Shown here in pieces: positions 1 to 64,000 of a stretch of 64,000 bases of DNA. Below the pieces are notes generated by a model. The model was given only the letters and a program-made list of their open reading frames with translations, searched no databases and was not told where the DNA came from. Every line of letters starts with the position of its first letter. Positions within the stretch are counted from its first letter, which is position 1. The position numbers were made by a program, and so were the translations under genes. Location: IMG/VR virus record IMGVR_UViG_3300026521_000161, positions 42,142 to 106,141 of that record, one strand, 5' to 3'. Source of the stretch: a virus.

Positions 1-1
1 T

Positions 2-1537
2 GATGATTCAATAATCATAAATCCATTTCAGAGATTTAATTTAAAAGATGGTAAGTTAATACCTTTAACGGATAGTGAGGAGGAGACTCTTCTTAATAAT
101 AGTAAAGTTGATCTAACATCCTATAATAAAGATATAGTTTTACTTAACCCATATCTTTATATTTTAGATTATAAGAAATCACTCTCTACTAGAATATACG
201 ATATAAACCAACCAACTATTAATGATGTTAAAACTATCTTTAATAATGGACCTGTTTCTCCTGTAGAATTTGAAGATAGGGTTATAAAAAGAAAGAAGTT
301 TGGTTTTGAATTTTATTTCTATCTAACGGATGACAATAATCTAGATAAAGTACTTTTAGATAAAACACTAGCACAGTTAGATATCACTGTTAGTAATGTT
401 ACAAGGTTATCTTATAAAGGTGAAGTTATACTAGATGAATATATTGGTGTGTATATCTATTTCGATATAGATTTAGAAGGCCACATAAGTGAAGATGATA
501 AGATGCTATTTATAAACGCTGATAGTGACGTAAATAGTGCTTATGTGGATATAGAGTCAGACATGACATTATATATCTATAGTACAGATGAAGATGTTTC
601 TGGTGTTGAAACCTATGATGTCGCTAGTATAGTGGACGAGGACGCAAAAGCCATATTATATATAGAAGAATTCACAACATCTTTAGCTATGAACTTAGAT
701 AGCATCTATAGAAACTATAATGTTAAATTCTCGGATAGAAAGTTTAAAACATATGAAGAAGATGTTTACTTAACGTATAAAACAGATATTTATGAAATAG
801 ATGAAGATGGTACTGTTTTATTAAAGTATGATGAAAGTACAGGTGAAGATGAATTAGTTATTAAGTATAATGCAGGAGATACAGTACTTGATGAGAATGA
901 TGAGCCAGTTATATTACATAGAGCTGGTGATATAATGTTAGACGAAAATGATGAACCTATTATAGATTTCGTTGGAGGATTAGAACACATTATAGACCTT
1001 ATGTTATTCGAAGATGGTTTTACAAAATCTACTAATACAGACTATATAGATTATACATTAACATACTTACAACAATTAACATCTGTTGTTACTGATGAAA
1101 TACCATTATTGGAAGAAGGTCTTATAGAAAACACTAAGTTTAAGTTAACGGCTTTAAATACTATAAAACCTGTTAGTATTTTAATAGGTGGCGAATGGGT
1201 TACATACAGTAACTTTATATACCCTACTATAACGATAAACGTATTACGCGGTGAAGAAATCTTAGTAGATGATGTTTTAGAAGCAAAGATAACTATGGTG
1301 TTACAGGAATTATTATCCACTAATGTTGTTTTAAATACGATAGAGGAAGTGTTAAAAAATATCATAGGAGAGAATGTTATATCTGTAAGAATATCTGACA
1401 TAGTAGATACAGAGATAAGTAGTATAGAATATAAAGAAGATAGTGGTAGATTCATTCTTACTAAAGAACTTACTAAAAATATAAATGGTGAGTCTATAGT
1501 TAAATCTAAAATAAAAATAAATGTTATAGCTATATAG
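2..1537 (+). CDS. Virion structural (baseplate-type) protein, 5'-truncated by window edge
   Basis: Frame is open from position 2 (DDSIIINPFQRF...) into the 449..1537 ORF; YLTYKTDIYE...AGDTVLDENDEPVILHRAGDIMLD resembles large phiKZ-like baseplate proteins (recalled, not searched). Confidence 0.6.
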   Translation, partial: DDSIIINPFQRFNLKDGKLIPLTDSEEETLLNNSKVDLTSYNKDIVLLNPYLYILDYKKSLSTRIYDINQPTINDVKTIFNNGPVSPVEFEDRVIKRKKFGFEFYFYLTDDNNLDKVLLDKTLAQLDITVSNVTRLSYKGEVILDEYIGVYIYFDIDLEGHISEDDKMLFINADSDVNSAYVDIESDMTLYIYSTDEDVSGVETYDVASIVDEDAKAILYIEEFTTSLAMNLDSIYRNYNVKFSDRKFKTYEEDVYLTYKTDIYEIDEDGTVLLKYDESTGEDELVIKYNAGDTVLDENDEPVILHRAGDIMLDENDEPIIDFVGGLEHIIDLMLFEDGFTKSTNTDYIDYTLTYLQQLTSVVTDEIPLLEEGLIENTKFKLTALNTIKPVSILIGGEWVTYSNFIYPTITINVLRGEEILVDDVLEAKITMVLQELLSTNVVLNTIEEVLKNIIGENVISVRISDIVDTEISSIEYKEDSGRFILTKELTKNINGESIVKSKIKINVIAI

Positions 1538-1559
1538 GACCTATGGTCCTATATAGCTA
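1527..1559. terminator. Bidirectional hairpin between convergent genes
   Basis: tagctatataggacc-tat-ggtcctatatagcta, 15-bp stem. Confidence 0.75.
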
Positions 1560-2018
1560 GTATACTCTTTTATAAAAACTAGTTAATAGAGATTTATTTT
1601 CATCAATAAGTTTAATAATCTCGATAGGTAGTTGTCTACCAAATAAAATCCTCTCCATCATACCTCTATTATTAAATAGGTGCATGAATTTAGAATACAT
1701 AAGAGATCTGAATAATGATTCAAATAACCCATATTCAACTGTTATCTTTTCGTTTAACTCTTTAACTAAAGCTTTAGCTAAGATAGAAATAACAATTTTA
1801 AATTTATTACTATCTCTAAAATCATCTCTACCATAATCAACATCAGCTTTATCTACTAAATAAGTAGCAATAACTAACGTCATTAATTTACGTTGGTCTT
1901 CTGTAACCACATCTATGTTAGGGAACGCTCTAACTAATTTAGCAAGAACATCATCTAGCAACTCTACTGACTCAGCCATATTATCTGGCTCCATATTTAC
2001 ACCGTTTATTAAAATCAC
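1557..2018 (-). CDS. Hypothetical protein
   Basis: 153-aa ORF overlapping the stop of the upstream gene; RBS aaggaa. Confidence 0.7.
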   Translation of the reverse strand: MILINGVNMEPDNMAESVELLDDVLAKLVRAFPNIDVVTEDQRKLMTLVIATYLVDKADVDYGRDDFRDSNKFKIVISILAKALVKELNEKITVEYGLFESLFRSLMYSKFMHLFNNRGMMERILFGRQLPIEIIKLIDENKSLLTSFYKRVY

Positions 2019-3475
2019 GACAATTCCTTTAATTTAAATTTCTCTTGCATTATGTAAAGTTCATTTTCTTGCAAGTTTTCTGTAAGAAAATTTATATCAT
2101 CTATTTTGTTATAGTCTAAATCTCTACTAGGTTCTAACATACTATCGACGACACTTATCTTCTCTTCTGTTTGTTTAACTAGATCTTTGACAAGATCTAA
2201 TTGCCTCATTATATTATCTTTACCTATCTCACCAGCATCTGTTTTTCTTAACTCTCTTATAAGTTCTAATTTTATCTGTTTTAATCTTCTCTGTATATTA
2301 TCTTTTTTAACCATAGTACCTGGGTCGTTAAGTACTAATCTACTAAATACATCACTTATAAATTTAGATAACATAGCGAAGAAGTAAGAGATTAACCTTA
2401 CAGTAATATATGTTAAAAATATCATTAACCCTAAAACACTAAATAGTACAGTAACCACAACAGCAGCTAATAAAGAAAATACGGTTAAGAACGTTCCTTT
2501 ATTATTTGCATCATATACTCTTCCATCTTTAGAAACACCTATATCTCTATCACCTACTTTAACTATCATAGAAGCTAATAAATCACCTATACCAAATCTA
2601 GTAGCAAATTGATCAGATAGCCTTTCATAATCTAATACTATAGTTGTATTTGTTTTACTTACTCTATAAGTTTTTAATATAAAACTATCTAATGTTTCTA
2701 ATGTTTTAACAGGAGTAGAGAAGTCTGTTTTAACGTCTATAGTTGTTTTATCTATCGCTATCTTAATAGCATCTATAGGTTCTTTAGAACCGCTAAAACG
2801 CTCCTTTAAAAAAACATCAGCTAAAGTTTTCGTTGCGTTAGTAGTTGATGTCATGTATTCTAATCTAGTAAAAATAACACCCACCTGTTTTAATAATAAC
2901 GCAGCTACTTCATCTGGCTCTAACCCAGCCATTTTAGCAGATAAAAAATTTATGTTAATAACAAACTTTGATCCCTCTAAACCATTTATCCTAGCATTTT
3001 CTAAATCAATAGTTATACCATCATTATCTAGCGCGTTCTTGATATCGTTAAGTATCTTATATAACTTCTCTTCTCTACTATTTTTAATAACTTTATTTAA
3101 GATATCTTTACTTTTAGGAAATAAATCAGACATACTATTCATAGCTACATTAAGTAACTTATAATTTAAAGAGGGCATGATTACCCTAGATAGATCATCT
3201 AACTCTCTACGCGTGTTCTCTACAATAATACCAACACCAAATCTTTTAGATAGAATATCACTTATATTATCTAGGTTCTTTTTATACATACTATCTTTAA
3301 CGATTCGTTTATATTTATCATATACTTTCATATGCCTATTTCTATCTAAATCCATCATAGTTACATTATCCATTCTTAGATTATAGATGTTAAATATATT
3401 ATTAACCTCTCTAGTTAGCCTAATAACTAGTTCTAAATCTCGCTGTGTTTCTATTACTTCATTACCTACTAACAT
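2015..3475 (-). CDS. Virion/head protein, M48-peptidase-like family with degenerate metal site
   Basis: Paralogous to both repeats of 45510..48998 (IDLENARI, E-x-A-A-L-L-L, YERLSDQFATRFG, hydrophobic helices), but HEIGH is replaced by KQVGV; N-terminal VGNE resembles a prohead-protease site. Confidence 0.65.
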   Translation of the reverse strand: MLVGNEVIETQRDLELVIRLTREVNNIFNIYNLRMDNVTMMDLDRNRHMKVYDKYKRIVKDSMYKKNLDNISDILSKRFGVGIIVENTRRELDDLSRVIMPSLNYKLLNVAMNSMSDLFPKSKDILNKVIKNSREEKLYKILNDIKNALDNDGITIDLENARINGLEGSKFVININFLSAKMAGLEPDEVAALLLKQVGVIFTRLEYMTSTTNATKTLADVFLKERFSGSKEPIDAIKIAIDKTTIDVKTDFSTPVKTLETLDSFILKTYRVSKTNTTIVLDYERLSDQFATRFGIGDLLASMIVKVGDRDIGVSKDGRVYDANNKGTFLTVFSLLAAVVVTVLFSVLGLMIFLTYITVRLISYFFAMLSKFISDVFSRLVLNDPGTMVKKDNIQRRLKQIKLELIRELRKTDAGEIGKDNIMRQLDLVKDLVKQTEEKISVVDSMLEPSRDLDYNKIDDINFLTENLQENELYIMQEKFKLKELS

Positions 3476-3515
3476 AGTATTCCTTATCCTTTAAATTCAA
3501 AATAACTAACTTGTA

Positions 3516-3914
3516 ATGATAATAATAAAGGAGTCTATCATGGCTAAAGTCTTTCTTAAAGATTTTTTTATAAAGAATACAGCTAGCGAAATAGTTGCAG
3601 TTAGTTGGCAGATATCAACTTCTAGAACATTTGGTGTCATAAATAATGAATCTATATTTGATACAGAAAACATACTATCTTGGGACGTTGTTGTTAGGCA
3701 TTATGCAACTGGTGAAAAATTAAACATTGATAATATAGACTTATATGCTAGAGTTAAAATATATACTAGAGATATGGGTAAGATACATGAAAGTGATTGG
3801 TATGCGGCTAAACTAATAGACCCAACAAATGGTGAATCTGATTTAACTTATGATGGTAATATTATAGGCAGAATAAAAAAACATGAAGATGGAACATATA
3901 CACCTCTCTACTAA
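3516..3914 (+). CDS. Small Fn3/Ig-like putative virion protein
   Basis: SWQISTSRTF...ARVK...SDW pattern similar to the N-terminus of 31032..32855; RBS aaggag. Confidence 0.5.
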   Translation: MIIIKESIMAKVFLKDFFIKNTASEIVAVSWQISTSRTFGVINNESIFDTENILSWDVVVRHYATGEKLNIDNIDLYARVKIYTRDMGKIHESDWYAAKLIDPTNGESDLTYDGNIIGRIKKHEDGTYTPLY

Positions 3915-3926
3915 GAGAGGTGTATA
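3897..3926. terminator. Hairpin between convergent genes
   Basis: tatacacctctct-acta-agagaggtgtata. Confidence 0.75.
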
Positions 3927-3927
3927 G

Positions 3928-4476
3928 TTAAATAATTTCATTTGTTATAAACGTTTCTATATCAAACTTTAATGTATCTATAGATCCTTCCTCATTTTTA
4001 AAAACATAATCGAACTCCTTATCTTTTAATAAAGGCTCTGTACATTTCTCTAAGTTAGAATCTATTTTTATAAAATATATATCTCTTGTTTTATCTTGTT
4101 TAAAGGTCTCATATTCGTTTATAAATCTTAAATCAGAAATAATAGCGTAATCACATTCGCTATTTAAAATATCGCCATATGCTGCTCTAACATAATAATT
4201 CTCATTTGTTAGATCTTTAACCCTTCTAGAATACTCTACAAGGAACTCTCTTGTTTCTATAGTACGTTTACCTATAGTTATATATTGTTTCTCATTCTTC
4301 ATGATATCTAGCTCTTCTAGCGTTACGCCTAGAAAACTACTAACATCTTCTTTTATAGGTTTAGCAAAACTAGTAACATAGACAGTCTTACCAAAAGACT
4401 CTATCCTCTCCTTGAGTAGTTCGGCTGTAGTATCTTTACCACACCTATCACCACTATGTATTAAAATAATCTTCAT
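3928..4476 (-). CDS. Deoxynucleoside monophosphate kinase
   Basis: N-terminal P-loop GDRCGKDT, SFAKPIK, and ISDLRFINE motifs of phage dNMP kinases. Confidence 0.8.
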   Translation of the reverse strand: MKIILIHSGDRCGKDTTAELLKERIESFGKTVYVTSFAKPIKEDVSSFLGVTLEELDIMKNEKQYITIGKRTIETREFLVEYSRRVKDLTNENYYVRAAYGDILNSECDYAIISDLRFINEYETFKQDKTRDIYFIKIDSNLEKCTEPLLKDKEFDYVFKNEEGSIDTLKFDIETFITNEII

Positions 4477-4484
4477 TTATACTC

Positions 4485-6617
4485 CTAAGTTAGCATTTCT
4501 GTTAAAGTCATACCATCTTTCACGTAGAAACCTAATGACTCTAAAACAATGTATAATACTTTACAGTTATCTAAAATAACTCTCTTTCTATCAATGATCG
4601 GTAGGATCTCTTTTGGTATACCACTATTATAAATTAAAATTAGTGGTAGTCTAAACGTTTTAATATCGTCTTTCTTTTTATCATTTAAAAAAGTTCTAAA
4701 CCTATCAGCAAAATCTTGGTTATCTAAACTATCTAAAAACTCATTCATAGTGTTCTTATTAGTTATCACAGTAGGGAATTTGATAGCCATATAGGTAGGG
4801 TCTGGTGCTTTACCATAGTCTTCCTCGAACACCTCTTGCCATAACATATGGTGCATATATGGAGATTTATCTGGTTCTAGTTTATAAGACTTAGCTTCTT
4901 TTATCTTTTCTAGTTTAAGTACGTCAGGAGACCCCTCGCTAAGTTTACTATCAATGAGTGCTTCTGCTTCCATAACCATTCTTTGGTACTCTTCTAACTT
5001 TATCTTTTCACCATTATAGATGGTCTCCATGGATTCTATCATTAACTTTTCAGCCAAATCACGAATAGGCTGATATGCATTAGGTGCTATGAGGTGTACG
5101 CCTTTCTTTTCTAAAGTTTTCTTTTTATCTAAATTAAAGATATTACCTTCCTGGATGAATATATCTGCGAAATAATGCTTACTAACATTAGTATTAACAA
5201 ACACTTTCCAAAAAAACTCATTCTTCATTTCCATAACATTAGTATCTTTATACTTAATGTTCATATTCGTGCCAAATAATTTTATATAGTGATCAACAGC
5301 TTGTGTCATGATTGTCATAACAGCAGCAGTAACACCAATAGATTTAGCTGAATAATTGGGTCCATTAAAATACCAATGAACCCATTCACTATATGTAGCA
5401 CACGTACTATCTGTATCAGATAACACGATTGTTTCCCTAACTAAATTCTTAACTGTGCCTATACTGACAGGGAATACATTAGTGATAATGAATGTTTTAA
5501 ATAAGTTACCATAATAAGAAAACTTCTCTGTTAGATTTATAGCTATAGAAACGATATGTTGTTTATCTGCTAAAGTAAAATCATCTTTCTTCCTACCTTT
5601 AAGTCTTTCTGATAAAATATGCATAACGAAGTTATATATCCACTCATTGATATCTTTCATAGCTTCGTTAATATCTTCTTCTGGAGCGTCTATAACAGTA
5701 TACTCTATCATATCTGTTATAATAGTCCTAACAAGATCCTCATTATACTTTCTAAGGTGGAACATATCATTATGGTATGTTATATAAGCTCTTGTCTCTA
5801 CATCTAACTTTTTAAGATAATTATAGATAACCATCTCTTTAACTGTATCTCTCCAGTATTTTCTACTTGATTTAAGAATAGCATCCATAGCGTCTTGTGC
5901 TGTCGGTAAATGTAAATTATAATACTTTATGACTTCACGTATCTTATCTCTATTAACATCTTTAGCCAGAGTAACTAAATGATTAAGTGTTACATCTGGA
6001 CTTCTAAAATGTTTATTACCAGCAATAACTGATTCTGATAATGCGTTACCTATACCTGATAAACATCTTGTTATAGACGTTAATGTATAATGTGCTGATG
6101 GGTTATTTAAAACTGTACCAGCTGAAGCATATGCCCCTGATAAACTATTGTTAAAAATCTTCATAGACTTCTGTAATGTGTTGTGGTAATTAAACATATC
6201 GAAGTTATTGTTCATCTTTTGTCTAAAAGCTTCTTTCTTGTGCTTAGAACGCTTTGTTGTATTTACTTCGATAAAGTTAGAGTGTAATGATTTCTTCTCG
6301 TCTGTATTAAAATATACAGTAAATGACGGAGCTACTATTTTATTATTAGCTGTCACATAGCTTATATAATTAGATAATGTGTCTACTTGTTTAGATCTAT
6401 TACCATTTATATCTCTCTCGTAAAAATAAACTTTTGGGTTATTATACTGTTTTGTTTCTTTTATATATTCTTTAACTTTTTGTTTAGCTGTTTCTTCGTC
6501 CATATCACCCATAACAGATACGAATTGACCACTCATATCGAAATAATCTTTTATAGGGTTAAACGTTATACCATATTCATTTTCTGGGTGTTTAAATATA
6601 TTACTTACATCTTTCAT
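4485..6617 (-). CDS. Split family-B DNA polymerase, polymerase subunit (phiKZ gp50-like)
   Basis: KIFNNSLSG (motif B-like), LSDTDS (motif C), MKNEF, KGVHL; size and proximity to chimallin are typical of chimalliviruses. Confidence 0.85.
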   Translation of the reverse strand: MKDVSNIFKHPENEYGITFNPIKDYFDMSGQFVSVMGDMDEETAKQKVKEYIKETKQYNNPKVYFYERDINGNRSKQVDTLSNYISYVTANNKIVAPSFTVYFNTDEKKSLHSNFIEVNTTKRSKHKKEAFRQKMNNNFDMFNYHNTLQKSMKIFNNSLSGAYASAGTVLNNPSAHYTLTSITRCLSGIGNALSESVIAGNKHFRSPDVTLNHLVTLAKDVNRDKIREVIKYYNLHLPTAQDAMDAILKSSRKYWRDTVKEMVIYNYLKKLDVETRAYITYHNDMFHLRKYNEDLVRTIITDMIEYTVIDAPEEDINEAMKDINEWIYNFVMHILSERLKGRKKDDFTLADKQHIVSIAINLTEKFSYYGNLFKTFIITNVFPVSIGTVKNLVRETIVLSDTDSTCATYSEWVHWYFNGPNYSAKSIGVTAAVMTIMTQAVDHYIKLFGTNMNIKYKDTNVMEMKNEFFWKVFVNTNVSKHYFADIFIQEGNIFNLDKKKTLEKKGVHLIAPNAYQPIRDLAEKLMIESMETIYNGEKIKLEEYQRMVMEAEALIDSKLSEGSPDVLKLEKIKEAKSYKLEPDKSPYMHHMLWQEVFEEDYGKAPDPTYMAIKFPTVITNKNTMNEFLDSLDNQDFADRFRTFLNDKKKDDIKTFRLPLILIYNSGIPKEILPIIDRKRVILDNCKVLYIVLESLGFYVKDGMTLTEMLT

Positions 6618-6667
6618 ATCACATCCTTTTTTATCATGTAAGTCATGATCTGTAAAAAAGAAAAAAC

Positions 6668-6693
6668 AGATAAGTAGCCTAGGCTACTTATCT
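6668..6693 (-). terminator. Perfect palindrome followed by U-tract on minus strand
   Basis: agataagtagcctaggctacttatct, then A-run on + strand. Confidence 0.7.
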
Positions 6694-7706
6694 AATAAAA
6701 CCTTTTTAATAGCAACAGCTGTCTCTCTTGTTGTATCTTGTACCCATGAAGAATATAATTCTGGATATGCTTCTCTCTCTAGTAGGAAATGACTCCATGC
6801 TTTTGGATCATTCATATACCCGCCTATGATCCATCTTTTATACATAAGGTGGTTAGGCCATCTATCATAGATCTCTTTATGATATCCAGCTATTTTAAGG
6901 ATATTTTGCACTTTACCAATAGGTAGTTCTAAAAAAATATCTACTAGTTCATCTATACTAGATGCATCTAGTATACGCTTACTGTATTTACACTCATCAC
7001 ATCCGATGCAATCTAAGTCCATATCTTCTATGTGTTTATACGTTAACGTCTTTTTAACTTTACTAAGGACATCCTCTGGTAACCAATATTCATCTTCTTC
7101 AACTACTCTAGCTGATAAGGCTATTTGACTTAGTCTACCATGAGTTCTAATTTGTCCGAAAACAAAATATGGAGCTTTAACTTCTATAGCCTTATAATTA
7201 GTGACATGACTAAACGGTATATCATCATGTTTGATACCGGCTGCCATAAGTGCACGTATATTTGTATAAAGCTTACCATTCTCTATAAAGCTAAACGGGG
7301 CTATATAATTCATGAACTCTTCATTTTCCAACGTGGCTACATGTGATTTAAGAGATATCTGATGTAGTACTTTAACTTCATATACATCATTAACAGTTGT
7401 AGTATGATAATCGAGTATAACTGGAGCAAACTCTAATGGTCTTCCAGGCACTTTTCCAATTTCACTGTTACTTACATCGAGTTCTTTAAAACTTAAATCA
7501 GGAGCAGCTTCCTTTAATAACTTATCGTAACGTTTATATTTACTATTCGACTTATCCTTACCTCTACTTATAGCAGCAATACTAGTAACAAAGTTAACTC
7601 TACTATCTAAATCAGTATTTAACGGTACATCGACATCACCAAAGATTTGGTAATTGATGTCTTTAACATAACAGCCGTTAGAAAACTCTGTGAATGTAAC
7701 TTTCAT
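6684..7706 (-). CDS. thyX: Divergent flavin-dependent thymidylate synthase (ThyX-like)
   Basis: PYFVFGQIRTHGRLSQIALSARV aligns with ThyX PxFVxRQxxRHRxxSxxxxSxRY; SIAAISRG and RPLEF match the AARxSY and SPFEH regions. Confidence 0.6.
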   Translation of the reverse strand: MKVTFTEFSNGCYVKDINYQIFGDVDVPLNTDLDSRVNFVTSIAAISRGKDKSNSKYKRYDKLLKEAAPDLSFKELDVSNSEIGKVPGRPLEFAPVILDYHTTTVNDVYEVKVLHQISLKSHVATLENEEFMNYIAPFSFIENGKLYTNIRALMAAGIKHDDIPFSHVTNYKAIEVKAPYFVFGQIRTHGRLSQIALSARVVEEDEYWLPEDVLSKVKKTLTYKHIEDMDLDCIGCDECKYSKRILDASSIDELVDIFLELPIGKVQNILKIAGYHKEIYDRWPNHLMYKRWIIGGYMNDPKAWSHFLLEREAYPELYSSWVQDTTRETAVAIKKVLLDK

Positions 7707-8239
7707 TATTTTAGCCCTTCTTCTAATGTTTCTCTCTCTTTATCTAGATCCCTGTTTAAAGCACCATCACTTGTAAACTTGTCCCCAAATCTAGCCTTTA
7801 GCTTGTTTATGTTAGTAACCATAACCTGCTCAGCACTACCATTATTTTTCTCAATAGCTGCTAGTACAAGATTATAAACTTTGTTAGCTTCTGTTTTAAC
7901 ATCCCCTATGTTTAACACTTTACCATAGAACATAGTCTTTTTAATCATGTCTAAACCATCTAAAGATAAACGTAGTCCTCTTGTATCAATTCTATCTAGA
8001 GGAAAATCTACTTCATCCTTTAAAACCGCTAAAAACCACAACATGTCACCTAGTTCTTCTAGACCATTAATTCTGTCATATTTCTCCATAGCCAAATTGT
8101 ACTCGTCTAACTCACCGGCTAAGCCTATAAACGCATGTGCTATCCTATCTGTTAAACCTAAATCAACAACATCTAAACTTAATGGTCTAAATTTACTTTC
8201 TGTTTTTAAAGCTAAATTAACATATTCTAAAAATACCAT
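7706..8239 (-). CDS. MazG-like nucleotide pyrophosphohydrolase
   Basis: GLAGELDE, EELGDMLWF and NINKLKARF motifs. Confidence 0.85.
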   Translation of the reverse strand: MVFLEYVNLALKTESKFRPLSLDVVDLGLTDRIAHAFIGLAGELDEYNLAMEKYDRINGLEELGDMLWFLAVLKDEVDFPLDRIDTRGLRLSLDGLDMIKKTMFYGKVLNIGDVKTEANKVYNLVLAAIEKNNGSAEQVMVTNINKLKARFGDKFTSDGALNRDLDKERETLEEGLK

Positions 8240-8242
8240 AAA

Positions 8243-8392
8243 TCATACCTCACTTTTTTTAACATCACCTGTTAAAAAAAAATTATTTAGAGCCACACGT
8301 AACCATTCCTTATGCTCATCACTACCGTGTTTGATTTGGTCAAATAACGATTTTGCTTTACTTAACGCTTCTTCTCTTTCTTTGTCAGTCAT
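8243..8392 (-). CDS. Small hypothetical protein (49 aa, not in ORF track)
   Basis: MTDKEREEALSKAKSLFDQIKHG...KSEV*, preceded by aaggag RBS. Confidence 0.6.
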   Translation of the reverse strand: MTDKEREEALSKAKSLFDQIKHGSDEHKEWLRVALNNFFLTGDVKKSEV

Positions 8393-8444
8393 ATTTACTC
8401 CTTCTTTATATTTCAATCATTATTAGTTACATAAAAAAAGAATA

Positions 8445-8472
8445 GTAACTAGTGGTCATGACCACTAGTTAC
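8445..8472 (-). terminator. Perfect palindrome with U-tract
   Basis: gtaactagtggtcatgaccactagttac. Confidence 0.7.
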
Positions 8473-8598
8473 CTAATTAAACATTTCGCATGCATTACAT
8501 TCATAAAGCTCGGCTTCTTCTAAAATACTAAACTCCTCCTCTACGTCTTCTGGTAGGTCATTAACTATTTGTTCTTGTTCTTTGTTATTATCTTCCAT
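8473..8598 (-). CDS. 41-aa acidic peptide with C-terminal CxxC (not in ORF track)
   Basis: MEDNNKEQEQIVNDLPEDVEEEFSILEEAELYECNACEMFN*; fills the gap between the upstream gene and the terminator. Confidence 0.5.
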   Translation of the reverse strand: MEDNNKEQEQIVNDLPEDVEEEFSILEEAELYECNACEMFN

Positions 8599-8615
8599 AT
8601 AGACAACCAATTACT

Positions 8616-9569
8616 TTAAAGTATTTCATTTTCGTAAACCTCCTTTAACTGTATTGCTAGTTCCTTACCTTTAACATTACGTTTATTACTATCAAGTATT
8701 TTTCTATATGTAGATTTACTATTAATGCCTTCTAACATAACGTTAATGATAATGGCCATAAATGTTGGTAAATGCTCAGCCATAGCTATAGATAGATTTT
8801 TACTATCTAAACTAAAGAACCCCCTACCGAGAACCTGTATATATAGATCAGATGTTAAGCCTTCACCTCTACCTGTAGGGATGATAGTTTTAATGTTGTT
8901 AACCATATTAACAATAGTTCTACTTGGTAATACAAACTCTTTCTTACTAAACTCATGAGTTAATAGACCAAATAGATCTTTCATGCTACCATGTTGTAAC
9001 TCTTTAATATCTTTTCTGTTAAGTCTCATGATATAATCAGTTAGTTTGTGGCTATCTTCTACATCATCCATAGTTAACATATGTAACTTAGAAACTATAT
9101 TAACGTTATCTATAATAGTTCTATCAAACACCATCATAGACGTGGTTGTTGATATGATACTACCAAAAGCTTCTACTAGTTGTGGTTTAACATATGGTAA
9201 CCAATCTGTCTCACCCTCATACATGAGTTTAGTGAAAATCAATCTTTGTAATTGCAGTTCACCATTATACTTATCTTGTAATTTTTCATGCACAGTAACC
9301 ATATCGTCTAATTTACTTTTCATATATGGACGCATGTCTAAAGCGATAGCATCATCACCTCTAACGGTTTTAAATATAAGAGGATGTTGAAAGAGATCAA
9401 TATCTTTTTCTAAATCATTCTTACCGGTAATAATGATAAGTTTAGTTCTTCCTTCTTTAAATTCATAAGCTAAGTTATCATTTGTTTTAGCTAGGTAAGA
9501 GTTAATACTCGCCTCCAATTTATCCTTGTCTAGGAATGCTCCTAGCGTACCTTCATAAATGTCAATCAT
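8616..9569 (-). CDS. Conserved chimallivirus protein adjacent to chimallin (phiKZ gp52-like)
   Basis: FQHPLIF...ALDMRPY motif and position between chmA and the polymerase; recalled similarity. Confidence 0.55.
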   Translation of the reverse strand: MIDIYEGTLGAFLDKDKLEASINSYLAKTNDNLAYEFKEGRTKLIIITGKNDLEKDIDLFQHPLIFKTVRGDDAIALDMRPYMKSKLDDMVTVHEKLQDKYNGELQLQRLIFTKLMYEGETDWLPYVKPQLVEAFGSIISTTTSMMVFDRTIIDNVNIVSKLHMLTMDDVEDSHKLTDYIMRLNRKDIKELQHGSMKDLFGLLTHEFSKKEFVLPSRTIVNMVNNIKTIIPTGRGEGLTSDLYIQVLGRGFFSLDSKNLSIAMAEHLPTFMAIIINVMLEGINSKSTYRKILDSNKRNVKGKELAIQLKEVYENEIL

Positions 9570-9663
9570 ATGTATCCTTTATCGATATTTCAAGTTATCT
9601 CCTAACTTTTAAGTAAAAAAGAAATACTAAGTTATGGACTATGTCCATAACTTAGATCTTTTG

Positions 9664-11466
9664 TTAACGTCTATATCTGTTGTATGTTGCGTGTGGCGCA
9701 CTGTAGTGCTGCCTTGCAGTAGACATACCAAAACCAGTAGAACCAACTGACGCAGAAGCATATGCAGATGCAATGTTTTGTAGGTTATTAAATTCAGAAT
9801 ATCCGATAGATGGATTATCAGTATCTGGAGTATAACCACCATCCATAGCACGGCTTGTTAATTCATCGATGAAAGCTCCATCTAAAACAACTCTAACTGC
9901 TCTACCAGTAATAACTGGTTTAAGGTTAAGCATTGTAGCAACTTTATCGATAACTTCAAGTTTTAGTGTATATGGATCTTTACCTGTTGATGACACACAG
10001 ATGTCCTCTGGTGCATTAGAATAAATCCAATCGATTAATAAGCCAGGATCATTTGTGTGTTTAGCGATGAACACTGTGTCGATCTCTCTGATGTCTCTAG
10101 GATTAGACTCATTATCTAGGAACTCACCTAGTGGAACATACATAGTCGCAGCAGCAACTGGAATATCAGGCATTTCACTTCCAACAAGATCTGAAGCTGC
10201 ATTTAAAATATCTTCTGTAGCGAAGCGTCTACTAGCTTTATCAGCTAATGCAGTAAATGGTCTTAAGTACGGATAATCAGAACCAAACTCTTCAATATCT
10301 AAAGCAAAGATAGGCTTTGGAACGATATGCTCTCTGATGATATCGTTAACGATTTCTGGGCTAGCTTTCTCATCGTTGAACGAAATTTTCTCACCATATT
10401 TACGCCCATCACCTTGGTAGTTAAATAGGAAGTTAAGCGGACCAGCATCTTTCTCTACAATAAGATTTTTAAGTACACCACGGTTAGTAAACGTTGTAGC
10501 ATTGATCATAGATAATAACGCATAGTTGATTGTAGGTGCAGCACCAATGAACTCATTAAGGATGATCATAGGTTCAGCCATACGTTTAAATTTACCTGTA
10601 TATCTATCTGTATCTTCACTAATGATATACTCGATGTAACCAGCAGTAGTTGTTAACTTGTTACGACCGCCTTGACCATTTAATCTTCTTGCACTTGTAT
10701 TTTTAACGATAGATACCTCAACGTTGAAGTCTGTACGTACATTACGACCTAACATGTTGATAGAGCTACCTGAGTTAAGACCAAGATCTAAAACTAATCT
10801 ACCATTTTCAGTTACAGCATCAATAGCATCTACAGTGATGTCACTCTCGATACCAGTGTCTTTTGCATAGTTAGAAACAATGATATCTTGTGCATATCTA
10901 GCGATGATTTCAGCAGTTTGCTCTAATGGAGCACCAGTAGGCATGATAACACCTTCACAGAATACTAAATCTTCCTCTTTTGTTTCCATAGCACGACATA
11001 GTACAGCTGTTGCAGCTTCGAAGAAAATATCATCAAAACCATCTGCAGTAACAAGAACATCAGAACTGTTTTTAATGTTAAAGCTTTCAACGATTGTATG
11101 TACGTCTAAAGGAGCACGACCAGTAGCTTCTAGTAGTGTAGAGAAGTAATATGTTTTACCGTTATCGCCTTTGTAAGCGAATACCAAGTGACTGAACTCG
11201 AAATCAAATTTGTTAAGATCCATCTTGATGAACTTGATATCAACTTTTGTATGCTTAAGTGTTTTTTGCGCTATCTCTAAAAAGCTCTCTAGAATTTCAT
11301 TGTCTCCATAGTTACCGATAAGTAAACTATCTGCACCAGATAAACCAAGAACATTTAAACTTTGTCTTTGTTGTCTTTCTCTTCTTTGTCCAGTTCTTTC
11401 AGAACCACCTCTTGTTTCATTTAGGTTTTCTAAACCTTCGTCGAAATTTACTTTTTCGAATGCCAT
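9664..11466 (-). CDS. chmA: Chimallin, phage nuclear shell protein
   Basis: 600 aa; VPLGEF...RDIREID and ITGRAVRVVLDGAFIDEL match chimallin motifs; disordered N-/C-termini; highly expressed codon usage; early-type promoter upstream. Confidence 0.85.
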   Translation of the reverse strand: MAFEKVNFDEGLENLNETRGGSERTGQRRERQQRQSLNVLGLSGADSLLIGNYGDNEILESFLEIAQKTLKHTKVDIKFIKMDLNKFDFEFSHLVFAYKGDNGKTYYFSTLLEATGRAPLDVHTIVESFNIKNSSDVLVTADGFDDIFFEAATAVLCRAMETKEEDLVFCEGVIMPTGAPLEQTAEIIARYAQDIIVSNYAKDTGIESDITVDAIDAVTENGRLVLDLGLNSGSSINMLGRNVRTDFNVEVSIVKNTSARRLNGQGGRNKLTTTAGYIEYIISEDTDRYTGKFKRMAEPMIILNEFIGAAPTINYALLSMINATTFTNRGVLKNLIVEKDAGPLNFLFNYQGDGRKYGEKISFNDEKASPEIVNDIIREHIVPKPIFALDIEEFGSDYPYLRPFTALADKASRRFATEDILNAASDLVGSEMPDIPVAAATMYVPLGEFLDNESNPRDIREIDTVFIAKHTNDPGLLIDWIYSNAPEDICVSSTGKDPYTLKLEVIDKVATMLNLKPVITGRAVRVVLDGAFIDELTSRAMDGGYTPDTDNPSIGYSEFNNLQNIASAYASASVGSTGFGMSTARQHYSAPHATYNRYRR

Positions 11467-11643
11467 AGTATTTCCTTTGTTTTTTATAGATTAGAGCATA
11501 AGGCTCTAGTAAATTATATAGGTATAAAATATATACGAACTAAATAACTTAATAGAACCTGTGCTCCGTGTATATGCATATCTACCGAAGTAGATAAAAC
11601 ATTATGTTCAATATAGTAATATTTTGTAAAAATATATTACTAA

Positions 11644-11662
11644 GTACTATATGAATAATATG
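11644..11662 (-). promoter_or_regulatory. Putative early promoter upstream of chmA
   Basis: Minus strand CATATTATTCATATAGTAC; member of a motif repeated 9 times. Confidence 0.6.
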
Positions 11663-11741
11663 TTGTTAATTATAATTAGAATTAATAAAACATCATATAT
11701 CAAGTATATTCGTTTTGTTGAAAAAAATTTAAAGGATTTTT

Positions 11742-12812
11742 ATGTTAAGCCTTTTCTATAAAAAGAATGATGTAAATTACAGTATGATACACGGACCTAA
11801 ATTAGAATATATAAGAAATAATATACATAGTATTTTATATATACTAAACTCCTATTATAAAGATATAAAAGGATATGTACGTAGACCTAACATGTTAGTT
11901 AGTTTATTAGAGTCTTTAGATATAGACCCAACACTAGAACCAGATGTTGTTTATGGTAATATATCTTCAGATAGTATATACCTAGCGTCTAACTTTAATA
12001 TTATTAATGGCGTTAAGACAGACGATGTGTTTAATAAGGATACAGTAATCTATAATACTAAAGAGATATTCATATACAACAACGATAACTTTAATTTCCT
12101 AGATGAAAGCATATTAGATATCCCTAGTGTAGAATGTATTTGGTCTAATAACACTGATCTGTTTTTAACGCACCCTAAAAACTATAAAGGTGGTGTTTAT
12201 GATTTCGATATGTATGAATACACTATAAATATAGATATGTTAGCTATGCAGTATTATTACTGGATGAAAGAACAAAAAACCTTAGAATTAGATTTAGACC
12301 CAGCTAGGTTTATACATGATGTAGTTTTAACAAATACTATTAAATCTATATTTAATATAAACTACATTAACCGCATAATAGCTATAGCTAATGACGAATT
12401 TGTTAATCCTTTCACTAACGATAACCCTTTCTTTATTAAAGATATATCTAAAAAGATAGACAGTATGATATTATGGTATCTTAAGAATTTAAGAAAAAAG
12501 AAAGATCTTTATTATAAAGAGATATTGACTATACTTCCTATATTAACAGGAGGCTCTGTGTTAGATACGTTAACTCTTTCTGAATTATACCTTAACAGAA
12601 GAACTAAATGGGTATACATATTAGCACGCTTAGATATAGTTAACTTTTTATTATATAATTTTAAATCTAAAAAAGAGAAACACTACCATAATGATATCAT
12701 GAGTGATTTTAGCTATATGGTTAAAAATAAATATTTGATTACAAATAACGAAACAATAAATAGTGTACTCGAGAAAAAGGAGGATAAATTGAAACAATAT
12801 TTATTCCTGTAG
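11742..12812 (+). CDS. Conserved chimallivirus (likely virion) protein
   Basis: 356-aa ORF, RBS aagga; MLSLF N-terminus and DMLAMQYYYW resemble a phiKZ-like core family (recalled). Confidence 0.6.
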   Translation: MLSLFYKKNDVNYSMIHGPKLEYIRNNIHSILYILNSYYKDIKGYVRRPNMLVSLLESLDIDPTLEPDVVYGNISSDSIYLASNFNIINGVKTDDVFNKDTVIYNTKEIFIYNNDNFNFLDESILDIPSVECIWSNNTDLFLTHPKNYKGGVYDFDMYEYTINIDMLAMQYYYWMKEQKTLELDLDPARFIHDVVLTNTIKSIFNINYINRIIAIANDEFVNPFTNDNPFFIKDISKKIDSMILWYLKNLRKKKDLYYKEILTILPILTGGSVLDTLTLSELYLNRRTKWVYILARLDIVNFLLYNFKSKKEKHYHNDIMSDFSYMVKNKYLITNNETINSVLEKKEDKLKQYLFL

Positions 12813-12821
12813 GAGGTTAGC

Positions 12822-13061
12822 ATGGGTGATAGTGTTAAAGGTAACGTAGGTTCATTCGTACCAACAACTTGTCTATCAAGGGCTGGTGATGAAACAAAAG
12901 CACTTAAAATCATTAGCAATAGTGTAGATGTGTTACTTGTAGAAACTGACGTTATAGATTTTAATAAAGAGATAGGTCTACATGAGTTCTCTCGTGGTGC
13001 TGCTAGAACATACCTAGCATTAGTAAGAGCTATAGATTATCTTAGAGTAAGAAGAAACTGA
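12822..13061 (+). CDS. Hypothetical protein
   Basis: 79 aa, RBS aggagg, stop overlaps the next start. Confidence 0.6.
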   Translation: MGDSVKGNVGSFVPTTCLSRAGDETKALKIISNSVDVLLVETDVIDFNKEIGLHEFSRGAARTYLALVRAIDYLRVRRN

Positions 13062-13858
13062 TGGGTGCTATAAGTTACGGTGTTTCTCGCATCATGCGGG
13101 AGATACCATCTGAAATTTTACATATGGCTTTCTTAAGAAAATCTACATATTTTAGTGTAGAAACCTCTTTAGAAAAACAGATAACAGATTTAGTTATAAA
13201 AAGTGTAGTGCTTAGGGATACCAATATAGTTGGTGGTATGACTGTCACTATACAATTAGAGAAATGTAGTTTAACGTATTACGAAAAAAATCCAACACAA
13301 CACAACTTAGTTATAAAGGTACCATACCTAGCTACCAATGGTAAAAAGATATTATCCCCATTATCACTGGTAGCTGATACAGGTGGTAGATCAGGCTATA
13401 ATAGTTCAGATAACGCTATATTATCCTCTCTTAATAACAAGATGGAACATGATGCCTTCATAGGTGAAGGTATAGCAACGTCTAACCTAGAGCTCATAGC
13501 CCCTAATACCATTTTAGTCTATGATGAAGTATCTATGGTTGTTAATGGGTATATAAAGGTACTCATAGAGAACAATGAGAAACTCTCCAACCTATCCCCT
13601 AAATCATATCTTAACTTCGGTGAGCTATGTGTATTAGCAGCTAAACAATACATATACAATAAACTAGTTATAGATCTAGATAAAGGAGCTCTCTATAGCG
13701 GCCATGAGTTAGGTAAGATAGCAGATATCATTAACAGCTATGAATCAGCTACAGATGAATACAACACATTCATAAAAGAAAAATGGATGAAGACGTTATT
13801 CATAAATGATAAACCAGCTATGTCTAGTTTCATCAAAGCTATGGTTAGGCCTATGTAA
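13061..13858 (+). CDS. Conserved chimallivirus virion protein
   Basis: MGAISYGVSRIMREIPSEILHMAF N-terminus and LAAKQYIYN...GHELG C-terminal motif typical of a phiKZ-like core family (recalled). Confidence 0.65.
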   Translation: MGAISYGVSRIMREIPSEILHMAFLRKSTYFSVETSLEKQITDLVIKSVVLRDTNIVGGMTVTIQLEKCSLTYYEKNPTQHNLVIKVPYLATNGKKILSPLSLVADTGGRSGYNSSDNAILSSLNNKMEHDAFIGEGIATSNLELIAPNTILVYDEVSMVVNGYIKVLIENNEKLSNLSPKSYLNFGELCVLAAKQYIYNKLVIDLDKGALYSGHELGKIADIINSYESATDEYNTFIKEKWMKTLFINDKPAMSSFIKAMVRPM

Positions 13859-13874
13859 CAAACAATAATATAAC

Positions 13875-13904
13875 ATATAGAGTAGGTATCATCCTACTCT
13901 ATAT
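13875..13904. terminator. Hairpin after gene
   Basis: atatagagtagg-tatcat-cctactctatat. Confidence 0.65.
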
Positions 13905-14067
13905 ATATATACATCTTTTATCTTATGTTAAGTAACATAGTTACTCTTTATTTAAGAGGTATAAGTGATATACTATATCACTCTTATATAGGTATTATTA
14001 AAACCTCCCTCCTTTAATGGTTCCCTCCTACGAGTAGAATCATCAATATATAAATCTATCCTATATA

Positions 14068-14250
14068 TTATTTATATCTAGGTATAACTATAACTGTATC
14101 TATATGTTCAACCTCATGCCCAACATCAACAACACCCCTAACAACTACATGATCTTCATCTACCATCTCTGTAGTTATCTTCATAACTCTACCACGCATA
14201 TATAACTTACGTATAGCTTCATCCATCTCTTTTATAACACGTTCCATCAT
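14068..14250 (-). CDS. Small hypothetical protein
   Basis: 60 aa, aaggag RBS; bracketed by a 16-bp inverted repeat (13974-13989 / 14281-14296). Confidence 0.5.
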   Translation of the reverse strand: MMERVIKEMDEAIRKLYMRGRVMKITTEMVDEDHVVVRGVVDVGHEVEHIDTVIVIPRYK

Positions 14251-14344
14251 AACTCCTTATATTATACTTCATAACAACATATATAAGAGTGATATATATA
14301 TATATACTAACAACATACACATAACATACTCTTCTCTTATTTAA

Positions 14345-14687
14345 GAAGGTAAGAGTTAACATAGTTGGTTAACTCTCATTCTCCCACACCCACCCGTAAC
14401 GATGTTATCTAAGCCCTCATGATTCACTACGTTCACATGGGACTTAAACTCTCCCCCTCCTTTCCCCCACTGTTCCTAGTAGTTGCTAGGTCTTGACACA
14501 TCTGCATACTTCTCTTATAACCCATCCCTTTCCAGAGACAGGTTATAAGATACTCACATGTGTAATAAGAGTGGTCGCCATGGTCCGCATGACTAGATAT
14601 CAGTGATCGCAACTTAACAGGTTATCACTATGGATGGTTTGCTAAGTGATTTAGATATGATTATCTTTCTTATTATTTAAATCAATA
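14345..14687 (-). ncRNA. Structured non-coding element A (candidate ncRNA or origin primer RNA)
   Basis: Minus-strand stem CUUAUAACCUGUCUCU-GGAA-AGGGAUGGGUUAUAAG with G-U pairs and GNRA loop, several more hairpins, G-tracts; GC far above background; no ORF. Confidence 0.55.
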
Positions 14688-14744
14688 ACATATATGTAAC
14701 TAAAAAATAAAATATAAATAACTAAGGACATAAGTCCCTAGCTA

Positions 14745-16373
14745 TTAAAGTTCATATGTTGTTACACCCATTCTATCTATAGTTTTAGTAACTAACTTTA
14801 TATCTCCTTCTAGAGTCCTAAACAACTGTAACATATCATATATGTAATGTGTGTTTAGATTGTTCATAAGGATATCATGTAACTGTTCTATTTGCATATT
14901 AGTTAACTCTCCAAAATACTCTATACCAGATATAATACCAGACTTAACCTTTATCTTAACATTACTATCAACATCCCCATAAATATCATATATAACCCTA
15001 GTGTCTTCATTACTATCTAGTTTCTTAAAGAACACTGATAATAGTTCATGGGGTTTATTGTCCTCTTTTTTAAGTTTAGGTCTTAAATATGTATCTACAA
15101 GTGTATTATGTATATTATTTATACGATCTCGTAAATCATTACTATCAGGATATACCTTCTTTAATTCATCATGCACATCATGAATATCACTAACATCGCT
15201 AGTTAATGTAAAATAACTACCACTAACATCACTCATGAATCTAGCGTATAGTACATTATCTATAATTGTGGCTTCTATTATAGAGACAGGTGTGTATTTA
15301 TCCATAGCCTCAGATATCTCCTTAAAACCTTCAGTAAGTATACTAGTGTATTTTCCTAATGGATAATTGGCATCAAGACTATCGCTTGTATCGTTACTCA
15401 TATGTACCTCTTTAGCATAAATTATAGCCTTACACATCATATCTTTATCAACACCATCTGTTAAGTCAGAGATATCTGTAGATAATACATACTTCTTACT
15501 ATAAGATTCATATACTATAGTTAATGTGTTTTCATGTTCCATTATATCATTAACCGTAATACTACCACAACACACCGTATCCAACATATCACCAACAGCA
15601 TCAGATATAGAGACATTAAGTTCTACCTCACCAACTGTCGGGTAGCCTTTGTTAAGTAGATACGCCTGCTCTATAAGTAAGAATAAATAATTTATAGTTA
15701 AATCATCTATATCTCTGATATCTATAGTATATTCTAGTTTAACTATCTCACCGATGTATTTATTTAATTCTATTTCCAATATACCGTGGTTACATAACGC
15801 ACCATTTACATATTTAAATATACCATCAGTATGTTCTAGATTAATATCTCTAAGAATGCTGTTAGCTTTTTCATTTGCTTTAATATGGACTATAGCATCA
15901 CATGTATTTAATGCGATATTATATTTTATGGTATCAGCATCTATGATGTTGCTTAGATTCCCGAATAGCTCGTTATCTATTTCAGTAACAGATATGAACT
16001 TACTATCCTTAGTCTGTACATCTAAAACAATAACCGTACGAGCAATCTTCACTACTACTATATCAGCAATGCCTTCACTAATATTTTGTCTAAACTCATC
16101 TGTAAGGATCCTACTAACTATATTATCATTAAGTGTTTTAGAGACAATCAGCTCTAATGTATCATCCTCTTCCGATTCTAAATCACCTATAAGATATTTA
16201 TAGCTTTCATAATCCGTAACAGACATCGCTTTTATGAAACTTAATGTATTTAAAGTTATGTTAACTTCTGTTAATGTTATAGATGTTATTCTATAAGGTA
16301 CCTCATTCTCTGTTAATAAATCAACAACCTCTTTATAAGATCTGAAAAAATCCGAAACGTTTCTAGTTACCAT
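14745..16373 (-). CDS. Acidic hypothetical protein
   Basis: 542 aa, aaggag RBS, early-type promoter at 16415-16434, hairpin at about 14721-14745 downstream. Confidence 0.75.
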   Translation of the reverse strand: MVTRNVSDFFRSYKEVVDLLTENEVPYRITSITLTEVNITLNTLSFIKAMSVTDYESYKYLIGDLESEEDDTLELIVSKTLNDNIVSRILTDEFRQNISEGIADIVVVKIARTVIVLDVQTKDSKFISVTEIDNELFGNLSNIIDADTIKYNIALNTCDAIVHIKANEKANSILRDINLEHTDGIFKYVNGALCNHGILEIELNKYIGEIVKLEYTIDIRDIDDLTINYLFLLIEQAYLLNKGYPTVGEVELNVSISDAVGDMLDTVCCGSITVNDIMEHENTLTIVYESYSKKYVLSTDISDLTDGVDKDMMCKAIIYAKEVHMSNDTSDSLDANYPLGKYTSILTEGFKEISEAMDKYTPVSIIEATIIDNVLYARFMSDVSGSYFTLTSDVSDIHDVHDELKKVYPDSNDLRDRINNIHNTLVDTYLRPKLKKEDNKPHELLSVFFKKLDSNEDTRVIYDIYGDVDSNVKIKVKSGIISGIEYFGELTNMQIEQLHDILMNNLNTHYIYDMLQLFRTLEGDIKLVTKTIDRMGVTTYEL

Positions 16374-16414
16374 AATAACTCCTTCTTTTATTAAAATATA
16401 TTTAGTATATAACT

Positions 16415-16434
16415 ATACTGTATTAATAATATAT
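16415..16434 (-). promoter_or_regulatory. Putative early promoter
   Basis: Minus strand ATATATTATTAATACAGTAT followed by a mini hairpin. Confidence 0.55.
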
Positions 16435-16439
16435 AAGTA

Positions 16440-16860
16440 AAATATATTACATAACATATATTTCGCCTATAATCAATTTTATATATTAACCTATCATTTT
16501 ATCCTGTAAACATTATTATAGCTTTCTAGCTATATCTATGTTAGTATTAAACACATATAAACACAATGATAATAAATTAAATAACCAAAACAGCAAAACT
16601 GCATTTCATATACCTGTTTGTTATACATACACACGTAGTGTAGTCTTTTATATATACATACTAGTAAGTAACTACGTAGTTATTAGGTATATGATACATA
16701 TATACTATATAGTAATATTTATACATATAGCTGTATATACTGTATATTATACACCTTATATAGGTATATACATACTATATTTAACTTATATATACCTATA
16801 CTAGATAGTGTAGTTGTTATTTTTATCAACTACACTATTAATTGAGTATTATTATTATAG
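16440..16860. other. AT/TA-dinucleotide-rich low-complexity non-coding tract
   Basis: Runs of tata/cata/tagt and short palindromes (e.g. tagtgtagttg...caactacacta); no credible ORF. Confidence 0.6.
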
Positions 16861-17082
16861 AGCTATAAAGGGGACTTTGTCCCCTTTATAGCGATATATA
16901 GTAAGTGAGTGTAGCTCTGTGCTGCTCTGTTTCTTTTATCCGCTCACGTTTCGCCTTTGGGGGCTACACGACCGCTCCGATTAGTCCTCTCCCCCCAGAA
17001 AATGTCTGGGTCATGGATCGAGGTTGTGACTTTATTATGGTCACAGTTGTCATCGTTAGATAATTAATTATTTTAATCAATA
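16861..17082 (-). ncRNA. Structured non-coding element B, related to element A
   Basis: Hairpins gctataaaggggac-ttt-gtcccctttatagc, gtgtagc...gctacac, tgtgac...gtcaca; shares the ctctccccc tract and upstream attattt(t/a)aatcaata with element A. Confidence 0.5.
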
Positions 17083-17168
17083 TATAAATATTTATCTATT
17101 ATTAGATATTTACTAATTACAGGTATACCATTAGTTAGAATGAATATAGACAGTTAAAGGAAACAATA

Positions 17169-20100
17169 ATGGAAAAGTATAAGAGTTTAAAATACATTTA
17201 TAATAATAGAACTAAGAGATATACCATATACATAGATAATGTAGATCTTATAAAAGATGGTATAAAACATATCATAGGTAGAAGTGCTAGTAGGATACTT
17301 ATAATAAAAGATAAGAAGACACAGTTTGATATCTATAGTTTCTTCTTATTAGAGTTAGAGCATACATTAGAAACATTAAAAGAGACTAGACCGGACTTAG
17401 CTGTTAAGATAGGTGGTATAGTACTTAATGATCTTATGAGTTTCCTTAAGACTAAAACATGGTTAGCTGAACGTAATCATAAATCAGTAGTTAACGTATT
17501 AGATTATAATAATATTAGATCAGTTATGAAATATACGTTATTACCTCACCAAGTAGAAGTATTTAAGAAATATGAAGTTGTTAAACGTATGGCTAACCTT
17601 AGAGGATTCATGATGGATCTAGGAGCTGGGCAAGGTAAGATGGAAAAGAATGGTACACCAGTTAAAACACCTACTGGTTGGACTAATATAGAAAAGCTTA
17701 AGGTAGGCGATAAAGTTATAGGTAGTAATGGCAGACCAACTACTGTAACTGGTGTGTTCCCGCAAGGTAGGTTACCGTTAGTTAGGTTAAAGTTTGAAGA
17801 TAATAGATATAGCGATGTAGGGCATGAACATCTATGGAGTGTTTCTGTAAATAATAAATGGTCTGTTATGAAAACTTCTAAAATAATGAAATACATAGAT
17901 AAAGGAAAAGATATTTATATACCTCTTATAGATTATAAGGTAAATAAGAATGATGTAGTAGATGAGCATTATATACATCCTTACCTAGTAGGAGTTATAT
18001 TAGCTAGCGGTAGTAAGGTTAAGTGTATTAATGTAACCATAGATAAGGAACATGATAAAGTTAAATCTATATTACCAGAAGAGTATAGTCTATATAAAGA
18101 TATTAACACATATCACGATACGCATAACCATAGGTTATTTTATAATGGTAAAGGTGATTGTAAGATAACTAAGCAGCTAAAGAAACTCAATATCTTTAAT
18201 GGTAGAGACATAGTACCGGCACTACCAGCTAGTTATGAACACGGTTCTTATCTGACTAGAGTAGAGTTACTTAATGGTATATTAAATACTTCAGGAACTA
18301 ACACTAAAGGTAATATCACTTACACAGAAGTTAAAGATATAAAGCTAGCTAACGTTATAAAAAGATTAGCATGGACTTTAGGGGATATAGCTTCCATACG
18401 TAAAGTTATAAGAACTACTAGATTAGGTTATGAATATACAGCATATGTGGTTAAGATAGTTAAAGAAAAGATCATTAAGATAACTGGTTATACAGAGTTA
18501 CCAGAGCATGAAGCAACATGTATATCTGTATCTGCTAAAAATAAACTATATGTTACAAAAGACTATATAGTAACACATAACACATTTTCTTCATTAGCGT
18601 TAGGTGAAGCTCTTTCTTATAACAATGTTATAGTTATAGCTCCTAGCGCTACCATAGATGACGTATGGGTTAAATCTGTTACAAAAGAGTTATATAAATC
18701 ACCACAGCCTTATTTTGTTCTTAATAGTAAAAATAGGGATTATAAAAAAGAAAGATTTCTGATAATGAGTTACGAGACATTAGATAAGGTTAATAAAGAT
18801 AAGAAATTGTTAAGAATGCTTAAGAGACTTAATCCTATGCTGATAGTGGACGAGTTCCATAACTTTAACAATATCAAGGCTTTAAGAACATTTAACCTTA
18901 TGGAGTTTGTTAAGAGAGTTGATTTTCAAGATGTTGTATTACTAACAGGTACGCCTGTGAAGATGAGCCTTAATGAACTTAAACCTATGTTATATATACT
19001 AGACGATAAGTTTAAATCTATAGTAGATATGTATGATGATTTCTACAGAGGTAGATATGAAATGTTTAGGAATAGATTCGACGTATATAGGAAACATGTT
19101 CCTAAAGATACTAAATCATTACCTCCTATTAAAATATCTGAATATAGAGTACAAATACCAGATAGTGATAGATTTACTCTAAAGGTAATTAATGAAGAGA
19201 TAAAAGAGTTTAAGCTTAAACGTATGGAAGAGATAATGAGTAAGATGGATATATATGAGTCTATATACGAAGCAGCTCTTAATGAAGTATTTGTTTCTAT
19301 GGTTACGTCAGGTATTAAAAAAGGCGAAGCTAATAAGTTATTATCTGATTATAGGAAACTAGTTAAGTCTATAAGAAAGTTTAATAAAGATAAAAAGTTA
19401 TATATGGCTCAGAATGATATCATAAGTGCTCGAGAAATGGAAAAAGAGATAATTTTAAGTAATCTATCTAGTAAAAGTAAAAAAGCTTTTAAAGACGTTA
19501 TAAGCATCATTAAGTATCCAGAGCTTAAAGTACTTGGTGAAGCATTGGGCAAAGTGTTGTTAGGTACTAGAATAAAGTGTTATAACGAATTAGCCAAACA
19601 TATTAACTACAAGAACATCCTATTATTAACAGATAAGAAAGGTATCGTATTTAGTAATTATGTTAGTACATGTAAAGTAGCTATAAATAAAGCTACTAAG
19701 GATGGTTATAAACCTGTAGGTGTATTTGGTGATTTAGTAGAGAAACTACCTGTTTCTGTTAAAGCGTTCAATGATTTAAAAGATAAGACAAATCCTATAG
19801 TAGCTACTTATAAATCATTATCAACCGGTGTTCCTTTAGTAGCTGGTAACATAGTTATATTACTAGACACTCCTGTTAGGAATTATCTACTAGACCAATC
19901 TATATCTAGAGCATGGAGGATAGGTCAGGATAGACCAGTAGAGGTATTAATGGTTAAATTAGATACTGAAGGTAAATTAAATATAACAGATAGAGACCAT
20001 TATATTTTAAATATGTCTACACAGAATGTAGAAATGATAACAGGTAATGTTAACCCTTTCGAGATACCACAACAGATAATGATAGAGGATGATATAGTAG

Positions 20101-20258
20101 ATGAAGAAGATGAAGCTATACTAGATATGGAAAATACAGTTAAAGAAGAACTTAAGTCATCTTTATTAAATAATATTAATTCAAATATGGTTAGTACAGA
20201 TGAAGATAATACGAGTGTGTTAGGTAATATAATAAATAAATTTAAGTTTAAATTATAA
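17169..20258 (+). CDS. SF2 (SNF2-like) helicase containing an intein
   Basis: Walker A GAGQGK|T (split by the intein), DEFH, TGTP, STGV, QSISRAWRIGQ (motif VI). Confidence 0.85.
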   Translation: MEKYKSLKYIYNNRTKRYTIYIDNVDLIKDGIKHIIGRSASRILIIKDKKTQFDIYSFFLLELEHTLETLKETRPDLAVKIGGIVLNDLMSFLKTKTWLAERNHKSVVNVLDYNNIRSVMKYTLLPHQVEVFKKYEVVKRMANLRGFMMDLGAGQGKMEKNGTPVKTPTGWTNIEKLKVGDKVIGSNGRPTTVTGVFPQGRLPLVRLKFEDNRYSDVGHEHLWSVSVNNKWSVMKTSKIMKYIDKGKDIYIPLIDYKVNKNDVVDEHYIHPYLVGVILASGSKVKCINVTIDKEHDKVKSILPEEYSLYKDINTYHDTHNHRLFYNGKGDCKITKQLKKLNIFNGRDIVPALPASYEHGSYLTRVELLNGILNTSGTNTKGNITYTEVKDIKLANVIKRLAWTLGDIASIRKVIRTTRLGYEYTAYVVKIVKEKIIKITGYTELPEHEATCISVSAKNKLYVTKDYIVTHNTFSSLALGEALSYNNVIVIAPSATIDDVWVKSVTKELYKSPQPYFVLNSKNRDYKKERFLIMSYETLDKVNKDKKLLRMLKRLNPMLIVDEFHNFNNIKALRTFNLMEFVKRVDFQDVVLLTGTPVKMSLNELKPMLYILDDKFKSIVDMYDDFYRGRYEMFRNRFDVYRKHVPKDTKSLPPIKISEYRVQIPDSDRFTLKVINEEIKEFKLKRMEEIMSKMDIYESIYEAALNEVFVSMVTSGIKKGEANKLLSDYRKLVKSIRKFNKDKKLYMAQNDIISAREMEKEIILSNLSSKSKKAFKDVISIIKYPELKVLGEALGKVLLGTRIKCYNELAKHINYKNILLLTDKKGIVFSNYVSTCKVAINKATKDGYKPVGVFGDLVEKLPVSVKAFNDLKDKTNPIVATYKSLSTGVPLVAGNIVILLDTPVRNYLLDQSISRAWRIGQDRPVEVLMVKLDTEGKLNITDRDHYILNMSTQNVEMITGNVNPFEIPQQIMIEDDIVDEEDEAILDMENTVKEELKSSLLNNINSNMVSTDEDNTSVLGNIINKFKFKL
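17640..18581 (+). mobile_element. Intein (314 aa, class-3 type) with degenerate LAGLIDADG domain
   Basis: Starts MEKNGTPVKTPTGW, block B GHEHLW, block F ATCISV, ends IVTHN followed by +1 Thr; LAGLIDADG boxes read PYLVGVILASG and LLNGILNTSG. Confidence 0.85.
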
Positions 20259-20275
20259 AAAAAAAATAAAGTAAG

Positions 20276-20301
20276 CCATAGTGAGCGTTAGCTCACTATG
20301 G
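20276..20301. terminator. Hairpin between convergent genes
   Basis: ccatagtgagc-gtta-gctcactatgg. Confidence 0.75.
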
Positions 20302-20303
20302 TG

Positions 20304-21077
20304 TTATTTAAGTTTGTATGCATGTCTTCTAACGTTTGATAGCTCGCCGCACTCTATCTCACGGATTGTGATGTTACCAGCGAAACTTCTACCTAGATAG
20401 TAAGTAGCATCGTCAGTAAATACGATAGTGTCATTTTTCATATTGTTAGGTTTAAGACCAGCGTTTGGTAGCACTGTTGTTGGGTCTAATAATAATAATG
20501 TGTTACCATTTCTTAGTCTACTACTAGTAGGTAACTTAACGTTATCTAACTTCATGAAGTCAAGTTTGTATATAAATAATAATGGGATAACATCATCATC
20601 TACCTTAAAGTAACTCTCCATCTCTTTTAACACATCCTCAGAGAACGATTCTCTGTAAGGGAACTCTACGTTAGATAATAGTTTAGCAAATCTATCATCA
20701 TTACGCATCAGGTTAGATACGAGTTCATTACGATCTTCCTCATAATCACCCATAACTAATCTCGTTTGTGTTACTCTACCTTGCTCACTTGCATGGACAT
20801 CACATAACCCACTAACTAGTTTCTTGTTAACGAAATTAGTCAATGCTGTGTTGTAAAACTTACTTATATCTTTACGAACATCCTCTCTAACAACCGGGAA
20901 GTCTATCTTACTTTCCACCGCATCATCAAGTAGCATATAAGGACCTTTAAGTTCACCTCTTCTCACGTATTTAACAACAACAAATATACCGTTAAGTAAA
21001 ACAGGCTCCCCTACGAGCATTTTGTTTACATCAGCATTTTTAACCATATCTTCTAAACTTTCTACAATGATCTCCAT
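20304..21077 (-). CDS. Hypothetical protein
   Basis: 257-aa ORF, RBS aggag. Confidence 0.7.
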   Translation of the reverse strand: MEIIVESLEDMVKNADVNKMLVGEPVLLNGIFVVVKYVRRGELKGPYMLLDDAVESKIDFPVVREDVRKDISKFYNTALTNFVNKKLVSGLCDVHASEQGRVTQTRLVMGDYEEDRNELVSNLMRNDDRFAKLLSNVEFPYRESFSEDVLKEMESYFKVDDDVIPLLFIYKLDFMKLDNVKLPTSSRLRNGNTLLLLDPTTVLPNAGLKPNNMKNDTIVFTDDATYYLGRSFAGNITIREIECGELSNVRRHAYKLK

Positions 21078-21086
21078 GATCTTCTC

Positions 21087-21680
21087 CTATTTACTTTCTA
21101 CAATAAATTTAAATGTTTTACCATCATTGTCTATGATGATTTTAAGTGTTTCGTCATCACTCATGAACGGTAATAATTCACTACCGTGTTGTGGTTTATA
21201 ACCAGCATCATAAAGACTTATAAGTTTATCACTTATAGTTTCTTTAACTGGTTCAATAATTTCAGGTTCAGGGACTCTTTCTCTGGATCTAGGTTTATAA
21301 TCTCTAGCAGAAGATCTATACTCTCTAGAACTCTCACGAGAGCTTCTACTACCACCTATACCTATAGAAGCAGAACTACTACCACCATATCTTTGCCCTC
21401 CTCTAGACGAACGTCTAGGTTCCTCATAAGAGGCACCAGCTCTGGACGGCATTCTTGGTGGTACGTCGTCGTAATAAGGATCTCTACCATATCCTCTATC
21501 TCTACCACCATAAGCAGGTTCTCTACCTACAGGTGGTCTACCAGCATCTAACGGCCTACCCATATCATCACATTCCACCCAACGATCGTAATCGTCATAT
21601 CTCCAAAATCGATTATAACGATCTACCCATACAACAGGTTGTTTGTATTCGTCCACTAGGAACGGTTCATAATCAGTCAT
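21087..21680 (-). CDS. Early protein with R/G/S/Y-rich disordered central region
   Basis: GGRDRGYGRD, RRSSRGGQRYGG, SRSSRESSREYRSS; aaggag RBS; early-type promoter upstream. Confidence 0.7.
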   Translation of the reverse strand: MTDYEPFLVDEYKQPVVWVDRYNRFWRYDDYDRWVECDDMGRPLDAGRPPVGREPAYGGRDRGYGRDPYYDDVPPRMPSRAGASYEEPRRSSRGGQRYGGSSSASIGIGGSRSSRESSREYRSSARDYKPRSRERVPEPEIIEPVKETISDKLISLYDAGYKPQHGSELLPFMSDDETLKIIIDNDGKTFKFIVESK

Positions 21681-21708
21681 TACGACTCCTTCTTTTTTAT
21701 ATAAAATT

Positions 21709-21735
21709 AGTACACTGTACTATTTGAATAATATG
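21709..21735 (-). promoter_or_regulatory. Putative early promoter with mini hairpin
   Basis: Minus strand CATATTATTCAAAT-AGTACAGTGTACT. Confidence 0.6.
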
Positions 21736-21783
21736 TGGATAAAAAAATGTAGAAATAACGTAGCCGTTAAGCCACGTTATTCT

Positions 21784-24186
21784 TTATTCTATTTTGTCTG
21801 TTGGTTCTTCAGGTTCATCACCATCTTCTGGAGTTTCATCCACATTACCTTCAGTAGATTCATCTTCATTAACTTCTGGAGTTTCTGAACCACCGTCATC
21901 TATGTTATCATCATTATCAAATTCGTTATCTTCTTCCTCTTCTTCTATTTCACCGTTACCTATTTTATCTCTACGTTTATCGAACTTAGATACCATTTTC
22001 TCATTCTCTTTAAGGAACGGTATGATAATCGCATCTAAACTTTTACCAAATACGTTAAAATCAGTTAACAAGTTAAACATAGGTTTACCGTCCTCATCTA
22101 ACGTAAACATCTTAGAGAAATCAGGTAAAACATTATTTTCATCTATATATCTTCTAAGTAACGTATGTTTAATTAAACCCTTAAGATCATCTAAGTCATC
22201 ACCTATAGTACCTAAATAATTAGATGGTATTAAATCACTACTAAATAGTTTATCTATAACGTTATCTAATAACTCTGTATATTTATCTACCATATCAGCA
22301 ACATTAGTTTCCTCTGTCACTTCTGGCTTAGGCAATGTTATTTGTATGCTATCTATAACTCTAGTTATCATATATTCAACGATATCGTCGTCACTAGCTT
22401 TCTTAAGAGCTTCTTTATTAACATCATTGTTATTGTTAACTAAGAATCTTTTCATCTTACTATTAAGCATATCTGATAAAGCGCTACGTAACATACTCTT
22501 GAATTTACCGTCGACTTTTAACTTCTTCTGTATATCTTTTGTTAAAAGTTTTTCATATTTAGATTGTAATTTAAGTATGCGTTTTCTTAATAGTATATTA
22601 TTAGCAATAATGGTTGTAGCGAATTCTGGACTATATCCGTTATCTATCATTTCTGGAGTTAAGTATAAACTAGTTATGATAAGTTTATCTATATCTTCTT
22701 TAAGGGTTTCATCTATTGGGTTTATCTCATTAGCTTTTTCTTCTATATCTATATTTACATCTGGTAATCCAGGATGTTTAAAGTTAAAACTAAATCCTAA
22801 TTTATGAACCCAATCAGTTAGATCATCAACATTTAAGATACCTATAGGCATACTTATCTGTCTGTTCCTAACTATCTCGGCCATGATGGCTTCCATAGAT
22901 TTTTTATATTCTGGATCATCTGGATCTAAGTCCACTTTAACATCTGTAGTAGTTACACTACTTTTTATATATGATAACATCTTAGTAAAAACTAACATAG
23001 CACGCATGCTCATTAATACAGACAATCTTTCTAATAAACTCTCACCCATACCATTTTCTCTAAAATTAATAGCATAGTAACTAACAAGATTAGTAGGTAA
23101 AAATAAAATGTCTATAGGTGTTTTAGAGATGATGCTATCTGCCATATCTAACACTATATCGTCGTCTAACTCGAACTGTAAATCACTAAAGTCTTTATAA
23201 GGACTATTATCTAAGTAACCTTTTAACTTCGTTTTAATAAGTACATCTCTTAATCCGTCTAGTCCCTCTATAGTAGGGGCATCTTGTGTCATAGATTTAA
23301 GACTATTATTAACCTTAGCTATTAGTCCGTCTGAACTTGTAGGGTTACTACTCTTTCCTTGTTTCTTTTTCTTATTTTTTAAAAGAACAAAATACCCATA
23401 GTGTTTACTAGGGTCTTCTTGGCTAGTTATAGGTATTATTTTGTTAGGACTCATCTTCTTGATTATTGGTTTATCGCTACTTATATCAGTGTCGTCCATT
23501 ATACCGAAATGATCATCATGTATCATAAGAGCTTCTAAACCAGGACTAATGCTTTCGCCACTTAGTGTATTATTAACTATGTAGTTAGCTTTTTTCTCAT
23601 TGAGAATGTCTTCTGCTAATATAGATGGGTTAGAAGTAAACTTAAATATTTTATCTTTATCTTCTTTTATGGAATCTATATAATCACCCTGTGACATAAG
23701 CAAACTTTCAACACCAACACTAATGTCACTTTTTATTGTTTTAAACATGTCACTTATATTTTTAGGCGGTATATTAAGTTCTACATAAGCACCCTTCTTA
23801 AATAATGATTCCTCCACTATCTCATTTAACTTATCACTAAGACCATATGTGTTTTCTGCATATGTATCTATCATACCACTTATTAGCGATTGTGCTTCAG
23901 TAGGTAATTTAAACCCACTTAGTTTATATGTTAAACCACCAGTTCCCATATCGTTAGGTGAAGTAACTAATGACGTAACAAGTTCTATAGCTAAATCTAT
24001 ATCTGGGAATATCTCCTGTATATTTTTAACTAAGTTTTCCTGTCCATATCCATGATCGGATAACTTAACTAGTTTTTTAAAATCAACAGCTTCCACTGTT
24101 TTATTAATAGCAGTTGTTTTCTTAGCTATTTTAGGTAACAAACTTTCGTATTGCACGGGTTCTTTTATAGTTCTTGACATTTTCAT
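21784..24186 (-). CDS. Portal protein (phiKZ gp129-like)
   Basis: FPDIDLAIELVTSLVTSPNDM, GAYV, GMGESLL, LDPDDP, PEFATTI; acidic C-tail; VGVES/PGLEA processing-type sites. Confidence 0.75.
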   Translation of the reverse strand: MKMSRTIKEPVQYESLLPKIAKKTTAINKTVEAVDFKKLVKLSDHGYGQENLVKNIQEIFPDIDLAIELVTSLVTSPNDMGTGGLTYKLSGFKLPTEAQSLISGMIDTYAENTYGLSDKLNEIVEESLFKKGAYVELNIPPKNISDMFKTIKSDISVGVESLLMSQGDYIDSIKEDKDKIFKFTSNPSILAEDILNEKKANYIVNNTLSGESISPGLEALMIHDDHFGIMDDTDISSDKPIIKKMSPNKIIPITSQEDPSKHYGYFVLLKNKKKKQGKSSNPTSSDGLIAKVNNSLKSMTQDAPTIEGLDGLRDVLIKTKLKGYLDNSPYKDFSDLQFELDDDIVLDMADSIISKTPIDILFLPTNLVSYYAINFRENGMGESLLERLSVLMSMRAMLVFTKMLSYIKSSVTTTDVKVDLDPDDPEYKKSMEAIMAEIVRNRQISMPIGILNVDDLTDWVHKLGFSFNFKHPGLPDVNIDIEEKANEINPIDETLKEDIDKLIITSLYLTPEMIDNGYSPEFATTIIANNILLRKRILKLQSKYEKLLTKDIQKKLKVDGKFKSMLRSALSDMLNSKMKRFLVNNNNDVNKEALKKASDDDIVEYMITRVIDSIQITLPKPEVTEETNVADMVDKYTELLDNVIDKLFSSDLIPSNYLGTIGDDLDDLKGLIKHTLLRRYIDENNVLPDFSKMFTLDEDGKPMFNLLTDFNVFGKSLDAIIIPFLKENEKMVSKFDKRRDKIGNGEIEEEEEDNEFDNDDNIDDGGSETPEVNEDESTEGNVDETPEDGDEPEEPTDKIE

Positions 24187-24238
24187 CCTTTAGACACCCC
24201 AAGCTTGATTTGAGAAACAATCTATCAAGGAGTTAGTT

Positions 24239-27200
24239 ATGTTTGATATTACTAAATATTTCAAGTCAACTATAGATTTGGTTAATAGCCTTACTATAAA
24301 AATTGATGAAATTAGTAAACATTTCAATTATCAGTACTATATAAAAAATGGTTTGGAAGTACCGATATTTTATAAAGACAAATATTTTCTTAACCTAGCA
24401 GGTATAAGAGGTGAATTAGATCCACAAGTATATATAAGAGATGCTTCGACTGGTACAGATATTGAGATAACAGTAGAGAACTTAAACAATAATATATGGA
24501 TTAAAAGAGAGCTTAATAAGTATGGGGAATTATTTAATTCTTTATGTAATAGTTATCATGGTATGTCTGTGTATATACGAGGTTGTATAAACCCAATAAA
24601 GTTAGATGATCTTAAAGCGACTCCTAATTATAGATTACTATATTTTAATAAAGATTTAATAGCTGATAATGAGCTATATCTTATATCTGAAATTGAACAC
24701 TTTGTTAGTGTGTATATGAATACATACCATAATCCTAACTATATGTTAGATGCCTTGTATTTACCGCAATTATTATTCAATCTTTATCAGTCTTTAGTTA
24801 TGTATATACTAACGAAAAGATTAGAGAATATATTTAGTAATAAAGTGGATAGGTTTCATATAGATAATTTTCTATCTTCTTATAAGAACATTTATGAAGT
24901 TATGGACGTTTTTGATAAACCAACAGAATTATACGTCTATGGTAATATAAGAAGATTTAAAACAAATTTAGGTAAGAACGAGATCTTAGAAGAGATGTTA
25001 TACAAAATATATGATAGGAATAGTTATGGTATCGGAGGACTATCTTTTAATAAGGAAGTACCAGTTCTTATAGAAGACGCTAAAAACGATTATAAACGAG
25101 CTTACTTCGAAGATAAATATAACTTTAGAGTATCTAAAGCTAATAACTCATTATACAATATGGATGGAGTTGAGTTATCTTTAGAAGAAGTTATTAATCT
25201 AGAACATATAGCGGAGTTAGTTAATGATGATAATTTATTATCAGATAGTTATAACATATTAACAAAACAGGAATCTTTCTTTCTAAAAGGTCAGGGCTAT
25301 GATACTAAAACAAAGACATTCTTACTAGATAAACCAGAACGCATATCAACGCACTCTAATAACGTTGTTATATCATCACTTAGTAATATGTTAAGTTACC
25401 TTAATAAGAGTGACTCATTTCTTTATATAGATTATATAAATCCTTATAACCATAAGTTATACAAACTTAATGCTAGCGATATTAAGAATATACTCTTAGC
25501 TAACGTGTTGAATATGTACAAACTAGAAGGTGTCATTACTATCGAATTAGAAGGTATTTATAATGTAAATGCTGATAAAGATTCTATACTTAGTAAAACA
25601 TGGCATAAAGCAGATAATACGAATATCTATGATTTTATAACAGAAAACCCAGATAACACCATGTTGCGTTCTGGTATGATAAAAGAATATTTTACATTAA
25701 TAAATGGTGTAGAGAGACGTATGTGGTACATGATCTCTAATCTAGACGATCTTATGTTAAAGAATGATGTTAGAATAATGTCTAAGTATTTGTTTTTAAC
25801 AGAAACCATGACAGTGGATGTAAATGAAGTTAATAAGTATATAGAAGATAATGATCTAGTTCCATTCACGTTAGATTGTAATCTAACAACTATGATAAGT
25901 TTACTGGAGTTCATAACAGGGTTAGATCTAGAACCAGATAAAAGTGTTATAGATAGGTTTAAAAAGCTTATAGAATTTTTTAATAAAACAACTAGTTACA
26001 CAATACAACTATTATACGATACAGAGTTCAAGCATACGTTTGTTAATAACGTAACTAAAACAAATCTTAATCTAGGATATAAGCCACTTATGGAAGTTAA
26101 AGCGGCAGAGTGGTACAAATACGAGCAGGCTGAGTATATCATACGATCGTATAATATGGAGGCAGATAGTTTAGATATTAAAGATAACCAGATAAACACT
26201 GTGTTTAACATAAGTAAGTCAGTTAGACAACAGTGTTATATGTTACCAGATGATATAATAAAAGATGTTATGCTAATGGGACATAGTTATAGGCGACCTA
26301 TACCATACAGTACATCTAGGTTATCATTAACCAGAGTAAATGATGGTGGTATAGAGACTGTCACTAATACTAAATCGGTTAATATAGTACCTAATGTTAA
26401 GAAAGAACTAAGTGTTAGTTTTATAGAAGATAGCGTTATGTCTACTAATATATTAATATCAGATAGCCCATATAATAGATTTCATGATTATGGTACGCGT
26501 AATGGTTATTTTACTAGCGTCCTAGATAATAATGATATGGATATTAATAATAAAGTATTAGATAGCGTTATAACGTCTATGAGTGGGTCAAAAGTCAGTA
26601 TAGGTGAAGATCGTATAGTAGAGCCATTACCAGTTTATGCTAGACGTAGTTACCATGATTTTATTTCAACACCATCTTCAAAAACTGAACACGCGCTAGA
26701 TAACATGGTTATGTTCTTAGATAAAGAGGTAGAATCTTTAGATGTTAAATACGTTAATCCATTATCTGTTAAATCTATACATGATGATTTTATAAGTTAT
26801 GATTTAACTTCATCTACTCATGAATACATGAGAAGTTTAACGCAGGTTATTACAGGTTTATATTCTACAACTATTCTCGATAATAGCGATTTAAGTTATT
26901 TTAATAAAGACATAGAAACAGTACAAAAGATAACGCAGGGTATTGACGATGTAGAGTATGATGATATAAGTTCTATTAGTCCTAGTGCTGTAAGATATAG
27001 TTATCGTAGTATGTTTAATCCGTCTTCAGGATTTAGAACAGAATATTATAAAGATACTAAGTTTTATATAGAAGATGAAAAACAAGTAGATGTCAGTAAG
27101 TTAAAATATTCGACTGTTTATGCGGATATCATGGAGTTGAATAGTTTCAGATTGGATACCAGTAATCCACTAGTTCTTAAATATAGAACGAATAATGATA

Positions 27201-27694
27201 ATAAATCAGTTATTACTAATGACGATGGTCATATTTTAACAATCGATAATGTTAGTGATTTAGATAATAGAAAACATTATGAAAGTAATGTGGTTAGTAA
27301 AACAGTGGGCATTGATGGTAATATTTTAGACAGTACATTACAAAACGGTAAACCATATGGTAATGGTGTAATACTTACTAATACGGGTATCGATACTATA
27401 GAAGATGACATAGGTAAATATGAAGATGTTAATATAGATAATGATAATAAGAATAAAGATAGTAGTATAGTAGCTAAAGAAGAAACTATTGATATAGATA
27501 TATTAGAAGGTTCTAGTCAGAATGGTAAACCATATGGTAGTAATATTACTACAACAGATACAAGCGTTAATACTACAGATGATGATGTTGTTGTAGAGTT
27601 AGTAACAAAACCTAGTTATAGAAAATATAGCGATACAGAAGTTGAAACGGATATAGAAGATATTATTGTCGATTTAACATTCGAAATAAAGTAA
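24239..27694 (+). CDS. Large baseplate-type structural protein with repetitive C-terminal half
   Basis: LVNSLTIK...KYFLNLAG N-terminus typical of the gene divergent from the portal in phiKZ-like phages; repeated QNGKPYG. Confidence 0.6.
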   Translation: MFDITKYFKSTIDLVNSLTIKIDEISKHFNYQYYIKNGLEVPIFYKDKYFLNLAGIRGELDPQVYIRDASTGTDIEITVENLNNNIWIKRELNKYGELFNSLCNSYHGMSVYIRGCINPIKLDDLKATPNYRLLYFNKDLIADNELYLISEIEHFVSVYMNTYHNPNYMLDALYLPQLLFNLYQSLVMYILTKRLENIFSNKVDRFHIDNFLSSYKNIYEVMDVFDKPTELYVYGNIRRFKTNLGKNEILEEMLYKIYDRNSYGIGGLSFNKEVPVLIEDAKNDYKRAYFEDKYNFRVSKANNSLYNMDGVELSLEEVINLEHIAELVNDDNLLSDSYNILTKQESFFLKGQGYDTKTKTFLLDKPERISTHSNNVVISSLSNMLSYLNKSDSFLYIDYINPYNHKLYKLNASDIKNILLANVLNMYKLEGVITIELEGIYNVNADKDSILSKTWHKADNTNIYDFITENPDNTMLRSGMIKEYFTLINGVERRMWYMISNLDDLMLKNDVRIMSKYLFLTETMTVDVNEVNKYIEDNDLVPFTLDCNLTTMISLLEFITGLDLEPDKSVIDRFKKLIEFFNKTTSYTIQLLYDTEFKHTFVNNVTKTNLNLGYKPLMEVKAAEWYKYEQAEYIIRSYNMEADSLDIKDNQINTVFNISKSVRQQCYMLPDDIIKDVMLMGHSYRRPIPYSTSRLSLTRVNDGGIETVTNTKSVNIVPNVKKELSVSFIEDSVMSTNILISDSPYNRFHDYGTRNGYFTSVLDNNDMDINNKVLDSVITSMSGSKVSIGEDRIVEPLPVYARRSYHDFISTPSSKTEHALDNMVMFLDKEVESLDVKYVNPLSVKSIHDDFISYDLTSSTHEYMRSLTQVITGLYSTTILDNSDLSYFNKDIETVQKITQGIDDVEYDDISSISPSAVRYSYRSMFNPSSGFRTEYYKDTKFYIEDEKQVDVSKLKYSTVYADIMELNSFRLDTSNPLVLKYRTNNDNKSVITNDDGHILTIDNVSDLDNRKHYESNVVSKTVGIDGNILDSTLQNGKPYGNGVILTNTGIDTIEDDIGKYEDVNIDNDNKNKDSSIVAKEETIDIDILEGSSQNGKPYGSNITTTDTSVNTTDDDVVVELVTKPSYRKYSDTEVETDIEDIIVDLTFEIK

Positions 27695-27696
27695 AC

Positions 27697-27726
27697 ATAG
27701 TATATAGGGCTATCCCTATATACTAT
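27697..27726. terminator. Hairpin between convergent genes
   Basis: atagtatataggg-ctat-ccctatatactat. Confidence 0.75.
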
Positions 27727-28391
27727 AAGTTTATTTTTAAATGCATACCGTTAAAGTATGATTTTAATGTTTTTGTAGATGTGACTCCTGTAGAATATTC
27801 TTCCACAAATTCATTACTAACATTACCATATTTTAATAAAGCCTGTTTCATAGCACGCATACTACCCTCATCGCCACCTCTATATTTTATGAACTCCTTA
27901 ACACTTTCATCCATTCCCATAGATACTAATAACTGTAACTCTGGATAAGATATAGACGATGATTTAGAAGGACCACTAACTTGCCCAGTTAATATATCTC
28001 TAACTTTATCACTTTCACTAACACTTAAACCTTTAGCTATAGTTTGTTTCATTCTACGCATTGGCGCTAAATGAACCATAACAGGATATTTAGTTTTACG
28101 TCTAGGGTCATTGTCAGTCGGTCCTATCAATAGTTTAGGGAAGAAGTTATGACCTAAATCTTCACCAACTTTCATATTGTTCTTGACACTAACCTTAGTA
28201 TCTTCTATACCATGTCTTATGATAACAGGTAAGATAAATTCGCCATCTCTTAACTTAGACATAAACTCATCAAATTCCTTATTATTCATCTTCTTGAACA
28301 TATCTTTATATAACTCTACGTTATGATCAGTTACAGTTAACTTCTTTATATTCTTTAGTATAAATTCTTCTACTTCTTTTCTTTTACTCAT
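27723..28391 (-). CDS. Virion RNA polymerase beta-subunit C-terminal fragment (phiKZ gp149-like)
   Basis: RRMKQ, DILTGQV, SISYPELQLL, KYRGGD motifs. Confidence 0.8.
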   Translation of the reverse strand: MSKRKEVEEFILKNIKKLTVTDHNVELYKDMFKKMNNKEFDEFMSKLRDGEFILPVIIRHGIEDTKVSVKNNMKVGEDLGHNFFPKLLIGPTDNDPRRKTKYPVMVHLAPMRRMKQTIAKGLSVSESDKVRDILTGQVSGPSKSSSISYPELQLLVSMGMDESVKEFIKYRGGDEGSMRAMKQALLKYGNVSNEFVEEYSTGVTSTKTLKSYFNGMHLKINL

Positions 28392-28416
28392 GAAAAAATC
28401 CTTTACCTATATACCG

Positions 28417-29142
28417 TTAGATTAACGGTATATAGATTTTATCAACATCTTGCGACCCAACATACATAACACTATAAAAACCATTACTAGTTTGTAGTAG
28501 TGTATGGAACGGTAACTCTTTTGGATCCCATGCAGTAAATGCACTTGTATCTAAAACTAATAAAGGTAATAAGCTTTCCTCATTATACAGACTGCCTCCA
28601 TCTATATCGAGTTTGTGTCTATTCGGTATACTACGTACCTTAACGCCCTTAAGCTCGATAGTTTTGATAGTTACTGTGTCTCCGAAATCTGTATCAGGTG
28701 TAGCTAAGTTAAATAACCTACGGTTAGGACCCATACTTAATACTTCTTGATTAGAAACATTGTCATATACAGCTGGAAATAGACTAACCTTGCTATTAAC
28801 ACTTAAACCCTTAAGATAGTCAGATGTTACAGTTTGTGAGACAGGCATCGTTGTCACATATCCTGTTGTATCTGGTACAAAATATAATGAATATAGACCA
28901 GCTACTTTAGACTCAAGATTGACTAACTTTTTAAGCTCTATATCACCATTATATAATCCATGATTCATATCTAAATTATCAACTGTTTCCGTTAGGATAG
29001 TTTTATTATCTATAAAACTATCAGGAAACGTTAGGAATGGTAATGTATCTAAGCTTTTAAAAACTATATCTAAATCACTATCATCTTTAACTAGATTACC
29101 ATCACTATCTAATGCTCCTACTTTTACTTTATTTAAACTCAT
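28417..29142 (-). CDS. Hypothetical protein
   Basis: 241-aa ORF in operon with recA. Confidence 0.7.
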   Translation of the reverse strand: MSLNKVKVGALDSDGNLVKDDSDLDIVFKSLDTLPFLTFPDSFIDNKTILTETVDNLDMNHGLYNGDIELKKLVNLESKVAGLYSLYFVPDTTGYVTTMPVSQTVTSDYLKGLSVNSKVSLFPAVYDNVSNQEVLSMGPNRRLFNLATPDTDFGDTVTIKTIELKGVKVRSIPNRHKLDIDGGSLYNEESLLPLLVLDTSAFTAWDPKELPFHTLLQTSNGFYSVMYVGSQDVDKIYIPLI

Positions 29143-29151
29143 GATGTTTCC

Positions 29152-29523
29152 TTATATTAAATCATTTTTAATAAGTGTCGGTATAATATGTTTAGACACG
29201 ACTCTCTTCCATTGTTTTAGCTCAGACGTATATGATAACAGAACGACCATAGGCGTTAAGTTAATGTCATTGCTAGAACACAGTTTCAAAACATGTGTTA
29301 GCAATGCTCTGTTTAAAGTAACCCTTTGTACATAATCATTTTTAAAAAGGATGTTCTTATCATATTGACCAACGCTTTTATAAAGCCTATCTCTTATATC
29401 TTTTTTTTCTATTTTACTAAGAACATCATTTATAACTGTTCCTTGTTTAACATTTTTACTTAATAGTTCCTCAGCGTTCTTTCTTAGATTCTCTTGTAAC
29501 TCTATAAAGTTAGTTGTCTCCAT
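29152..29523 (-). CDS. Hypothetical protein
   Basis: 123-aa ORF, ggagg RBS inside the recA 3' end. Confidence 0.7.
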   Translation of the reverse strand: METTNFIELQENLRKNAEELLSKNVKQGTVINDVLSKIEKKDIRDRLYKSVGQYDKNILFKNDYVQRVTLNRALLTHVLKLCSSNDINLTPMVVLLSYTSELKQWKRVVSKHIIPTLIKNDLI

Positions 29524-30931
29524 CTTTAACCTCCAATTTTTTATTATACCAATATGGTTTCTTTTTCTTACTTCTTATAAGTAATAAATCTAATGTAGAT
29601 AGGAATGGTTTTAAGTTTGGGTCATATTGTTTAATAGCCCACCAACCTCTTGTATCTAATAATGTATCCCAATCATAACCTAATGCTTTAATATCATCAT
29701 AGAGCTCTTTAGGCGTACAATAGAGATGTTTATACTGTGGCATATACATTTTCATCTGTAATAACTCAGATGTAATATTAACAGCTCTTCTTAATTTCTC
29801 ATCCTCATCTAGTTTACCTCTAACTGTAGTCCTACTTAACTTAACGCCAGGATATAGTGATAATTCATAAAATCTAACATTACCCTCTAAGCCGAACTTA
29901 TTATTTTTAATAAATAGGAATTCAGTTAACGCTGGTAGAACTCCTTCTCTCTGACTGATAACTAAATCAACTACTATACCACTAGGACCAGATTTTGATC
30001 TTAATACCTGGAAATGAACAGTATTTAAATCTGTATTAACATCACCATTTTGTATAGGAAATTCGGGTTCCTTAGTTCCTTGGTTTATAAGTGGCCTACT
30101 ACCATACGTGCTCCATAAATGTGTCGCTAAGAAGTTTATCTTATCACTAACTCCTTTTATTTTATCACCTTGTTTAAGATATGATAATGCTTTTTTGGGC
30201 TGTGGTGCGAATGGTCCTGTAGCCATATTGATCTCTTTACCTATGTGTGCTGTGAACAAGAAATTAACATTAGCGTTGGTACTCACACGAGGTAAATCTT
30301 TCATAACTTTAGTCTTAAGTAAACCTTGCTGCATGAAAACAGTATTTGTATTGTTAATGTCTTTTTCTACAGACTCTATAGTAGACGCACCTTCAGCTTC
30401 TGATAAACTATCTATCTCTATAGAGCTAGGTATAGGAAGTTCTAATTCCTTACCCGTTATCATATTCTTAAACCCTTCATATTTTACATATTCAGATTTA
30501 TTTTCCTGTTTCTTCTTAGCATTTTCCTGTACAAGTTTAAACCAATCGTCCAGATATAATTCTGATTTACTAATAATACTCCATACATCAGGATTATATA
30601 AAGGATTGTCTTCTATATTTTCAAAACGTTCTGCTAGCTTATTAAACCTTTCCAAATTTAAAGCCATGTTATCTTCTGTGTCGTAGGTATGCATAGGTAT
30701 AGTTAACCCGCCAGCACTTAATCTATTAGTAGCCTGTAACATTAAATAATGTATAATGGTAGATTTAAAGTTATTCCCCATGCCAACAACACCAACAACA
30801 CCGCTGAGACCGCCATTAAGTATCTTCTCACCACGCATACCCGTAACAAAATTACCTGTAGGTATATCCATAAGTGCTCCAACATTTATTAATGGTCTTA
30901 AGAACATTGGGTTATTTGATTTTATATTCAT
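29510..30931 (-). CDS. uvsX: RecA/UvsX-like recombinase (phiKZ gp152-like)
   Basis: INVGALMDIPTG, P-loop GMGNNFKST, YDTE, IDSLS, RSKSGPSG, LSRTTVRGK. Confidence 0.85.
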   Translation of the reverse strand: MNIKSNNPMFLRPLINVGALMDIPTGNFVTGMRGEKILNGGLSGVVGVVGMGNNFKSTIIHYLMLQATNRLSAGGLTIPMHTYDTEDNMALNLERFNKLAERFENIEDNPLYNPDVWSIISKSELYLDDWFKLVQENAKKKQENKSEYVKYEGFKNMITGKELELPIPSSIEIDSLSEAEGASTIESVEKDINNTNTVFMQQGLLKTKVMKDLPRVSTNANVNFLFTAHIGKEINMATGPFAPQPKKALSYLKQGDKIKGVSDKINFLATHLWSTYGSRPLINQGTKEPEFPIQNGDVNTDLNTVHFQVLRSKSGPSGIVVDLVISQREGVLPALTEFLFIKNNKFGLEGNVRFYELSLYPGVKLSRTTVRGKLDEDEKLRRAVNITSELLQMKMYMPQYKHLYCTPKELYDDIKALGYDWDTLLDTRGWWAIKQYDPNLKPFLSTLDLLLIRSKKKKPYWYNKKLEVKDGDN

Positions 30932-31031
30932 GTTTATTCCTTAGTTTTTACTCTTCATACCTTACCTACTATATAAAAAGATACAGCCTTACGGCGTTAT
31001 CATTTGAAAAAAATTTATTAAGGAGATCGTT

Positions 31032-32855
31032 ATGATTTATAATATCCCGAAGTGGCCAGAAGATAGTGAAGTTAACCACACGAAGACTACATGGGTTTTG
31101 GCTAGAGATGAGAAGTTTGAGAACATTGAAGAAGAGTTAGATGAGAGTGAAGAGGCGCTGTTAACATGGGAAGTTGACAAACTTATACCTACTGGTGAAA
31201 TATGGTATATTAAAGCATTACGTAAATTAGAAGATGAAGATGGTAATGATTTAAACAATACTAACTGGATAGGCCCTAAACCAGTTTTTAACGAAGAGTC
31301 GAATGTTAATGAATATTTAGCTCCAAAGTTCTATATAGATACTCCGTATGTGGCTGATGTTGTATATAAAGATAATGAGGAACTTAGTTTCACGCTAACT
31401 CCAGTTAAAACAAATGTTGGCTATGTTAGTACTATATTAACTATAGAGAATAGTTTAGGAGAAACTCTTTTAACAAAGTATGTAGATCTCAGAGAGACAA
31501 ACAACATTATAGCTGTCACGAATGATGATATTGATTTATCTGAATTAGACGATATCAGAATAACGATAATCCATACAGGAACACAATCTACCATATCAGC
31601 TCCTGTTACTGAAGTGTTGAATTTAAAAAATGCGTACTTTAAAGTTGTTGGTAATACAAAAGATTTAGACCCAACATATGTTAATACACTACGCTTGGTT
31701 TCTACTACATATATAGGTGTTACTGCTAAGGCCGCTAAGATCATAAATAGATCGGGATCTATTATTTCATACTGCGAAATAAAAGATAATGTTATTTTTA
31801 TAGATAATTCTTTAGACTTTGATAAAGAATATATCTTAGATCTAGATGTAGAATATACTAAGTCTTCTGGTGAAAAAGAAATTTCTAAGAAATTAATTAT
31901 ATTAACTACAAGAGATACTGACGAGATTGTCGCATATAATCCTAATAGAACATATGAAGAGACATTTGAAAAAGTTTCTAATACTATCTATAACGAGGAG
32001 ACATATAGTTTCGATCTAAATCGATCGTTTAATACAGAAGAGATGTTTACATATTCAACACCTATCCCTGACATTAACACAGGTAAAGTCAGCCTTTATG
32101 GTTTAGATAAAAAGAATATCCTAATTAGTAAACATATAGAAAATGTTTTAGAAAATGACAGCGAGTTCACATTCAAACTTTTAACAAAAACTAAAGGTTT
32201 AGTACAAACTAAGAATGATGATGGGTATCTTGTTTTAACTCCTTTTACATTCGACCCGTATACTGATAAGTTTACGATGGGTGATGAAATGGTTACTGAA
32301 CTTTTATCAGACTCAGCTACTATGAACAAAGTAGCTCAAATATCATCCGGTATATATGTTATTGGTATTAATAAAGATGATGATAAACTATTAGATGTTT
32401 TTAAATATGATATTAACGATAGTTCGTTAACTAAACAAACGTCAAGTACTTTAACAGAAAGTTGTACTGATGTAACAATAGCTGGTTTAGGTACAAATAG
32501 GGTTTTAGTATTACAAAAAGGCGATGGCGCCTATAGAACTATGTTATATAGTGCTTTAGAAAATTATTGCAATATTTCTGTTGTTCTCCCTACAGAATTT
32601 AGAAATAAAAATCTATTAGTATCACCGTTAGTAAATGGTAATGCTGTTATATTTAAGAACGATGTTTCTGCTGACGGCTTTAACTGTTTTGTGTATGATG
32701 ATAAAGCAGAAGTTACTAGAACTATAAAAGTTGACACTGGTTCTGATGATAAAACTGTTACGAATATCGTGACTCTTAAGAACGGTGATGTTCTTTCTAT
32801 AGTTAAAAATGAAGAGACCGAAGAGACACAAGCTGAGTTTTGGATGTTTAAATAA
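31032..32855 (+). CDS. Virion structural protein (Fn3-like N-terminus, probable beta-propeller C-terminus)
   Basis: Beta-rich acidic 607-aa ORF; Kelch-like LKNGDVL/LVNGNAV repeats; aaggag RBS. Confidence 0.5.
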   Translation: MIYNIPKWPEDSEVNHTKTTWVLARDEKFENIEEELDESEEALLTWEVDKLIPTGEIWYIKALRKLEDEDGNDLNNTNWIGPKPVFNEESNVNEYLAPKFYIDTPYVADVVYKDNEELSFTLTPVKTNVGYVSTILTIENSLGETLLTKYVDLRETNNIIAVTNDDIDLSELDDIRITIIHTGTQSTISAPVTEVLNLKNAYFKVVGNTKDLDPTYVNTLRLVSTTYIGVTAKAAKIINRSGSIISYCEIKDNVIFIDNSLDFDKEYILDLDVEYTKSSGEKEISKKLIILTTRDTDEIVAYNPNRTYEETFEKVSNTIYNEETYSFDLNRSFNTEEMFTYSTPIPDINTGKVSLYGLDKKNILISKHIENVLENDSEFTFKLLTKTKGLVQTKNDDGYLVLTPFTFDPYTDKFTMGDEMVTELLSDSATMNKVAQISSGIYVIGINKDDDKLLDVFKYDINDSSLTKQTSSTLTESCTDVTIAGLGTNRVLVLQKGDGAYRTMLYSALENYCNISVVLPTEFRNKNLLVSPLVNGNAVIFKNDVSADGFNCFVYDDKAEVTRTIKVDTGSDDKTVTNIVTLKNGDVLSIVKNEETEETQAEFWMFK

Positions 32856-32865
32856 TTTTTTATAA

Positions 32866-32897
32866 TATAACCCATAGATTAATTTCTATGGGTTATA
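32866..32897 (+). terminator. Intrinsic terminator
   Basis: tataacccataga-ttaatt-tctatgggttata followed by a T-run. Confidence 0.75.
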
Positions 32898-32960
32898 GTT
32901 ATTTTTTCCGTATTGTATGATGATTTTTAATTGTCCACTTAAACTATTAAAGGATGTAAT

Positions 32961-35090
32961 ATGAACGCAAATATTGTTAACGCTACTCCGCAGATTATCC
33001 AGTTAGGTGCTAAAGACATGTCTATGAAACCGACTCCTCCTAAGGAGATCGTGATTCCTACACATTTACCACTTATTTTTGGATTCGCTTCTGCAGGGCC
33101 AGCTACAAAAGAGCTCGTTGATGGAGCTAGACTAATTGGTCTCTATGGTGAAGAGACTTTCGATAGAAGTAAACCTTACTTTAATCATGGTGCTAGAATG
33201 GCTGAACTTATGTCAGCGGCAGGAAATGCTATGATGTTTACTAGAATCATTCCTAGTGATAATGATACTATCGCTAACTTTACATTATATTTAGATGTAC
33301 TAAATGATGATGTAGATGTTCTTAAAAGAAATGATGATGGTTCTATCTACTACGATGAAAATGGTGACCCAGAAGTTGTAGAGACTGTTAAAGGTTATAA
33401 ACTTAAAGTTATCGCTGAATTCAACGATGATGATGATGAAGATACACCTTTTGGCATCAAAAAATCAAAAACAGGTTATATGAAAGATGGTGATGATAAC
33501 TCATCTACTATGTATCCTATCTATGAGCAACGTGCTGCTTATAAAGGTAGTCCATATAATAACGTAGGTATCGCGATCGGCCTTCCTACTAACGATGACT
33601 TACAACAAGCGTATAAAGAAGGTAACCTTTCATTACCATATGAGTTCTCTTTATATAAACGTGCTGATGAAGATAGTACAGGTGTTAAAGTAGCATCACT
33701 TGCTGGTAACAAATCACAACAGTTTATCTTAGCTAGAGAAGCTAAAGATCCTGTTACAAATATGAGAGTTGACTTAGAGTCAGTTATGGGTAATTGGTAT
33801 AACTTAACTAGTCCATTACGTGATCTAGTTTATCCTAAAGTTAGTGCTCCGTACATTTATGAAGATAACCTTAACCTTATTGCTGATAAAGTTATGGAAG
33901 TTGAAGCAAGTTATGTTAACGCTGATGTAGAAACTAAATCAGGCGCTACAGTAAATACTTCTGCATGGATGGATTATATTCCTGGTGTTGCTGCTAGTAA
34001 ACAAGCTAAGATCTCTAACTTATTTACAGCTATGTCTACTAAGCGTACTCCTAACTTCACATTCATCATTGATGAAGATGCTGATGTTACAGAAGATAAC
34101 CAAGAACAAGTGTTCTTATCTAGTACTAACCCTATTTACTTCAAAAACGGTAAAGACGGTACTCTATCTGAAGAAGAGTTCGAAGCAGGTGTTGCTAGAT
34201 GGATGGATAAATATGTAGATAATAATTCAGAAGTTATCGATACAGCTATCAACCTTGAGAGTGCGTTATGGGATTCTGGTTTTACTTTACCTACAAAAGA
34301 AAAACTTGTTAATTTTATTTCACTTCGTAAGGATACTTTCTTAGGTCTTTCTACTAGAGTAGATAACCTTGGTGACAAATATGAAGATCTTATCACACAG
34401 CGTGCTATCGGTCTTAACTTAAAAGCTAGATTAGGTTTAGCGCCTGAGTCTACTTTCTTCGGTACTCCTGTTACAAGAGGTATTGTTGTTGTTGGTTCTG
34501 GTAAAGATAGTTTAGATCCGTCTAACAGACGTTATGGATTACTACATGATATCGCATATAAAACAGCGAGAATGATGGGCGGTAAGGAATGGAAGAAATC
34601 TCTTTTATTCGATAGAGGTGAAAGAAACACTATCGTTAACTATAGTGATATTGAACCAGCTTCAGTTCCAAATGGTATCAAAGCTGACTTATGGAATATT
34701 GGTCTTAACTGGCCTATGCCTATGGATAGAACAACTTACTATTTCCCAGCTATGCAATCTGTTTATGATAACGATTCATCGTCTATGAACAACATCTTTA
34801 TGGCTTTAGCATTAACTACAACTGTTAAAGTTGCTGATGCTGCAGGTAGAAAATTTTCAGGTAACATCGAGTTATCTCCTAGCCAATTAACAGAGGCAGT
34901 TGAGAACTATATGAATGGTGAACTTAAAGGTAAATTTGCTGGCGTTATCACTGCTGTTGCTAAAGCAAGCATCACAGATTATGATGCGGCTAGAGGTTAC
35001 TCATTCTCAGTAGTAACTAAACTTGGTGGTGATATCATGACTACAGTTATGTCTCACTACACTGAGATCTGGAACAAAGCAGATATGTAA
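32961..35090 (+). CDS. Tail sheath protein (phiKZ gp29-like)
   Basis: IVNATPQ...GAKDMS, PTHLP, LYGEETFD, YFNH, GKDGT, WDSGF motifs; 709 aa. Confidence 0.9.
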   Translation: MNANIVNATPQIIQLGAKDMSMKPTPPKEIVIPTHLPLIFGFASAGPATKELVDGARLIGLYGEETFDRSKPYFNHGARMAELMSAAGNAMMFTRIIPSDNDTIANFTLYLDVLNDDVDVLKRNDDGSIYYDENGDPEVVETVKGYKLKVIAEFNDDDDEDTPFGIKKSKTGYMKDGDDNSSTMYPIYEQRAAYKGSPYNNVGIAIGLPTNDDLQQAYKEGNLSLPYEFSLYKRADEDSTGVKVASLAGNKSQQFILAREAKDPVTNMRVDLESVMGNWYNLTSPLRDLVYPKVSAPYIYEDNLNLIADKVMEVEASYVNADVETKSGATVNTSAWMDYIPGVAASKQAKISNLFTAMSTKRTPNFTFIIDEDADVTEDNQEQVFLSSTNPIYFKNGKDGTLSEEEFEAGVARWMDKYVDNNSEVIDTAINLESALWDSGFTLPTKEKLVNFISLRKDTFLGLSTRVDNLGDKYEDLITQRAIGLNLKARLGLAPESTFFGTPVTRGIVVVGSGKDSLDPSNRRYGLLHDIAYKTARMMGGKEWKKSLLFDRGERNTIVNYSDIEPASVPNGIKADLWNIGLNWPMPMDRTTYYFPAMQSVYDNDSSSMNNIFMALALTTTVKVADAAGRKFSGNIELSPSQLTEAVENYMNGELKGKFAGVITAVAKASITDYDAARGYSFSVVTKLGGDIMTTVMSHYTEIWNKADM

Positions 35091-35131
35091 TCTGCGTTCC
35101 AACAATATAAAAATAAAACAAGGAGTCTAGA

Positions 35132-36115
35132 ATGGCTGATACAGTAAATGGAATGAGTGATATTGGTACTAATACACGTCTATTGAACTTTGATGGGTCA
35201 AGAGTTTCTAATGTTGAAGGCGAGAGCTTTTACGCTGAAGACTTAGCGACTATGGACCTAAGATACGGTGGTCAATGGGGTGCGTTACCAAGAATCGGTG
35301 GGGTAGACTCAGATAAGCCTATCCATGAGTGGATGCATGAACAATCTTACTTACGTAGAGATGTAGTTCCTGTGTTATTACAAGCACCAAAAGGTTTTTC
35401 ATTATTACCTAATGGCGATGAATGGCAAGAAGCTATTAAAGCCCTATTTGAAGTACATGCTAAAACTATTGAAGGTCTTAACTCTTCTTTAACAGTTGAG
35501 CACGCTGAGCACGCTATGGGTATCTCTGGTGCTAACATGAGAGAGGTAGCTAATGTTAACAGAGAAGCTTCATCTGTAACACTTGGTGGTATCGTTGAAA
35601 AATATGGTAATCCATTTGAAATCTTATTAGATGTATGGATCAGATATATGTTAATGGATCCTGATAGTAAAGCACCTCTTATTACTAGAGTAGCTTCTGC
35701 TGATACATTACCAAAAGCATGGACTGCTGAATGGTATTCTGCTACAGTTATCTTTATCGAACCAGATCCTCTATATAGAATGCCTGTTAGAGCATGGTTA
35801 GTTAGTAACTTATACCCAAGTGCTAATCCTGATATTATTGGTGGTAAAGATAAATCTGCTGGTAGAGCTATCAAAGAGATCTCTATCGATATGGGAGGTT
35901 TTGCATTACCACATACTAACAAACGTGTTAAAGCGTTAGCTAGTAAAATCATTACTAACCTTAAACTTTGGGAAAAAGATCCTGAAGATATCTTACTACC
36001 TGCTGATAGTGTAGACACTAATCTTGAAAATGTACAAGATATGGATATCTATTACGATGGCGTAAAAGGCGGTTCGAGTAAAGCTGATGGATCAGATGGT
36101 TCAGCTACTGCATAA
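35132..36115 (+). CDS. Tail tube protein (phiKZ gp30-like)
   Basis: DLRYGGQWG, YLRRDVVPVLLQAP, IEGLNSSLTVE, EKYGNP, FIEPDP; follows the sheath gene. Confidence 0.85.
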   Translation: MADTVNGMSDIGTNTRLLNFDGSRVSNVEGESFYAEDLATMDLRYGGQWGALPRIGGVDSDKPIHEWMHEQSYLRRDVVPVLLQAPKGFSLLPNGDEWQEAIKALFEVHAKTIEGLNSSLTVEHAEHAMGISGANMREVANVNREASSVTLGGIVEKYGNPFEILLDVWIRYMLMDPDSKAPLITRVASADTLPKAWTAEWYSATVIFIEPDPLYRMPVRAWLVSNLYPSANPDIIGGKDKSAGRAIKEISIDMGGFALPHTNKRVKALASKIITNLKLWEKDPEDILLPADSVDTNLENVQDMDIYYDGVKGGSSKADGSDGSATA

Positions 36116-36129
36116 AAAAATAAAAAAAA

Positions 36130-36161
36130 ATATACAGATACGGATATCCGTATCTGTATAT
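36130..36161. terminator. Perfect 32-bp palindrome between convergent genes
   Basis: atatacagatacggatatccgtatctgtatat. Confidence 0.75.
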
Positions 36162-36173
36162 GCAGCTTTAATG

Positions 36174-36623
36174 CTAAACGTCTAACAGTGCGTCTGTTAG
36201 TTTTTTCTCTAGAGCTTTACGTCTAGATTTTGGATAGTTGAACTCTTTCGAATTCACGAATGTTTTTACAACTGATTTTGTAAGTGTTTCACCAGGTTTA
36301 CCAGGCATAGGCATAGTTTTGCTACGTAGTGCGTGTGTTGTGATGTTCGTAGATTTATTTGTTCCGAATGGTACAACAACTTCAGCTTCTTTAAGATCTG
36401 CATCACCTTTGAACTCTTCTAGTGCTTTATCGCCAGATACTTCGATAGCTGCATGTAAGAACTGCTCTTTAAATTTACTAACTTTTTCTAGAGTAGCTTT
36501 TTCGATACCAGCTTTTTCTGCTTCTGCTACGAAGTAGTTCTCATCTTTAACTGTGATAGTTGCGATACCGTTTTCTTTACTTACTTCAAACTCTGGACTT
36601 AATGTTAATTCTTGTGCTGCCAT
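36174..36623 (-). CDS. Highly expressed small early protein
   Basis: 149 aa, aaggag RBS, biased codon usage, promoter at 36650-36676. Confidence 0.75.
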   Translation of the reverse strand: MAAQELTLSPEFEVSKENGIATITVKDENYFVAEAEKAGIEKATLEKVSKFKEQFLHAAIEVSGDKALEEFKGDADLKEAEVVVPFGTNKSTNITTHALRSKTMPMPGKPGETLTKSVVKTFVNSKEFNYPKSRRKALEKKLTDALLDV

Positions 36624-36649
36624 TGCAGACTCCTTTTAAAATGTTTTTT

Positions 36650-36676
36650 AGTACTTGGTACTATCTTAATATTATA
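36650..36676 (-). promoter_or_regulatory. Putative early promoter with mini hairpin
   Basis: Minus strand TATAATATTAAGAT-AGTACCAAGTACT. Confidence 0.55.
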
Positions 36677-36729
36677 GTAGTAAAAAGTTTTTGATTTAAA
36701 ATAATACTACTATGTTCAATACTTGTGTC

Positions 36730-37041
36730 TTATGAGAAAAATAGATTTGTTTTCAATATCTTAAAAAACTTTTCTCTTCTCTTATAATCGCAGTACACGT
36801 CCTGCTTGTTCTTCTTTAAAGGTTTACTTATATTAAGAATAACCTTCTCTAAATACGATACAGCATCTTCATCTACTTTTAAACAAGGTTTAGGCACTTC
36901 ATCTTTAAACTTACTTAAGAAACTATACAGAGTATTATATTGTTTCTCTCTATTAACAAGTATCTTTAACTCATTAGCCTTTATTATAACAACATTTGCT
37001 TTAGTATTAACTATTATACTAAACCCTTTAACTTTATTCAT
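36730..37041 (-). CDS. Basic hypothetical protein
   Basis: 103 aa, aaggagg RBS. Confidence 0.65.
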   Translation of the reverse strand: MNKVKGFSIIVNTKANVVIIKANELKILVNREKQYNTLYSFLSKFKDEVPKPCLKVDEDAVSYLEKVILNISKPLKKNKQDVYCDYKRREKFFKILKTNLFFS

Positions 37042-37131
37042 TTACTTTATCCTCCTTACTAAATTAATATTATATATGTATAAAAACCTCGACATAACGT
37101 GAATTCATTGAAATAACTATAAAGGATTATC

Positions 37132-38289
37132 ATGGCTTTAACACTTGGATCGTTAACATCCACAACATTAACAAAGCTAGATACAGAAGTTAAAACTTTT
37201 GACATAGAAGGAAAGGTAAAAGATAAAGCTAAAGATAAGGTAATAGAAGAAAAAAATAAACTAATAGATAAACTAAAAAAACCAGATAAGAAGAATGTTA
37301 AGAAAAGTAAAGTACCGGAAGCATGTTTAAAAAGTAAAACTACAGGAGCAGGTGCTAAAAAGAATAAGATGGTTAAGAAAAAGAAAGAACCAACTTGTTC
37401 TCCTATTATTACAAAGGAAAAAGTTAAAGAAGTACTTAAGGATAAAAAAGAGATAAAAAAAGAAAAGCTTGATGATATAAGTGAAAAGACGGCTAATAAA
37501 TTAAATAGTAACAAAGTATCGGCTAAAAATAAATCTGTTATAGCTAATAAAGATAAAAAAGATTGTGAGAAAGATAAAGATGGTTTTAGTGGTTTCGATT
37601 TCCCTAGCCTACCAAATTTCACACCACCTGATATAGCGTTCCCTGATATCAATACGCCTGACTGGGATCTATCTATGCCTGACTTTGATTTTGGTAATGG
37701 GAGTAGTAGTGATTTTAATTTACCGTCATTTGGTATGGGTAGTCTATTAAGTAGTGCTGAGAACGGGCTAAGTTCATTAACTAGGTTCAATATGAACATG
37801 GACTGGGGTTTTGGTTCTGGTACTTCAGACGATACGGCCTGTGATGACTCATTCACAGCAACATTAGGAACAATGAATTTAGCTAATGCTATGCCTGATT
37901 TTAATGTTGGTAAAGGTTTAATGGATGGTCTTAAAATGTCAGGTAAATTTGATTTAGGAGTAGCGTCTAAACTGAGTGGCGTTATGCCTGATATAGGTGA
38001 TAAATTAGGTGGCGTAGGTGATGTTATAGGTGATGCTGTTCGCGATATACCGACAGATAAATTAAATTTAAGTAACGTAGGTTCTAATTTAAGATCTGGC
38101 GCTATTCTAGATGAAGTTAAAAAAGCAAAATCTATAGATGATATAACTAAAAATAAAAAGATAATGGATGCGGTTAAAAAAGATACTATGATAGGTACAG
38201 ATATAAATAAAGAAACAGACATGTTTACATCACAAAAAATAAAAGCATTATCAGGAGTAGCTGGTGATAAATTAAAATTAGTAGCATAA
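37132..38289 (+). CDS. Low-complexity protein: Lys-rich N-half, P/D/F repeat, Gly-rich C-half
   Basis: 385 aa, aagga RBS, genome-typical codon use; ends at a hairpin. Confidence 0.7.
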   Translation: MALTLGSLTSTTLTKLDTEVKTFDIEGKVKDKAKDKVIEEKNKLIDKLKKPDKKNVKKSKVPEACLKSKTTGAGAKKNKMVKKKKEPTCSPIITKEKVKEVLKDKKEIKKEKLDDISEKTANKLNSNKVSAKNKSVIANKDKKDCEKDKDGFSGFDFPSLPNFTPPDIAFPDINTPDWDLSMPDFDFGNGSSSDFNLPSFGMGSLLSSAENGLSSLTRFNMNMDWGFGSGTSDDTACDDSFTATLGTMNLANAMPDFNVGKGLMDGLKMSGKFDLGVASKLSGVMPDIGDKLGGVGDVIGDAVRDIPTDKLNLSNVGSNLRSGAILDEVKKAKSIDDITKNKKIMDAVKKDTMIGTDINKETDMFTSQKIKALSGVAGDKLKLVA

Positions 38290-38315
38290 CTACAAGGCAC
38301 ATGCCTTGTAGTTAT
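38286..38315. terminator. Hairpin between convergent genes
   Basis: ataactacaaggca-ca-tgccttgtagttat. Confidence 0.75.
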
Positions 38316-38319
38316 CTCA

Positions 38320-40428
38320 TTACCATAATTCAGAATACGATACAGCTTTATTACCGCCAAATATACTATAAGCTGGCCCTATATCTAACATGTCACCAAC
38401 TTTAGCACCTAAGTACTCAGGTGACGTTATTAGGTCGGCTGTTTCAAAAAGTCTAGACATTTTTATCTTAGCTCTATTAAATACGTGTGTGGAGCTATAA
38501 AGATCTCTACCACATAAGGCCTGTATATATCTAGACAATGATGATTCATCATCAAACATAGCTCCATTTATATCTAATAAGCCACTAGGCATAGGAGCCG
38601 ATATAAGTTCACTAAAATCAGTAACTGTAAAACTTACCTCTATAGCTAAAGGTCTGCGTTGTTTATTGTAAGGTAGGTTACTAGTTCCTCTTGTTATACT
38701 AAGACTAGTTATCATACCTAACGATATTTGTTGCCTACCTCTCATGAACATACTACATAAGAAAGGGGATGTATGTGATCTTGGCCCAGTAGATAATGGT
38801 AACATACCAGCCATAATAGATGCTAATGGTATGTAAATATTACGCAGTTGTGCTACGGGATGCGCGCTAGGACTTATTAAGGTCATTTTGAAATTTAGTG
38901 ATGGAAAACTAACATCACTTTTACTCCATTTCTTCTGCACATCTACATTGGCACCAGAAAGTATACTACCTATAACATCACTAACGCCCATAGTAACACC
39001 ACTAGTCGCACCTACTGCAAAATCAGTAACAGCATTAACAACACTACCTAACCCAGGTATCCCGTCTAAACCTATATTAAACTTCATATTCCTATATGTA
39101 GATCCCATAGAATTAATAACGTTACCTGTAGCTATTTCATCAACGCTATTGCTAAACGATTCAGTTGTTGAAGGCATGTGTTCTACTCTAAATACAGCAT
39201 ATCTAGCACCTTCGTTAAATACAGCTTTAGTTGTCTCCATCGCTTTATCTATATAACCCTTCTCATCTTGTTTTCTAGCTTCTCTTTTATAAGTACCGTC
39301 TTTATCAGCAGCAAATGCGTCTTTAAGTTCTTTACCACCTTCTTTAAGTTCTTTTAATAATGCTGAGAATGTTACTTTGTTTTTAGGGTCATCTTTACTA
39401 AAACTTTTATCATTAGTAACTGGTCCCTTTATTTTATCCCATAGAGTTTCTTCTTCATCTTCTGTTATAGGGTCTAGCGGATCTAAAGCTCCAGTAGTTC
39501 TTATTAACATATCTAAAGTCTCTCTATCCATACTAGCAGCTGATATATTATCCAACGCCGTTAATTTAGCCTCATGCATCCTGTTGTATAACTTTTGTGA
39601 TTTAGTAACCATAGCTTGTACGTTAATACCATTACCAGCAGTTATCAAACCAGGCATAAGTTTTTTAATAGCTTCCATATCAGCAGGGTCTACTTTCAAT
39701 GGCGTTCCTACCTTCTTAGGATCATTACTATCGAACATAGGTGATAATAAACCTAACTCAGTGGCCATCATTGTTACTAGTGTATTAACACTACTCCAAT
39801 ATAAAAACATAGTACGTTTTAGATAATACTGATCAAATTTACCATTACTAGCAAGCATAGCTGAACCAACTGTAACAGCTAATTTACCTAATAATAAAAT
39901 AGGTGCTATAATAGGGAAAGCTACTATAAGCGCTCCTGTACCAAATATCCAACCAACATCATAGAAAAATGGTGATCTAGCACTATTAGCTATAACTGCT
40001 TTTTTATAATCAACTGCACCCATAACATACATTAATACATTATTAAATTCAGGCACACCAAATTCAAAAAACACATTACTACTATTATCATCAATAGCTT
40101 CTGAATAATATCTACCCATCCCATAATCAGAACTCATTAATCCAACCTTTACTTTAGGTCGATCGCCGTACATACCAGTACTTCTAACATCGGCATATCT
40201 AGTATACTGAGGCATACAGTTTATAGATATATTACCACCCATACTACTATCAGTAAATTTAACATCAGCAGTGGATGCGAATCTAAGATATTTATAGTCC
40301 ATTTCTAATTCCATACCGCTAACCATAAATCTATCGGCTATCCATTCACCATCTGTAAATGGTAGTTCATCATTTTGTATTATCTCTTCGTTAGGCTCGT
40401 CACTAAACAATCCATTTAATAGATCCAT
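38320..40428 (-). CDS. Conserved virion (baseplate hub-type) protein
   Basis: DSSMGGNISIN, PQYTRYAD, GMGRYYSEAIDDN, FGVPEFN, TSPFLC, GMITSLSITRG motifs of a phiKZ-like core family. Confidence 0.7.
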   Translation of the reverse strand: MDLLNGLFSDEPNEEIIQNDELPFTDGEWIADRFMVSGMELEMDYKYLRFASTADVKFTDSSMGGNISINCMPQYTRYADVRSTGMYGDRPKVKVGLMSSDYGMGRYYSEAIDDNSSNVFFEFGVPEFNNVLMYVMGAVDYKKAVIANSARSPFFYDVGWIFGTGALIVAFPIIAPILLLGKLAVTVGSAMLASNGKFDQYYLKRTMFLYWSSVNTLVTMMATELGLLSPMFDSNDPKKVGTPLKVDPADMEAIKKLMPGLITAGNGINVQAMVTKSQKLYNRMHEAKLTALDNISAASMDRETLDMLIRTTGALDPLDPITEDEEETLWDKIKGPVTNDKSFSKDDPKNKVTFSALLKELKEGGKELKDAFAADKDGTYKREARKQDEKGYIDKAMETTKAVFNEGARYAVFRVEHMPSTTESFSNSVDEIATGNVINSMGSTYRNMKFNIGLDGIPGLGSVVNAVTDFAVGATSGVTMGVSDVIGSILSGANVDVQKKWSKSDVSFPSLNFKMTLISPSAHPVAQLRNIYIPLASIMAGMLPLSTGPRSHTSPFLCSMFMRGRQQISLGMITSLSITRGTSNLPYNKQRRPLAIEVSFTVTDFSELISAPMPSGLLDINGAMFDDESSLSRYIQALCGRDLYSSTHVFNRAKIKMSRLFETADLITSPEYLGAKVGDMLDIGPAYSIFGGNKAVSYSELW

Positions 40429-40463
40429 ACTTACTCCTTATAAAAAAGAAAAACTGTGTAGAA

Positions 40464-40868
40464 CTACTTAAGTAGTTCTACATCAGAATATCCCATAGCT
40501 TTTAATGTATTAACAATAATAGCTGTATCGTCACTATTTATATTCTTAATTCTTATATCAAGATCTATACTAGTAACAGAGACAACGGTATCTAAAACTA
40601 CCCAATCCTCAGCAAGAACTAGTTCATTACCATATTTATCCTCGAACATGATGTATTTAGCATCAGCAGCAGGTATTAGGTTAACACCTGTTTCGAATAT
40701 TAGTTGTTCTCTTACAGTAACTACATCGTTAAACACTCCGCTATATTTAATAGCTTGCCGCATTCCTCCAAAACCAACTACTTTAAGATCTCTATACTCT
40801 GGTTTTAATATAGAAGTACTTATCGTGTTGAAGTTATATGTTCCAAATAAATCAAATACCATGCTCAT
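40464..40868 (-). CDS. Conserved small chimallivirus protein (SH3-like)
   Basis: YNFNT..IL N-terminus and LKAMGY C-terminus; located in the phuZ operon. Confidence 0.55.
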   Translation of the reverse strand: MSMVFDLFGTYNFNTISTSILKPEYRDLKVVGFGGMRQAIKYSGVFNDVVTVREQLIFETGVNLIPAADAKYIMFEDKYGNELVLAEDWVVLDTVVSVTSIDLDIRIKNINSDDTAIIVNTLKAMGYSDVELLK

Positions 40869-40872
40869 CCTT

Positions 40873-41355
40873 TTATTTCTTTACTACTAATATATAAATA
40901 CAATTACCATTAAGTAGGTCATCACTAAAAATAATTTTTTCTATATGTAGACCTATTATCTTTTTTAAAGGTACATCATTATTAAGAAGTCTAGTTCTTA
41001 GTTTATCTATAAAATCTAAACATATTTCGGTAGACCTCTTAAATAACATATAGATTTCGTCAGATACTGATTCATCATCTATATTATAGTAATCTTTAAA
41101 CAAAGAATTAATCGTATTTATATACATCTCAGTTACTTCTTCGTAATCAACAGAATCACCTGTTAGTTCCGATATAAGAACATTATCGAATAATGAATAT
41201 ATAAATATACCTAGAACTTCCATATAGTCTTCATCATTTACATCAAAACCTTTTTTATTAAGATATAATAACAAATCACCTATATTAACACTACCTCGAT
41301 ATTTATATTCATCGACACTACTATTTACTTTAACTAAGTTTAACACTACTCCCAT
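40873..41355 (-). CDS. Hypothetical protein
   Basis: 160 aa, coupled in operon. Confidence 0.65.
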   Translation of the reverse strand: MGVVLNLVKVNSSVDEYKYRGSVNIGDLLLYLNKKGFDVNDEDYMEVLGIFIYSLFDNVLISELTGDSVDYEEVTEMYINTINSLFKDYYNIDDESVSDEIYMLFKRSTEICLDFIDKLRTRLLNNDVPLKKIIGLHIEKIIFSDDLLNGNCIYILVVKK

Positions 41356-41759
41356 ACCACATCAACCTTTAAGATTATTTTAAAATCAGTTATAACAATA
41401 TCATAATTTTCATAATAACCAACAACATCCTTCTCTTTCAATAGCTCGCGTATAGGCTCATAAGCTTCTTTTATAAGTATGGAATTATTTAAAAACCTTA
41501 TATAATCAGATAGTTCTATTAAATCACTGTAATCTAGATTATTATGGTTATCTAAGATGTTAGTATTTATATAGTTACTTACATCTTCTTTATATTCCAA
41601 TGGTAAACTATGGTCCATATATTGGTCTAAAATATTTAACAGAATATCTACAAGCAGATGATCTGCTTGTAGATAGACTAGTTTTAATTCTAATTTACTA
41701 AGTATATTTTGTAATAAATCTAACTTAATATCTTTAAGATCGAACTCTATTAATAACAT
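41346..41759 (-). CDS. Hypothetical protein
   Basis: 137 aa, aggagg RBS. Confidence 0.65.
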   Translation of the reverse strand: MLLIEFDLKDIKLDLLQNILSKLELKLVYLQADHLLVDILLNILDQYMDHSLPLEYKEDVSNYINTNILDNHNNLDYSDLIELSDYIRFLNNSILIKEAYEPIRELLKEKDVVGYYENYDIVITDFKIILKVDVVWE

Positions 41760-41788
41760 TACGTACCTCCTATTTTAATAATATATAA

Positions 41789-42106
41789 CTAATCAGTATT
41801 GTAAACTATAGTTACTATAAGTCTACCGTTTATAAATATGGTATCTTTAACCGATATAGAGTTTATAAATGTCTGATTACTAACAGGCGCTACTTTATAA
41901 AGGAATGTCATAAAGTACGTTACGAAATGAAATAAATGACTACTATCAAATACTCCGTTATAACTATTAAAAAAAACTTCTAATGGTTTTTTAGTATTAG
42001 GTATAGAGAAGTTGTTTATTATCAACCTCTCTATATCCTCACCTATAACTATCTTACCGAACATAGCCCGCATCGGTGTTATGTCTACTTTCTTTATCAT
42101 TTCCAT
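41789..42106 (-). CDS. Hypothetical protein
   Basis: 105 aa, coupled in operon. Confidence 0.6.
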   Translation of the reverse strand: MEMIKKVDITPMRAMFGKIVIGEDIERLIINNFSIPNTKKPLEVFFNSYNGVFDSSHLFHFVTYFMTFLYKVAPVSNQTFINSISVKDTIFINGRLIVTIVYNTD

Positions 42107-42107
42107 T

Positions 42108-42680
42108 TTAAAACCTTAGTATAGATATAACACTGTCGTTTATAGATTTATACATAATGCACTCATCTATAGACACATAATCATGATGTATGTACGTGAA
42201 GAAATCACTTATGTCTATTATATCGGGATCAAGAGTTTTTATCTCTTCTATAAAGTTATCAACTATCTTCATAAGCTCATCCTCTATGACCAATATAGAA
42301 CTATCATCATCTAGGTCTAATAATGTTTCCATTTTAGAATTATTCATACTTGTAGTTATCCATAACATAACTGAACTCGTAAACGCATCTTTGAAGTTAG
42401 CATTAGCATGTATCGGTAATCCAGTAGATAAGAACGTTTTACATACACCCCTATGGCCAGCTGCGTAAAGGAGATCCTTACAAGCTTTAATATCGCTACT
42501 GTTTATCCTATCCTCTAAATCTTTAACAAATAACTTATCCAAAACACTATCTAAACCAGCGAAGTCTATTTTTATATTATAGATTATCTTCGGTATAAGT
42601 GTTTTTTCTTTTAATGCCTTTGTTATAGCATATTCCAAATTATACATCATATCCATCTCTTCCATCATCACCTTCTTCAC
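42108..42680 (-). CDS. Hypothetical protein
   Basis: 190 aa, coupled in operon. Confidence 0.65.
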   Translation of the reverse strand: MKKVMMEEMDMMYNLEYAITKALKEKTLIPKIIYNIKIDFAGLDSVLDKLFVKDLEDRINSSDIKACKDLLYAAGHRGVCKTFLSTGLPIHANANFKDAFTSSVMLWITTSMNNSKMETLLDLDDDSSILVIEDELMKIVDNFIEEIKTLDPDIIDISDFFTYIHHDYVSIDECIMYKSINDSVISILRF

Positions 42681-43398
42681 TTAACATTCCGCAGTTTATT
42701 TTATATCTCCTAGCTGCTGGAGATTCGAACTCAGTTATCTTTATAACATTAGATTCAAATGTAAGTGAAACAGAACATAAGTTATAAGAATCCAAAACTT
42801 TATATATATCATTTAGTATAACAGTATATATACCTGATAGTTCATTAACTAACTCATCATCCATATCTGGATATTGATGTATAAGGAAATCACTAAATAA
42901 AGGATAATCTAAAGCTAACCTGCTACATAACGAAACATGTTTACTTATACCTAAAGGATCGTCATTAACAATATTTGCTTCATTATGATCAACACACATT
43001 ATATATGATTCTATATGATCTAGTATGTGGGTTAATATATGACTACTATTAGCTGTTTCTTTTATGAAACTAAAACCCATTTTAAACTCTTTATAGTCTA
43101 TAACATTTTTATAGCCATTAATGTAAGCTATGATGATCTTATGAGTTTTAAGATATCTTAGAACATCATCTTTATTATCAAATCCTGCTAAAGGTATATT
43201 ATCCTTATTATAGAGTTCCTTATCTAGATGCATATACAACTCATTATTAAAATAAAGAGACGGTCCGTAAAGAAAGGATAAAAATTTATTATTTATATCC
43301 AAGAACTTCTCATTTATTTTATGTATTTTTATACCAGATATAACTTCCATAGTTTTATCTATAACCGTACCATCACTCTCCATTACAACATCCCTCAT
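42640..43398 (-). CDS. Hypothetical protein
   Basis: 252 aa, aaggag RBS. Confidence 0.65.
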   Translation of the reverse strand: MRDVVMESDGTVIDKTMEVISGIKIHKINEKFLDINNKFLSFLYGPSLYFNNELYMHLDKELYNKDNIPLAGFDNKDDVLRYLKTHKIIIAYINGYKNVIDYKEFKMGFSFIKETANSSHILTHILDHIESYIMCVDHNEANIVNDDPLGISKHVSLCSRLALDYPLFSDFLIHQYPDMDDELVNELSGIYTVILNDIYKVLDSYNLCSVSLTFESNVIKITEFESPAARRYKINCGMLSEEGDDGRDGYDV

Positions 43399-43454
43399 TC
43401 ATACTCCTTATTAAACCATCATTAAACTGTCTATACAGTAAAAAAAGTAAAAAT

Positions 43455-43480
43455 AGGTATCTACCCTAGGGTAGATACCT
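43455..43480 (-). terminator. Perfect palindrome with U-tract after phuZ
   Basis: aggtatctaccctagggtagatacct. Confidence 0.75.
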
Positions 43481-43499
43481 TTAATGGTTTTTAGAGCGT

Positions 43500-44522
43500 T
43501 TATAATGCCATACCGAATTCATCTAGCTCCGCATCATCAAGAGCATCGAATGAATCGTACTTAGCATTTTTGATAGCTTCGATTCTTTCTAGTTCCTCTT
43601 TAAGATAAGCCACTTCGGCATTAAGAACACCTCTACGTTGCGTTAAGAATAACGGATACGTACCGAATCTATCATAATTCGTAGTGATAGTACCAGTTTT
43701 ACTTTGTTGTGGAGTGATAGTCATATTGATATCTTTAGTATCCTCACTGATGATAGTTCTAACTAAGATCACTGACTCATCCACCAACTCACCAACAGCA
43801 ACACCTAAGCTATAAATACCGGGAGCTGTTCTAAAAGATTGATACTTATCAGGTCTAAAAAAGTTGATCATATCCTGATGATCTATGTTCTGAATAGAAC
43901 CTGAGATGAACATGCTTATAACAGATAACATTTTAAAAATCTTTTCATTAACCTCTGCTTCTGTTTTAGGACTTGTAACACCACCTATAGTATTACTATA
44001 GTAAATATTACTAACAGCTTTTTTAGATTTAAGAGCAACACCCTGGATAGATGTTATGGTGTTGATTGTATTGTTTAATGCTAAGTAACTACTACTATCA
44101 CCAACAGTAACAGTTATAACAGTATAGTCTTGTTCTAACATAGCTTTAAGCAATAGAACACCAGCACTAGAACCTGTACCACCAGAACCACTAGATACGA
44201 TAACATAGTAATCATTTAGATTCTTACTAACACCATTATCTAAGAACTCTCTAACGGACTTATTCATGTGTGCTATGTTCTCTTTTGACTTTCTTTCACC
44301 ACCTGTACCATCTAATCCTTTACTACTAGCTGAACTAGAAGTGATTTTAAAGAATCTATCTTCGTACTCAGGATAAGCTTGGATAGTCTTTTCTGTACTA
44401 TCTATGAATGAACATGTCACATCACTGAACCCTTCACCAAGTTCTTTTAATCTAGGATATATAGAAGCTACTACATTAGTCCCACACCCACCTACTGCTA
44501 TCAAATTTAATTTACCAGTCAT
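43500..44522 (-). CDS. phuZ: Phage tubulin PhuZ/TubZ
   Basis: GGCGTN, tubulin signature SGSGGTGS, NTINT, IDHQD, acidic C-tail ending DEFGMAL. Confidence 0.9.
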   Translation of the reverse strand: MTGKLNLIAVGGCGTNVVASIYPRLKELGEGFSDVTCSFIDSTEKTIQAYPEYEDRFFKITSSSASSKGLDGTGGERKSKENIAHMNKSVREFLDNGVSKNLNDYYVIVSSGSGGTGSSAGVLLLKAMLEQDYTVITVTVGDSSSYLALNNTINTITSIQGVALKSKKAVSNIYYSNTIGGVTSPKTEAEVNEKIFKMLSVISMFISGSIQNIDHQDMINFFRPDKYQSFRTAPGIYSLGVAVGELVDESVILVRTIISEDTKDINMTITPQQSKTGTITTNYDRFGTYPLFLTQRRGVLNAEVAYLKEELERIEAIKNAKYDSFDALDDAELDEFGMAL

Positions 44523-44551
44523 AATGACTCCTTCTTTTTTAATTTATATTT

Positions 44552-44580
44552 AGTATTTACATACTGTATTAATATTATAT
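44552..44580 (-). promoter_or_regulatory. Putative early promoter with mini hairpin upstream of phuZ
   Basis: Minus strand ATATAATATTAATAC-AGTATGTAAATACT. Confidence 0.55.
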
Positions 44581-44604
44581 AGATGTAACGTTTTTAAACT
44601 AAGA

Positions 44605-45441
44605 CTAAGCTTGTCCGAATAAACCTTTTATAACTTTCTTTTGTAAATCACTATCTTTTTCTCTTTTAATAATATCCCCTAATAACTTAGCTTCAGCTAA
44701 CGTGTTTACACCTATTAGGTTTATACCATTTCTTATAAGCGTAACTCTAGTAGTTATATCATTACTCTTACTAGCGACTTCTAACTCTTTTAGCAAACTA
44801 GATATTTTCATCTCTTTAGCTACATTAATACTAACTTCAGCATACATATCACCTATAGACTGTAAGTCTTTAAACCCTTTAAAAGTATTAGGATTGGATA
44901 GGTTGTTTTTTATAAAGCCTATTTCAAATGTTAATACATCATCTAGACTATTACCTTTCTTTAATGTTTCAACGATACCTTTATCGCTTAATAATATAGG
45001 GTACGCTATACCTTCATGTTCCACTCTTATAGGAGCTCTTGTTTTATCATTAAAGACTGCTGTTATACCAACACCATTGACTCTAACAGAACTATGATCT
45101 ATTTCAGAAGTTATAAGAGGAGTTTTTTTAGATATCATAAGCATACCAGGTATACTGTTAACATTAAACTTGTAAGCTTCATAATCTTTACCTTTATTGT
45201 TATTAAGAACTTTTCTTAATTTGTCTAAGTTAGCTTTTATAGCTTTCATTATTTTATCTAATACAGATTTAGTAGCACCATCTTTTTTAACTATAGATTC
45301 GTATAGATCATAAAGATGTTTGTTTACTTTATCAACTTCTTTGTTAGAGCTATCTAGTATAGCATCAAATTGTTTATGGAACTGTTCTGTTATATCATCT
45401 AGTTCTTTCCCGGTAGTAACCTTCTCTAGTTTAATACCCAT
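44605..45441 (-). CDS. Hypothetical (possibly internal head) protein
   Basis: 278 aa; N-terminal TGKE could be a G-x-E processing site. Confidence 0.6.
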   Translation of the reverse strand: MGIKLEKVTTGKELDDITEQFHKQFDAILDSSNKEVDKVNKHLYDLYESIVKKDGATKSVLDKIMKAIKANLDKLRKVLNNNKGKDYEAYKFNVNSIPGMLMISKKTPLITSEIDHSSVRVNGVGITAVFNDKTRAPIRVEHEGIAYPILLSDKGIVETLKKGNSLDDVLTFEIGFIKNNLSNPNTFKGFKDLQSIGDMYAEVSINVAKEMKISSLLKELEVASKSNDITTRVTLIRNGINLIGVNTLAEAKLLGDIIKREKDSDLQKKVIKGLFGQA

Positions 45442-45480
45442 GTATCATCCTTTATTTTTATATCAAAAAATAACAAGTAT

Positions 45481-45508
45481 ACTGTATGTAGCTATTGCTA
45501 CATACAGT
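45481..45508 (-). terminator. Hairpin
   Basis: actgtatgtagc-tatt-gctacatacagt. Confidence 0.7.
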
Positions 45509-45509
45509 G

Positions 45510-48500
45510 TTATTTTTTAACTAAATATTTTTTATACTTATTTAAATCTATAAGTGTGTCTACTCTTAAACCTAATGAGATATCATTAACTATAGGATCA
45601 AACATTATTATCTTACCTTTATTATTAACGCCCCAATTACCGCTATGTAAGTCTAATCTAACTCGACCTTTAACATGTTCATCTTTTAAAACATCTTTAA
45701 TAAGGTCTAATTGTTCAAATATCTCTTTAGGTATCTTAACTTCATTACTGCTCTTTAATTTATTCTTTAGGATATCTATAACTTCATTTATATCTATTTC
45801 ACCATATTCTTTTAGAACCTCTTCTAACTCATCATATACTTTATGTATAACATCAACCTTCTTATCATCTTTAAAAGACTCTAAGTAATCCATCTCTACT
45901 ACATATAGAGCTTTTTTATATTTACCGATAAGCACAACGTCTATGCCGTAAACGTTTATTAAAGGGTTTCTTAGTATCCATAAAACTTTATCAGAATCTA
46001 TAGTAACAGTAACGACTGTTTTATCACTAGGTTCATCGTCACTATCTATTTCAAAAATACTAAAACCTGTATAACCTTCTCTTATAGTAACTGGTACAGG
46101 AGTTTTTAAAAGATACTTATGATTTATATCTTCTATTTTAACTCCATATTTAAGAAGTTTCTCATTAAGTTTATCTAAATCTTTAGAATTCAATAACTCA
46201 GTAACACGTTTACTCCATAGATCGAACTCTTTATAATAAATAGTATTAGCTGGTTCTTCTATAAGATTATGGTCAGACATAGCCTCATTGCCATTAGCTA
46301 GTTCGTTATACATAAGTTTATGGTAGAACATATCGTTATTTATTAATTTATCTAAATTATCCACTATCCTAGCATCTAATGTTATATCTTTACCAGCATT
46401 GCCATTAGGATTAAACATAGATAATAATAAACTACCATAACCCATATCCTCTATTTCTTTCTTAGTTTTCTTAACTTCTGTTATAGTATTTAATATCTCT
46501 TTAACTTCTTCTTTACTTAAATCACTCTCTCTTAGAACTTTTATAAGGGATCTAACTACAGAATCAAATCTTTCTGGTAGTTTCTCATATGGAAAATATT
46601 TACCAGCTATTAGTCTATAAATAGAAGATAAAGCGTAAGCTAGGAATATGAATTTAAGGTTAAGCATTAACACCTTACCAAATAAGCTTAACCTACCACT
46701 AAACGCCAACATGGTAGCTATCGATAATGATATATACGTTATTAATGGTAGCATTATGAAAGCTTTGTTGTGTATCTTAAATGTAATTAATCTATCTAAC
46801 CCACTGACTAACTCTTTACCCATACCCATTCTAGTAGAAAAATCATCAGCAACGATTTCACTATCAGTCATAAATGACTTAACACTACCTATCCTATTAT
46901 CTTTAGTAGCTACATCTGTTAATAGATGCATGCCGAAACTAGGATCAAAGACTCTTATAGCACTGGTGATAGTTAGTAATCCATTAGCTAACATTTGTTT
47001 AAATATTCCAATACTCCATCCATGTAACGTTAGCATCTCTTCAGCATCTTTTTTATATTCTGATTTATACTCTATAACATGTTTCTCTTTAGACTTCTCT
47101 CTGTTAACAAATGAATCTAATAGCTGCGTATTACTAACCACTAATCTTTTCATAGATTCTATATACGTAAACAGATGTCCTATTTCATGTAAGTAAATAG
47201 CGGTCATCTCCTCTGGAGTTAAGTCCAATCCAGTTATAGTAGTACCGAACATATCCCTACCATATTCTATAAAAACTATACTTTTATGTTTATCTTTCTT
47301 CATACCGTGGATATATGCTTTCTCTAAATCAACGACAAAGTTATTACCGTTCTTAAAGTCTTTCAGTATTTCTCTATTGTTGTGTATATAAAGTAAGTAA
47401 CCTTTTATATTAAAAGTTGATTTACTATAGTATTTTCTCCAATCGGATATACCTTTTTGGTCTATAACGTTAAAAGGAACACAAGCCCAACCATGACCAA
47501 AGCCGACAGCAGGTAATGCCATGATACTTAAACCAAATCTTTTATATGTTATCTCTTCTAACTCTTCCGATATAGACATAAATGTAGCTACGTTTCTAAT
47601 TATAGAATTATCTTTGACCTTAGCGAAGAATGATATTAATTCATTAACGACAGGATCCTTTTTACCCATATAGTTTATAGACTCTAATCCAACACTAAAT
47701 CTAGCTTCTTGTATGTATAGCTTAGTGTTTTCTAGTTCATTAAGTTTGCTAGCTAGTTCATCTTCTGTATTCAGGTTACCTACTAAATATTCAGACATAA
47801 GCCCTATAAGAACTTTACCGTGCGCTGAGTTATCTATATCCTCTAAATCTTTTTCTACCTGTTCGTATTGGGCTAATAATAATTTCTTATCTTTTTTATT
47901 CATATCCGTTAATCTTAAAACTTCTACCATAGATGTTTTAATATGTTCGACACGTTGTTTAAGACTACCGTGCTCGTCATTGATAGGGTTTCGTTTATTA
48001 TGCATATATAGTAATTTACTTATACTGTTAATAGTTAATGCTATTTCTAACGCGATAGCCGCCATTATAACGATACCACCAGGTAATAACAATGATAACA
48101 ACAAGGCTCTAACGGCCATACCTAATATAGACATAAGTACAATGACAGCACTAGCGTTACTAAAAGATAACTGGTTAACCTTATTAAGTTTAACTAATGC
48201 TCTACTTAACTCTTCCCCGTACCCAAATTTAACAGTGAAATTATCTGCTTCTATCTCTGGATTGGTTTCTCCTGTACCATGACCACCTAATGGTATAGAC
48301 ATAAGGTCCTTTTTAACTTTTTCATATATCATGCTTAGCCCATTTGTTTCAGAGCTTGGGTTTTTACTTATACCTAATTCAGAGGTAGTTTCTGTTAATG
48401 GTTTATTACGTAAGAAATTACTTAATAATATGGATGTAGTTACGGCTGATCTACTATACAATTCTAATAGCGTAAATACATGACCTATTTCATGTAAGAT

Positions 48501-48998
48501 TATAGCTACGAACTCACTTTTAGTTAAATCCCTAACCATTCTTAGAGATATAAATAGAGGTACATAGTAATCATCTGGCAGGTTTAGGAATTTAGCATCC
48601 TTTTTATCCAGTATTAGAATATTACTATCTAACCATCTGTTAAAATCCTTTATCTGTTTTATACCATGTCTGACATCTTTACCTCTGGTAGACTTAAAAG
48701 TCGTTAGACTTATTTGGTCAGGATTAAATATAGGTATAACTGCAAATGTGTTACTATTTCTTAATAATATATTTATACCAAATCTTTCATAAGACTTATC
48801 TTTAAACTCTTTCTCTATTTGTAAAAAAGAAAAATCTAATTCTTTCTTATTAATAGTTTTCTTTTCGTAGTATAGAGAATGTAACTTCTCTAATCTATCA
48901 TATGTACTTTCTATAACCTTTATAAAAGAATCATTAGCTTGCGTGCCTATCATCGACTCAACACCCTCTTTTATTCCTAAATCTATTTTAAACATCAT
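45510..48998 (-). CDS. Three-module head-type protein: two HExxH M48-like membrane modules plus a C-terminal kinase-like domain
   Basis: LHEIGH twice, each with E-x-x-AD-x-F...G-x-G-x-EL and hydrophobic helices; C-terminal LDLHSGNWG...IIMFDP; modules delimited by GVE14, GLE439, GNE905. Confidence 0.75.
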   Translation of the reverse strand: MMFKIDLGIKEGVESMIGTQANDSFIKVIESTYDRLEKLHSLYYEKKTINKKELDFSFLQIEKEFKDKSYERFGINILLRNSNTFAVIPIFNPDQISLTTFKSTRGKDVRHGIKQIKDFNRWLDSNILILDKKDAKFLNLPDDYYVPLFISLRMVRDLTKSEFVAIILHEIGHVFTLLELYSRSAVTTSILLSNFLRNKPLTETTSELGISKNPSSETNGLSMIYEKVKKDLMSIPLGGHGTGETNPEIEADNFTVKFGYGEELSRALVKLNKVNQLSFSNASAVIVLMSILGMAVRALLLSLLLPGGIVIMAAIALEIALTINSISKLLYMHNKRNPINDEHGSLKQRVEHIKTSMVEVLRLTDMNKKDKKLLLAQYEQVEKDLEDIDNSAHGKVLIGLMSEYLVGNLNTEDELASKLNELENTKLYIQEARFSVGLESINYMGKKDPVVNELISFFAKVKDNSIIRNVATFMSISEELEEITYKRFGLSIMALPAVGFGHGWACVPFNVIDQKGISDWRKYYSKSTFNIKGYLLYIHNNREILKDFKNGNNFVVDLEKAYIHGMKKDKHKSIVFIEYGRDMFGTTITGLDLTPEEMTAIYLHEIGHLFTYIESMKRLVVSNTQLLDSFVNREKSKEKHVIEYKSEYKKDAEEMLTLHGWSIGIFKQMLANGLLTITSAIRVFDPSFGMHLLTDVATKDNRIGSVKSFMTDSEIVADDFSTRMGMGKELVSGLDRLITFKIHNKAFIMLPLITYISLSIATMLAFSGRLSLFGKVLMLNLKFIFLAYALSSIYRLIAGKYFPYEKLPERFDSVVRSLIKVLRESDLSKEEVKEILNTITEVKKTKKEIEDMGYGSLLLSMFNPNGNAGKDITLDARIVDNLDKLINNDMFYHKLMYNELANGNEAMSDHNLIEEPANTIYYKEFDLWSKRVTELLNSKDLDKLNEKLLKYGVKIEDINHKYLLKTPVPVTIREGYTGFSIFEIDSDDEPSDKTVVTVTIDSDKVLWILRNPLINVYGIDVVLIGKYKKALYVVEMDYLESFKDDKKVDVIHKVYDELEEVLKEYGEIDINEVIDILKNKLKSSNEVKIPKEIFEQLDLIKDVLKDEHVKGRVRLDLHSGNWGVNNKGKIIMFDPIVNDISLGLRVDTLIDLNKYKKYLVKK

Positions 48999-49027
48999 TA
49001 TTCCTTTTTACTTAATCAAAATAAAAA

Positions 49028-49055
49028 AGTATAGTAGGGATATCCCTACTATACT
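49028..49055 (-). terminator. Perfect palindrome with U-tract
   Basis: agtatagtagggatatccctactatact. Confidence 0.7.
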
Positions 49056-49251
49056 ATCTTAAACCGTTATTTAGTTTATACGCGACGCACTCAGCTATTT
49101 CTGCTAATAACTTTTCCTCATGTTTTATATCCTCTCCATTAAGACTCTTTTCCTCCATTCGTTTAAGTACTCTTTTTCTAAGAACTTTAAGTTCTTTTTT
49201 AGTATTACTACATACTGGTTCGTCCATAACATACTCCTTATACGATGTCAT
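49054..49251 (-). CDS. Small hypothetical protein
   Basis: Likely start at MDEPV after aaggag RBS. Confidence 0.55.
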   Translation of the reverse strand: MTSYKEYVMDEPVCSNTKKELKVLRKRVLKRMEEKSLNGEDIKHEEKLLAEIAECVAYKLNNGLR

Positions 49252-49486
49252 TAATAGCGTCCATTAAGTTACTTAACTTACGCTCTTTTTCTATTAGGTC
49301 ATTGTATCTATCCCTACTTATAACATTAGCTTTAAATGTTAAATAAGTAGAACCGTTAGTAGTATAATGGGATAGGAAATCTAAATTATCACTAGTTATA
49401 CCTAACCCATGTTTCTCCTCAACAACTTCTAATAACTCACTGCCTTTATCACTTTTAAGTTCTATATCTATAGCTATCATGATCAC
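49238..49486 (-). CDS. Small hypothetical protein
   Basis: 82 aa, aggag RBS. Confidence 0.6.
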   Translation of the reverse strand: MIMIAIDIELKSDKGSELLEVVEEKHGLGITSDNLDFLSHYTTNGSTYLTFKANVISRDRYNDLIEKERKLSNLMDAINDIV

Positions 49487-49488
49487 TC

Positions 49489-50985
49489 CTATTTAAAGAC
49501 TATCTTAGTTGGTTGTAATAATATCTTGTTTTGGCTTCTAAAGCTATTGACATTAAAGCTATATGTCATGCGTATGAACTTAGTTCTTTTAAGCTCATTC
49601 TCTATGTGTTCAAGTTCATTCTTTTTAATAGAATAAAACACACTCATATTACTTTCTGTATTAGGATCAAATTTAACTTTAAAGCTTAGTAAGATATTAC
49701 TGCGTTTATATATCCTATATGATTCTATATAAAAATCACTACAGAACATCGGTTTCTCATACCCTATACCATAAGGACCAGCATTTATAACATCGAACAT
49801 AGTTAATAATAATTTTTTAGTACTAAAGATATAATCTTCCACATAAGTATTTTTTATCTCTACCACATCATATTTACTAACCTCTTCCTTAAGAAGGTCA
49901 TAAAACTCTTTAAGGTTAGGTTTTATCTTAACGCCGATAGCTTTTTTATGTCCACCATGTTTAAGTATGATATCGCTCTTATTAGCTACTTCTGTTAATA
50001 CATCTTTAAGATTAAGTCCATCCTCTTGGCTACGACCTGACCCTATATAAACATAACCATCAAATCTCTTTTTCTTAGTAAATACGATAACTATTTTATA
50101 ATTATCGTTATACATAACATTATTAGCGATGATGCCCTGTACTCCATCACTATCATCAACAACCATAACTTTTATCTTACCGTCTGTATATTCTTCTTTC
50201 TTACCAACATCAACTGCTTTACTCTGGATATCCTTACGATTTTTATTTATCTCTTTTATATCTTCATAAAGTAGTTCAGCTATATCTTCTGTTGGCGACA
50301 TAAGTAACTCATAACTCAGCCTAGCGTCAGCTATCCTACCAGGTGAGTTTAGCATAGGTATAACGTCATACCCTAACGTAGTTTCGTCCATAAGATACGT
50401 CTTAGCATTTTTTCTTATAGTAAGTGACCAAAATGGATCATGCTTTATATTAAGACTATTTAAATCCGATAAAGTTTTTATAAGTAACTTTCTATTAACA
50501 AAGTTCTTAAGATCCATACAATCAGATATAAGAGTTAATCCTATATATGTTATAAGATAATACATTTTATCTAATTTAGACTTGTCAGGATTGCCGTTCG
50601 ATAAGAAAGCATGTGCTAATGTAAAATAAACCACACCAGTACCCGTCATATCTGATAATATATTGTTATCATAACGTTGTGGATTGATGAATGCTGTGGC
50701 TGACGTTGGTGCTGTGTCCTGATCGAATAAATGGTGATCAGTTACTATAAATGGTATACTTGTTTCAGACATGATAGTTTCTATATTAAGCTTATCATTA
50801 GAGCCATGGTCACTAGTTATAATAAGACCAATATCGTCATCATTTTTACAAATATTTATTATCATATTTGTAAGAGCTGAGTTGATACCGTTACCGTCAG
50901 AACGTTTATTAACAACGACTTCTATGTTATCATATTCGTAAACATCTAAAAAAAATTTATGAGCGATGGCGGCACTCGTGATGCC
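49489..50985 (-). CDS. recJ: RecJ-like ssDNA exonuclease (DHH family), exon 2
   Basis: Begins GITSAA; TSDHG, TDHH, INP, SDCMDL, NSPGR, GSGRS, GGH motifs. Confidence 0.85.
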   Translation of the reverse strand, partial: GITSAAIAHKFFLDVYEYDNIEVVVNKRSDGNGINSALTNMIINICKNDDDIGLIITSDHGSNDKLNIETIMSETSIPFIVTDHHLFDQDTAPTSATAFINPQRYDNNILSDMTGTGVVYFTLAHAFLSNGNPDKSKLDKMYYLITYIGLTLISDCMDLKNFVNRKLLIKTLSDLNSLNIKHDPFWSLTIRKNAKTYLMDETTLGYDVIPMLNSPGRIADARLSYELLMSPTEDIAELLYEDIKEINKNRKDIQSKAVDVGKKEEYTDGKIKVMVVDDSDGVQGIIANNVMYNDNYKIVIVFTKKKRFDGYVYIGSGRSQEDGLNLKDVLTEVANKSDIILKHGGHKKAIGVKIKPNLKEFYDLLKEEVSKYDVVEIKNTYVEDYIFSTKKLLLTMFDVINAGPYGIGYEKPMFCSDFYIESYRIYKRSNILLSFKVKFDPNTESNMSVFYSIKKNELEHIENELKRTKFIRMTYSFNVNSFRSQNKILLQPTKIVFK

Positions 50986-52792
50986 CGTTGTTTTCATATG
51001 TATCGCTAGTACACACAGTTCTCAGTATCTCTACATGAACTTCCCATCCATTACAGATGGATACAAGACTATATCATTATCCTAAAATATTTTAGGATAC
51101 GAAACGTTTCGATTTAAGGACTGCCATCCACCCGCTCGGGCCCTACTCTACTCGCTTTAACTACATATGTAGCCATGGGGTTATTACACTACCCATGTGA
51201 TTAACTAAGTCTGTCGCCAACTTAGTATAGCTTTCGATAGTCGTTGAACTCACACACTCTAGTCATACTAGATCACTCTCGTGGTTTAAGGTGCTTCGCT
51301 GCGTCGATTCCGCCAGGATATAACGTTTTCACCATGCCTCTAGTTGCTCTATTACGCCTGAGGTATTACAGTATGTTTCCACCTGTAAGTGGTAGTTATA
51401 TCTTTTTCAGCGGTCCCCGCAATTAGTTTCGTTTGCTTATAGGATTACTCCTATAAGGGACTTACTTAAAATGTAAGCTACAATTTTCTTTCTCTTTAAA
51501 AGTAATCTTAGTTTTTTTATCTATATAAGAATATATTGTTCTATAATCCTTATTGAAAAATTTTCTTAATGAATTTATAGACGTAAACTCTTCGACAATA
51601 ACGTCATCTTTATCCTTAACCATTATGACTTTAGGTTTGTTAATAGGTGTTTTATTAGACGGTTCTCTCCACTTAGCGACTGTAAATTTACGCACTAACC
51701 ATCTATCTGTTAGTAAATAATTATCACATCTGCGTAGGTATAAAGTTAATGTACTTTTAGGGACACCTGTAATGTTAGATGCGTCACTTATGCTTTTAAC
51801 AGTATAAATAACGTTATTAATAACATCGCGCACTTGGACGTGTTTAAGAACTATTTTGCGTTTTTTAATATGTAATATTTTATATCCATTGTTACGGCAA
51901 AATTTTTCTATTGTACTCTTTTTACTGTTTTGTGAGTCAAAGAATTGCTTAAATGTTTTATATTTAAATAACTCTCCGTTTTTCTCAAGTACTAAGCTAA
52001 AGCTTCTAGTATCATCTCTCTCGTAAGCCCATCCAGTGAACGATCTTTCCCTATATAACTCAAATCTACCATTACTACCAGACCATACTTTACCGAAATA
52101 CATAGGCGCTCTTTGGGTGTCTATTTTACTTCGACCTATTATTTCACTAGCTTCGCTAGAGGACATAGCGGTTGAGGTAACTCCAGTATCTATATCACGT
52201 ATTAAAAATAGACCTCTACTACTAACAATTGTTTTTGTTACATTTAAAGTAGATGAAACCCATCTAAGATTATCGGCATGGTAATTAGTCTTGTCGTCAT
52301 CAATATGATCGACTATGTTATTAATAACATAATCATCATTTTCGCACCACGCCAGTGCTACTAATTTATGTACGCCTATATTATAATAATCCCCTGTTAA
52401 TAGCTTAACGCGTATGTTGTAATAACCAGATTTCGTTAACTCGTAACCACGATTAATTATTTTACGAGCTACGCAATCTACTAACACGCCATCTTTACTA
52501 ATAGCTATATTTGTAAAGAATGGTACGAAATTATAAATAACGCCATCTACATAGACGAATGGTCTATTAACAAATACTGGCATTTTATCTGGTAGTTTAG
52601 AGACACCATGTACTTTGTGTCTAGTTAGAGTGTATGATACATCATTTTTATTGTCTGCAAGAGTTGTATAATCACGTTGCATTATATTCTTTTCTAAGAT
52701 TATTTTTCTTTTTTCGTTACACATACTAATCCTTACTATTTGTATATGTAACAAACTACAAAGTAAATTGTTTCTACATTGTTAGTATGTTA
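50986..52792 (-). mobile_element. Group I intron in recJ with HNH homing endonuclease
   Basis: Core elements on minus strand: aattgcgggga (P), aatcgacgcagc (Q), gttcaacgactat (R), gatatagtct (S); 5' exon ends in U and intron ends in G; removal rebuilds DYDVD-GITS. Confidence 0.9.
51462..52754 (-). CDS. Intron-encoded HNH homing endonuclease with NUMOD-type repeats
   Basis: VHKLVALAW...VDHIDDDKTNYHADNLRW; C-terminal SISDAS/SINSL helix repeats; true start may be slightly downstream. Confidence 0.85.
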   Translation of the reverse strand: MLHIQIVRISMCNEKRKIILEKNIMQRDYTTLADNKNDVSYTLTRHKVHGVSKLPDKMPVFVNRPFVYVDGVIYNFVPFFTNIAISKDGVLVDCVARKIINRGYELTKSGYYNIRVKLLTGDYYNIGVHKLVALAWCENDDYVINNIVDHIDDDKTNYHADNLRWVSSTLNVTKTIVSSRGLFLIRDIDTGVTSTAMSSSEASEIIGRSKIDTQRAPMYFGKVWSGSNGRFELYRERSFTGWAYERDDTRSFSLVLEKNGELFKYKTFKQFFDSQNSKKSTIEKFCRNNGYKILHIKKRKIVLKHVQVRDVINNVIYTVKSISDASNITGVPKSTLTLYLRRCDNYLLTDRWLVRKFTVAKWREPSNKTPINKPKVIMVKDKDDVIVEEFTSINSLRKFFNKDYRTIYSYIDKKTKITFKEKENCSLHFK

Positions 52793-53146
52793 ATCCACAT
52801 CATAGTCGCTAACCAATAATATTTTTTTATTGTTAACTATGGCTTCATTTATAGCACTCGTAGAATTGACTACATGTGGTAACCATTTTTCTATAAAATT
52901 CTCATTTATGATATCACTAAGTTTAGTATTAAAATAGTTTTTTATGGTATCTAAATCTTTATACCTATTAGCGACTATTTTTTTAGTTATATCTGAATTA
53001 AAATATCTATTAAGATATGTTAATGTTTCTGGGTCCTGTTTCGTTATGACAATATTATCATTACTAAGACTACTTATAATTTCTCTCAATGGCTTTTCTT
53101 CACCATTTGGAAGTTTAACTTCTGTCATTTTCATTCCTTCTTTCAT
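52793..53146 (-). CDS. recJ: RecJ-like exonuclease, exon 1
   Basis: Ends KKILLVSDYDVD, the first half of DHH motif I. Confidence 0.85.
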
Positions 53147-53181
53147 TTATTTCAACGAAGTCGATACCCTTAAAAAGGATA

Positions 53182-53676
53182 TCAATCTTCATCCGATAAT
53201 TTATCATAAGCGTATTGCAATATGAATAGTGAATCGTATGTCCATTCACTTCGTTCTGATCTTATACCGTGCTTATCGAAGAACTCTTTGATTCTTCTAA
53301 GATTACTAGTATTAACTATTTCGTTGTTTATATAGTCTAATATATCGATTTTGAACGATATCATGATGGTGTTTACCAATGTAACCTCATCCATACTAAA
53401 ATTAGATATATCGTGTAAAGTTAGGTTAGGTATATTATTTACAAAATCATTTATGTTAACACTACCAAACTTAACAACACATATAGAATACGTACTTTTA
53501 TTACGTATAACTCCCAACAATGTTTCTTCACCTATATCAATTTTTAATGCATCATCATGTTGATTCTCTACTATTAACATAACTCTACCATCATTTCTTT
53601 TAAAACACACAGGATCCCTTTTAGACTCAACTCTTCTAGCTCTCTCAAATACTAAAATACCACGTCTATTACTCAT
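53182..53676 (-). CDS. Hypothetical protein
   Basis: 164 aa, RBS, promoter at 53703-53731. Confidence 0.65.
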   Translation of the reverse strand: MSNRRGILVFERARRVESKRDPVCFKRNDGRVMLIVENQHDDALKIDIGEETLLGVIRNKSTYSICVVKFGSVNINDFVNNIPNLTLHDISNFSMDEVTLVNTIMISFKIDILDYINNEIVNTSNLRRIKEFFDKHGIRSERSEWTYDSLFILQYAYDKLSDED

Positions 53677-53702
53677 GCTTCTTTCCTTTAAATAAATTTA
53701 TT

Positions 53703-53731
53703 AGTATATACATACTATATTAATAATATAT
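53703..53731 (-). promoter_or_regulatory. Putative early promoter with mini hairpin
   Basis: Minus strand ATATATTATTAATAT-AGTATGTATATACT. Confidence 0.55.
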
Positions 53732-53775
53732 AAGCAAAGTTTAATAGATATTACCTGAATATAAAAAAGGAATAT

Positions 53776-54999
53776 ATGATGCATAAGAAAAAATATAAGA
53801 CCGTAAAAGAGTTCTTTAAGAAAGAGTTACCTCACTTAGAACCATCTAAAAAACTAACAAAAGATCTTAGAGAGTTTAGGCTTAATTGGTCTACTAAGGA
53901 TACTGATTATATAGATTTCTTAGGGTCTAATCTACTAGGAGTTCACAATATCAATTTCTCATCATTAGACGATGAATCGTTGATGGATAAGACACTACAT
54001 ATAAAGCATTATAAGAAACTACAAAAAGAGATATATGGAGTAGAGGGTGTTGAGCCCAATTTTAAAATAGGTAGTAATATAATATATCAAACACTTATGT
54101 ATCTGGCATACCTATATAAAAATGATGCTTCTTTAAAAGAAAAAGATAGAGAAGAAGGTATAAGAGAGTTATGCTTGATCATGCAGTTCAAGATGTTCTG
54201 TTCTACCTACGGGTGGAGTTTTAAGTATTTAACAACAGAAGCTATAGCTACGGCTGTATATAATAAACTGTCTCATAAATTTCTTATAAAACAACTTGAC
54301 AATTGGCAAGAGGTATTTGATTATAGAGTTAAATCATGTTTAGACAAAAAAGAACTTAATTACAAACGTTTAACGAAATACGACACAGAAAGTAGTATAA
54401 GACTTATAACGGACATACAGATAAAACTAAAAGAACAGATAAAACATATTTATAGAGTTATGGTAGAAATAACTGATAATAAGGAAGGTTTAGTACAGGA
54501 GTCTTCTACATTTAACGGAGAAGGTGGTGAACAGATATCGGATATAACTACCGGAATAAATACATATGTAACAAGAGTTAAAAATATAGCATTTGTTCCT
54601 AATGATTTTATAGATGGTGAAGTTCTTAACATAACATCTGGTTTATTTAAAAATATCGATAAATCTGTCATATATAAATTCCTTAAATATATGTCTGATA
54701 GTGATAGGAAAGATGTTGATAAAGTATTAGATGTTATAGAGAAATCTTTAGTTACATCGTTTAACTATCTACAAAGAAATGAAATAAACGTAGAAAAAAG
54801 AGAATACATACCGAAAGCTTTAGTTATGATGCGTAATTATTGGTCGGCCTCAAAAGTTAAAAATGAGGATATAGATTATGTTAAAGAGTATTTAGTATCA
54901 GAAGCTTTTAAGTGCACTGGTAAAAAAACAGCTTGGGTGCAAGTCACACTAGCTATAAGTTATGTTGTATATATCTTTTTAAGAAGCTTAAAAAAATAA
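53776..54999 (+). CDS. Conserved chimallivirus protein (phiKZ gp42-like)
   Basis: FLGSNLLGVHNINF, AVYNKLSHKFLIKQLDNW motifs (recalled family). Confidence 0.65.
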   Translation: MMHKKKYKTVKEFFKKELPHLEPSKKLTKDLREFRLNWSTKDTDYIDFLGSNLLGVHNINFSSLDDESLMDKTLHIKHYKKLQKEIYGVEGVEPNFKIGSNIIYQTLMYLAYLYKNDASLKEKDREEGIRELCLIMQFKMFCSTYGWSFKYLTTEAIATAVYNKLSHKFLIKQLDNWQEVFDYRVKSCLDKKELNYKRLTKYDTESSIRLITDIQIKLKEQIKHIYRVMVEITDNKEGLVQESSTFNGEGGEQISDITTGINTYVTRVKNIAFVPNDFIDGEVLNITSGLFKNIDKSVIYKFLKYMSDSDRKDVDKVLDVIEKSLVTSFNYLQRNEINVEKREYIPKALVMMRNYWSASKVKNEDIDYVKEYLVSEAFKCTGKKTAWVQVTLAISYVVYIFLRSLKK

Positions 55000-55003
55000 A
55001 AAA

Positions 55004-55032
55004 AGTAGATATAGGCATTGCCTATATCTACT
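55004..55032. terminator. Hairpin between convergent genes
   Basis: agtagatataggca-t-tgcctatatctact. Confidence 0.7.
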
Positions 55033-55192
55033 ACTAACATTTTAATAACCCTATTCTACTTAGGGTGTAGTTAAGTTTTTCATTAGTACTATCTAAGCCA
55101 TAGATAACACAAGGTACATCATGACCGCGTTCTTCTAGAAGATTAGTCTGGTCTTCGCTAGAGAAGAATATAACTTTTGATTTAAAACCTTT

Positions 55193-56047
55193 TTATCTTT
55201 TAACACCATACGTGGAATTAATGACATTACTTAAATCTCTGAACTCCATATGTAGTGCCTTATATTCACCAGATTCTTTATCAGACATTTTTTTAAGCCT
55301 TTTCTTTAAACGTTTAAGTTCGGCGTGTTTGAGCCTTAACTCTTTATCACTTTCACTTTGTGTCTTTTTCCAGTGCGGTTTGCATTGTTGCTTAGTTCTA
55401 TTTGTGTACATATCTAAGTCTAGACCGGCCATCGCCATATATCCAGCCATAGTAGCCATCATGGCTTTCTTACTACTACCGTAACCAAATATAACACGCT
55501 TATAAGTCCCAGATTTAATGCTAGTTATATCGGAATATACCTGACTTTTCCTTATAGCCTCTTTAATATTATCTTCAGTTATACTACCCATTTTATCTTT
55601 TATAGATTTGAGTTCCTCTAAACACGTAATGTTAAAGTTCCTCCTATCTTCTATATAAACTCTAAATAAAAGGTTATTATCTTTATTAACATCTTTACCA
55701 AATATATCTACAAATAACTTATAACGATCATCTACATAGTAGTTATCATATTCGCCTGATATACAACCCTCAGGGTGGTCGCATGGAGTTACCATGTTAC
55801 GTTCGCTAAAAGAAGCTATCTCTTTTTCCTTGTCAGTAGCTTGTTCTCTAGGGAATTCACCGTGCCACACACCAGTATTACAATAACTACATAGGTACCG
55901 TACTTCACCTTTTTCCTCTTTGTCCAAATCATACCCATCCATTTGCATTCTATGTAAATTAGGGTAATCTGAGTTAACATCTATATTCTCACTAACGAGT
56001 GCTGTGTTCTCTATACATCCGCATTCCATACATATAAATAAACTCAT
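55193..56047 (-). CDS. Hypothetical protein with N-terminal Zn-finger-like Cys pairs
   Basis: MSLFICMECGCIENTA...LCSYC...WHGEF. Confidence 0.7.
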   Translation of the reverse strand: MSLFICMECGCIENTALVSENIDVNSDYPNLHRMQMDGYDLDKEEKGEVRYLCSYCNTGVWHGEFPREQATDKEKEIASFSERNMVTPCDHPEGCISGEYDNYYVDDRYKLFVDIFGKDVNKDNNLLFRVYIEDRRNFNITCLEELKSIKDKMGSITEDNIKEAIRKSQVYSDITSIKSGTYKRVIFGYGSSKKAMMATMAGYMAMAGLDLDMYTNRTKQQCKPHWKKTQSESDKELRLKHAELKRLKKRLKKMSDKESGEYKALHMEFRDLSNVINSTYGVKR

Positions 56048-56196
56048 TATACAACCTTTAATTTTTTCCAGTAAATTGTTTCTTTATTTAACTTAATTTT
56101 AAACAATACAAATAATGCTAGAACCAACCATTCTGTACCATAATAAAGTACTATTTCATCACCTATACCAGCTGTTACTGTGTATTTATTACCCAT
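56047..56196 (-). CDS. Small hypothetical protein (49 aa, not in ORF track)
   Basis: MGNKYTVTAGIGDEIVLYYG...KVV*, RBS agga, stop overlaps the next start. Confidence 0.5.
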   Translation of the reverse strand: MGNKYTVTAGIGDEIVLYYGTEWLVLALFVLFKIKLNKETIYWKKLKVV

Positions 56197-56256
56197 AGTA
56201 ATTTCCTGTTTTAAAAAAATATTTTAAAATACTTATTTTAGTATTTTTTGTGGTCT

Positions 56257-56523
56257 TTATAAATCAAAGTACCTACGTATTTCTTTCTTAAGCTTACGCT
56301 TATCTATTGTGTCTGTAAACATAAGTCCTTCTTCTAACCCATATCTATAATATACAAGTTTACCATCTATCCAAATAATATTAGGAGGATAACATCCGCA
56401 TATGCCGGCTATTATTTTACCGCTAGATATTATATCTTCATCGGTTACTTTACGTTTACGACAAATCTCTATATTGTTACCAAACTCATCAGTTATGTAA
56501 ATCCTACCACTTAAACCTCTCAT
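56257..56523 (-). CDS. Hypothetical protein
   Basis: 88 aa, aaggag RBS. Confidence 0.6.
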   Translation of the reverse strand: MRGLSGRIYITDEFGNNIEICRKRKVTDEDIISSGKIIAGICGCYPPNIIWIDGKLVYYRYGLEEGLMFTDTIDKRKLKKEIRRYFDL

Positions 56524-56533
56524 CTTTTTCTCC

Positions 56534-57085
56534 TTATGTTAAGCTTTTAATAGGGCCGAATGTAGTATTTTTAACTCTTCTTTCTAAAAGAGTTAACTCA
56601 TCTTTAAGTAATCTTAAACTATAACCATTAATAAGTTTGCTTTTAATAACAGCTAACTTTTGATCTACTCCTACTAAACCCATATTGTGCGCGATTCCTA
56701 TTTTTTGTTTATGCTCTTCCAAATGGATTTCTAACTTGTTTAATCTATCAGCAACACACTGTTTATTACAAGTAACATTTGATAGAAATGTTAATACGTC
56801 TGTTAATCTCTCTATCGCACTTAGATCACCTACAACAGCTAAATTTAAAAAGTTACCACTCACAATACTTTCTATAGATTTAAATTCATAAATAGGGTTT
56901 AGATCATACGAAGCATATTGTTCACTTGTTGTATTATTAGTAGAATAAACGATGCCTACAGCAATAGGGCTAAATGATAACCCGTTATCTAATATAGTAA
57001 AATCTACCATATACCCATTTGATCCATCACTATACAATAAAACACTAATACCACTAACACCCTCTATCTCCTTCATATATAACAT
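56534..57085 (-). CDS. Hypothetical protein
   Basis: 183 aa, promoter at 57109-57134. Confidence 0.65.
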   Translation of the reverse strand: MLYMKEIEGVSGISVLLYSDGSNGYMVDFTILDNGLSFSPIAVGIVYSTNNTTSEQYASYDLNPIYEFKSIESIVSGNFLNLAVVGDLSAIERLTDVLTFLSNVTCNKQCVADRLNKLEIHLEEHKQKIGIAHNMGLVGVDQKLAVIKSKLINGYSLRLLKDELTLLERRVKNTTFGPIKSLT

Positions 57086-57108
57086 ACATCTTCCTTAAAT
57101 ATAATATC

Positions 57109-57134
57109 AGTACACCGTACTATGTGAATGATAT
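57109..57134 (-). promoter_or_regulatory. Putative early promoter with mini hairpin
   Basis: Minus strand ATATCATTCACAT-AGTACGGTGTACT. Confidence 0.6.
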
Positions 57135-57155
57135 AAAAATAAAAAAGATTAGAAA

Positions 57156-57186
57156 AACTACTAGTAGCCGGTGGCTACTAGTAGTT
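57156..57186 (-). terminator. Intrinsic terminator
   Basis: aactactagtagcc-ggt-ggctactagtagtt with U-tract on minus strand. Confidence 0.75.
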
Positions 57187-57394
57187 GTACTTTGAACTTT
57201 GAGGCATATACTTATGCTATGTTACTACGTGCTTCATCCAGTGGTAGCTAGATGTCTAAACTACGTAGGGAGTTTAGATTTTTATTTCGTCCTAAGACTG
57301 AATCTTTTTGAGAGGGAGGTCCAGTAGAAATTTTTGCATAACACCACTCACTTAATGTTTTTGCTTACACTACCTTTCCTCAATAGATATTTTG

Positions 57395-57667
57395 TCATGA
57401 ATATAATTCATCATTAAACTTAACAACTTCTTCTAATGGCTCATAGTCCATTTCATTACACCATTTAATATAGTTGTTATAGTATATTTCAAATATCTTT
57501 ATAAAATTACCTTTACCTATTCTTCCATCTTTAATCTTTGTAGTATTGCTATATTGTATAGCTCTACCTATGGATGTATGTGATATATGTTTATCGTTAA
57601 TAAGGTGTTTTATGAACTCTCTTCCTTTATTAACTAAGTCCATATCTGTCTTAGCTACTCTTGCCAT
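57395..57667 (-). CDS. Small hypothetical protein (possible HTH)
   Basis: 90 aa; ISHTSIGRAIQYS. Confidence 0.55.
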   Translation of the reverse strand: MARVAKTDMDLVNKGREFIKHLINDKHISHTSIGRAIQYSNTTKIKDGRIGKGNFIKIFEIYYNNYIKWCNEMDYEPLEEVVKFNDELYS

Positions 57668-57694
57668 GCAGGTGCCTTTAAATATTTTTTATTT

Positions 57695-58204
57695 TCAATC
57701 AATATCTACATAATGGCTAAGGGGTATACGAATATCTAAACATTTCTTTTTAGAGATTTTGTATTTAGAATGGACTAGGAATTCATGTGTTTCATGAATA
57801 ACGACTGGTTCACATCCTTTACTAATAGAATCTTTAACGGTGCTATTATTTAGATCAACTAACCTATTATTAACAATAAACACATGGTCATTATTTGTAT
57901 ATTTGATAATATACTCTATAGATGTACTGATCACTCTATCATATGGCTTAGTGGAGTCAATAACTACACCAGTAACCCATAATAGCATTACAGTTATGAG
58001 ATAACTTATAATAAACCTACTATCATTAATAAATATTGCTAACCAATCTTTATCACTAAACCATATAACGATAAGGGTCGTCATGACTAATGAGTTAATT
58101 ATTCCTAATAAAAACCCAGTAAAAACATCGTCATATATGAGCATAGTTAATAACCCTATCATATATATCATTAATGACGAAATAACATAAAACTTATTTA
58201 ACAT
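57695..58204 (-). CDS. Membrane protein (3 predicted TM helices)
   Basis: Hydrophobic N-terminal segments; directly downstream of the transglycosylase-like gene. Confidence 0.6.
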   Translation of the reverse strand: MLNKFYVISSLMIYMIGLLTMLIYDDVFTGFLLGIINSLVMTTLIVIWFSDKDWLAIFINDSRFIISYLITVMLLWVTGVVIDSTKPYDRVISTSIEYIIKYTNNDHVFIVNNRLVDLNNSTVKDSISKGCEPVVIHETHEFLVHSKYKISKKKCLDIRIPLSHYVDID

Positions 58205-58796
58205 AATTAACTCCTTTAACAGTTTTAGCTATATCACTATGTTTAGCGAAGTAGATTTGAAACGCTTTTATATACGTTAATATCTCCATAGCATATCTGG
58301 CATTAGGTCTCCATCCTCCGTTATAAGAACCCCATATAAGCTTCCAGTTATTATTGGTAACTTTCTTCCAATATTTTAAGTTCTTTATACTTATAGCTAT
58401 ATTAAGATCGTTGTTTATGATTAACCTACTGGCTAACGCCTTCCTTTCCCAATAACTGAGAGTAACACCTTCTCCTTTTAAGAATGTCTTTAAGTTAACA
58501 CCCATAATACCATAGTCGCCGGTAGTTTCGTCAAATAGATATATACCGAGTCTACTCTCTCTATAACAGATAGCTATACCTGTATTCTCTAGACCATAAT
58601 CTTTGAACGCATTATATACTTGACCTAGAACATTAATCTGTTCATAGGTCAAGTTTTCTAATTCATCGAGTGTTTCTGCTAAGAGTTTATTATTTACTCT
58701 TATCTCCTGCGTTTGTTTAATACAAGTTTTATTATAAGGTAATTCTTTACCAACTACATAACTCATTACCATAAGTAATAACATAACTATCTTCAT
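58194..58796 (-). CDS. Secreted lytic transglycosylase (SLT)-like protein
   Basis: Signal-peptide-like N-terminus; AICYRES (catalytic E-S), DYGIMGVN, SYNGG. Confidence 0.7.
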   Translation of the reverse strand: MKIVMLLLMVMSYVVGKELPYNKTCIKQTQEIRVNNKLLAETLDELENLTYEQINVLGQVYNAFKDYGLENTGIAICYRESRLGIYLFDETTGDYGIMGVNLKTFLKGEGVTLSYWERKALASRLIINNDLNIAISIKNLKYWKKVTNNNWKLIWGSYNGGWRPNARYAMEILTYIKAFQIYFAKHSDIAKTVKGVNYVK

Positions 58797-58904
58797 TTTT
58801 CAACCTTTATCTCTTATTATTGTATGTTGGGTTATATTGTATAAACATTCTACCAACACCTAATTTATCTACCATAGTCTTTAGATAGATTATGATATAT
58901 TCTT

Positions 58905-59147
58905 TCAAAACCAATTACCCTGACTATCCCGCATTAATCGTTTACCACATTTTTCACATACACCAACATAGCTAACTCCATTATGTCCTGTAGTTATGAC
59001 GCTATGCCATTCCATTATATCACATGTATACTTCTTAGGAAGTACATGTCTAAATGGTACTGATATCATGATTAGTAAAATACCGATTATGAAAATTATA
59101 AAAACCATTATAACTAAACTAAAAATCAATAATATAAGTTCTTTCAT
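58905..59147 (-). CDS. Small membrane-anchored protein with C-terminal CxxC
   Basis: N-terminal TM helix; CEKCG...DSQGNWF. Confidence 0.6.
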   Translation of the reverse strand: MKELILLIFSLVIMVFIIFIIGILLIMISVPFRHVLPKKYTCDIMEWHSVITTGHNGVSYVGVCEKCGKRLMRDSQGNWF

Positions 59148-59150
59148 GTT

Positions 59151-59324
59151 TTATCCTTTAAATCCATCCCCAGTACAGATACCGGTTTTATAAACTCTGA
59201 AAAGTAGAGAATCACATTTCTCACATATCTCAGGCCTATCACTCTCGCTTATAGGTTTTGTTATAGTGGTATTTTTTAAATACTCACTACATTTCTCATT
59301 TCTACATTCGTATAAATACCTCAT
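59151..59324 (-). CDS. FmdB-type zinc-ribbon protein (57 aa, not in ORF track)
   Basis: MRYLYECRNEKC...CEKCDS...TGDGFKG*; ggagg RBS. Confidence 0.65.
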   Translation of the reverse strand: MRYLYECRNEKCSEYLKNTTITKPISESDRPEICEKCDSLLFRVYKTGICTGDGFKG

Positions 59325-59326
59325 AC

Positions 59327-59899
59327 TTAATCCTCCAACTTTATAACTTCAACATCAGCTTCTCTTAATAAAGCTAGTCCATTTGTTTTCTTATACAATT
59401 CTTTATAGAACACCCTCTTTATACCGCTAGCTGCTATAAGTACGCTACATGTCTCACACGGACTAGTTGTTATATAAATATCACAACCATCTACAGATAT
59501 GCCGTTCTTAGCACAAAACATTAATGCATTTTGTTCCGCATGTAGTGTTAACTTTTTAGTAACTAACTCAAGTTCATCGATAGCTTTTTCACTCCACTCA
59601 TGGGCTCTACCGCACTTATTACACGTGTATGTAACGCGGTCGTTAATAAAATCACTTGGTCTGAATGATAATAAATCTTTCTCCTCACCACATTTACATT
59701 TAACTATTTTACTTTCACATTTATTAGGTGTCCCAGACACAGTTCCATTAAAACCTATAGAAACTATCCTATCATCTTTAGCGATAACGCATCCGACTTT
59801 TCTACGCTTACAATAACTAGCTTTACTCCATATATAAGCTGTATCCATCAACTGCTTTTTGAATTTACTTTCCATCACATCCACCATATGACATATCAT
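59327..59899 (-). CDS. dCMP deaminase with inserted Zn ribbon
   Basis: CKRRKVGCVI, GFNG, HAEQNA, SPCETC; insert CKCG...CNKCG. Confidence 0.9.
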   Translation of the reverse strand: MICHMVDVMESKFKKQLMDTAYIWSKASYCKRRKVGCVIAKDDRIVSIGFNGTVSGTPNKCESKIVKCKCGEEKDLLSFRPSDFINDRVTYTCNKCGRAHEWSEKAIDELELVTKKLTLHAEQNALMFCAKNGISVDGCDIYITTSPCETCSVLIAASGIKRVFYKELYKKTNGLALLREADVEVIKLED

Positions 59900-60491
59900 T
59901 TATGATTCTATTAACAGTCGTTTTACTCGTATTGAAATCTTTAGCTATCTCTACTAAAGTTTTACCAGCCGCTTTAAGAGCCCTCATGATACGCACGTCA
60001 CTACAACTATGCTTAGCCTTTCTGGTCTTCATACTCTGTTTTTTAGTATTTTGCTTTTTAGATACTTTTTTATTCGTACTAGTCTTTTTTCTTCTGTACC
60101 CCTTAACAACATCACCACATTTTGTTAACTTATCTTTAAGTTCTTGATTCTCATCCTTAAGTAACTCTAGTTCACGTATCTCATCACTCATGCGGTTAAC
60201 TATAGTTAATATAGTTTTTTGTGTCTCTGTCGTATCGCCTATTTGTGATGCTATTTCATGGATAGATTTACTTAACATATCCTTATCAGTTTTTAATGTA
60301 ATTATACGTTGTTCTAATACACGCATGTTAGAATATAAAGTTTTACTTATGAATGAATATAATTCCTTCATGTCTTCTTTAGTATATCCTTTAGCTAGTA
60401 TAAAACCTTTTTCTTTTATACCCAATTTATCAAGTACGTTCTCAAATTCATCGATACCAAACTCAAATTTAACTTCGTCTAAGTTTTCCAT
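59865..60491 (-). CDS. Coiled-coil protein with C-terminal HTH
   Basis: GKTLVEIAKDFNTSKTTVNRII. Confidence 0.7.
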   Translation of the reverse strand: MENLDEVKFEFGIDEFENVLDKLGIKEKGFILAKGYTKEDMKELYSFISKTLYSNMRVLEQRIITLKTDKDMLSKSIHEIASQIGDTTETQKTILTIVNRMSDEIRELELLKDENQELKDKLTKCGDVVKGYRRKKTSTNKKVSKKQNTKKQSMKTRKAKHSCSDVRIMRALKAAGKTLVEIAKDFNTSKTTVNRIINDMSYGGCDGK

Positions 60492-60517
60492 AACAACTTC
60501 CTTAAAAAATATATATC

Positions 60518-60543
60518 AGTACATTGTACTATGTGAATAATAT
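60518..60543 (-). promoter_or_regulatory. Putative early promoter with mini hairpin
   Basis: Minus strand ATATTATTCACAT-AGTACAATGTACT. Confidence 0.6.
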
Positions 60544-60563
60544 AAAAATAAAAAAACTTCGAT

Positions 60564-60592
60564 ATAGTGTTGGGTTTATATCCCAACACTAT
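60564..60592 (-). terminator. Hairpin
   Basis: atagtgttggg-tttatat-cccaacactat. Confidence 0.65.
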
Positions 60593-61500
60593 TTATTTTT
60601 CATTATTATATTAAATATTTGTCTTGTATTTTTAAGAATACATTCTATCTTTTCTCTAGAGAAAAGACTACCTTCTTCTCCATTTCTTAGATCCTGGTTA
60701 ACTTCTTTAAGGAACCTATACGTCTTTATAACTTCTGTTATACCAGTGAACTCTTTAGACTTACTTTTGTACTCTGTCATATATAGCCTAAACAATGCTA
60801 TCGTGTATACAGCTGTTCTCTCTATCTCGTTAAGTTCAACATCACATGTTTCGAAGTTACCAGCTTTCAGGAAACTATTTAATTTCTTAACAGTTAGCGT
60901 TAAATAATCTTGGTCGACTACTAACATGTTCCTACTAACCGTGTTATATATTTTAGCAGCTGGTTCGTATTTTTTATCTTTAGCTGTTAACTTAGTATAG
61001 CGTATACTATTTATAACACCAGCTTTAGTTAATACAAGTTTATATGTATAACTAACATCGAAGACTCCTCCTAAATCTGTTCCACCGTCCTCGAGCTTGT
61101 CTATATATTTGTTAAGATATGCTATAGATAAATATAGTATCATATCCTCCTTTTGTCTTTTCATACGTTTTTTAAGTTCACCTTTCTCGAAACCTACTTT
61201 TAATATGTCCTTAGTTACTGTTGGCATTATGCTATTTTCATTACCGCATGTTTTAGGTCTCTCTTTACCAAGCATACACTCACCTGTTTCTTTATTCATA
61301 AATATACAAGCTCTAGCATCAGCACTAACTCTACCATTTTTAAAATCGTCCTTATGCGAGAACAAATACATATTGTTCCCGACTTTATTAATCATATAGA
61401 TACCTTTATCTAATATATCAGCTCTTTTAAAATATATCTCAGCTGCTGTATTAGCGTCCATTATTGGTTGTCCTTTTTCACAAAAACTTGTTTCCATCAT
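60589..61500 (-). CDS. Hypothetical protein with partial YkgJ-like Cys motif
   Basis: CIFMNKETGECMLGKERPKTC. Confidence 0.6.
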   Translation of the reverse strand: MMETSFCEKGQPIMDANTAAEIYFKRADILDKGIYMINKVGNNMYLFSHKDDFKNGRVSADARACIFMNKETGECMLGKERPKTCGNENSIMPTVTKDILKVGFEKGELKKRMKRQKEDMILYLSIAYLNKYIDKLEDGGTDLGGVFDVSYTYKLVLTKAGVINSIRYTKLTAKDKKYEPAAKIYNTVSRNMLVVDQDYLTLTVKKLNSFLKAGNFETCDVELNEIERTAVYTIALFRLYMTEYKSKSKEFTGITEVIKTYRFLKEVNQDLRNGEEGSLFSREKIECILKNTRQIFNIIMKNK

Positions 61501-61513
61501 TTATCCTTTTATA

Positions 61514-62299
61514 CTAATTAGCTAATTTTAAAAACTCTTTTATGTTCTCTGTATATAACACACTAATATCGTCACCATCATACATGTATAAGTAACCATT
61601 ATTTAGAACAGGTTCTACTATTCCGTCTCTATATGTTTTAATGAGATATCTAACACCCTTACCCAAATCTTCCATAACCTGCGGTAGCTGTTCAGCGATC
61701 TTTAAATTATTAATGACTTTTTCAGCATCTCTTAAAACAATTGAACTTATGTCAAAATCATCCATAACACTTTTTAAGTTATCTAGAGCATTTAATAATT
61801 CATTTATGTCCTTATGCTTTCTAATTGCACTTTCTTTTAAAGACATATCTAAAACATCATTCAGTAATTTATCAGCTACATTAGATTTTAACATTAAATC
61901 TTCATTAGCAGAGTTAGGGAACAATAACTCATTATTTTCCTCTAAGTGGTTTAAATACTCCCTTACGTATGGAGAGTACAATATACTGTTAGGTAACATA
62001 TCTGGATCATCCGCTAACTTAGGTACGAAACTATACACATCTTCATCATTTACAACATTAGTAACAAAATCATATGTATTATAAGATCTAACGACTATAA
62101 CATAAATACTATCACCTATTTCTATATCTTTCGTTAAATCACCAAGTTTAACATCTATATAGCAGATCTTTCCATTAGCGTCTCTATACGCTTGTTTACT
62201 TTCATCCTTAATATTTTTGATTCTTTTAACTTGTTTAGCTAAAGTAAACCCATCATTGATTCCATACTTTAAAGTATCTAGTCCTTTGATATTTGACAT
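61514..62299 (-). CDS. Hypothetical protein
   Basis: 261 aa, aagga RBS, promoter at 62338-62365. Confidence 0.65.
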   Translation of the reverse strand: MSNIKGLDTLKYGINDGFTLAKQVKRIKNIKDESKQAYRDANGKICYIDVKLGDLTKDIEIGDSIYVIVVRSYNTYDFVTNVVNDEDVYSFVPKLADDPDMLPNSILYSPYVREYLNHLEENNELLFPNSANEDLMLKSNVADKLLNDVLDMSLKESAIRKHKDINELLNALDNLKSVMDDFDISSIVLRDAEKVINNLKIAEQLPQVMEDLGKGVRYLIKTYRDGIVEPVLNNGYLYMYDGDDISVLYTENIKEFLKLAN

Positions 62300-62337
62300 T
62301 ATAATATCCTTCGCCTTATAGGCATTATTTAAAATTT

Positions 62338-62365
62338 GTACTTATGTACTATATTAATATTATAT
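62338..62365 (-). promoter_or_regulatory. Putative early promoter with mini hairpin
   Basis: Minus strand ATATAATATTAATAT-AGTACATAAGTAC. Confidence 0.55.
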
Positions 62366-62390
62366 AACTATAAAAAAATAGAGCACAGGA

Positions 62391-62999
62391 CTATCTCCCG
62401 TACTCCATCATCATCACCAATTGTTCATATGTTATTTCGTATCTAGATAAGTTAGTATCTTTATCATTTTTATTTAAAGAAAAGATTCTTAAATATTTAT
62501 GTTTCTTATTTATAATAACTTTTATCATAGTACCAGGTATGTACACTTTATCTCCTATATAACTATCTGAATACAACATTAGATTAACCACATAAACATA
62601 ACCTAGTTTTAACGCTACCAATCTAGTGTATCTTTCTAAACTACCCCAGACATATGAATTTAGATAATGATTTTGTGGGATTATATTACTATAAACATAA
62701 ACATCGTTTAATGATTTTTCACTATAATCAAAACTAGCATCACTACATACATGCCCCCTATCATAACCACTTAAGAAGTAATCATCATTACCGACCCTTA
62801 CCTCTAGAGGTAATCTAAAGTCTCTCTTTATGGTTGGTCTATTCTTTATACTATCCTTAAGTAAATTACCCTTACTTAATCTACACCACACAAAACTCGG
62901 ACCTTTAACTTCATCTAGAAAACCTATCTTTATAGTAGACCTAAGATACCTATCATACCTCATTCTCTTATAATAATGCCTAACACTATATTTATCCAT
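62391..62999 (-). CDS. DNA/RNA non-specific endonuclease
   Basis: SGYDRGH, SNIIPQ, LN...W..LE motifs. Confidence 0.85.
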   Translation of the reverse strand: MDKYSVRHYYKRMRYDRYLRSTIKIGFLDEVKGPSFVWCRLSKGNLLKDSIKNRPTIKRDFRLPLEVRVGNDDYFLSGYDRGHVCSDASFDYSEKSLNDVYVYSNIIPQNHYLNSYVWGSLERYTRLVALKLGYVYVVNLMLYSDSYIGDKVYIPGTMIKVIINKKHKYLRIFSLNKNDKDTNLSRYEITYEQLVMMMEYGR

Positions 63000-63069
63000 A
63001 AAAACTTCCTTTATTATAGTTCATGTTAAATTATTGTGTATAACCTGAATAAAATAAAAAGGATACCGT

Positions 63070-63810
63070 ATGGTACTATTCGTCGAAGATTGGTATAAGA
63101 AACATCCAGAAGCTATAATAGATATGAAAACTAAAAATAAATCTTTTATAAGGATAGCTGGTCTCTATAAACGCATGGGTATAAAGAACCATGCCTTTAT
63201 GTTAGCATTGCATGATAGTGAGCTACAAGGAGTCGACCCGTACTCTGAGGACTTAACAAGTGATCAAAAATTAAGGATAGCTAGAGAAGTTAAGGTTAAT
63301 CCATGGTATTGGTTCAGAGAGATTATGAGAGTACCACCACCAGCTGGTTCTGATCCAATTATGTTTAGAGCTAATAGAGCAAATATAGCTACGTTATGGT
63401 TAGCATTTAACCACATAACAGGATACCTCATCCAACCAAGACAGACTGGTAAGTCTTTAACAGGTGATGGTTTAGATGCGTATATGTTAAACACTGGGGC
63501 AGCTAATAGTGATGTGTCCCTGATAACAAAAGATGAGAAACTACGTATTAAAACATCTGTACAGGTTAGAGAGTTAATATCGTTAACACCTAAATATTTA
63601 CAACTATTATCTAAAAAAGATATTAAAAATAATGAACGTGTTACTATAAATGCTTTAGGTAACAGCATGAACTTATATGTTGGTCGTAATGATAAAAAGG
63701 CTGCTGATAACCTAGGTCGTGGTATGACGTCACCTATTGTAAGAATAGATGAGTTCGCTTACATATACAATATAGACATAACTTTACCTACATTATTAGC
63801 GGCTACTACT
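63070..63810 (+). CDS. terL: Terminase large subunit, exon 1 (phiKZ gp25-like)
   Basis: NPWYWFRE, FRANRAN, Walker A PRQTGKS, GRGMT, Walker B IDE; followed by group I intron sequence. Confidence 0.85.
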
Positions 63811-64000
63811 AAAAAGCTGTAACGAATGTTACACAATGGTTGCTATAGTCGTGAGGCTATAGTATTTAACTCCTAATTGCGGGGAACCCCTTAGAGCCTA
63901 TAGATACTACTTATACATGGAAACATAGTATAATACCACACCCAGTAATGGAAGTGTGTGGCATAGTAAAAACTCTATAGGATTGGGCAACCGACGCAGC
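63805..64000 (+). mobile_element. Group I intron in terL (5' part; runs off the window)
   Basis: aattgcggggaa (P) and gggcaaccgacgcagc (Q), hairpin ctatagtc-gtga-ggctatag; 5' splice site at about 63804-63810. Confidence 0.8.

Follow-up and report, generated by a model that had tools for sequence, protein, structure and literature searches.

A conserved structured non-coding RNA and an apparent insertion in an accessory island of a divergent chimallin-encoding phage

Introduction

The locus described here raises the question of whether two GC-rich non-coding segments, each lying behind a near-identical 16-mer on the same strand, are two copies of a single element, and what such an element could do for the phage that encodes it. 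The DNA analysed (hereafter the window) is a 64,000-nucleotide stretch of a 106-kb contig from a divergent phage that encodes a chimallin and whose AT-rich DNA contains 31% GC. Among deposited phages, no DNA match to the window was found, and a tblastn search with its chimallin yielded no match. A preliminary description of the sequence proposed a duplicated architecture of two co-oriented modules, each consisting of the 16-mer, a ttagata word, a hairpin, a folded segment with a shared G tract and an AT-rich low-complexity tract, which was interpreted as a pair of R-loop-primed replication origins, with paired regulatory non-coding RNAs as the alternative. Nucleus-forming phages keep transcription and replication apart from the cytoplasm.

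Results

The stretch in question is a hypervariable accessory island flanked by a DUF7484 gene and an SNF2 helicase gene (Table 1), and it contains the longest non-coding stretch of the entire contig (16374-17168). As the preliminary description had stated, the two near-identical 16-mers are present at their assigned positions on the minus strand, a hairpin follows each of them, and both segments are GC-rich islands. The duplicated two-copy architecture itself was not supported on closer comparison, as the two segments lack any common sequence or structure and their AT-rich tracts are not conserved. Alignment of segment A with segment B using MAFFT, blastn-short, nhmmer and a covariance model revealed nothing in common beyond the 16-mer, and B is unrelated to A outside a promoter- or leader-like stretch of 16-25 nt. 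The island would hold two separate minus-strand non-coding units, which we refer to as RNA-A and segment B. The best joint explanation, to which we assign a probability of roughly 0.6, is that RNA-A is an independent folded RNA gene, while B is an insertion located behind a duplicated RNA-A leader.

Table 1. Coordinates of the features of the island and its flanks within the window
Feature	Position	Strand	Remarks
DUF7484 gene	13061-13858	+	
Terminator after DUF7484 gene	13873..13906		14-bp hairpin, where the gene converges with the minus-strand unit; terminator scan
60-aa ORF	14068..14250	-	AAGGAG ribosome-binding site; no family match
RNA-A	14338..14663	-	conserved structured ncRNA, 13 helices
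RNA-A 3'-terminal hairpin	14352..14376	-	9 bp; identical in L122
Conserved RNA-A upstream block	14664..14700	-	T-run, then TGATTTAAA.A.TAAGAA.GAT; includes 16-mer (14672-14687)
ORF542 intrinsic terminator	14717..14746	-	13-bp stem and T-run; divides ORF542 from RNA-A
ORF542	14745..16373	-	orphan protein; part of apparent insertion
Perfect general promoter consensus	16423..16437	-	CTTATATATTATTAA; 50 nt upstream of ORF542
AT-rich non-coding spacer	16440..16860		22% G+C (minus strand)
Degenerate TATATATAC 9-mer array	16688-16747		within AT spacer
Segment B	16862-17066	-	
Hairpin closing segment B	16862..16892	-	perfect, 14 bp; strand-symmetric, no U-run after
Segment B core	16894..17062	-	GC-rich, lineage-specific, without homologue; weak fold alone (z -1.7)
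Second copy of 16-mer	17067..17082	-	88 nt from helicase ATG
SNF2-family helicase	17169..20258	+	intein-like insert; divergent from B

RNA-A is a genuine, previously undescribed structured non-coding RNA of approximately 320 nt. Its common fold comprises 83 base pairs in 13 helices and includes a 17-bp hairpin with a GGAA cap and a 3' third rich in G tracts; one single-stranded block (GUUGCGAUCACU..CUAGU..CGACCA) is invariant. Counted over four sequences, 94% of the cells are paired, compared with 72.8% in shuffles (0 of 500 reaching 94%) and only 31-48% in slid controls of the same fold, and 51 pairs have changed on both sides in a compensatory manner. Between the window and the related contig L122, the 83 consensus pairs include 14 compensatory changes and none that is broken, while an independent treatment of three RNA-A sequences with MAFFT and RNAalifold gave 76 pairs, 24 of them compensatory. 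Folding is also strand-specific, with an energy of -108.7 kcal/mol (z -4.6) for the minus strand versus -80.9 (z -2.2) for the plus strand, and the same asymmetry is seen in the copy from G001. The 9-bp hairpin at the end of RNA-A is likely to be its 3' end or a terminator. We also observed a candidate pseudoknot joining a loop to a single strand (AGUUGC with GCAACU), which three copies share without change and G001 lacks.

Neither gathering nor permissive thresholds yielded a match in the region among the 4227 families of Rfam 15, which include 6S, RNase P, ROOL, GOLLD and riboswitches, and ARAGORN reported no tRNA or tmRNA in the region. The invariant block has no conserved antisense target in three genomes, and among the genomes compared no gene co-occurs beside the RNA as a potential protein partner. 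The alternative of a new non-coding RNA family in the preliminary description finds strong support in A, given its four homologues, heavy covariation, strand-specific folding and lack of an Rfam match. It is conceivable that A, B or both are instead degenerate group I introns or some other known ribozyme or mobile RNA, since group I introns are numerous in this genome and three other GC-rich non-coding islands of the contig are intron candidates, one of which is confirmed by Rfam (51043-51480, 68 bits). However, with this confirmed intron as the positive control, no group I match (RF00028) was obtained at E up to 10, and a permissive search of 13800-17200 and of the G001 and G002 copies returned no intron or ribozyme match over the same range. 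Furthermore, there is no split host gene around A or B and the flanks of RNA-A differ in each genome, which renders such an origin extremely improbable.

RNA-A occurs once per genome, here and as homologues in three further contigs (L122, G002 and G001), and thus in at least four divergent nucleus-forming jumbo phages of this clade. All four exhibit the invariant block together with the 13-helix fold, a combination that segment B lacks. The G001 copy was located via a shared 13-mer as well as by covariance-model search, with a score of 22 bits (E 3.5e-5 in 32 kb), while the G002 copy was located via the invariant-block pattern and has a score of 182 bits. The conservation of the stems in related phages, which the preliminary description had suggested looking for, is thus evident, as the fold is kept with covariation in L122, G001 and G002. 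Across the RNA-A phages, the neighbouring DUF7484 protein has only about 41-76% identity. Between the window and L122, nucleotide identity is 76% in RNA-A versus 69% in the coding flanks, and the similarity stops at the terminal hairpin. Every copy of RNA-A resides in the replication/nuclear-shell gene block. In G001, the divergent DNA polymerase gene has its ATG 89 nt from the RNA-A 5' end, and in G002, RNA-A adjoins a divergent SNF2 helicase gene and B is missing.

The surroundings of RNA-A also bear upon whether it might simply be a cis-acting 5' leader of the downstream gene, analogous to a riboswitch or an attenuator. A co-oriented gene does start 16-175 nt past RNA-A in all four genomes and, in G001, the RNA extends almost to the ribosome-binding site of ORF157. 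However, leaders normally travel with their own gene family and no constant family is found behind RNA-A, where the genes are mutually unrelated in both sequence and size (60, 425, 157 and 95 aa). In the window and L122, a stable hairpin ends RNA-A and the next gene has its own promoter-like sequence. The window, L122 and G002 have an ordinary promoter-bearing spacer of 90-175 nt on the 3' side of RNA-A, and in G001 this spacer measures 16 nt. A leader function is therefore quite improbable. Because the downstream genes differ between genomes, RNA-A instead appears to be a free-standing multi-helix RNA gene equipped with its own conserved upstream block and terminal hairpin.

With regard to this upstream block, a degenerate pattern of the 16-mer has exactly two perfect matches in the window, and the whole 106-kb contig adds no others. 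At the scale of the genome, a match of 15/16 is no better than chance (blastn-short E about 1-2), several other sites matching equally well, and a scan of viral contigs with the bare 16-mer returned chance AT-rich matches only. A scan of genome contigs yielded just one irrelevant match. One motif match, at G001:121955, lies within coding sequence and was rejected as chance. The 16-mer gains its meaning from where it lies and from its retention by the L122 and G002 homologues of RNA-A. The block is a probable promoter, although its resemblance to the general promoter of the phage is only loose. A consensus for the latter was recovered in passing. The ttagata after each 16-mer is a common word (39 and 68 copies of TTAGATA and TATCTAA) and its spacing is unequal in A and B. 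On the plus strand, the shared tract CTCTCCCCC does occur just twice in 106 kb (14449 and 16987), but its minus-strand 9-mer GGGGGAGAG is not conserved among the RNA-A homologues. RNA-A would be transcribed from its conserved upstream block and would act in trans, as a folded RNA that is probably bound by protein. Since a divergent promoter region is shared with the DNA polymerase gene in G001 or with the helicase gene in G002, RNA-A is probably linked to the replication/nuclear-shell gene block in both expression and function.

Segment B presents an entirely different picture. No homologue was found in G001, G002 or L121-L123, and B is not G-rich, as the minus strand contains 0.23 G and 0.24 C. 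The segment with its terminal hairpin folds equally well on both strands, and the core without this hairpin has no significant fold. GC content over 80 nt peaks higher in B than anywhere else in the contig. The adjacent ORF542 is equally isolated, having no Pfam or PHROG assignment and no relatives in a related-loci search, a 5.8-billion-protein search or the ESM Atlas, and the general promoter copy that precedes it is partly triplicated (24-nt unit x2.9, 16392-16460). The 16-mer of B is found 88 nt from the helicase ATG, where G002 has its RNA-A leader (74 nt from the ATG). For this reason, B, the AT-rich tract and ORF542 look like an insertion, with G002 as the single comparison genome (n=1). 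Presumably, a 2.4-kb insertion comprising B, the AT-rich tract and ORF542 with its own promoter and terminator would have entered the RNA-A leader beside the helicase gene, or recombined with it, thereby duplicating 16-25 nt of that leader. Given such a duplication, B is probably transcribed from the second copy of the RNA-A promoter. In X2, the one metatranscriptome in which this phage is present, contigs cover ORF542 and its neighbours and not the A or B bins, which is no evidence of silence either way.

Of the AT-rich tracts, which had been described as about 450 nt of TA-rich low-complexity DNA after each module, the one behind B (16440-16860) is indeed non-coding and AT-rich and includes several palindromes, whereas 13860-14340 holds a 60-aa ORF, the promoter-like sequence of that ORF and the terminator of the preceding gene. 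The 60-aa ORF and ORF542 have the same ribosome-binding-site context (repeat D7). No comparable AT-rich tract was found after RNA-A in L122, G001 or G002, and both tracts of the window are ordinary promoter-bearing spacers. It is somewhat less likely than not that B and its AT-rich tract contain no RNA gene at all and are either non-functional filler carried along with ORF542 or a DNA element that would serve as origin, recombination hotspot or packaging site. This would be in line with the lack of B homologues, the core z score of -1.7, the similar folding of the whole segment on both strands, the 9-mer array and palindromes, and the exceptional length of this non-coding stretch. Conversely, B is bracketed by the copy of the RNA-A promoter-like leader directly before it and by the perfect 14-bp hairpin directly behind it, its GC peak is the sharpest of an AT-rich genome, which suggests selection over drift, and a DNA-level element would sit at a locus without a skew feature.

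The idea of R-loop-primed origins received no support from cumulative GC skew, which has neither a minimum nor a maximum nor any other inflection at RNA-A in G000, G001 and G002; skew at the locus instead tracks gene orientation. A version restricted to RNA-A keeps a small probability because this RNA has conserved G tracts and replication genes as neighbours, and because relatives encode an RNase HI-domain core protein. In this version, the G-tract 3' third would stay hybridised to the C-rich template and prime or license replication beside AT-rich DNA, with the hybrid possibly sensed by the RNase HI-domain core protein of the clade. The G tracts are kept in all four homologues (GGGG..AGGAG..GGGG and GGG.GGG..GGG), G exceeds C in RNA-A (0.25 vs 0.18), and every copy maps to the replication block, with the DNA polymerase gene immediately alongside in G001 and the helicase gene in G002. 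ColE1 RNA II is a structured RNA as well. An RNase HI-domain protein (PF00075, 473-505 aa; the G001 ORF lies at L134:8453-9874) is encoded in both G001 and G002 and was not found in the partial G000. None of the three records has a DnaG-type or Prim-Pol primase domain, although all three are incomplete, which makes this absence weak evidence. In PhiKZ, genome amplification is licensed by PhiKZ155, a core protein with an RNase HI domain, whose nuclease activity is not required for this, and the replication mechanism is reported to be largely unknown (PMC12571901). Against a primer function, neither conserved DNA nor an AT-rich tract follows RNA-A, the 420-nt AT tract being present only behind B, and B, the would-be second origin, is neither G-rich nor conserved. 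Furthermore, some of the RNA-A G tract is sequestered in a covarying closing helix (helix 1), and the 13 covarying helices point to the function of a free folded RNA. We thus consider R-loop priming by RNA-A to be unlikely, and it is similarly doubtful that RNA-A marks a replication start or licensing site at which a PhiKZ155 counterpart recognises the G-tract hybrid or the RNA itself.

Discussion

When RNA-A is compared with known systems, several parallels are apparent. Like ColE1 RNA II, the transcription-primed origins of T4 and T7 and mitochondrial CSB II, it is a structured, in this case predicted promoter-driven, transcript that contains G tracts and lies close to replication genes, and RNase H-domain proteins exist in its clade. 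Unlike these, it has no conserved downstream unwinding element, no skew feature and no sequence relation to them, while its 13 helices covary and its neighbours vary. A closer likeness in form is found among ROOL, GOLLD and similar RNAs of Rfam, which are also phage-borne, several hundred nt in length and without coding potential, and have a multi-helix fold backed by covariation. RNA-A is distinct in being smaller, in having no Rfam match and in being confined so far to one AT-rich clade of chimallin phages.

The apparent insertion has its own parallel. In T4-type phages, promoter/stem-loop cassettes (PeSL) flank variable genes, and here too, a lineage-specific insertion (B and ORF542) in a hyperplastic region is framed by short repeats that resemble promoters. 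Unlike PeSL, the present motif exists in only two copies and serves as leader to an RNA gene instead of as the general early promoter, and recombination is surmised from the arrangement of the locus.

Non-coding RNAs of the nucleus-forming phage PhiKZ have been reported by transcriptome and Grad-seq studies, as PMC13282480 mentions. These derive, like RNA-A, from a nucleus-forming phage, but they are defined by expression rather than by a conserved fold, and the phages are very distant from each other. Non-coding RNAs of nucleus-forming phages have so far entered the literature merely as transcripts, to which RNA-A adds a complex fold backed by covariation and kept across phages between which protein identity has fallen to 40-50%. 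For RNA biologists, it represents a new fold. In addition, the general promoter consensus renders the transcription units of an uncultured clade annotatable. For the biology of these phages, RNA-A is a concrete candidate for a role in licensing replication, in regulating RNA polymerase or in the traffic of RNA at the nucleus.

Conservation and fold of RNA-A

Comparative sequence evidence indicates that RNA-A, the structured non-coding RNA of module A, represents a new family of structured RNAs in nucleus-forming phages, which the preliminary description had raised as the alternative to replication origins. JGI metagenomes were scanned with an alignment of relatives of the neighboring DUF7484 protein (56-76% identity), and a homologue of module A is located on the phage contig L122 (10243-10549), where it is 76% identical vs 69% in the coding flanks. 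The consensus fold of these two sequences comprises 83 pairs with 14 compensatory double changes and none broken, and the minus strand is evidently the RNA strand because of the many G-U pairs as well as the folding energies (-108.7 kcal/mol, z -4.6 for the minus strand; -80.9 kcal/mol, z -2.2 for the plus strand). A further copy resides in the 186-kb IMG/VR genome G001, where identity of the DUF7484 protein is down to 41%; a GC-rich island there has the 13-mer AGTTGCGATCACT in common with RNA-A, matches the covariance model from end to end (22 bits, E 3.5e-5 in 32 kb) and folds strand-specifically. The fourth member, in the phage contig G002, was found by a pattern of three invariant blocks (GTTGCGATCACT, CTAGT and CGACCA) and scores 182 bits.

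When the four sequences are aligned by fitting to the model, standard pairs occupy 94% of cells vs 72.8% in shuffles (0 of 500 as high), while 31-48% of cells form a standard pair in a control with partners slid by 1-3 columns. Both sides have changed in 51 of the 83 pairs, and in G002 the sequence of the 17-bp RNA-A hairpin is entirely different. An independent analysis of three sequences by MAFFT and RNAalifold yields 76 pairs, 24 compensatory. RNA-A is present once per genome. No Rfam family matches any copy, even in a permissive search, and this result carries weight because the same search finds a group I intron in the window at 68 bits. That intron was missed by a whole-window scan with default filters and seen only in the short-range permissive search; it has one half of a RecJ-like gene on either side.

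Confined to RNA-A, the R-loop-primed replication origin that had been proposed seems improbable. The 3′ third of RNA-A does contain conserved G tracts and its neighborhood consists of replication genes. Furthermore, G001 and G002 encode a protein with an RNase HI domain (about 470-500 aa), DnaG or Prim-Pol domains are not recognizable in three records (all incomplete), and PhiKZ155, an RNase HI-domain core protein, is reported to license genome amplification independently of catalysis, in a study that describes the replication mechanism as largely unknown (PMC12571901). However, the G tract is partly taken up in a covarying helix, neither conserved DNA nor an AT tract lies downstream, and cumulative GC skew shows no feature at RNA-A in any of three genomes. 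The 13 covarying helices of the fold argue that the RNA functions in its free form.

Segment B and a proposed insertion

The observation from which a duplicated two-module architecture had been proposed is confirmed in part. Its literal features are present: the degenerate 16-mer pattern has exactly 2 perfect matches in 106 kb, and the shared tract CTCTCCCCC occurs there only at 14449 and 16987. A 15/16 match alone is at chance level in an AT-rich genome (E about 1-2; several other sites match just as well), and TTAGATA, although present in both modules, is a common motif whose spacing differs between them. The kinship itself does not survive, as the GC-rich bodies of A and B are unrelated by alignment, nhmmer or covariance model. 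Of the two AT-rich tracts, only the second (16440-16860) is truly non-coding, the first (13860-14340) holding a small gene, and both are ordinary promoter-bearing spacers.

No homologue of B was found in G001, G002 or the contigs L121-L123, nor does the RNA-A covariance model match it. Its G is about equal to C, contrary to the G-rich premise of the origin reading, and its fold score (z -4.66 for the whole segment on both strands, -1.7 for the core alone) is due to the strand-symmetric terminal hairpin. The 16-mer of B lies 88 nt from the helicase ATG, at about the same place as the RNA-A leader in G002, and in our reading the few bases after it resemble a shortened RNA-A leader. In the simplest history, a 2.4-kb insertion would have come to lie between RNA-A and its leader and duplicated 16-25 nt in the process. 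The inserted DNA would be made up of B, the AT tract and ORF542, an orphan that brings a promoter and a terminator of its own; B would then probably be transcribed. B is a lineage-specific, unexplained, GC-rich unit behind a duplicated leader.

The window helicase contains an insert that resembles an intein, with weak Hint hits. Helicase residues ~158-471 are without counterpart in the contiguous G002 orthologue (97612-99768), and relatives of the insert are found in another G002 gene (49020-49355).

Features of the window, with units numbered leftwards along the minus strand from the SNF2 helicase gene
Feature	Coordinates	Strand	Unit	Remark
Chimallin-type nuclear shell protein	9664-11466			PHROG 4795
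SNF2 helicase gene	17169-20258	+		Divergent from B side
16-mer copy	17082-17067	-	1	
GC-rich segment B	17062-16894	-	2	
Perfect 14-bp hairpin	16892-16862	-	3	
AT-rich spacer	16860-16440		4	
Consensus promoter	16437-16423	-	5	
ORF542	16373-14745	-	6	
Intrinsic terminator	14746-14717	-	7	
Conserved upstream block	14700-14664	-	8	With other 16-mer
RNA-A	14663-14338	-	9	9-bp hairpin at its end, 14376-14352
Spacer	Between RNA-A and 60-aa ORF		10	~90 nt
60-aa ORF	14250-14068	-	11	AAGGAG ribosome-binding site
Convergent terminator of DUF7484 gene	13906-13873		12	
Other promoter motif examples	36666-36676, 41775-41785, 44569-44579, 53720-53730, 60534-60544, 62354-62364	-		
Group I intron RF00028	51043-51480	-		68.3 bits, above gathering score

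Predicted promoters

A recurrent motif composed of a T-run, TATATTATTAATATAGTAC, 4-5 nt and GTACTAA, and including the short inverted repeat AGTAC..GTACT, precedes at least 13 genes, ORF542 among them, at a distance of 16-55 nt and is predicted to be the general promoter consensus of the phage. Its form resembles the PhiKZ early promoter, which is AT-rich with an upstream T-rich element (PMC8244752). The ORF542 promoter region (16392-16460) is a 24-nt unit repeated ~2.9 times and thus may hold up to three tandem promoter copies. In G001, a GC-rich leader of ~150 nt (L140; 140490-140679, minus strand), flanked by a consensus promoter and a GGAGG ribosome-binding site, may be a structured 5′ UTR.

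The block upstream of RNA-A is only loosely similar to this motif. It hardly varies among the three closer copies, with a T-run and TGATTTAAA.A.TAAGAA.GAT followed by the closing helix's 5′ strand, and we infer that it comprises promoter and 5′ end.

The phage and the setting of RNA-A

The window derives from a 106-kb viral contig (~31% GC, 92% coding). Judged by gene content, the phage is nucleus-forming, as the preliminary description had assumed, since the contig encodes a PhiKZ-type DNA polymerase, tail sheath and virion proteins in addition to the chimallin-type shell protein. The phage is remote from deposited phages, which gave no DNA match to the window and no tblastn match even with chimallin. 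DNA of the phage is present in a public hydrothermal-vent metagenome, and a biofilm metatranscriptome (2025, run X2) contains contigs 99% identical to genes in window 7000-24000, one of them ORF542. This second study thus evidently contains either the phage itself or a near-identical strain, which is probably active there.

The gene downstream of RNA-A is unlike in each of the four genomes (60, 425, 157 and 95 aa, mutually unrelated) and in the window and L122 has promoter-like sequence of its own; RNA-A is accordingly not the leader of a gene family. L122 also encodes a tiny hydrophobic ORF of ~22 aa just upstream of RNA-A (10640-10710, minus strand), which has both a ribosome-binding site and a promoter-like motif to itself. 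An accessory gene for a MYG1-like (UPF0160) putative exonuclease/phosphohydrolase adjoins RNA-A in L122 (10844-11776, minus strand), and L123 has a similar gene immediately after DUF7484.

In G001, the DNA polymerase gene starts 89 nt from the RNA-A 5′ end, and in G002 an SNF2 helicase gene lies 74 nt from the RNA-A leader, both transcribed divergently. In the window and L122, RNA-A is inside an accessory island adjoining the chimallin-DUF7484 block. The position of RNA-A is not random, and the island is a hotspot of gene swapping.
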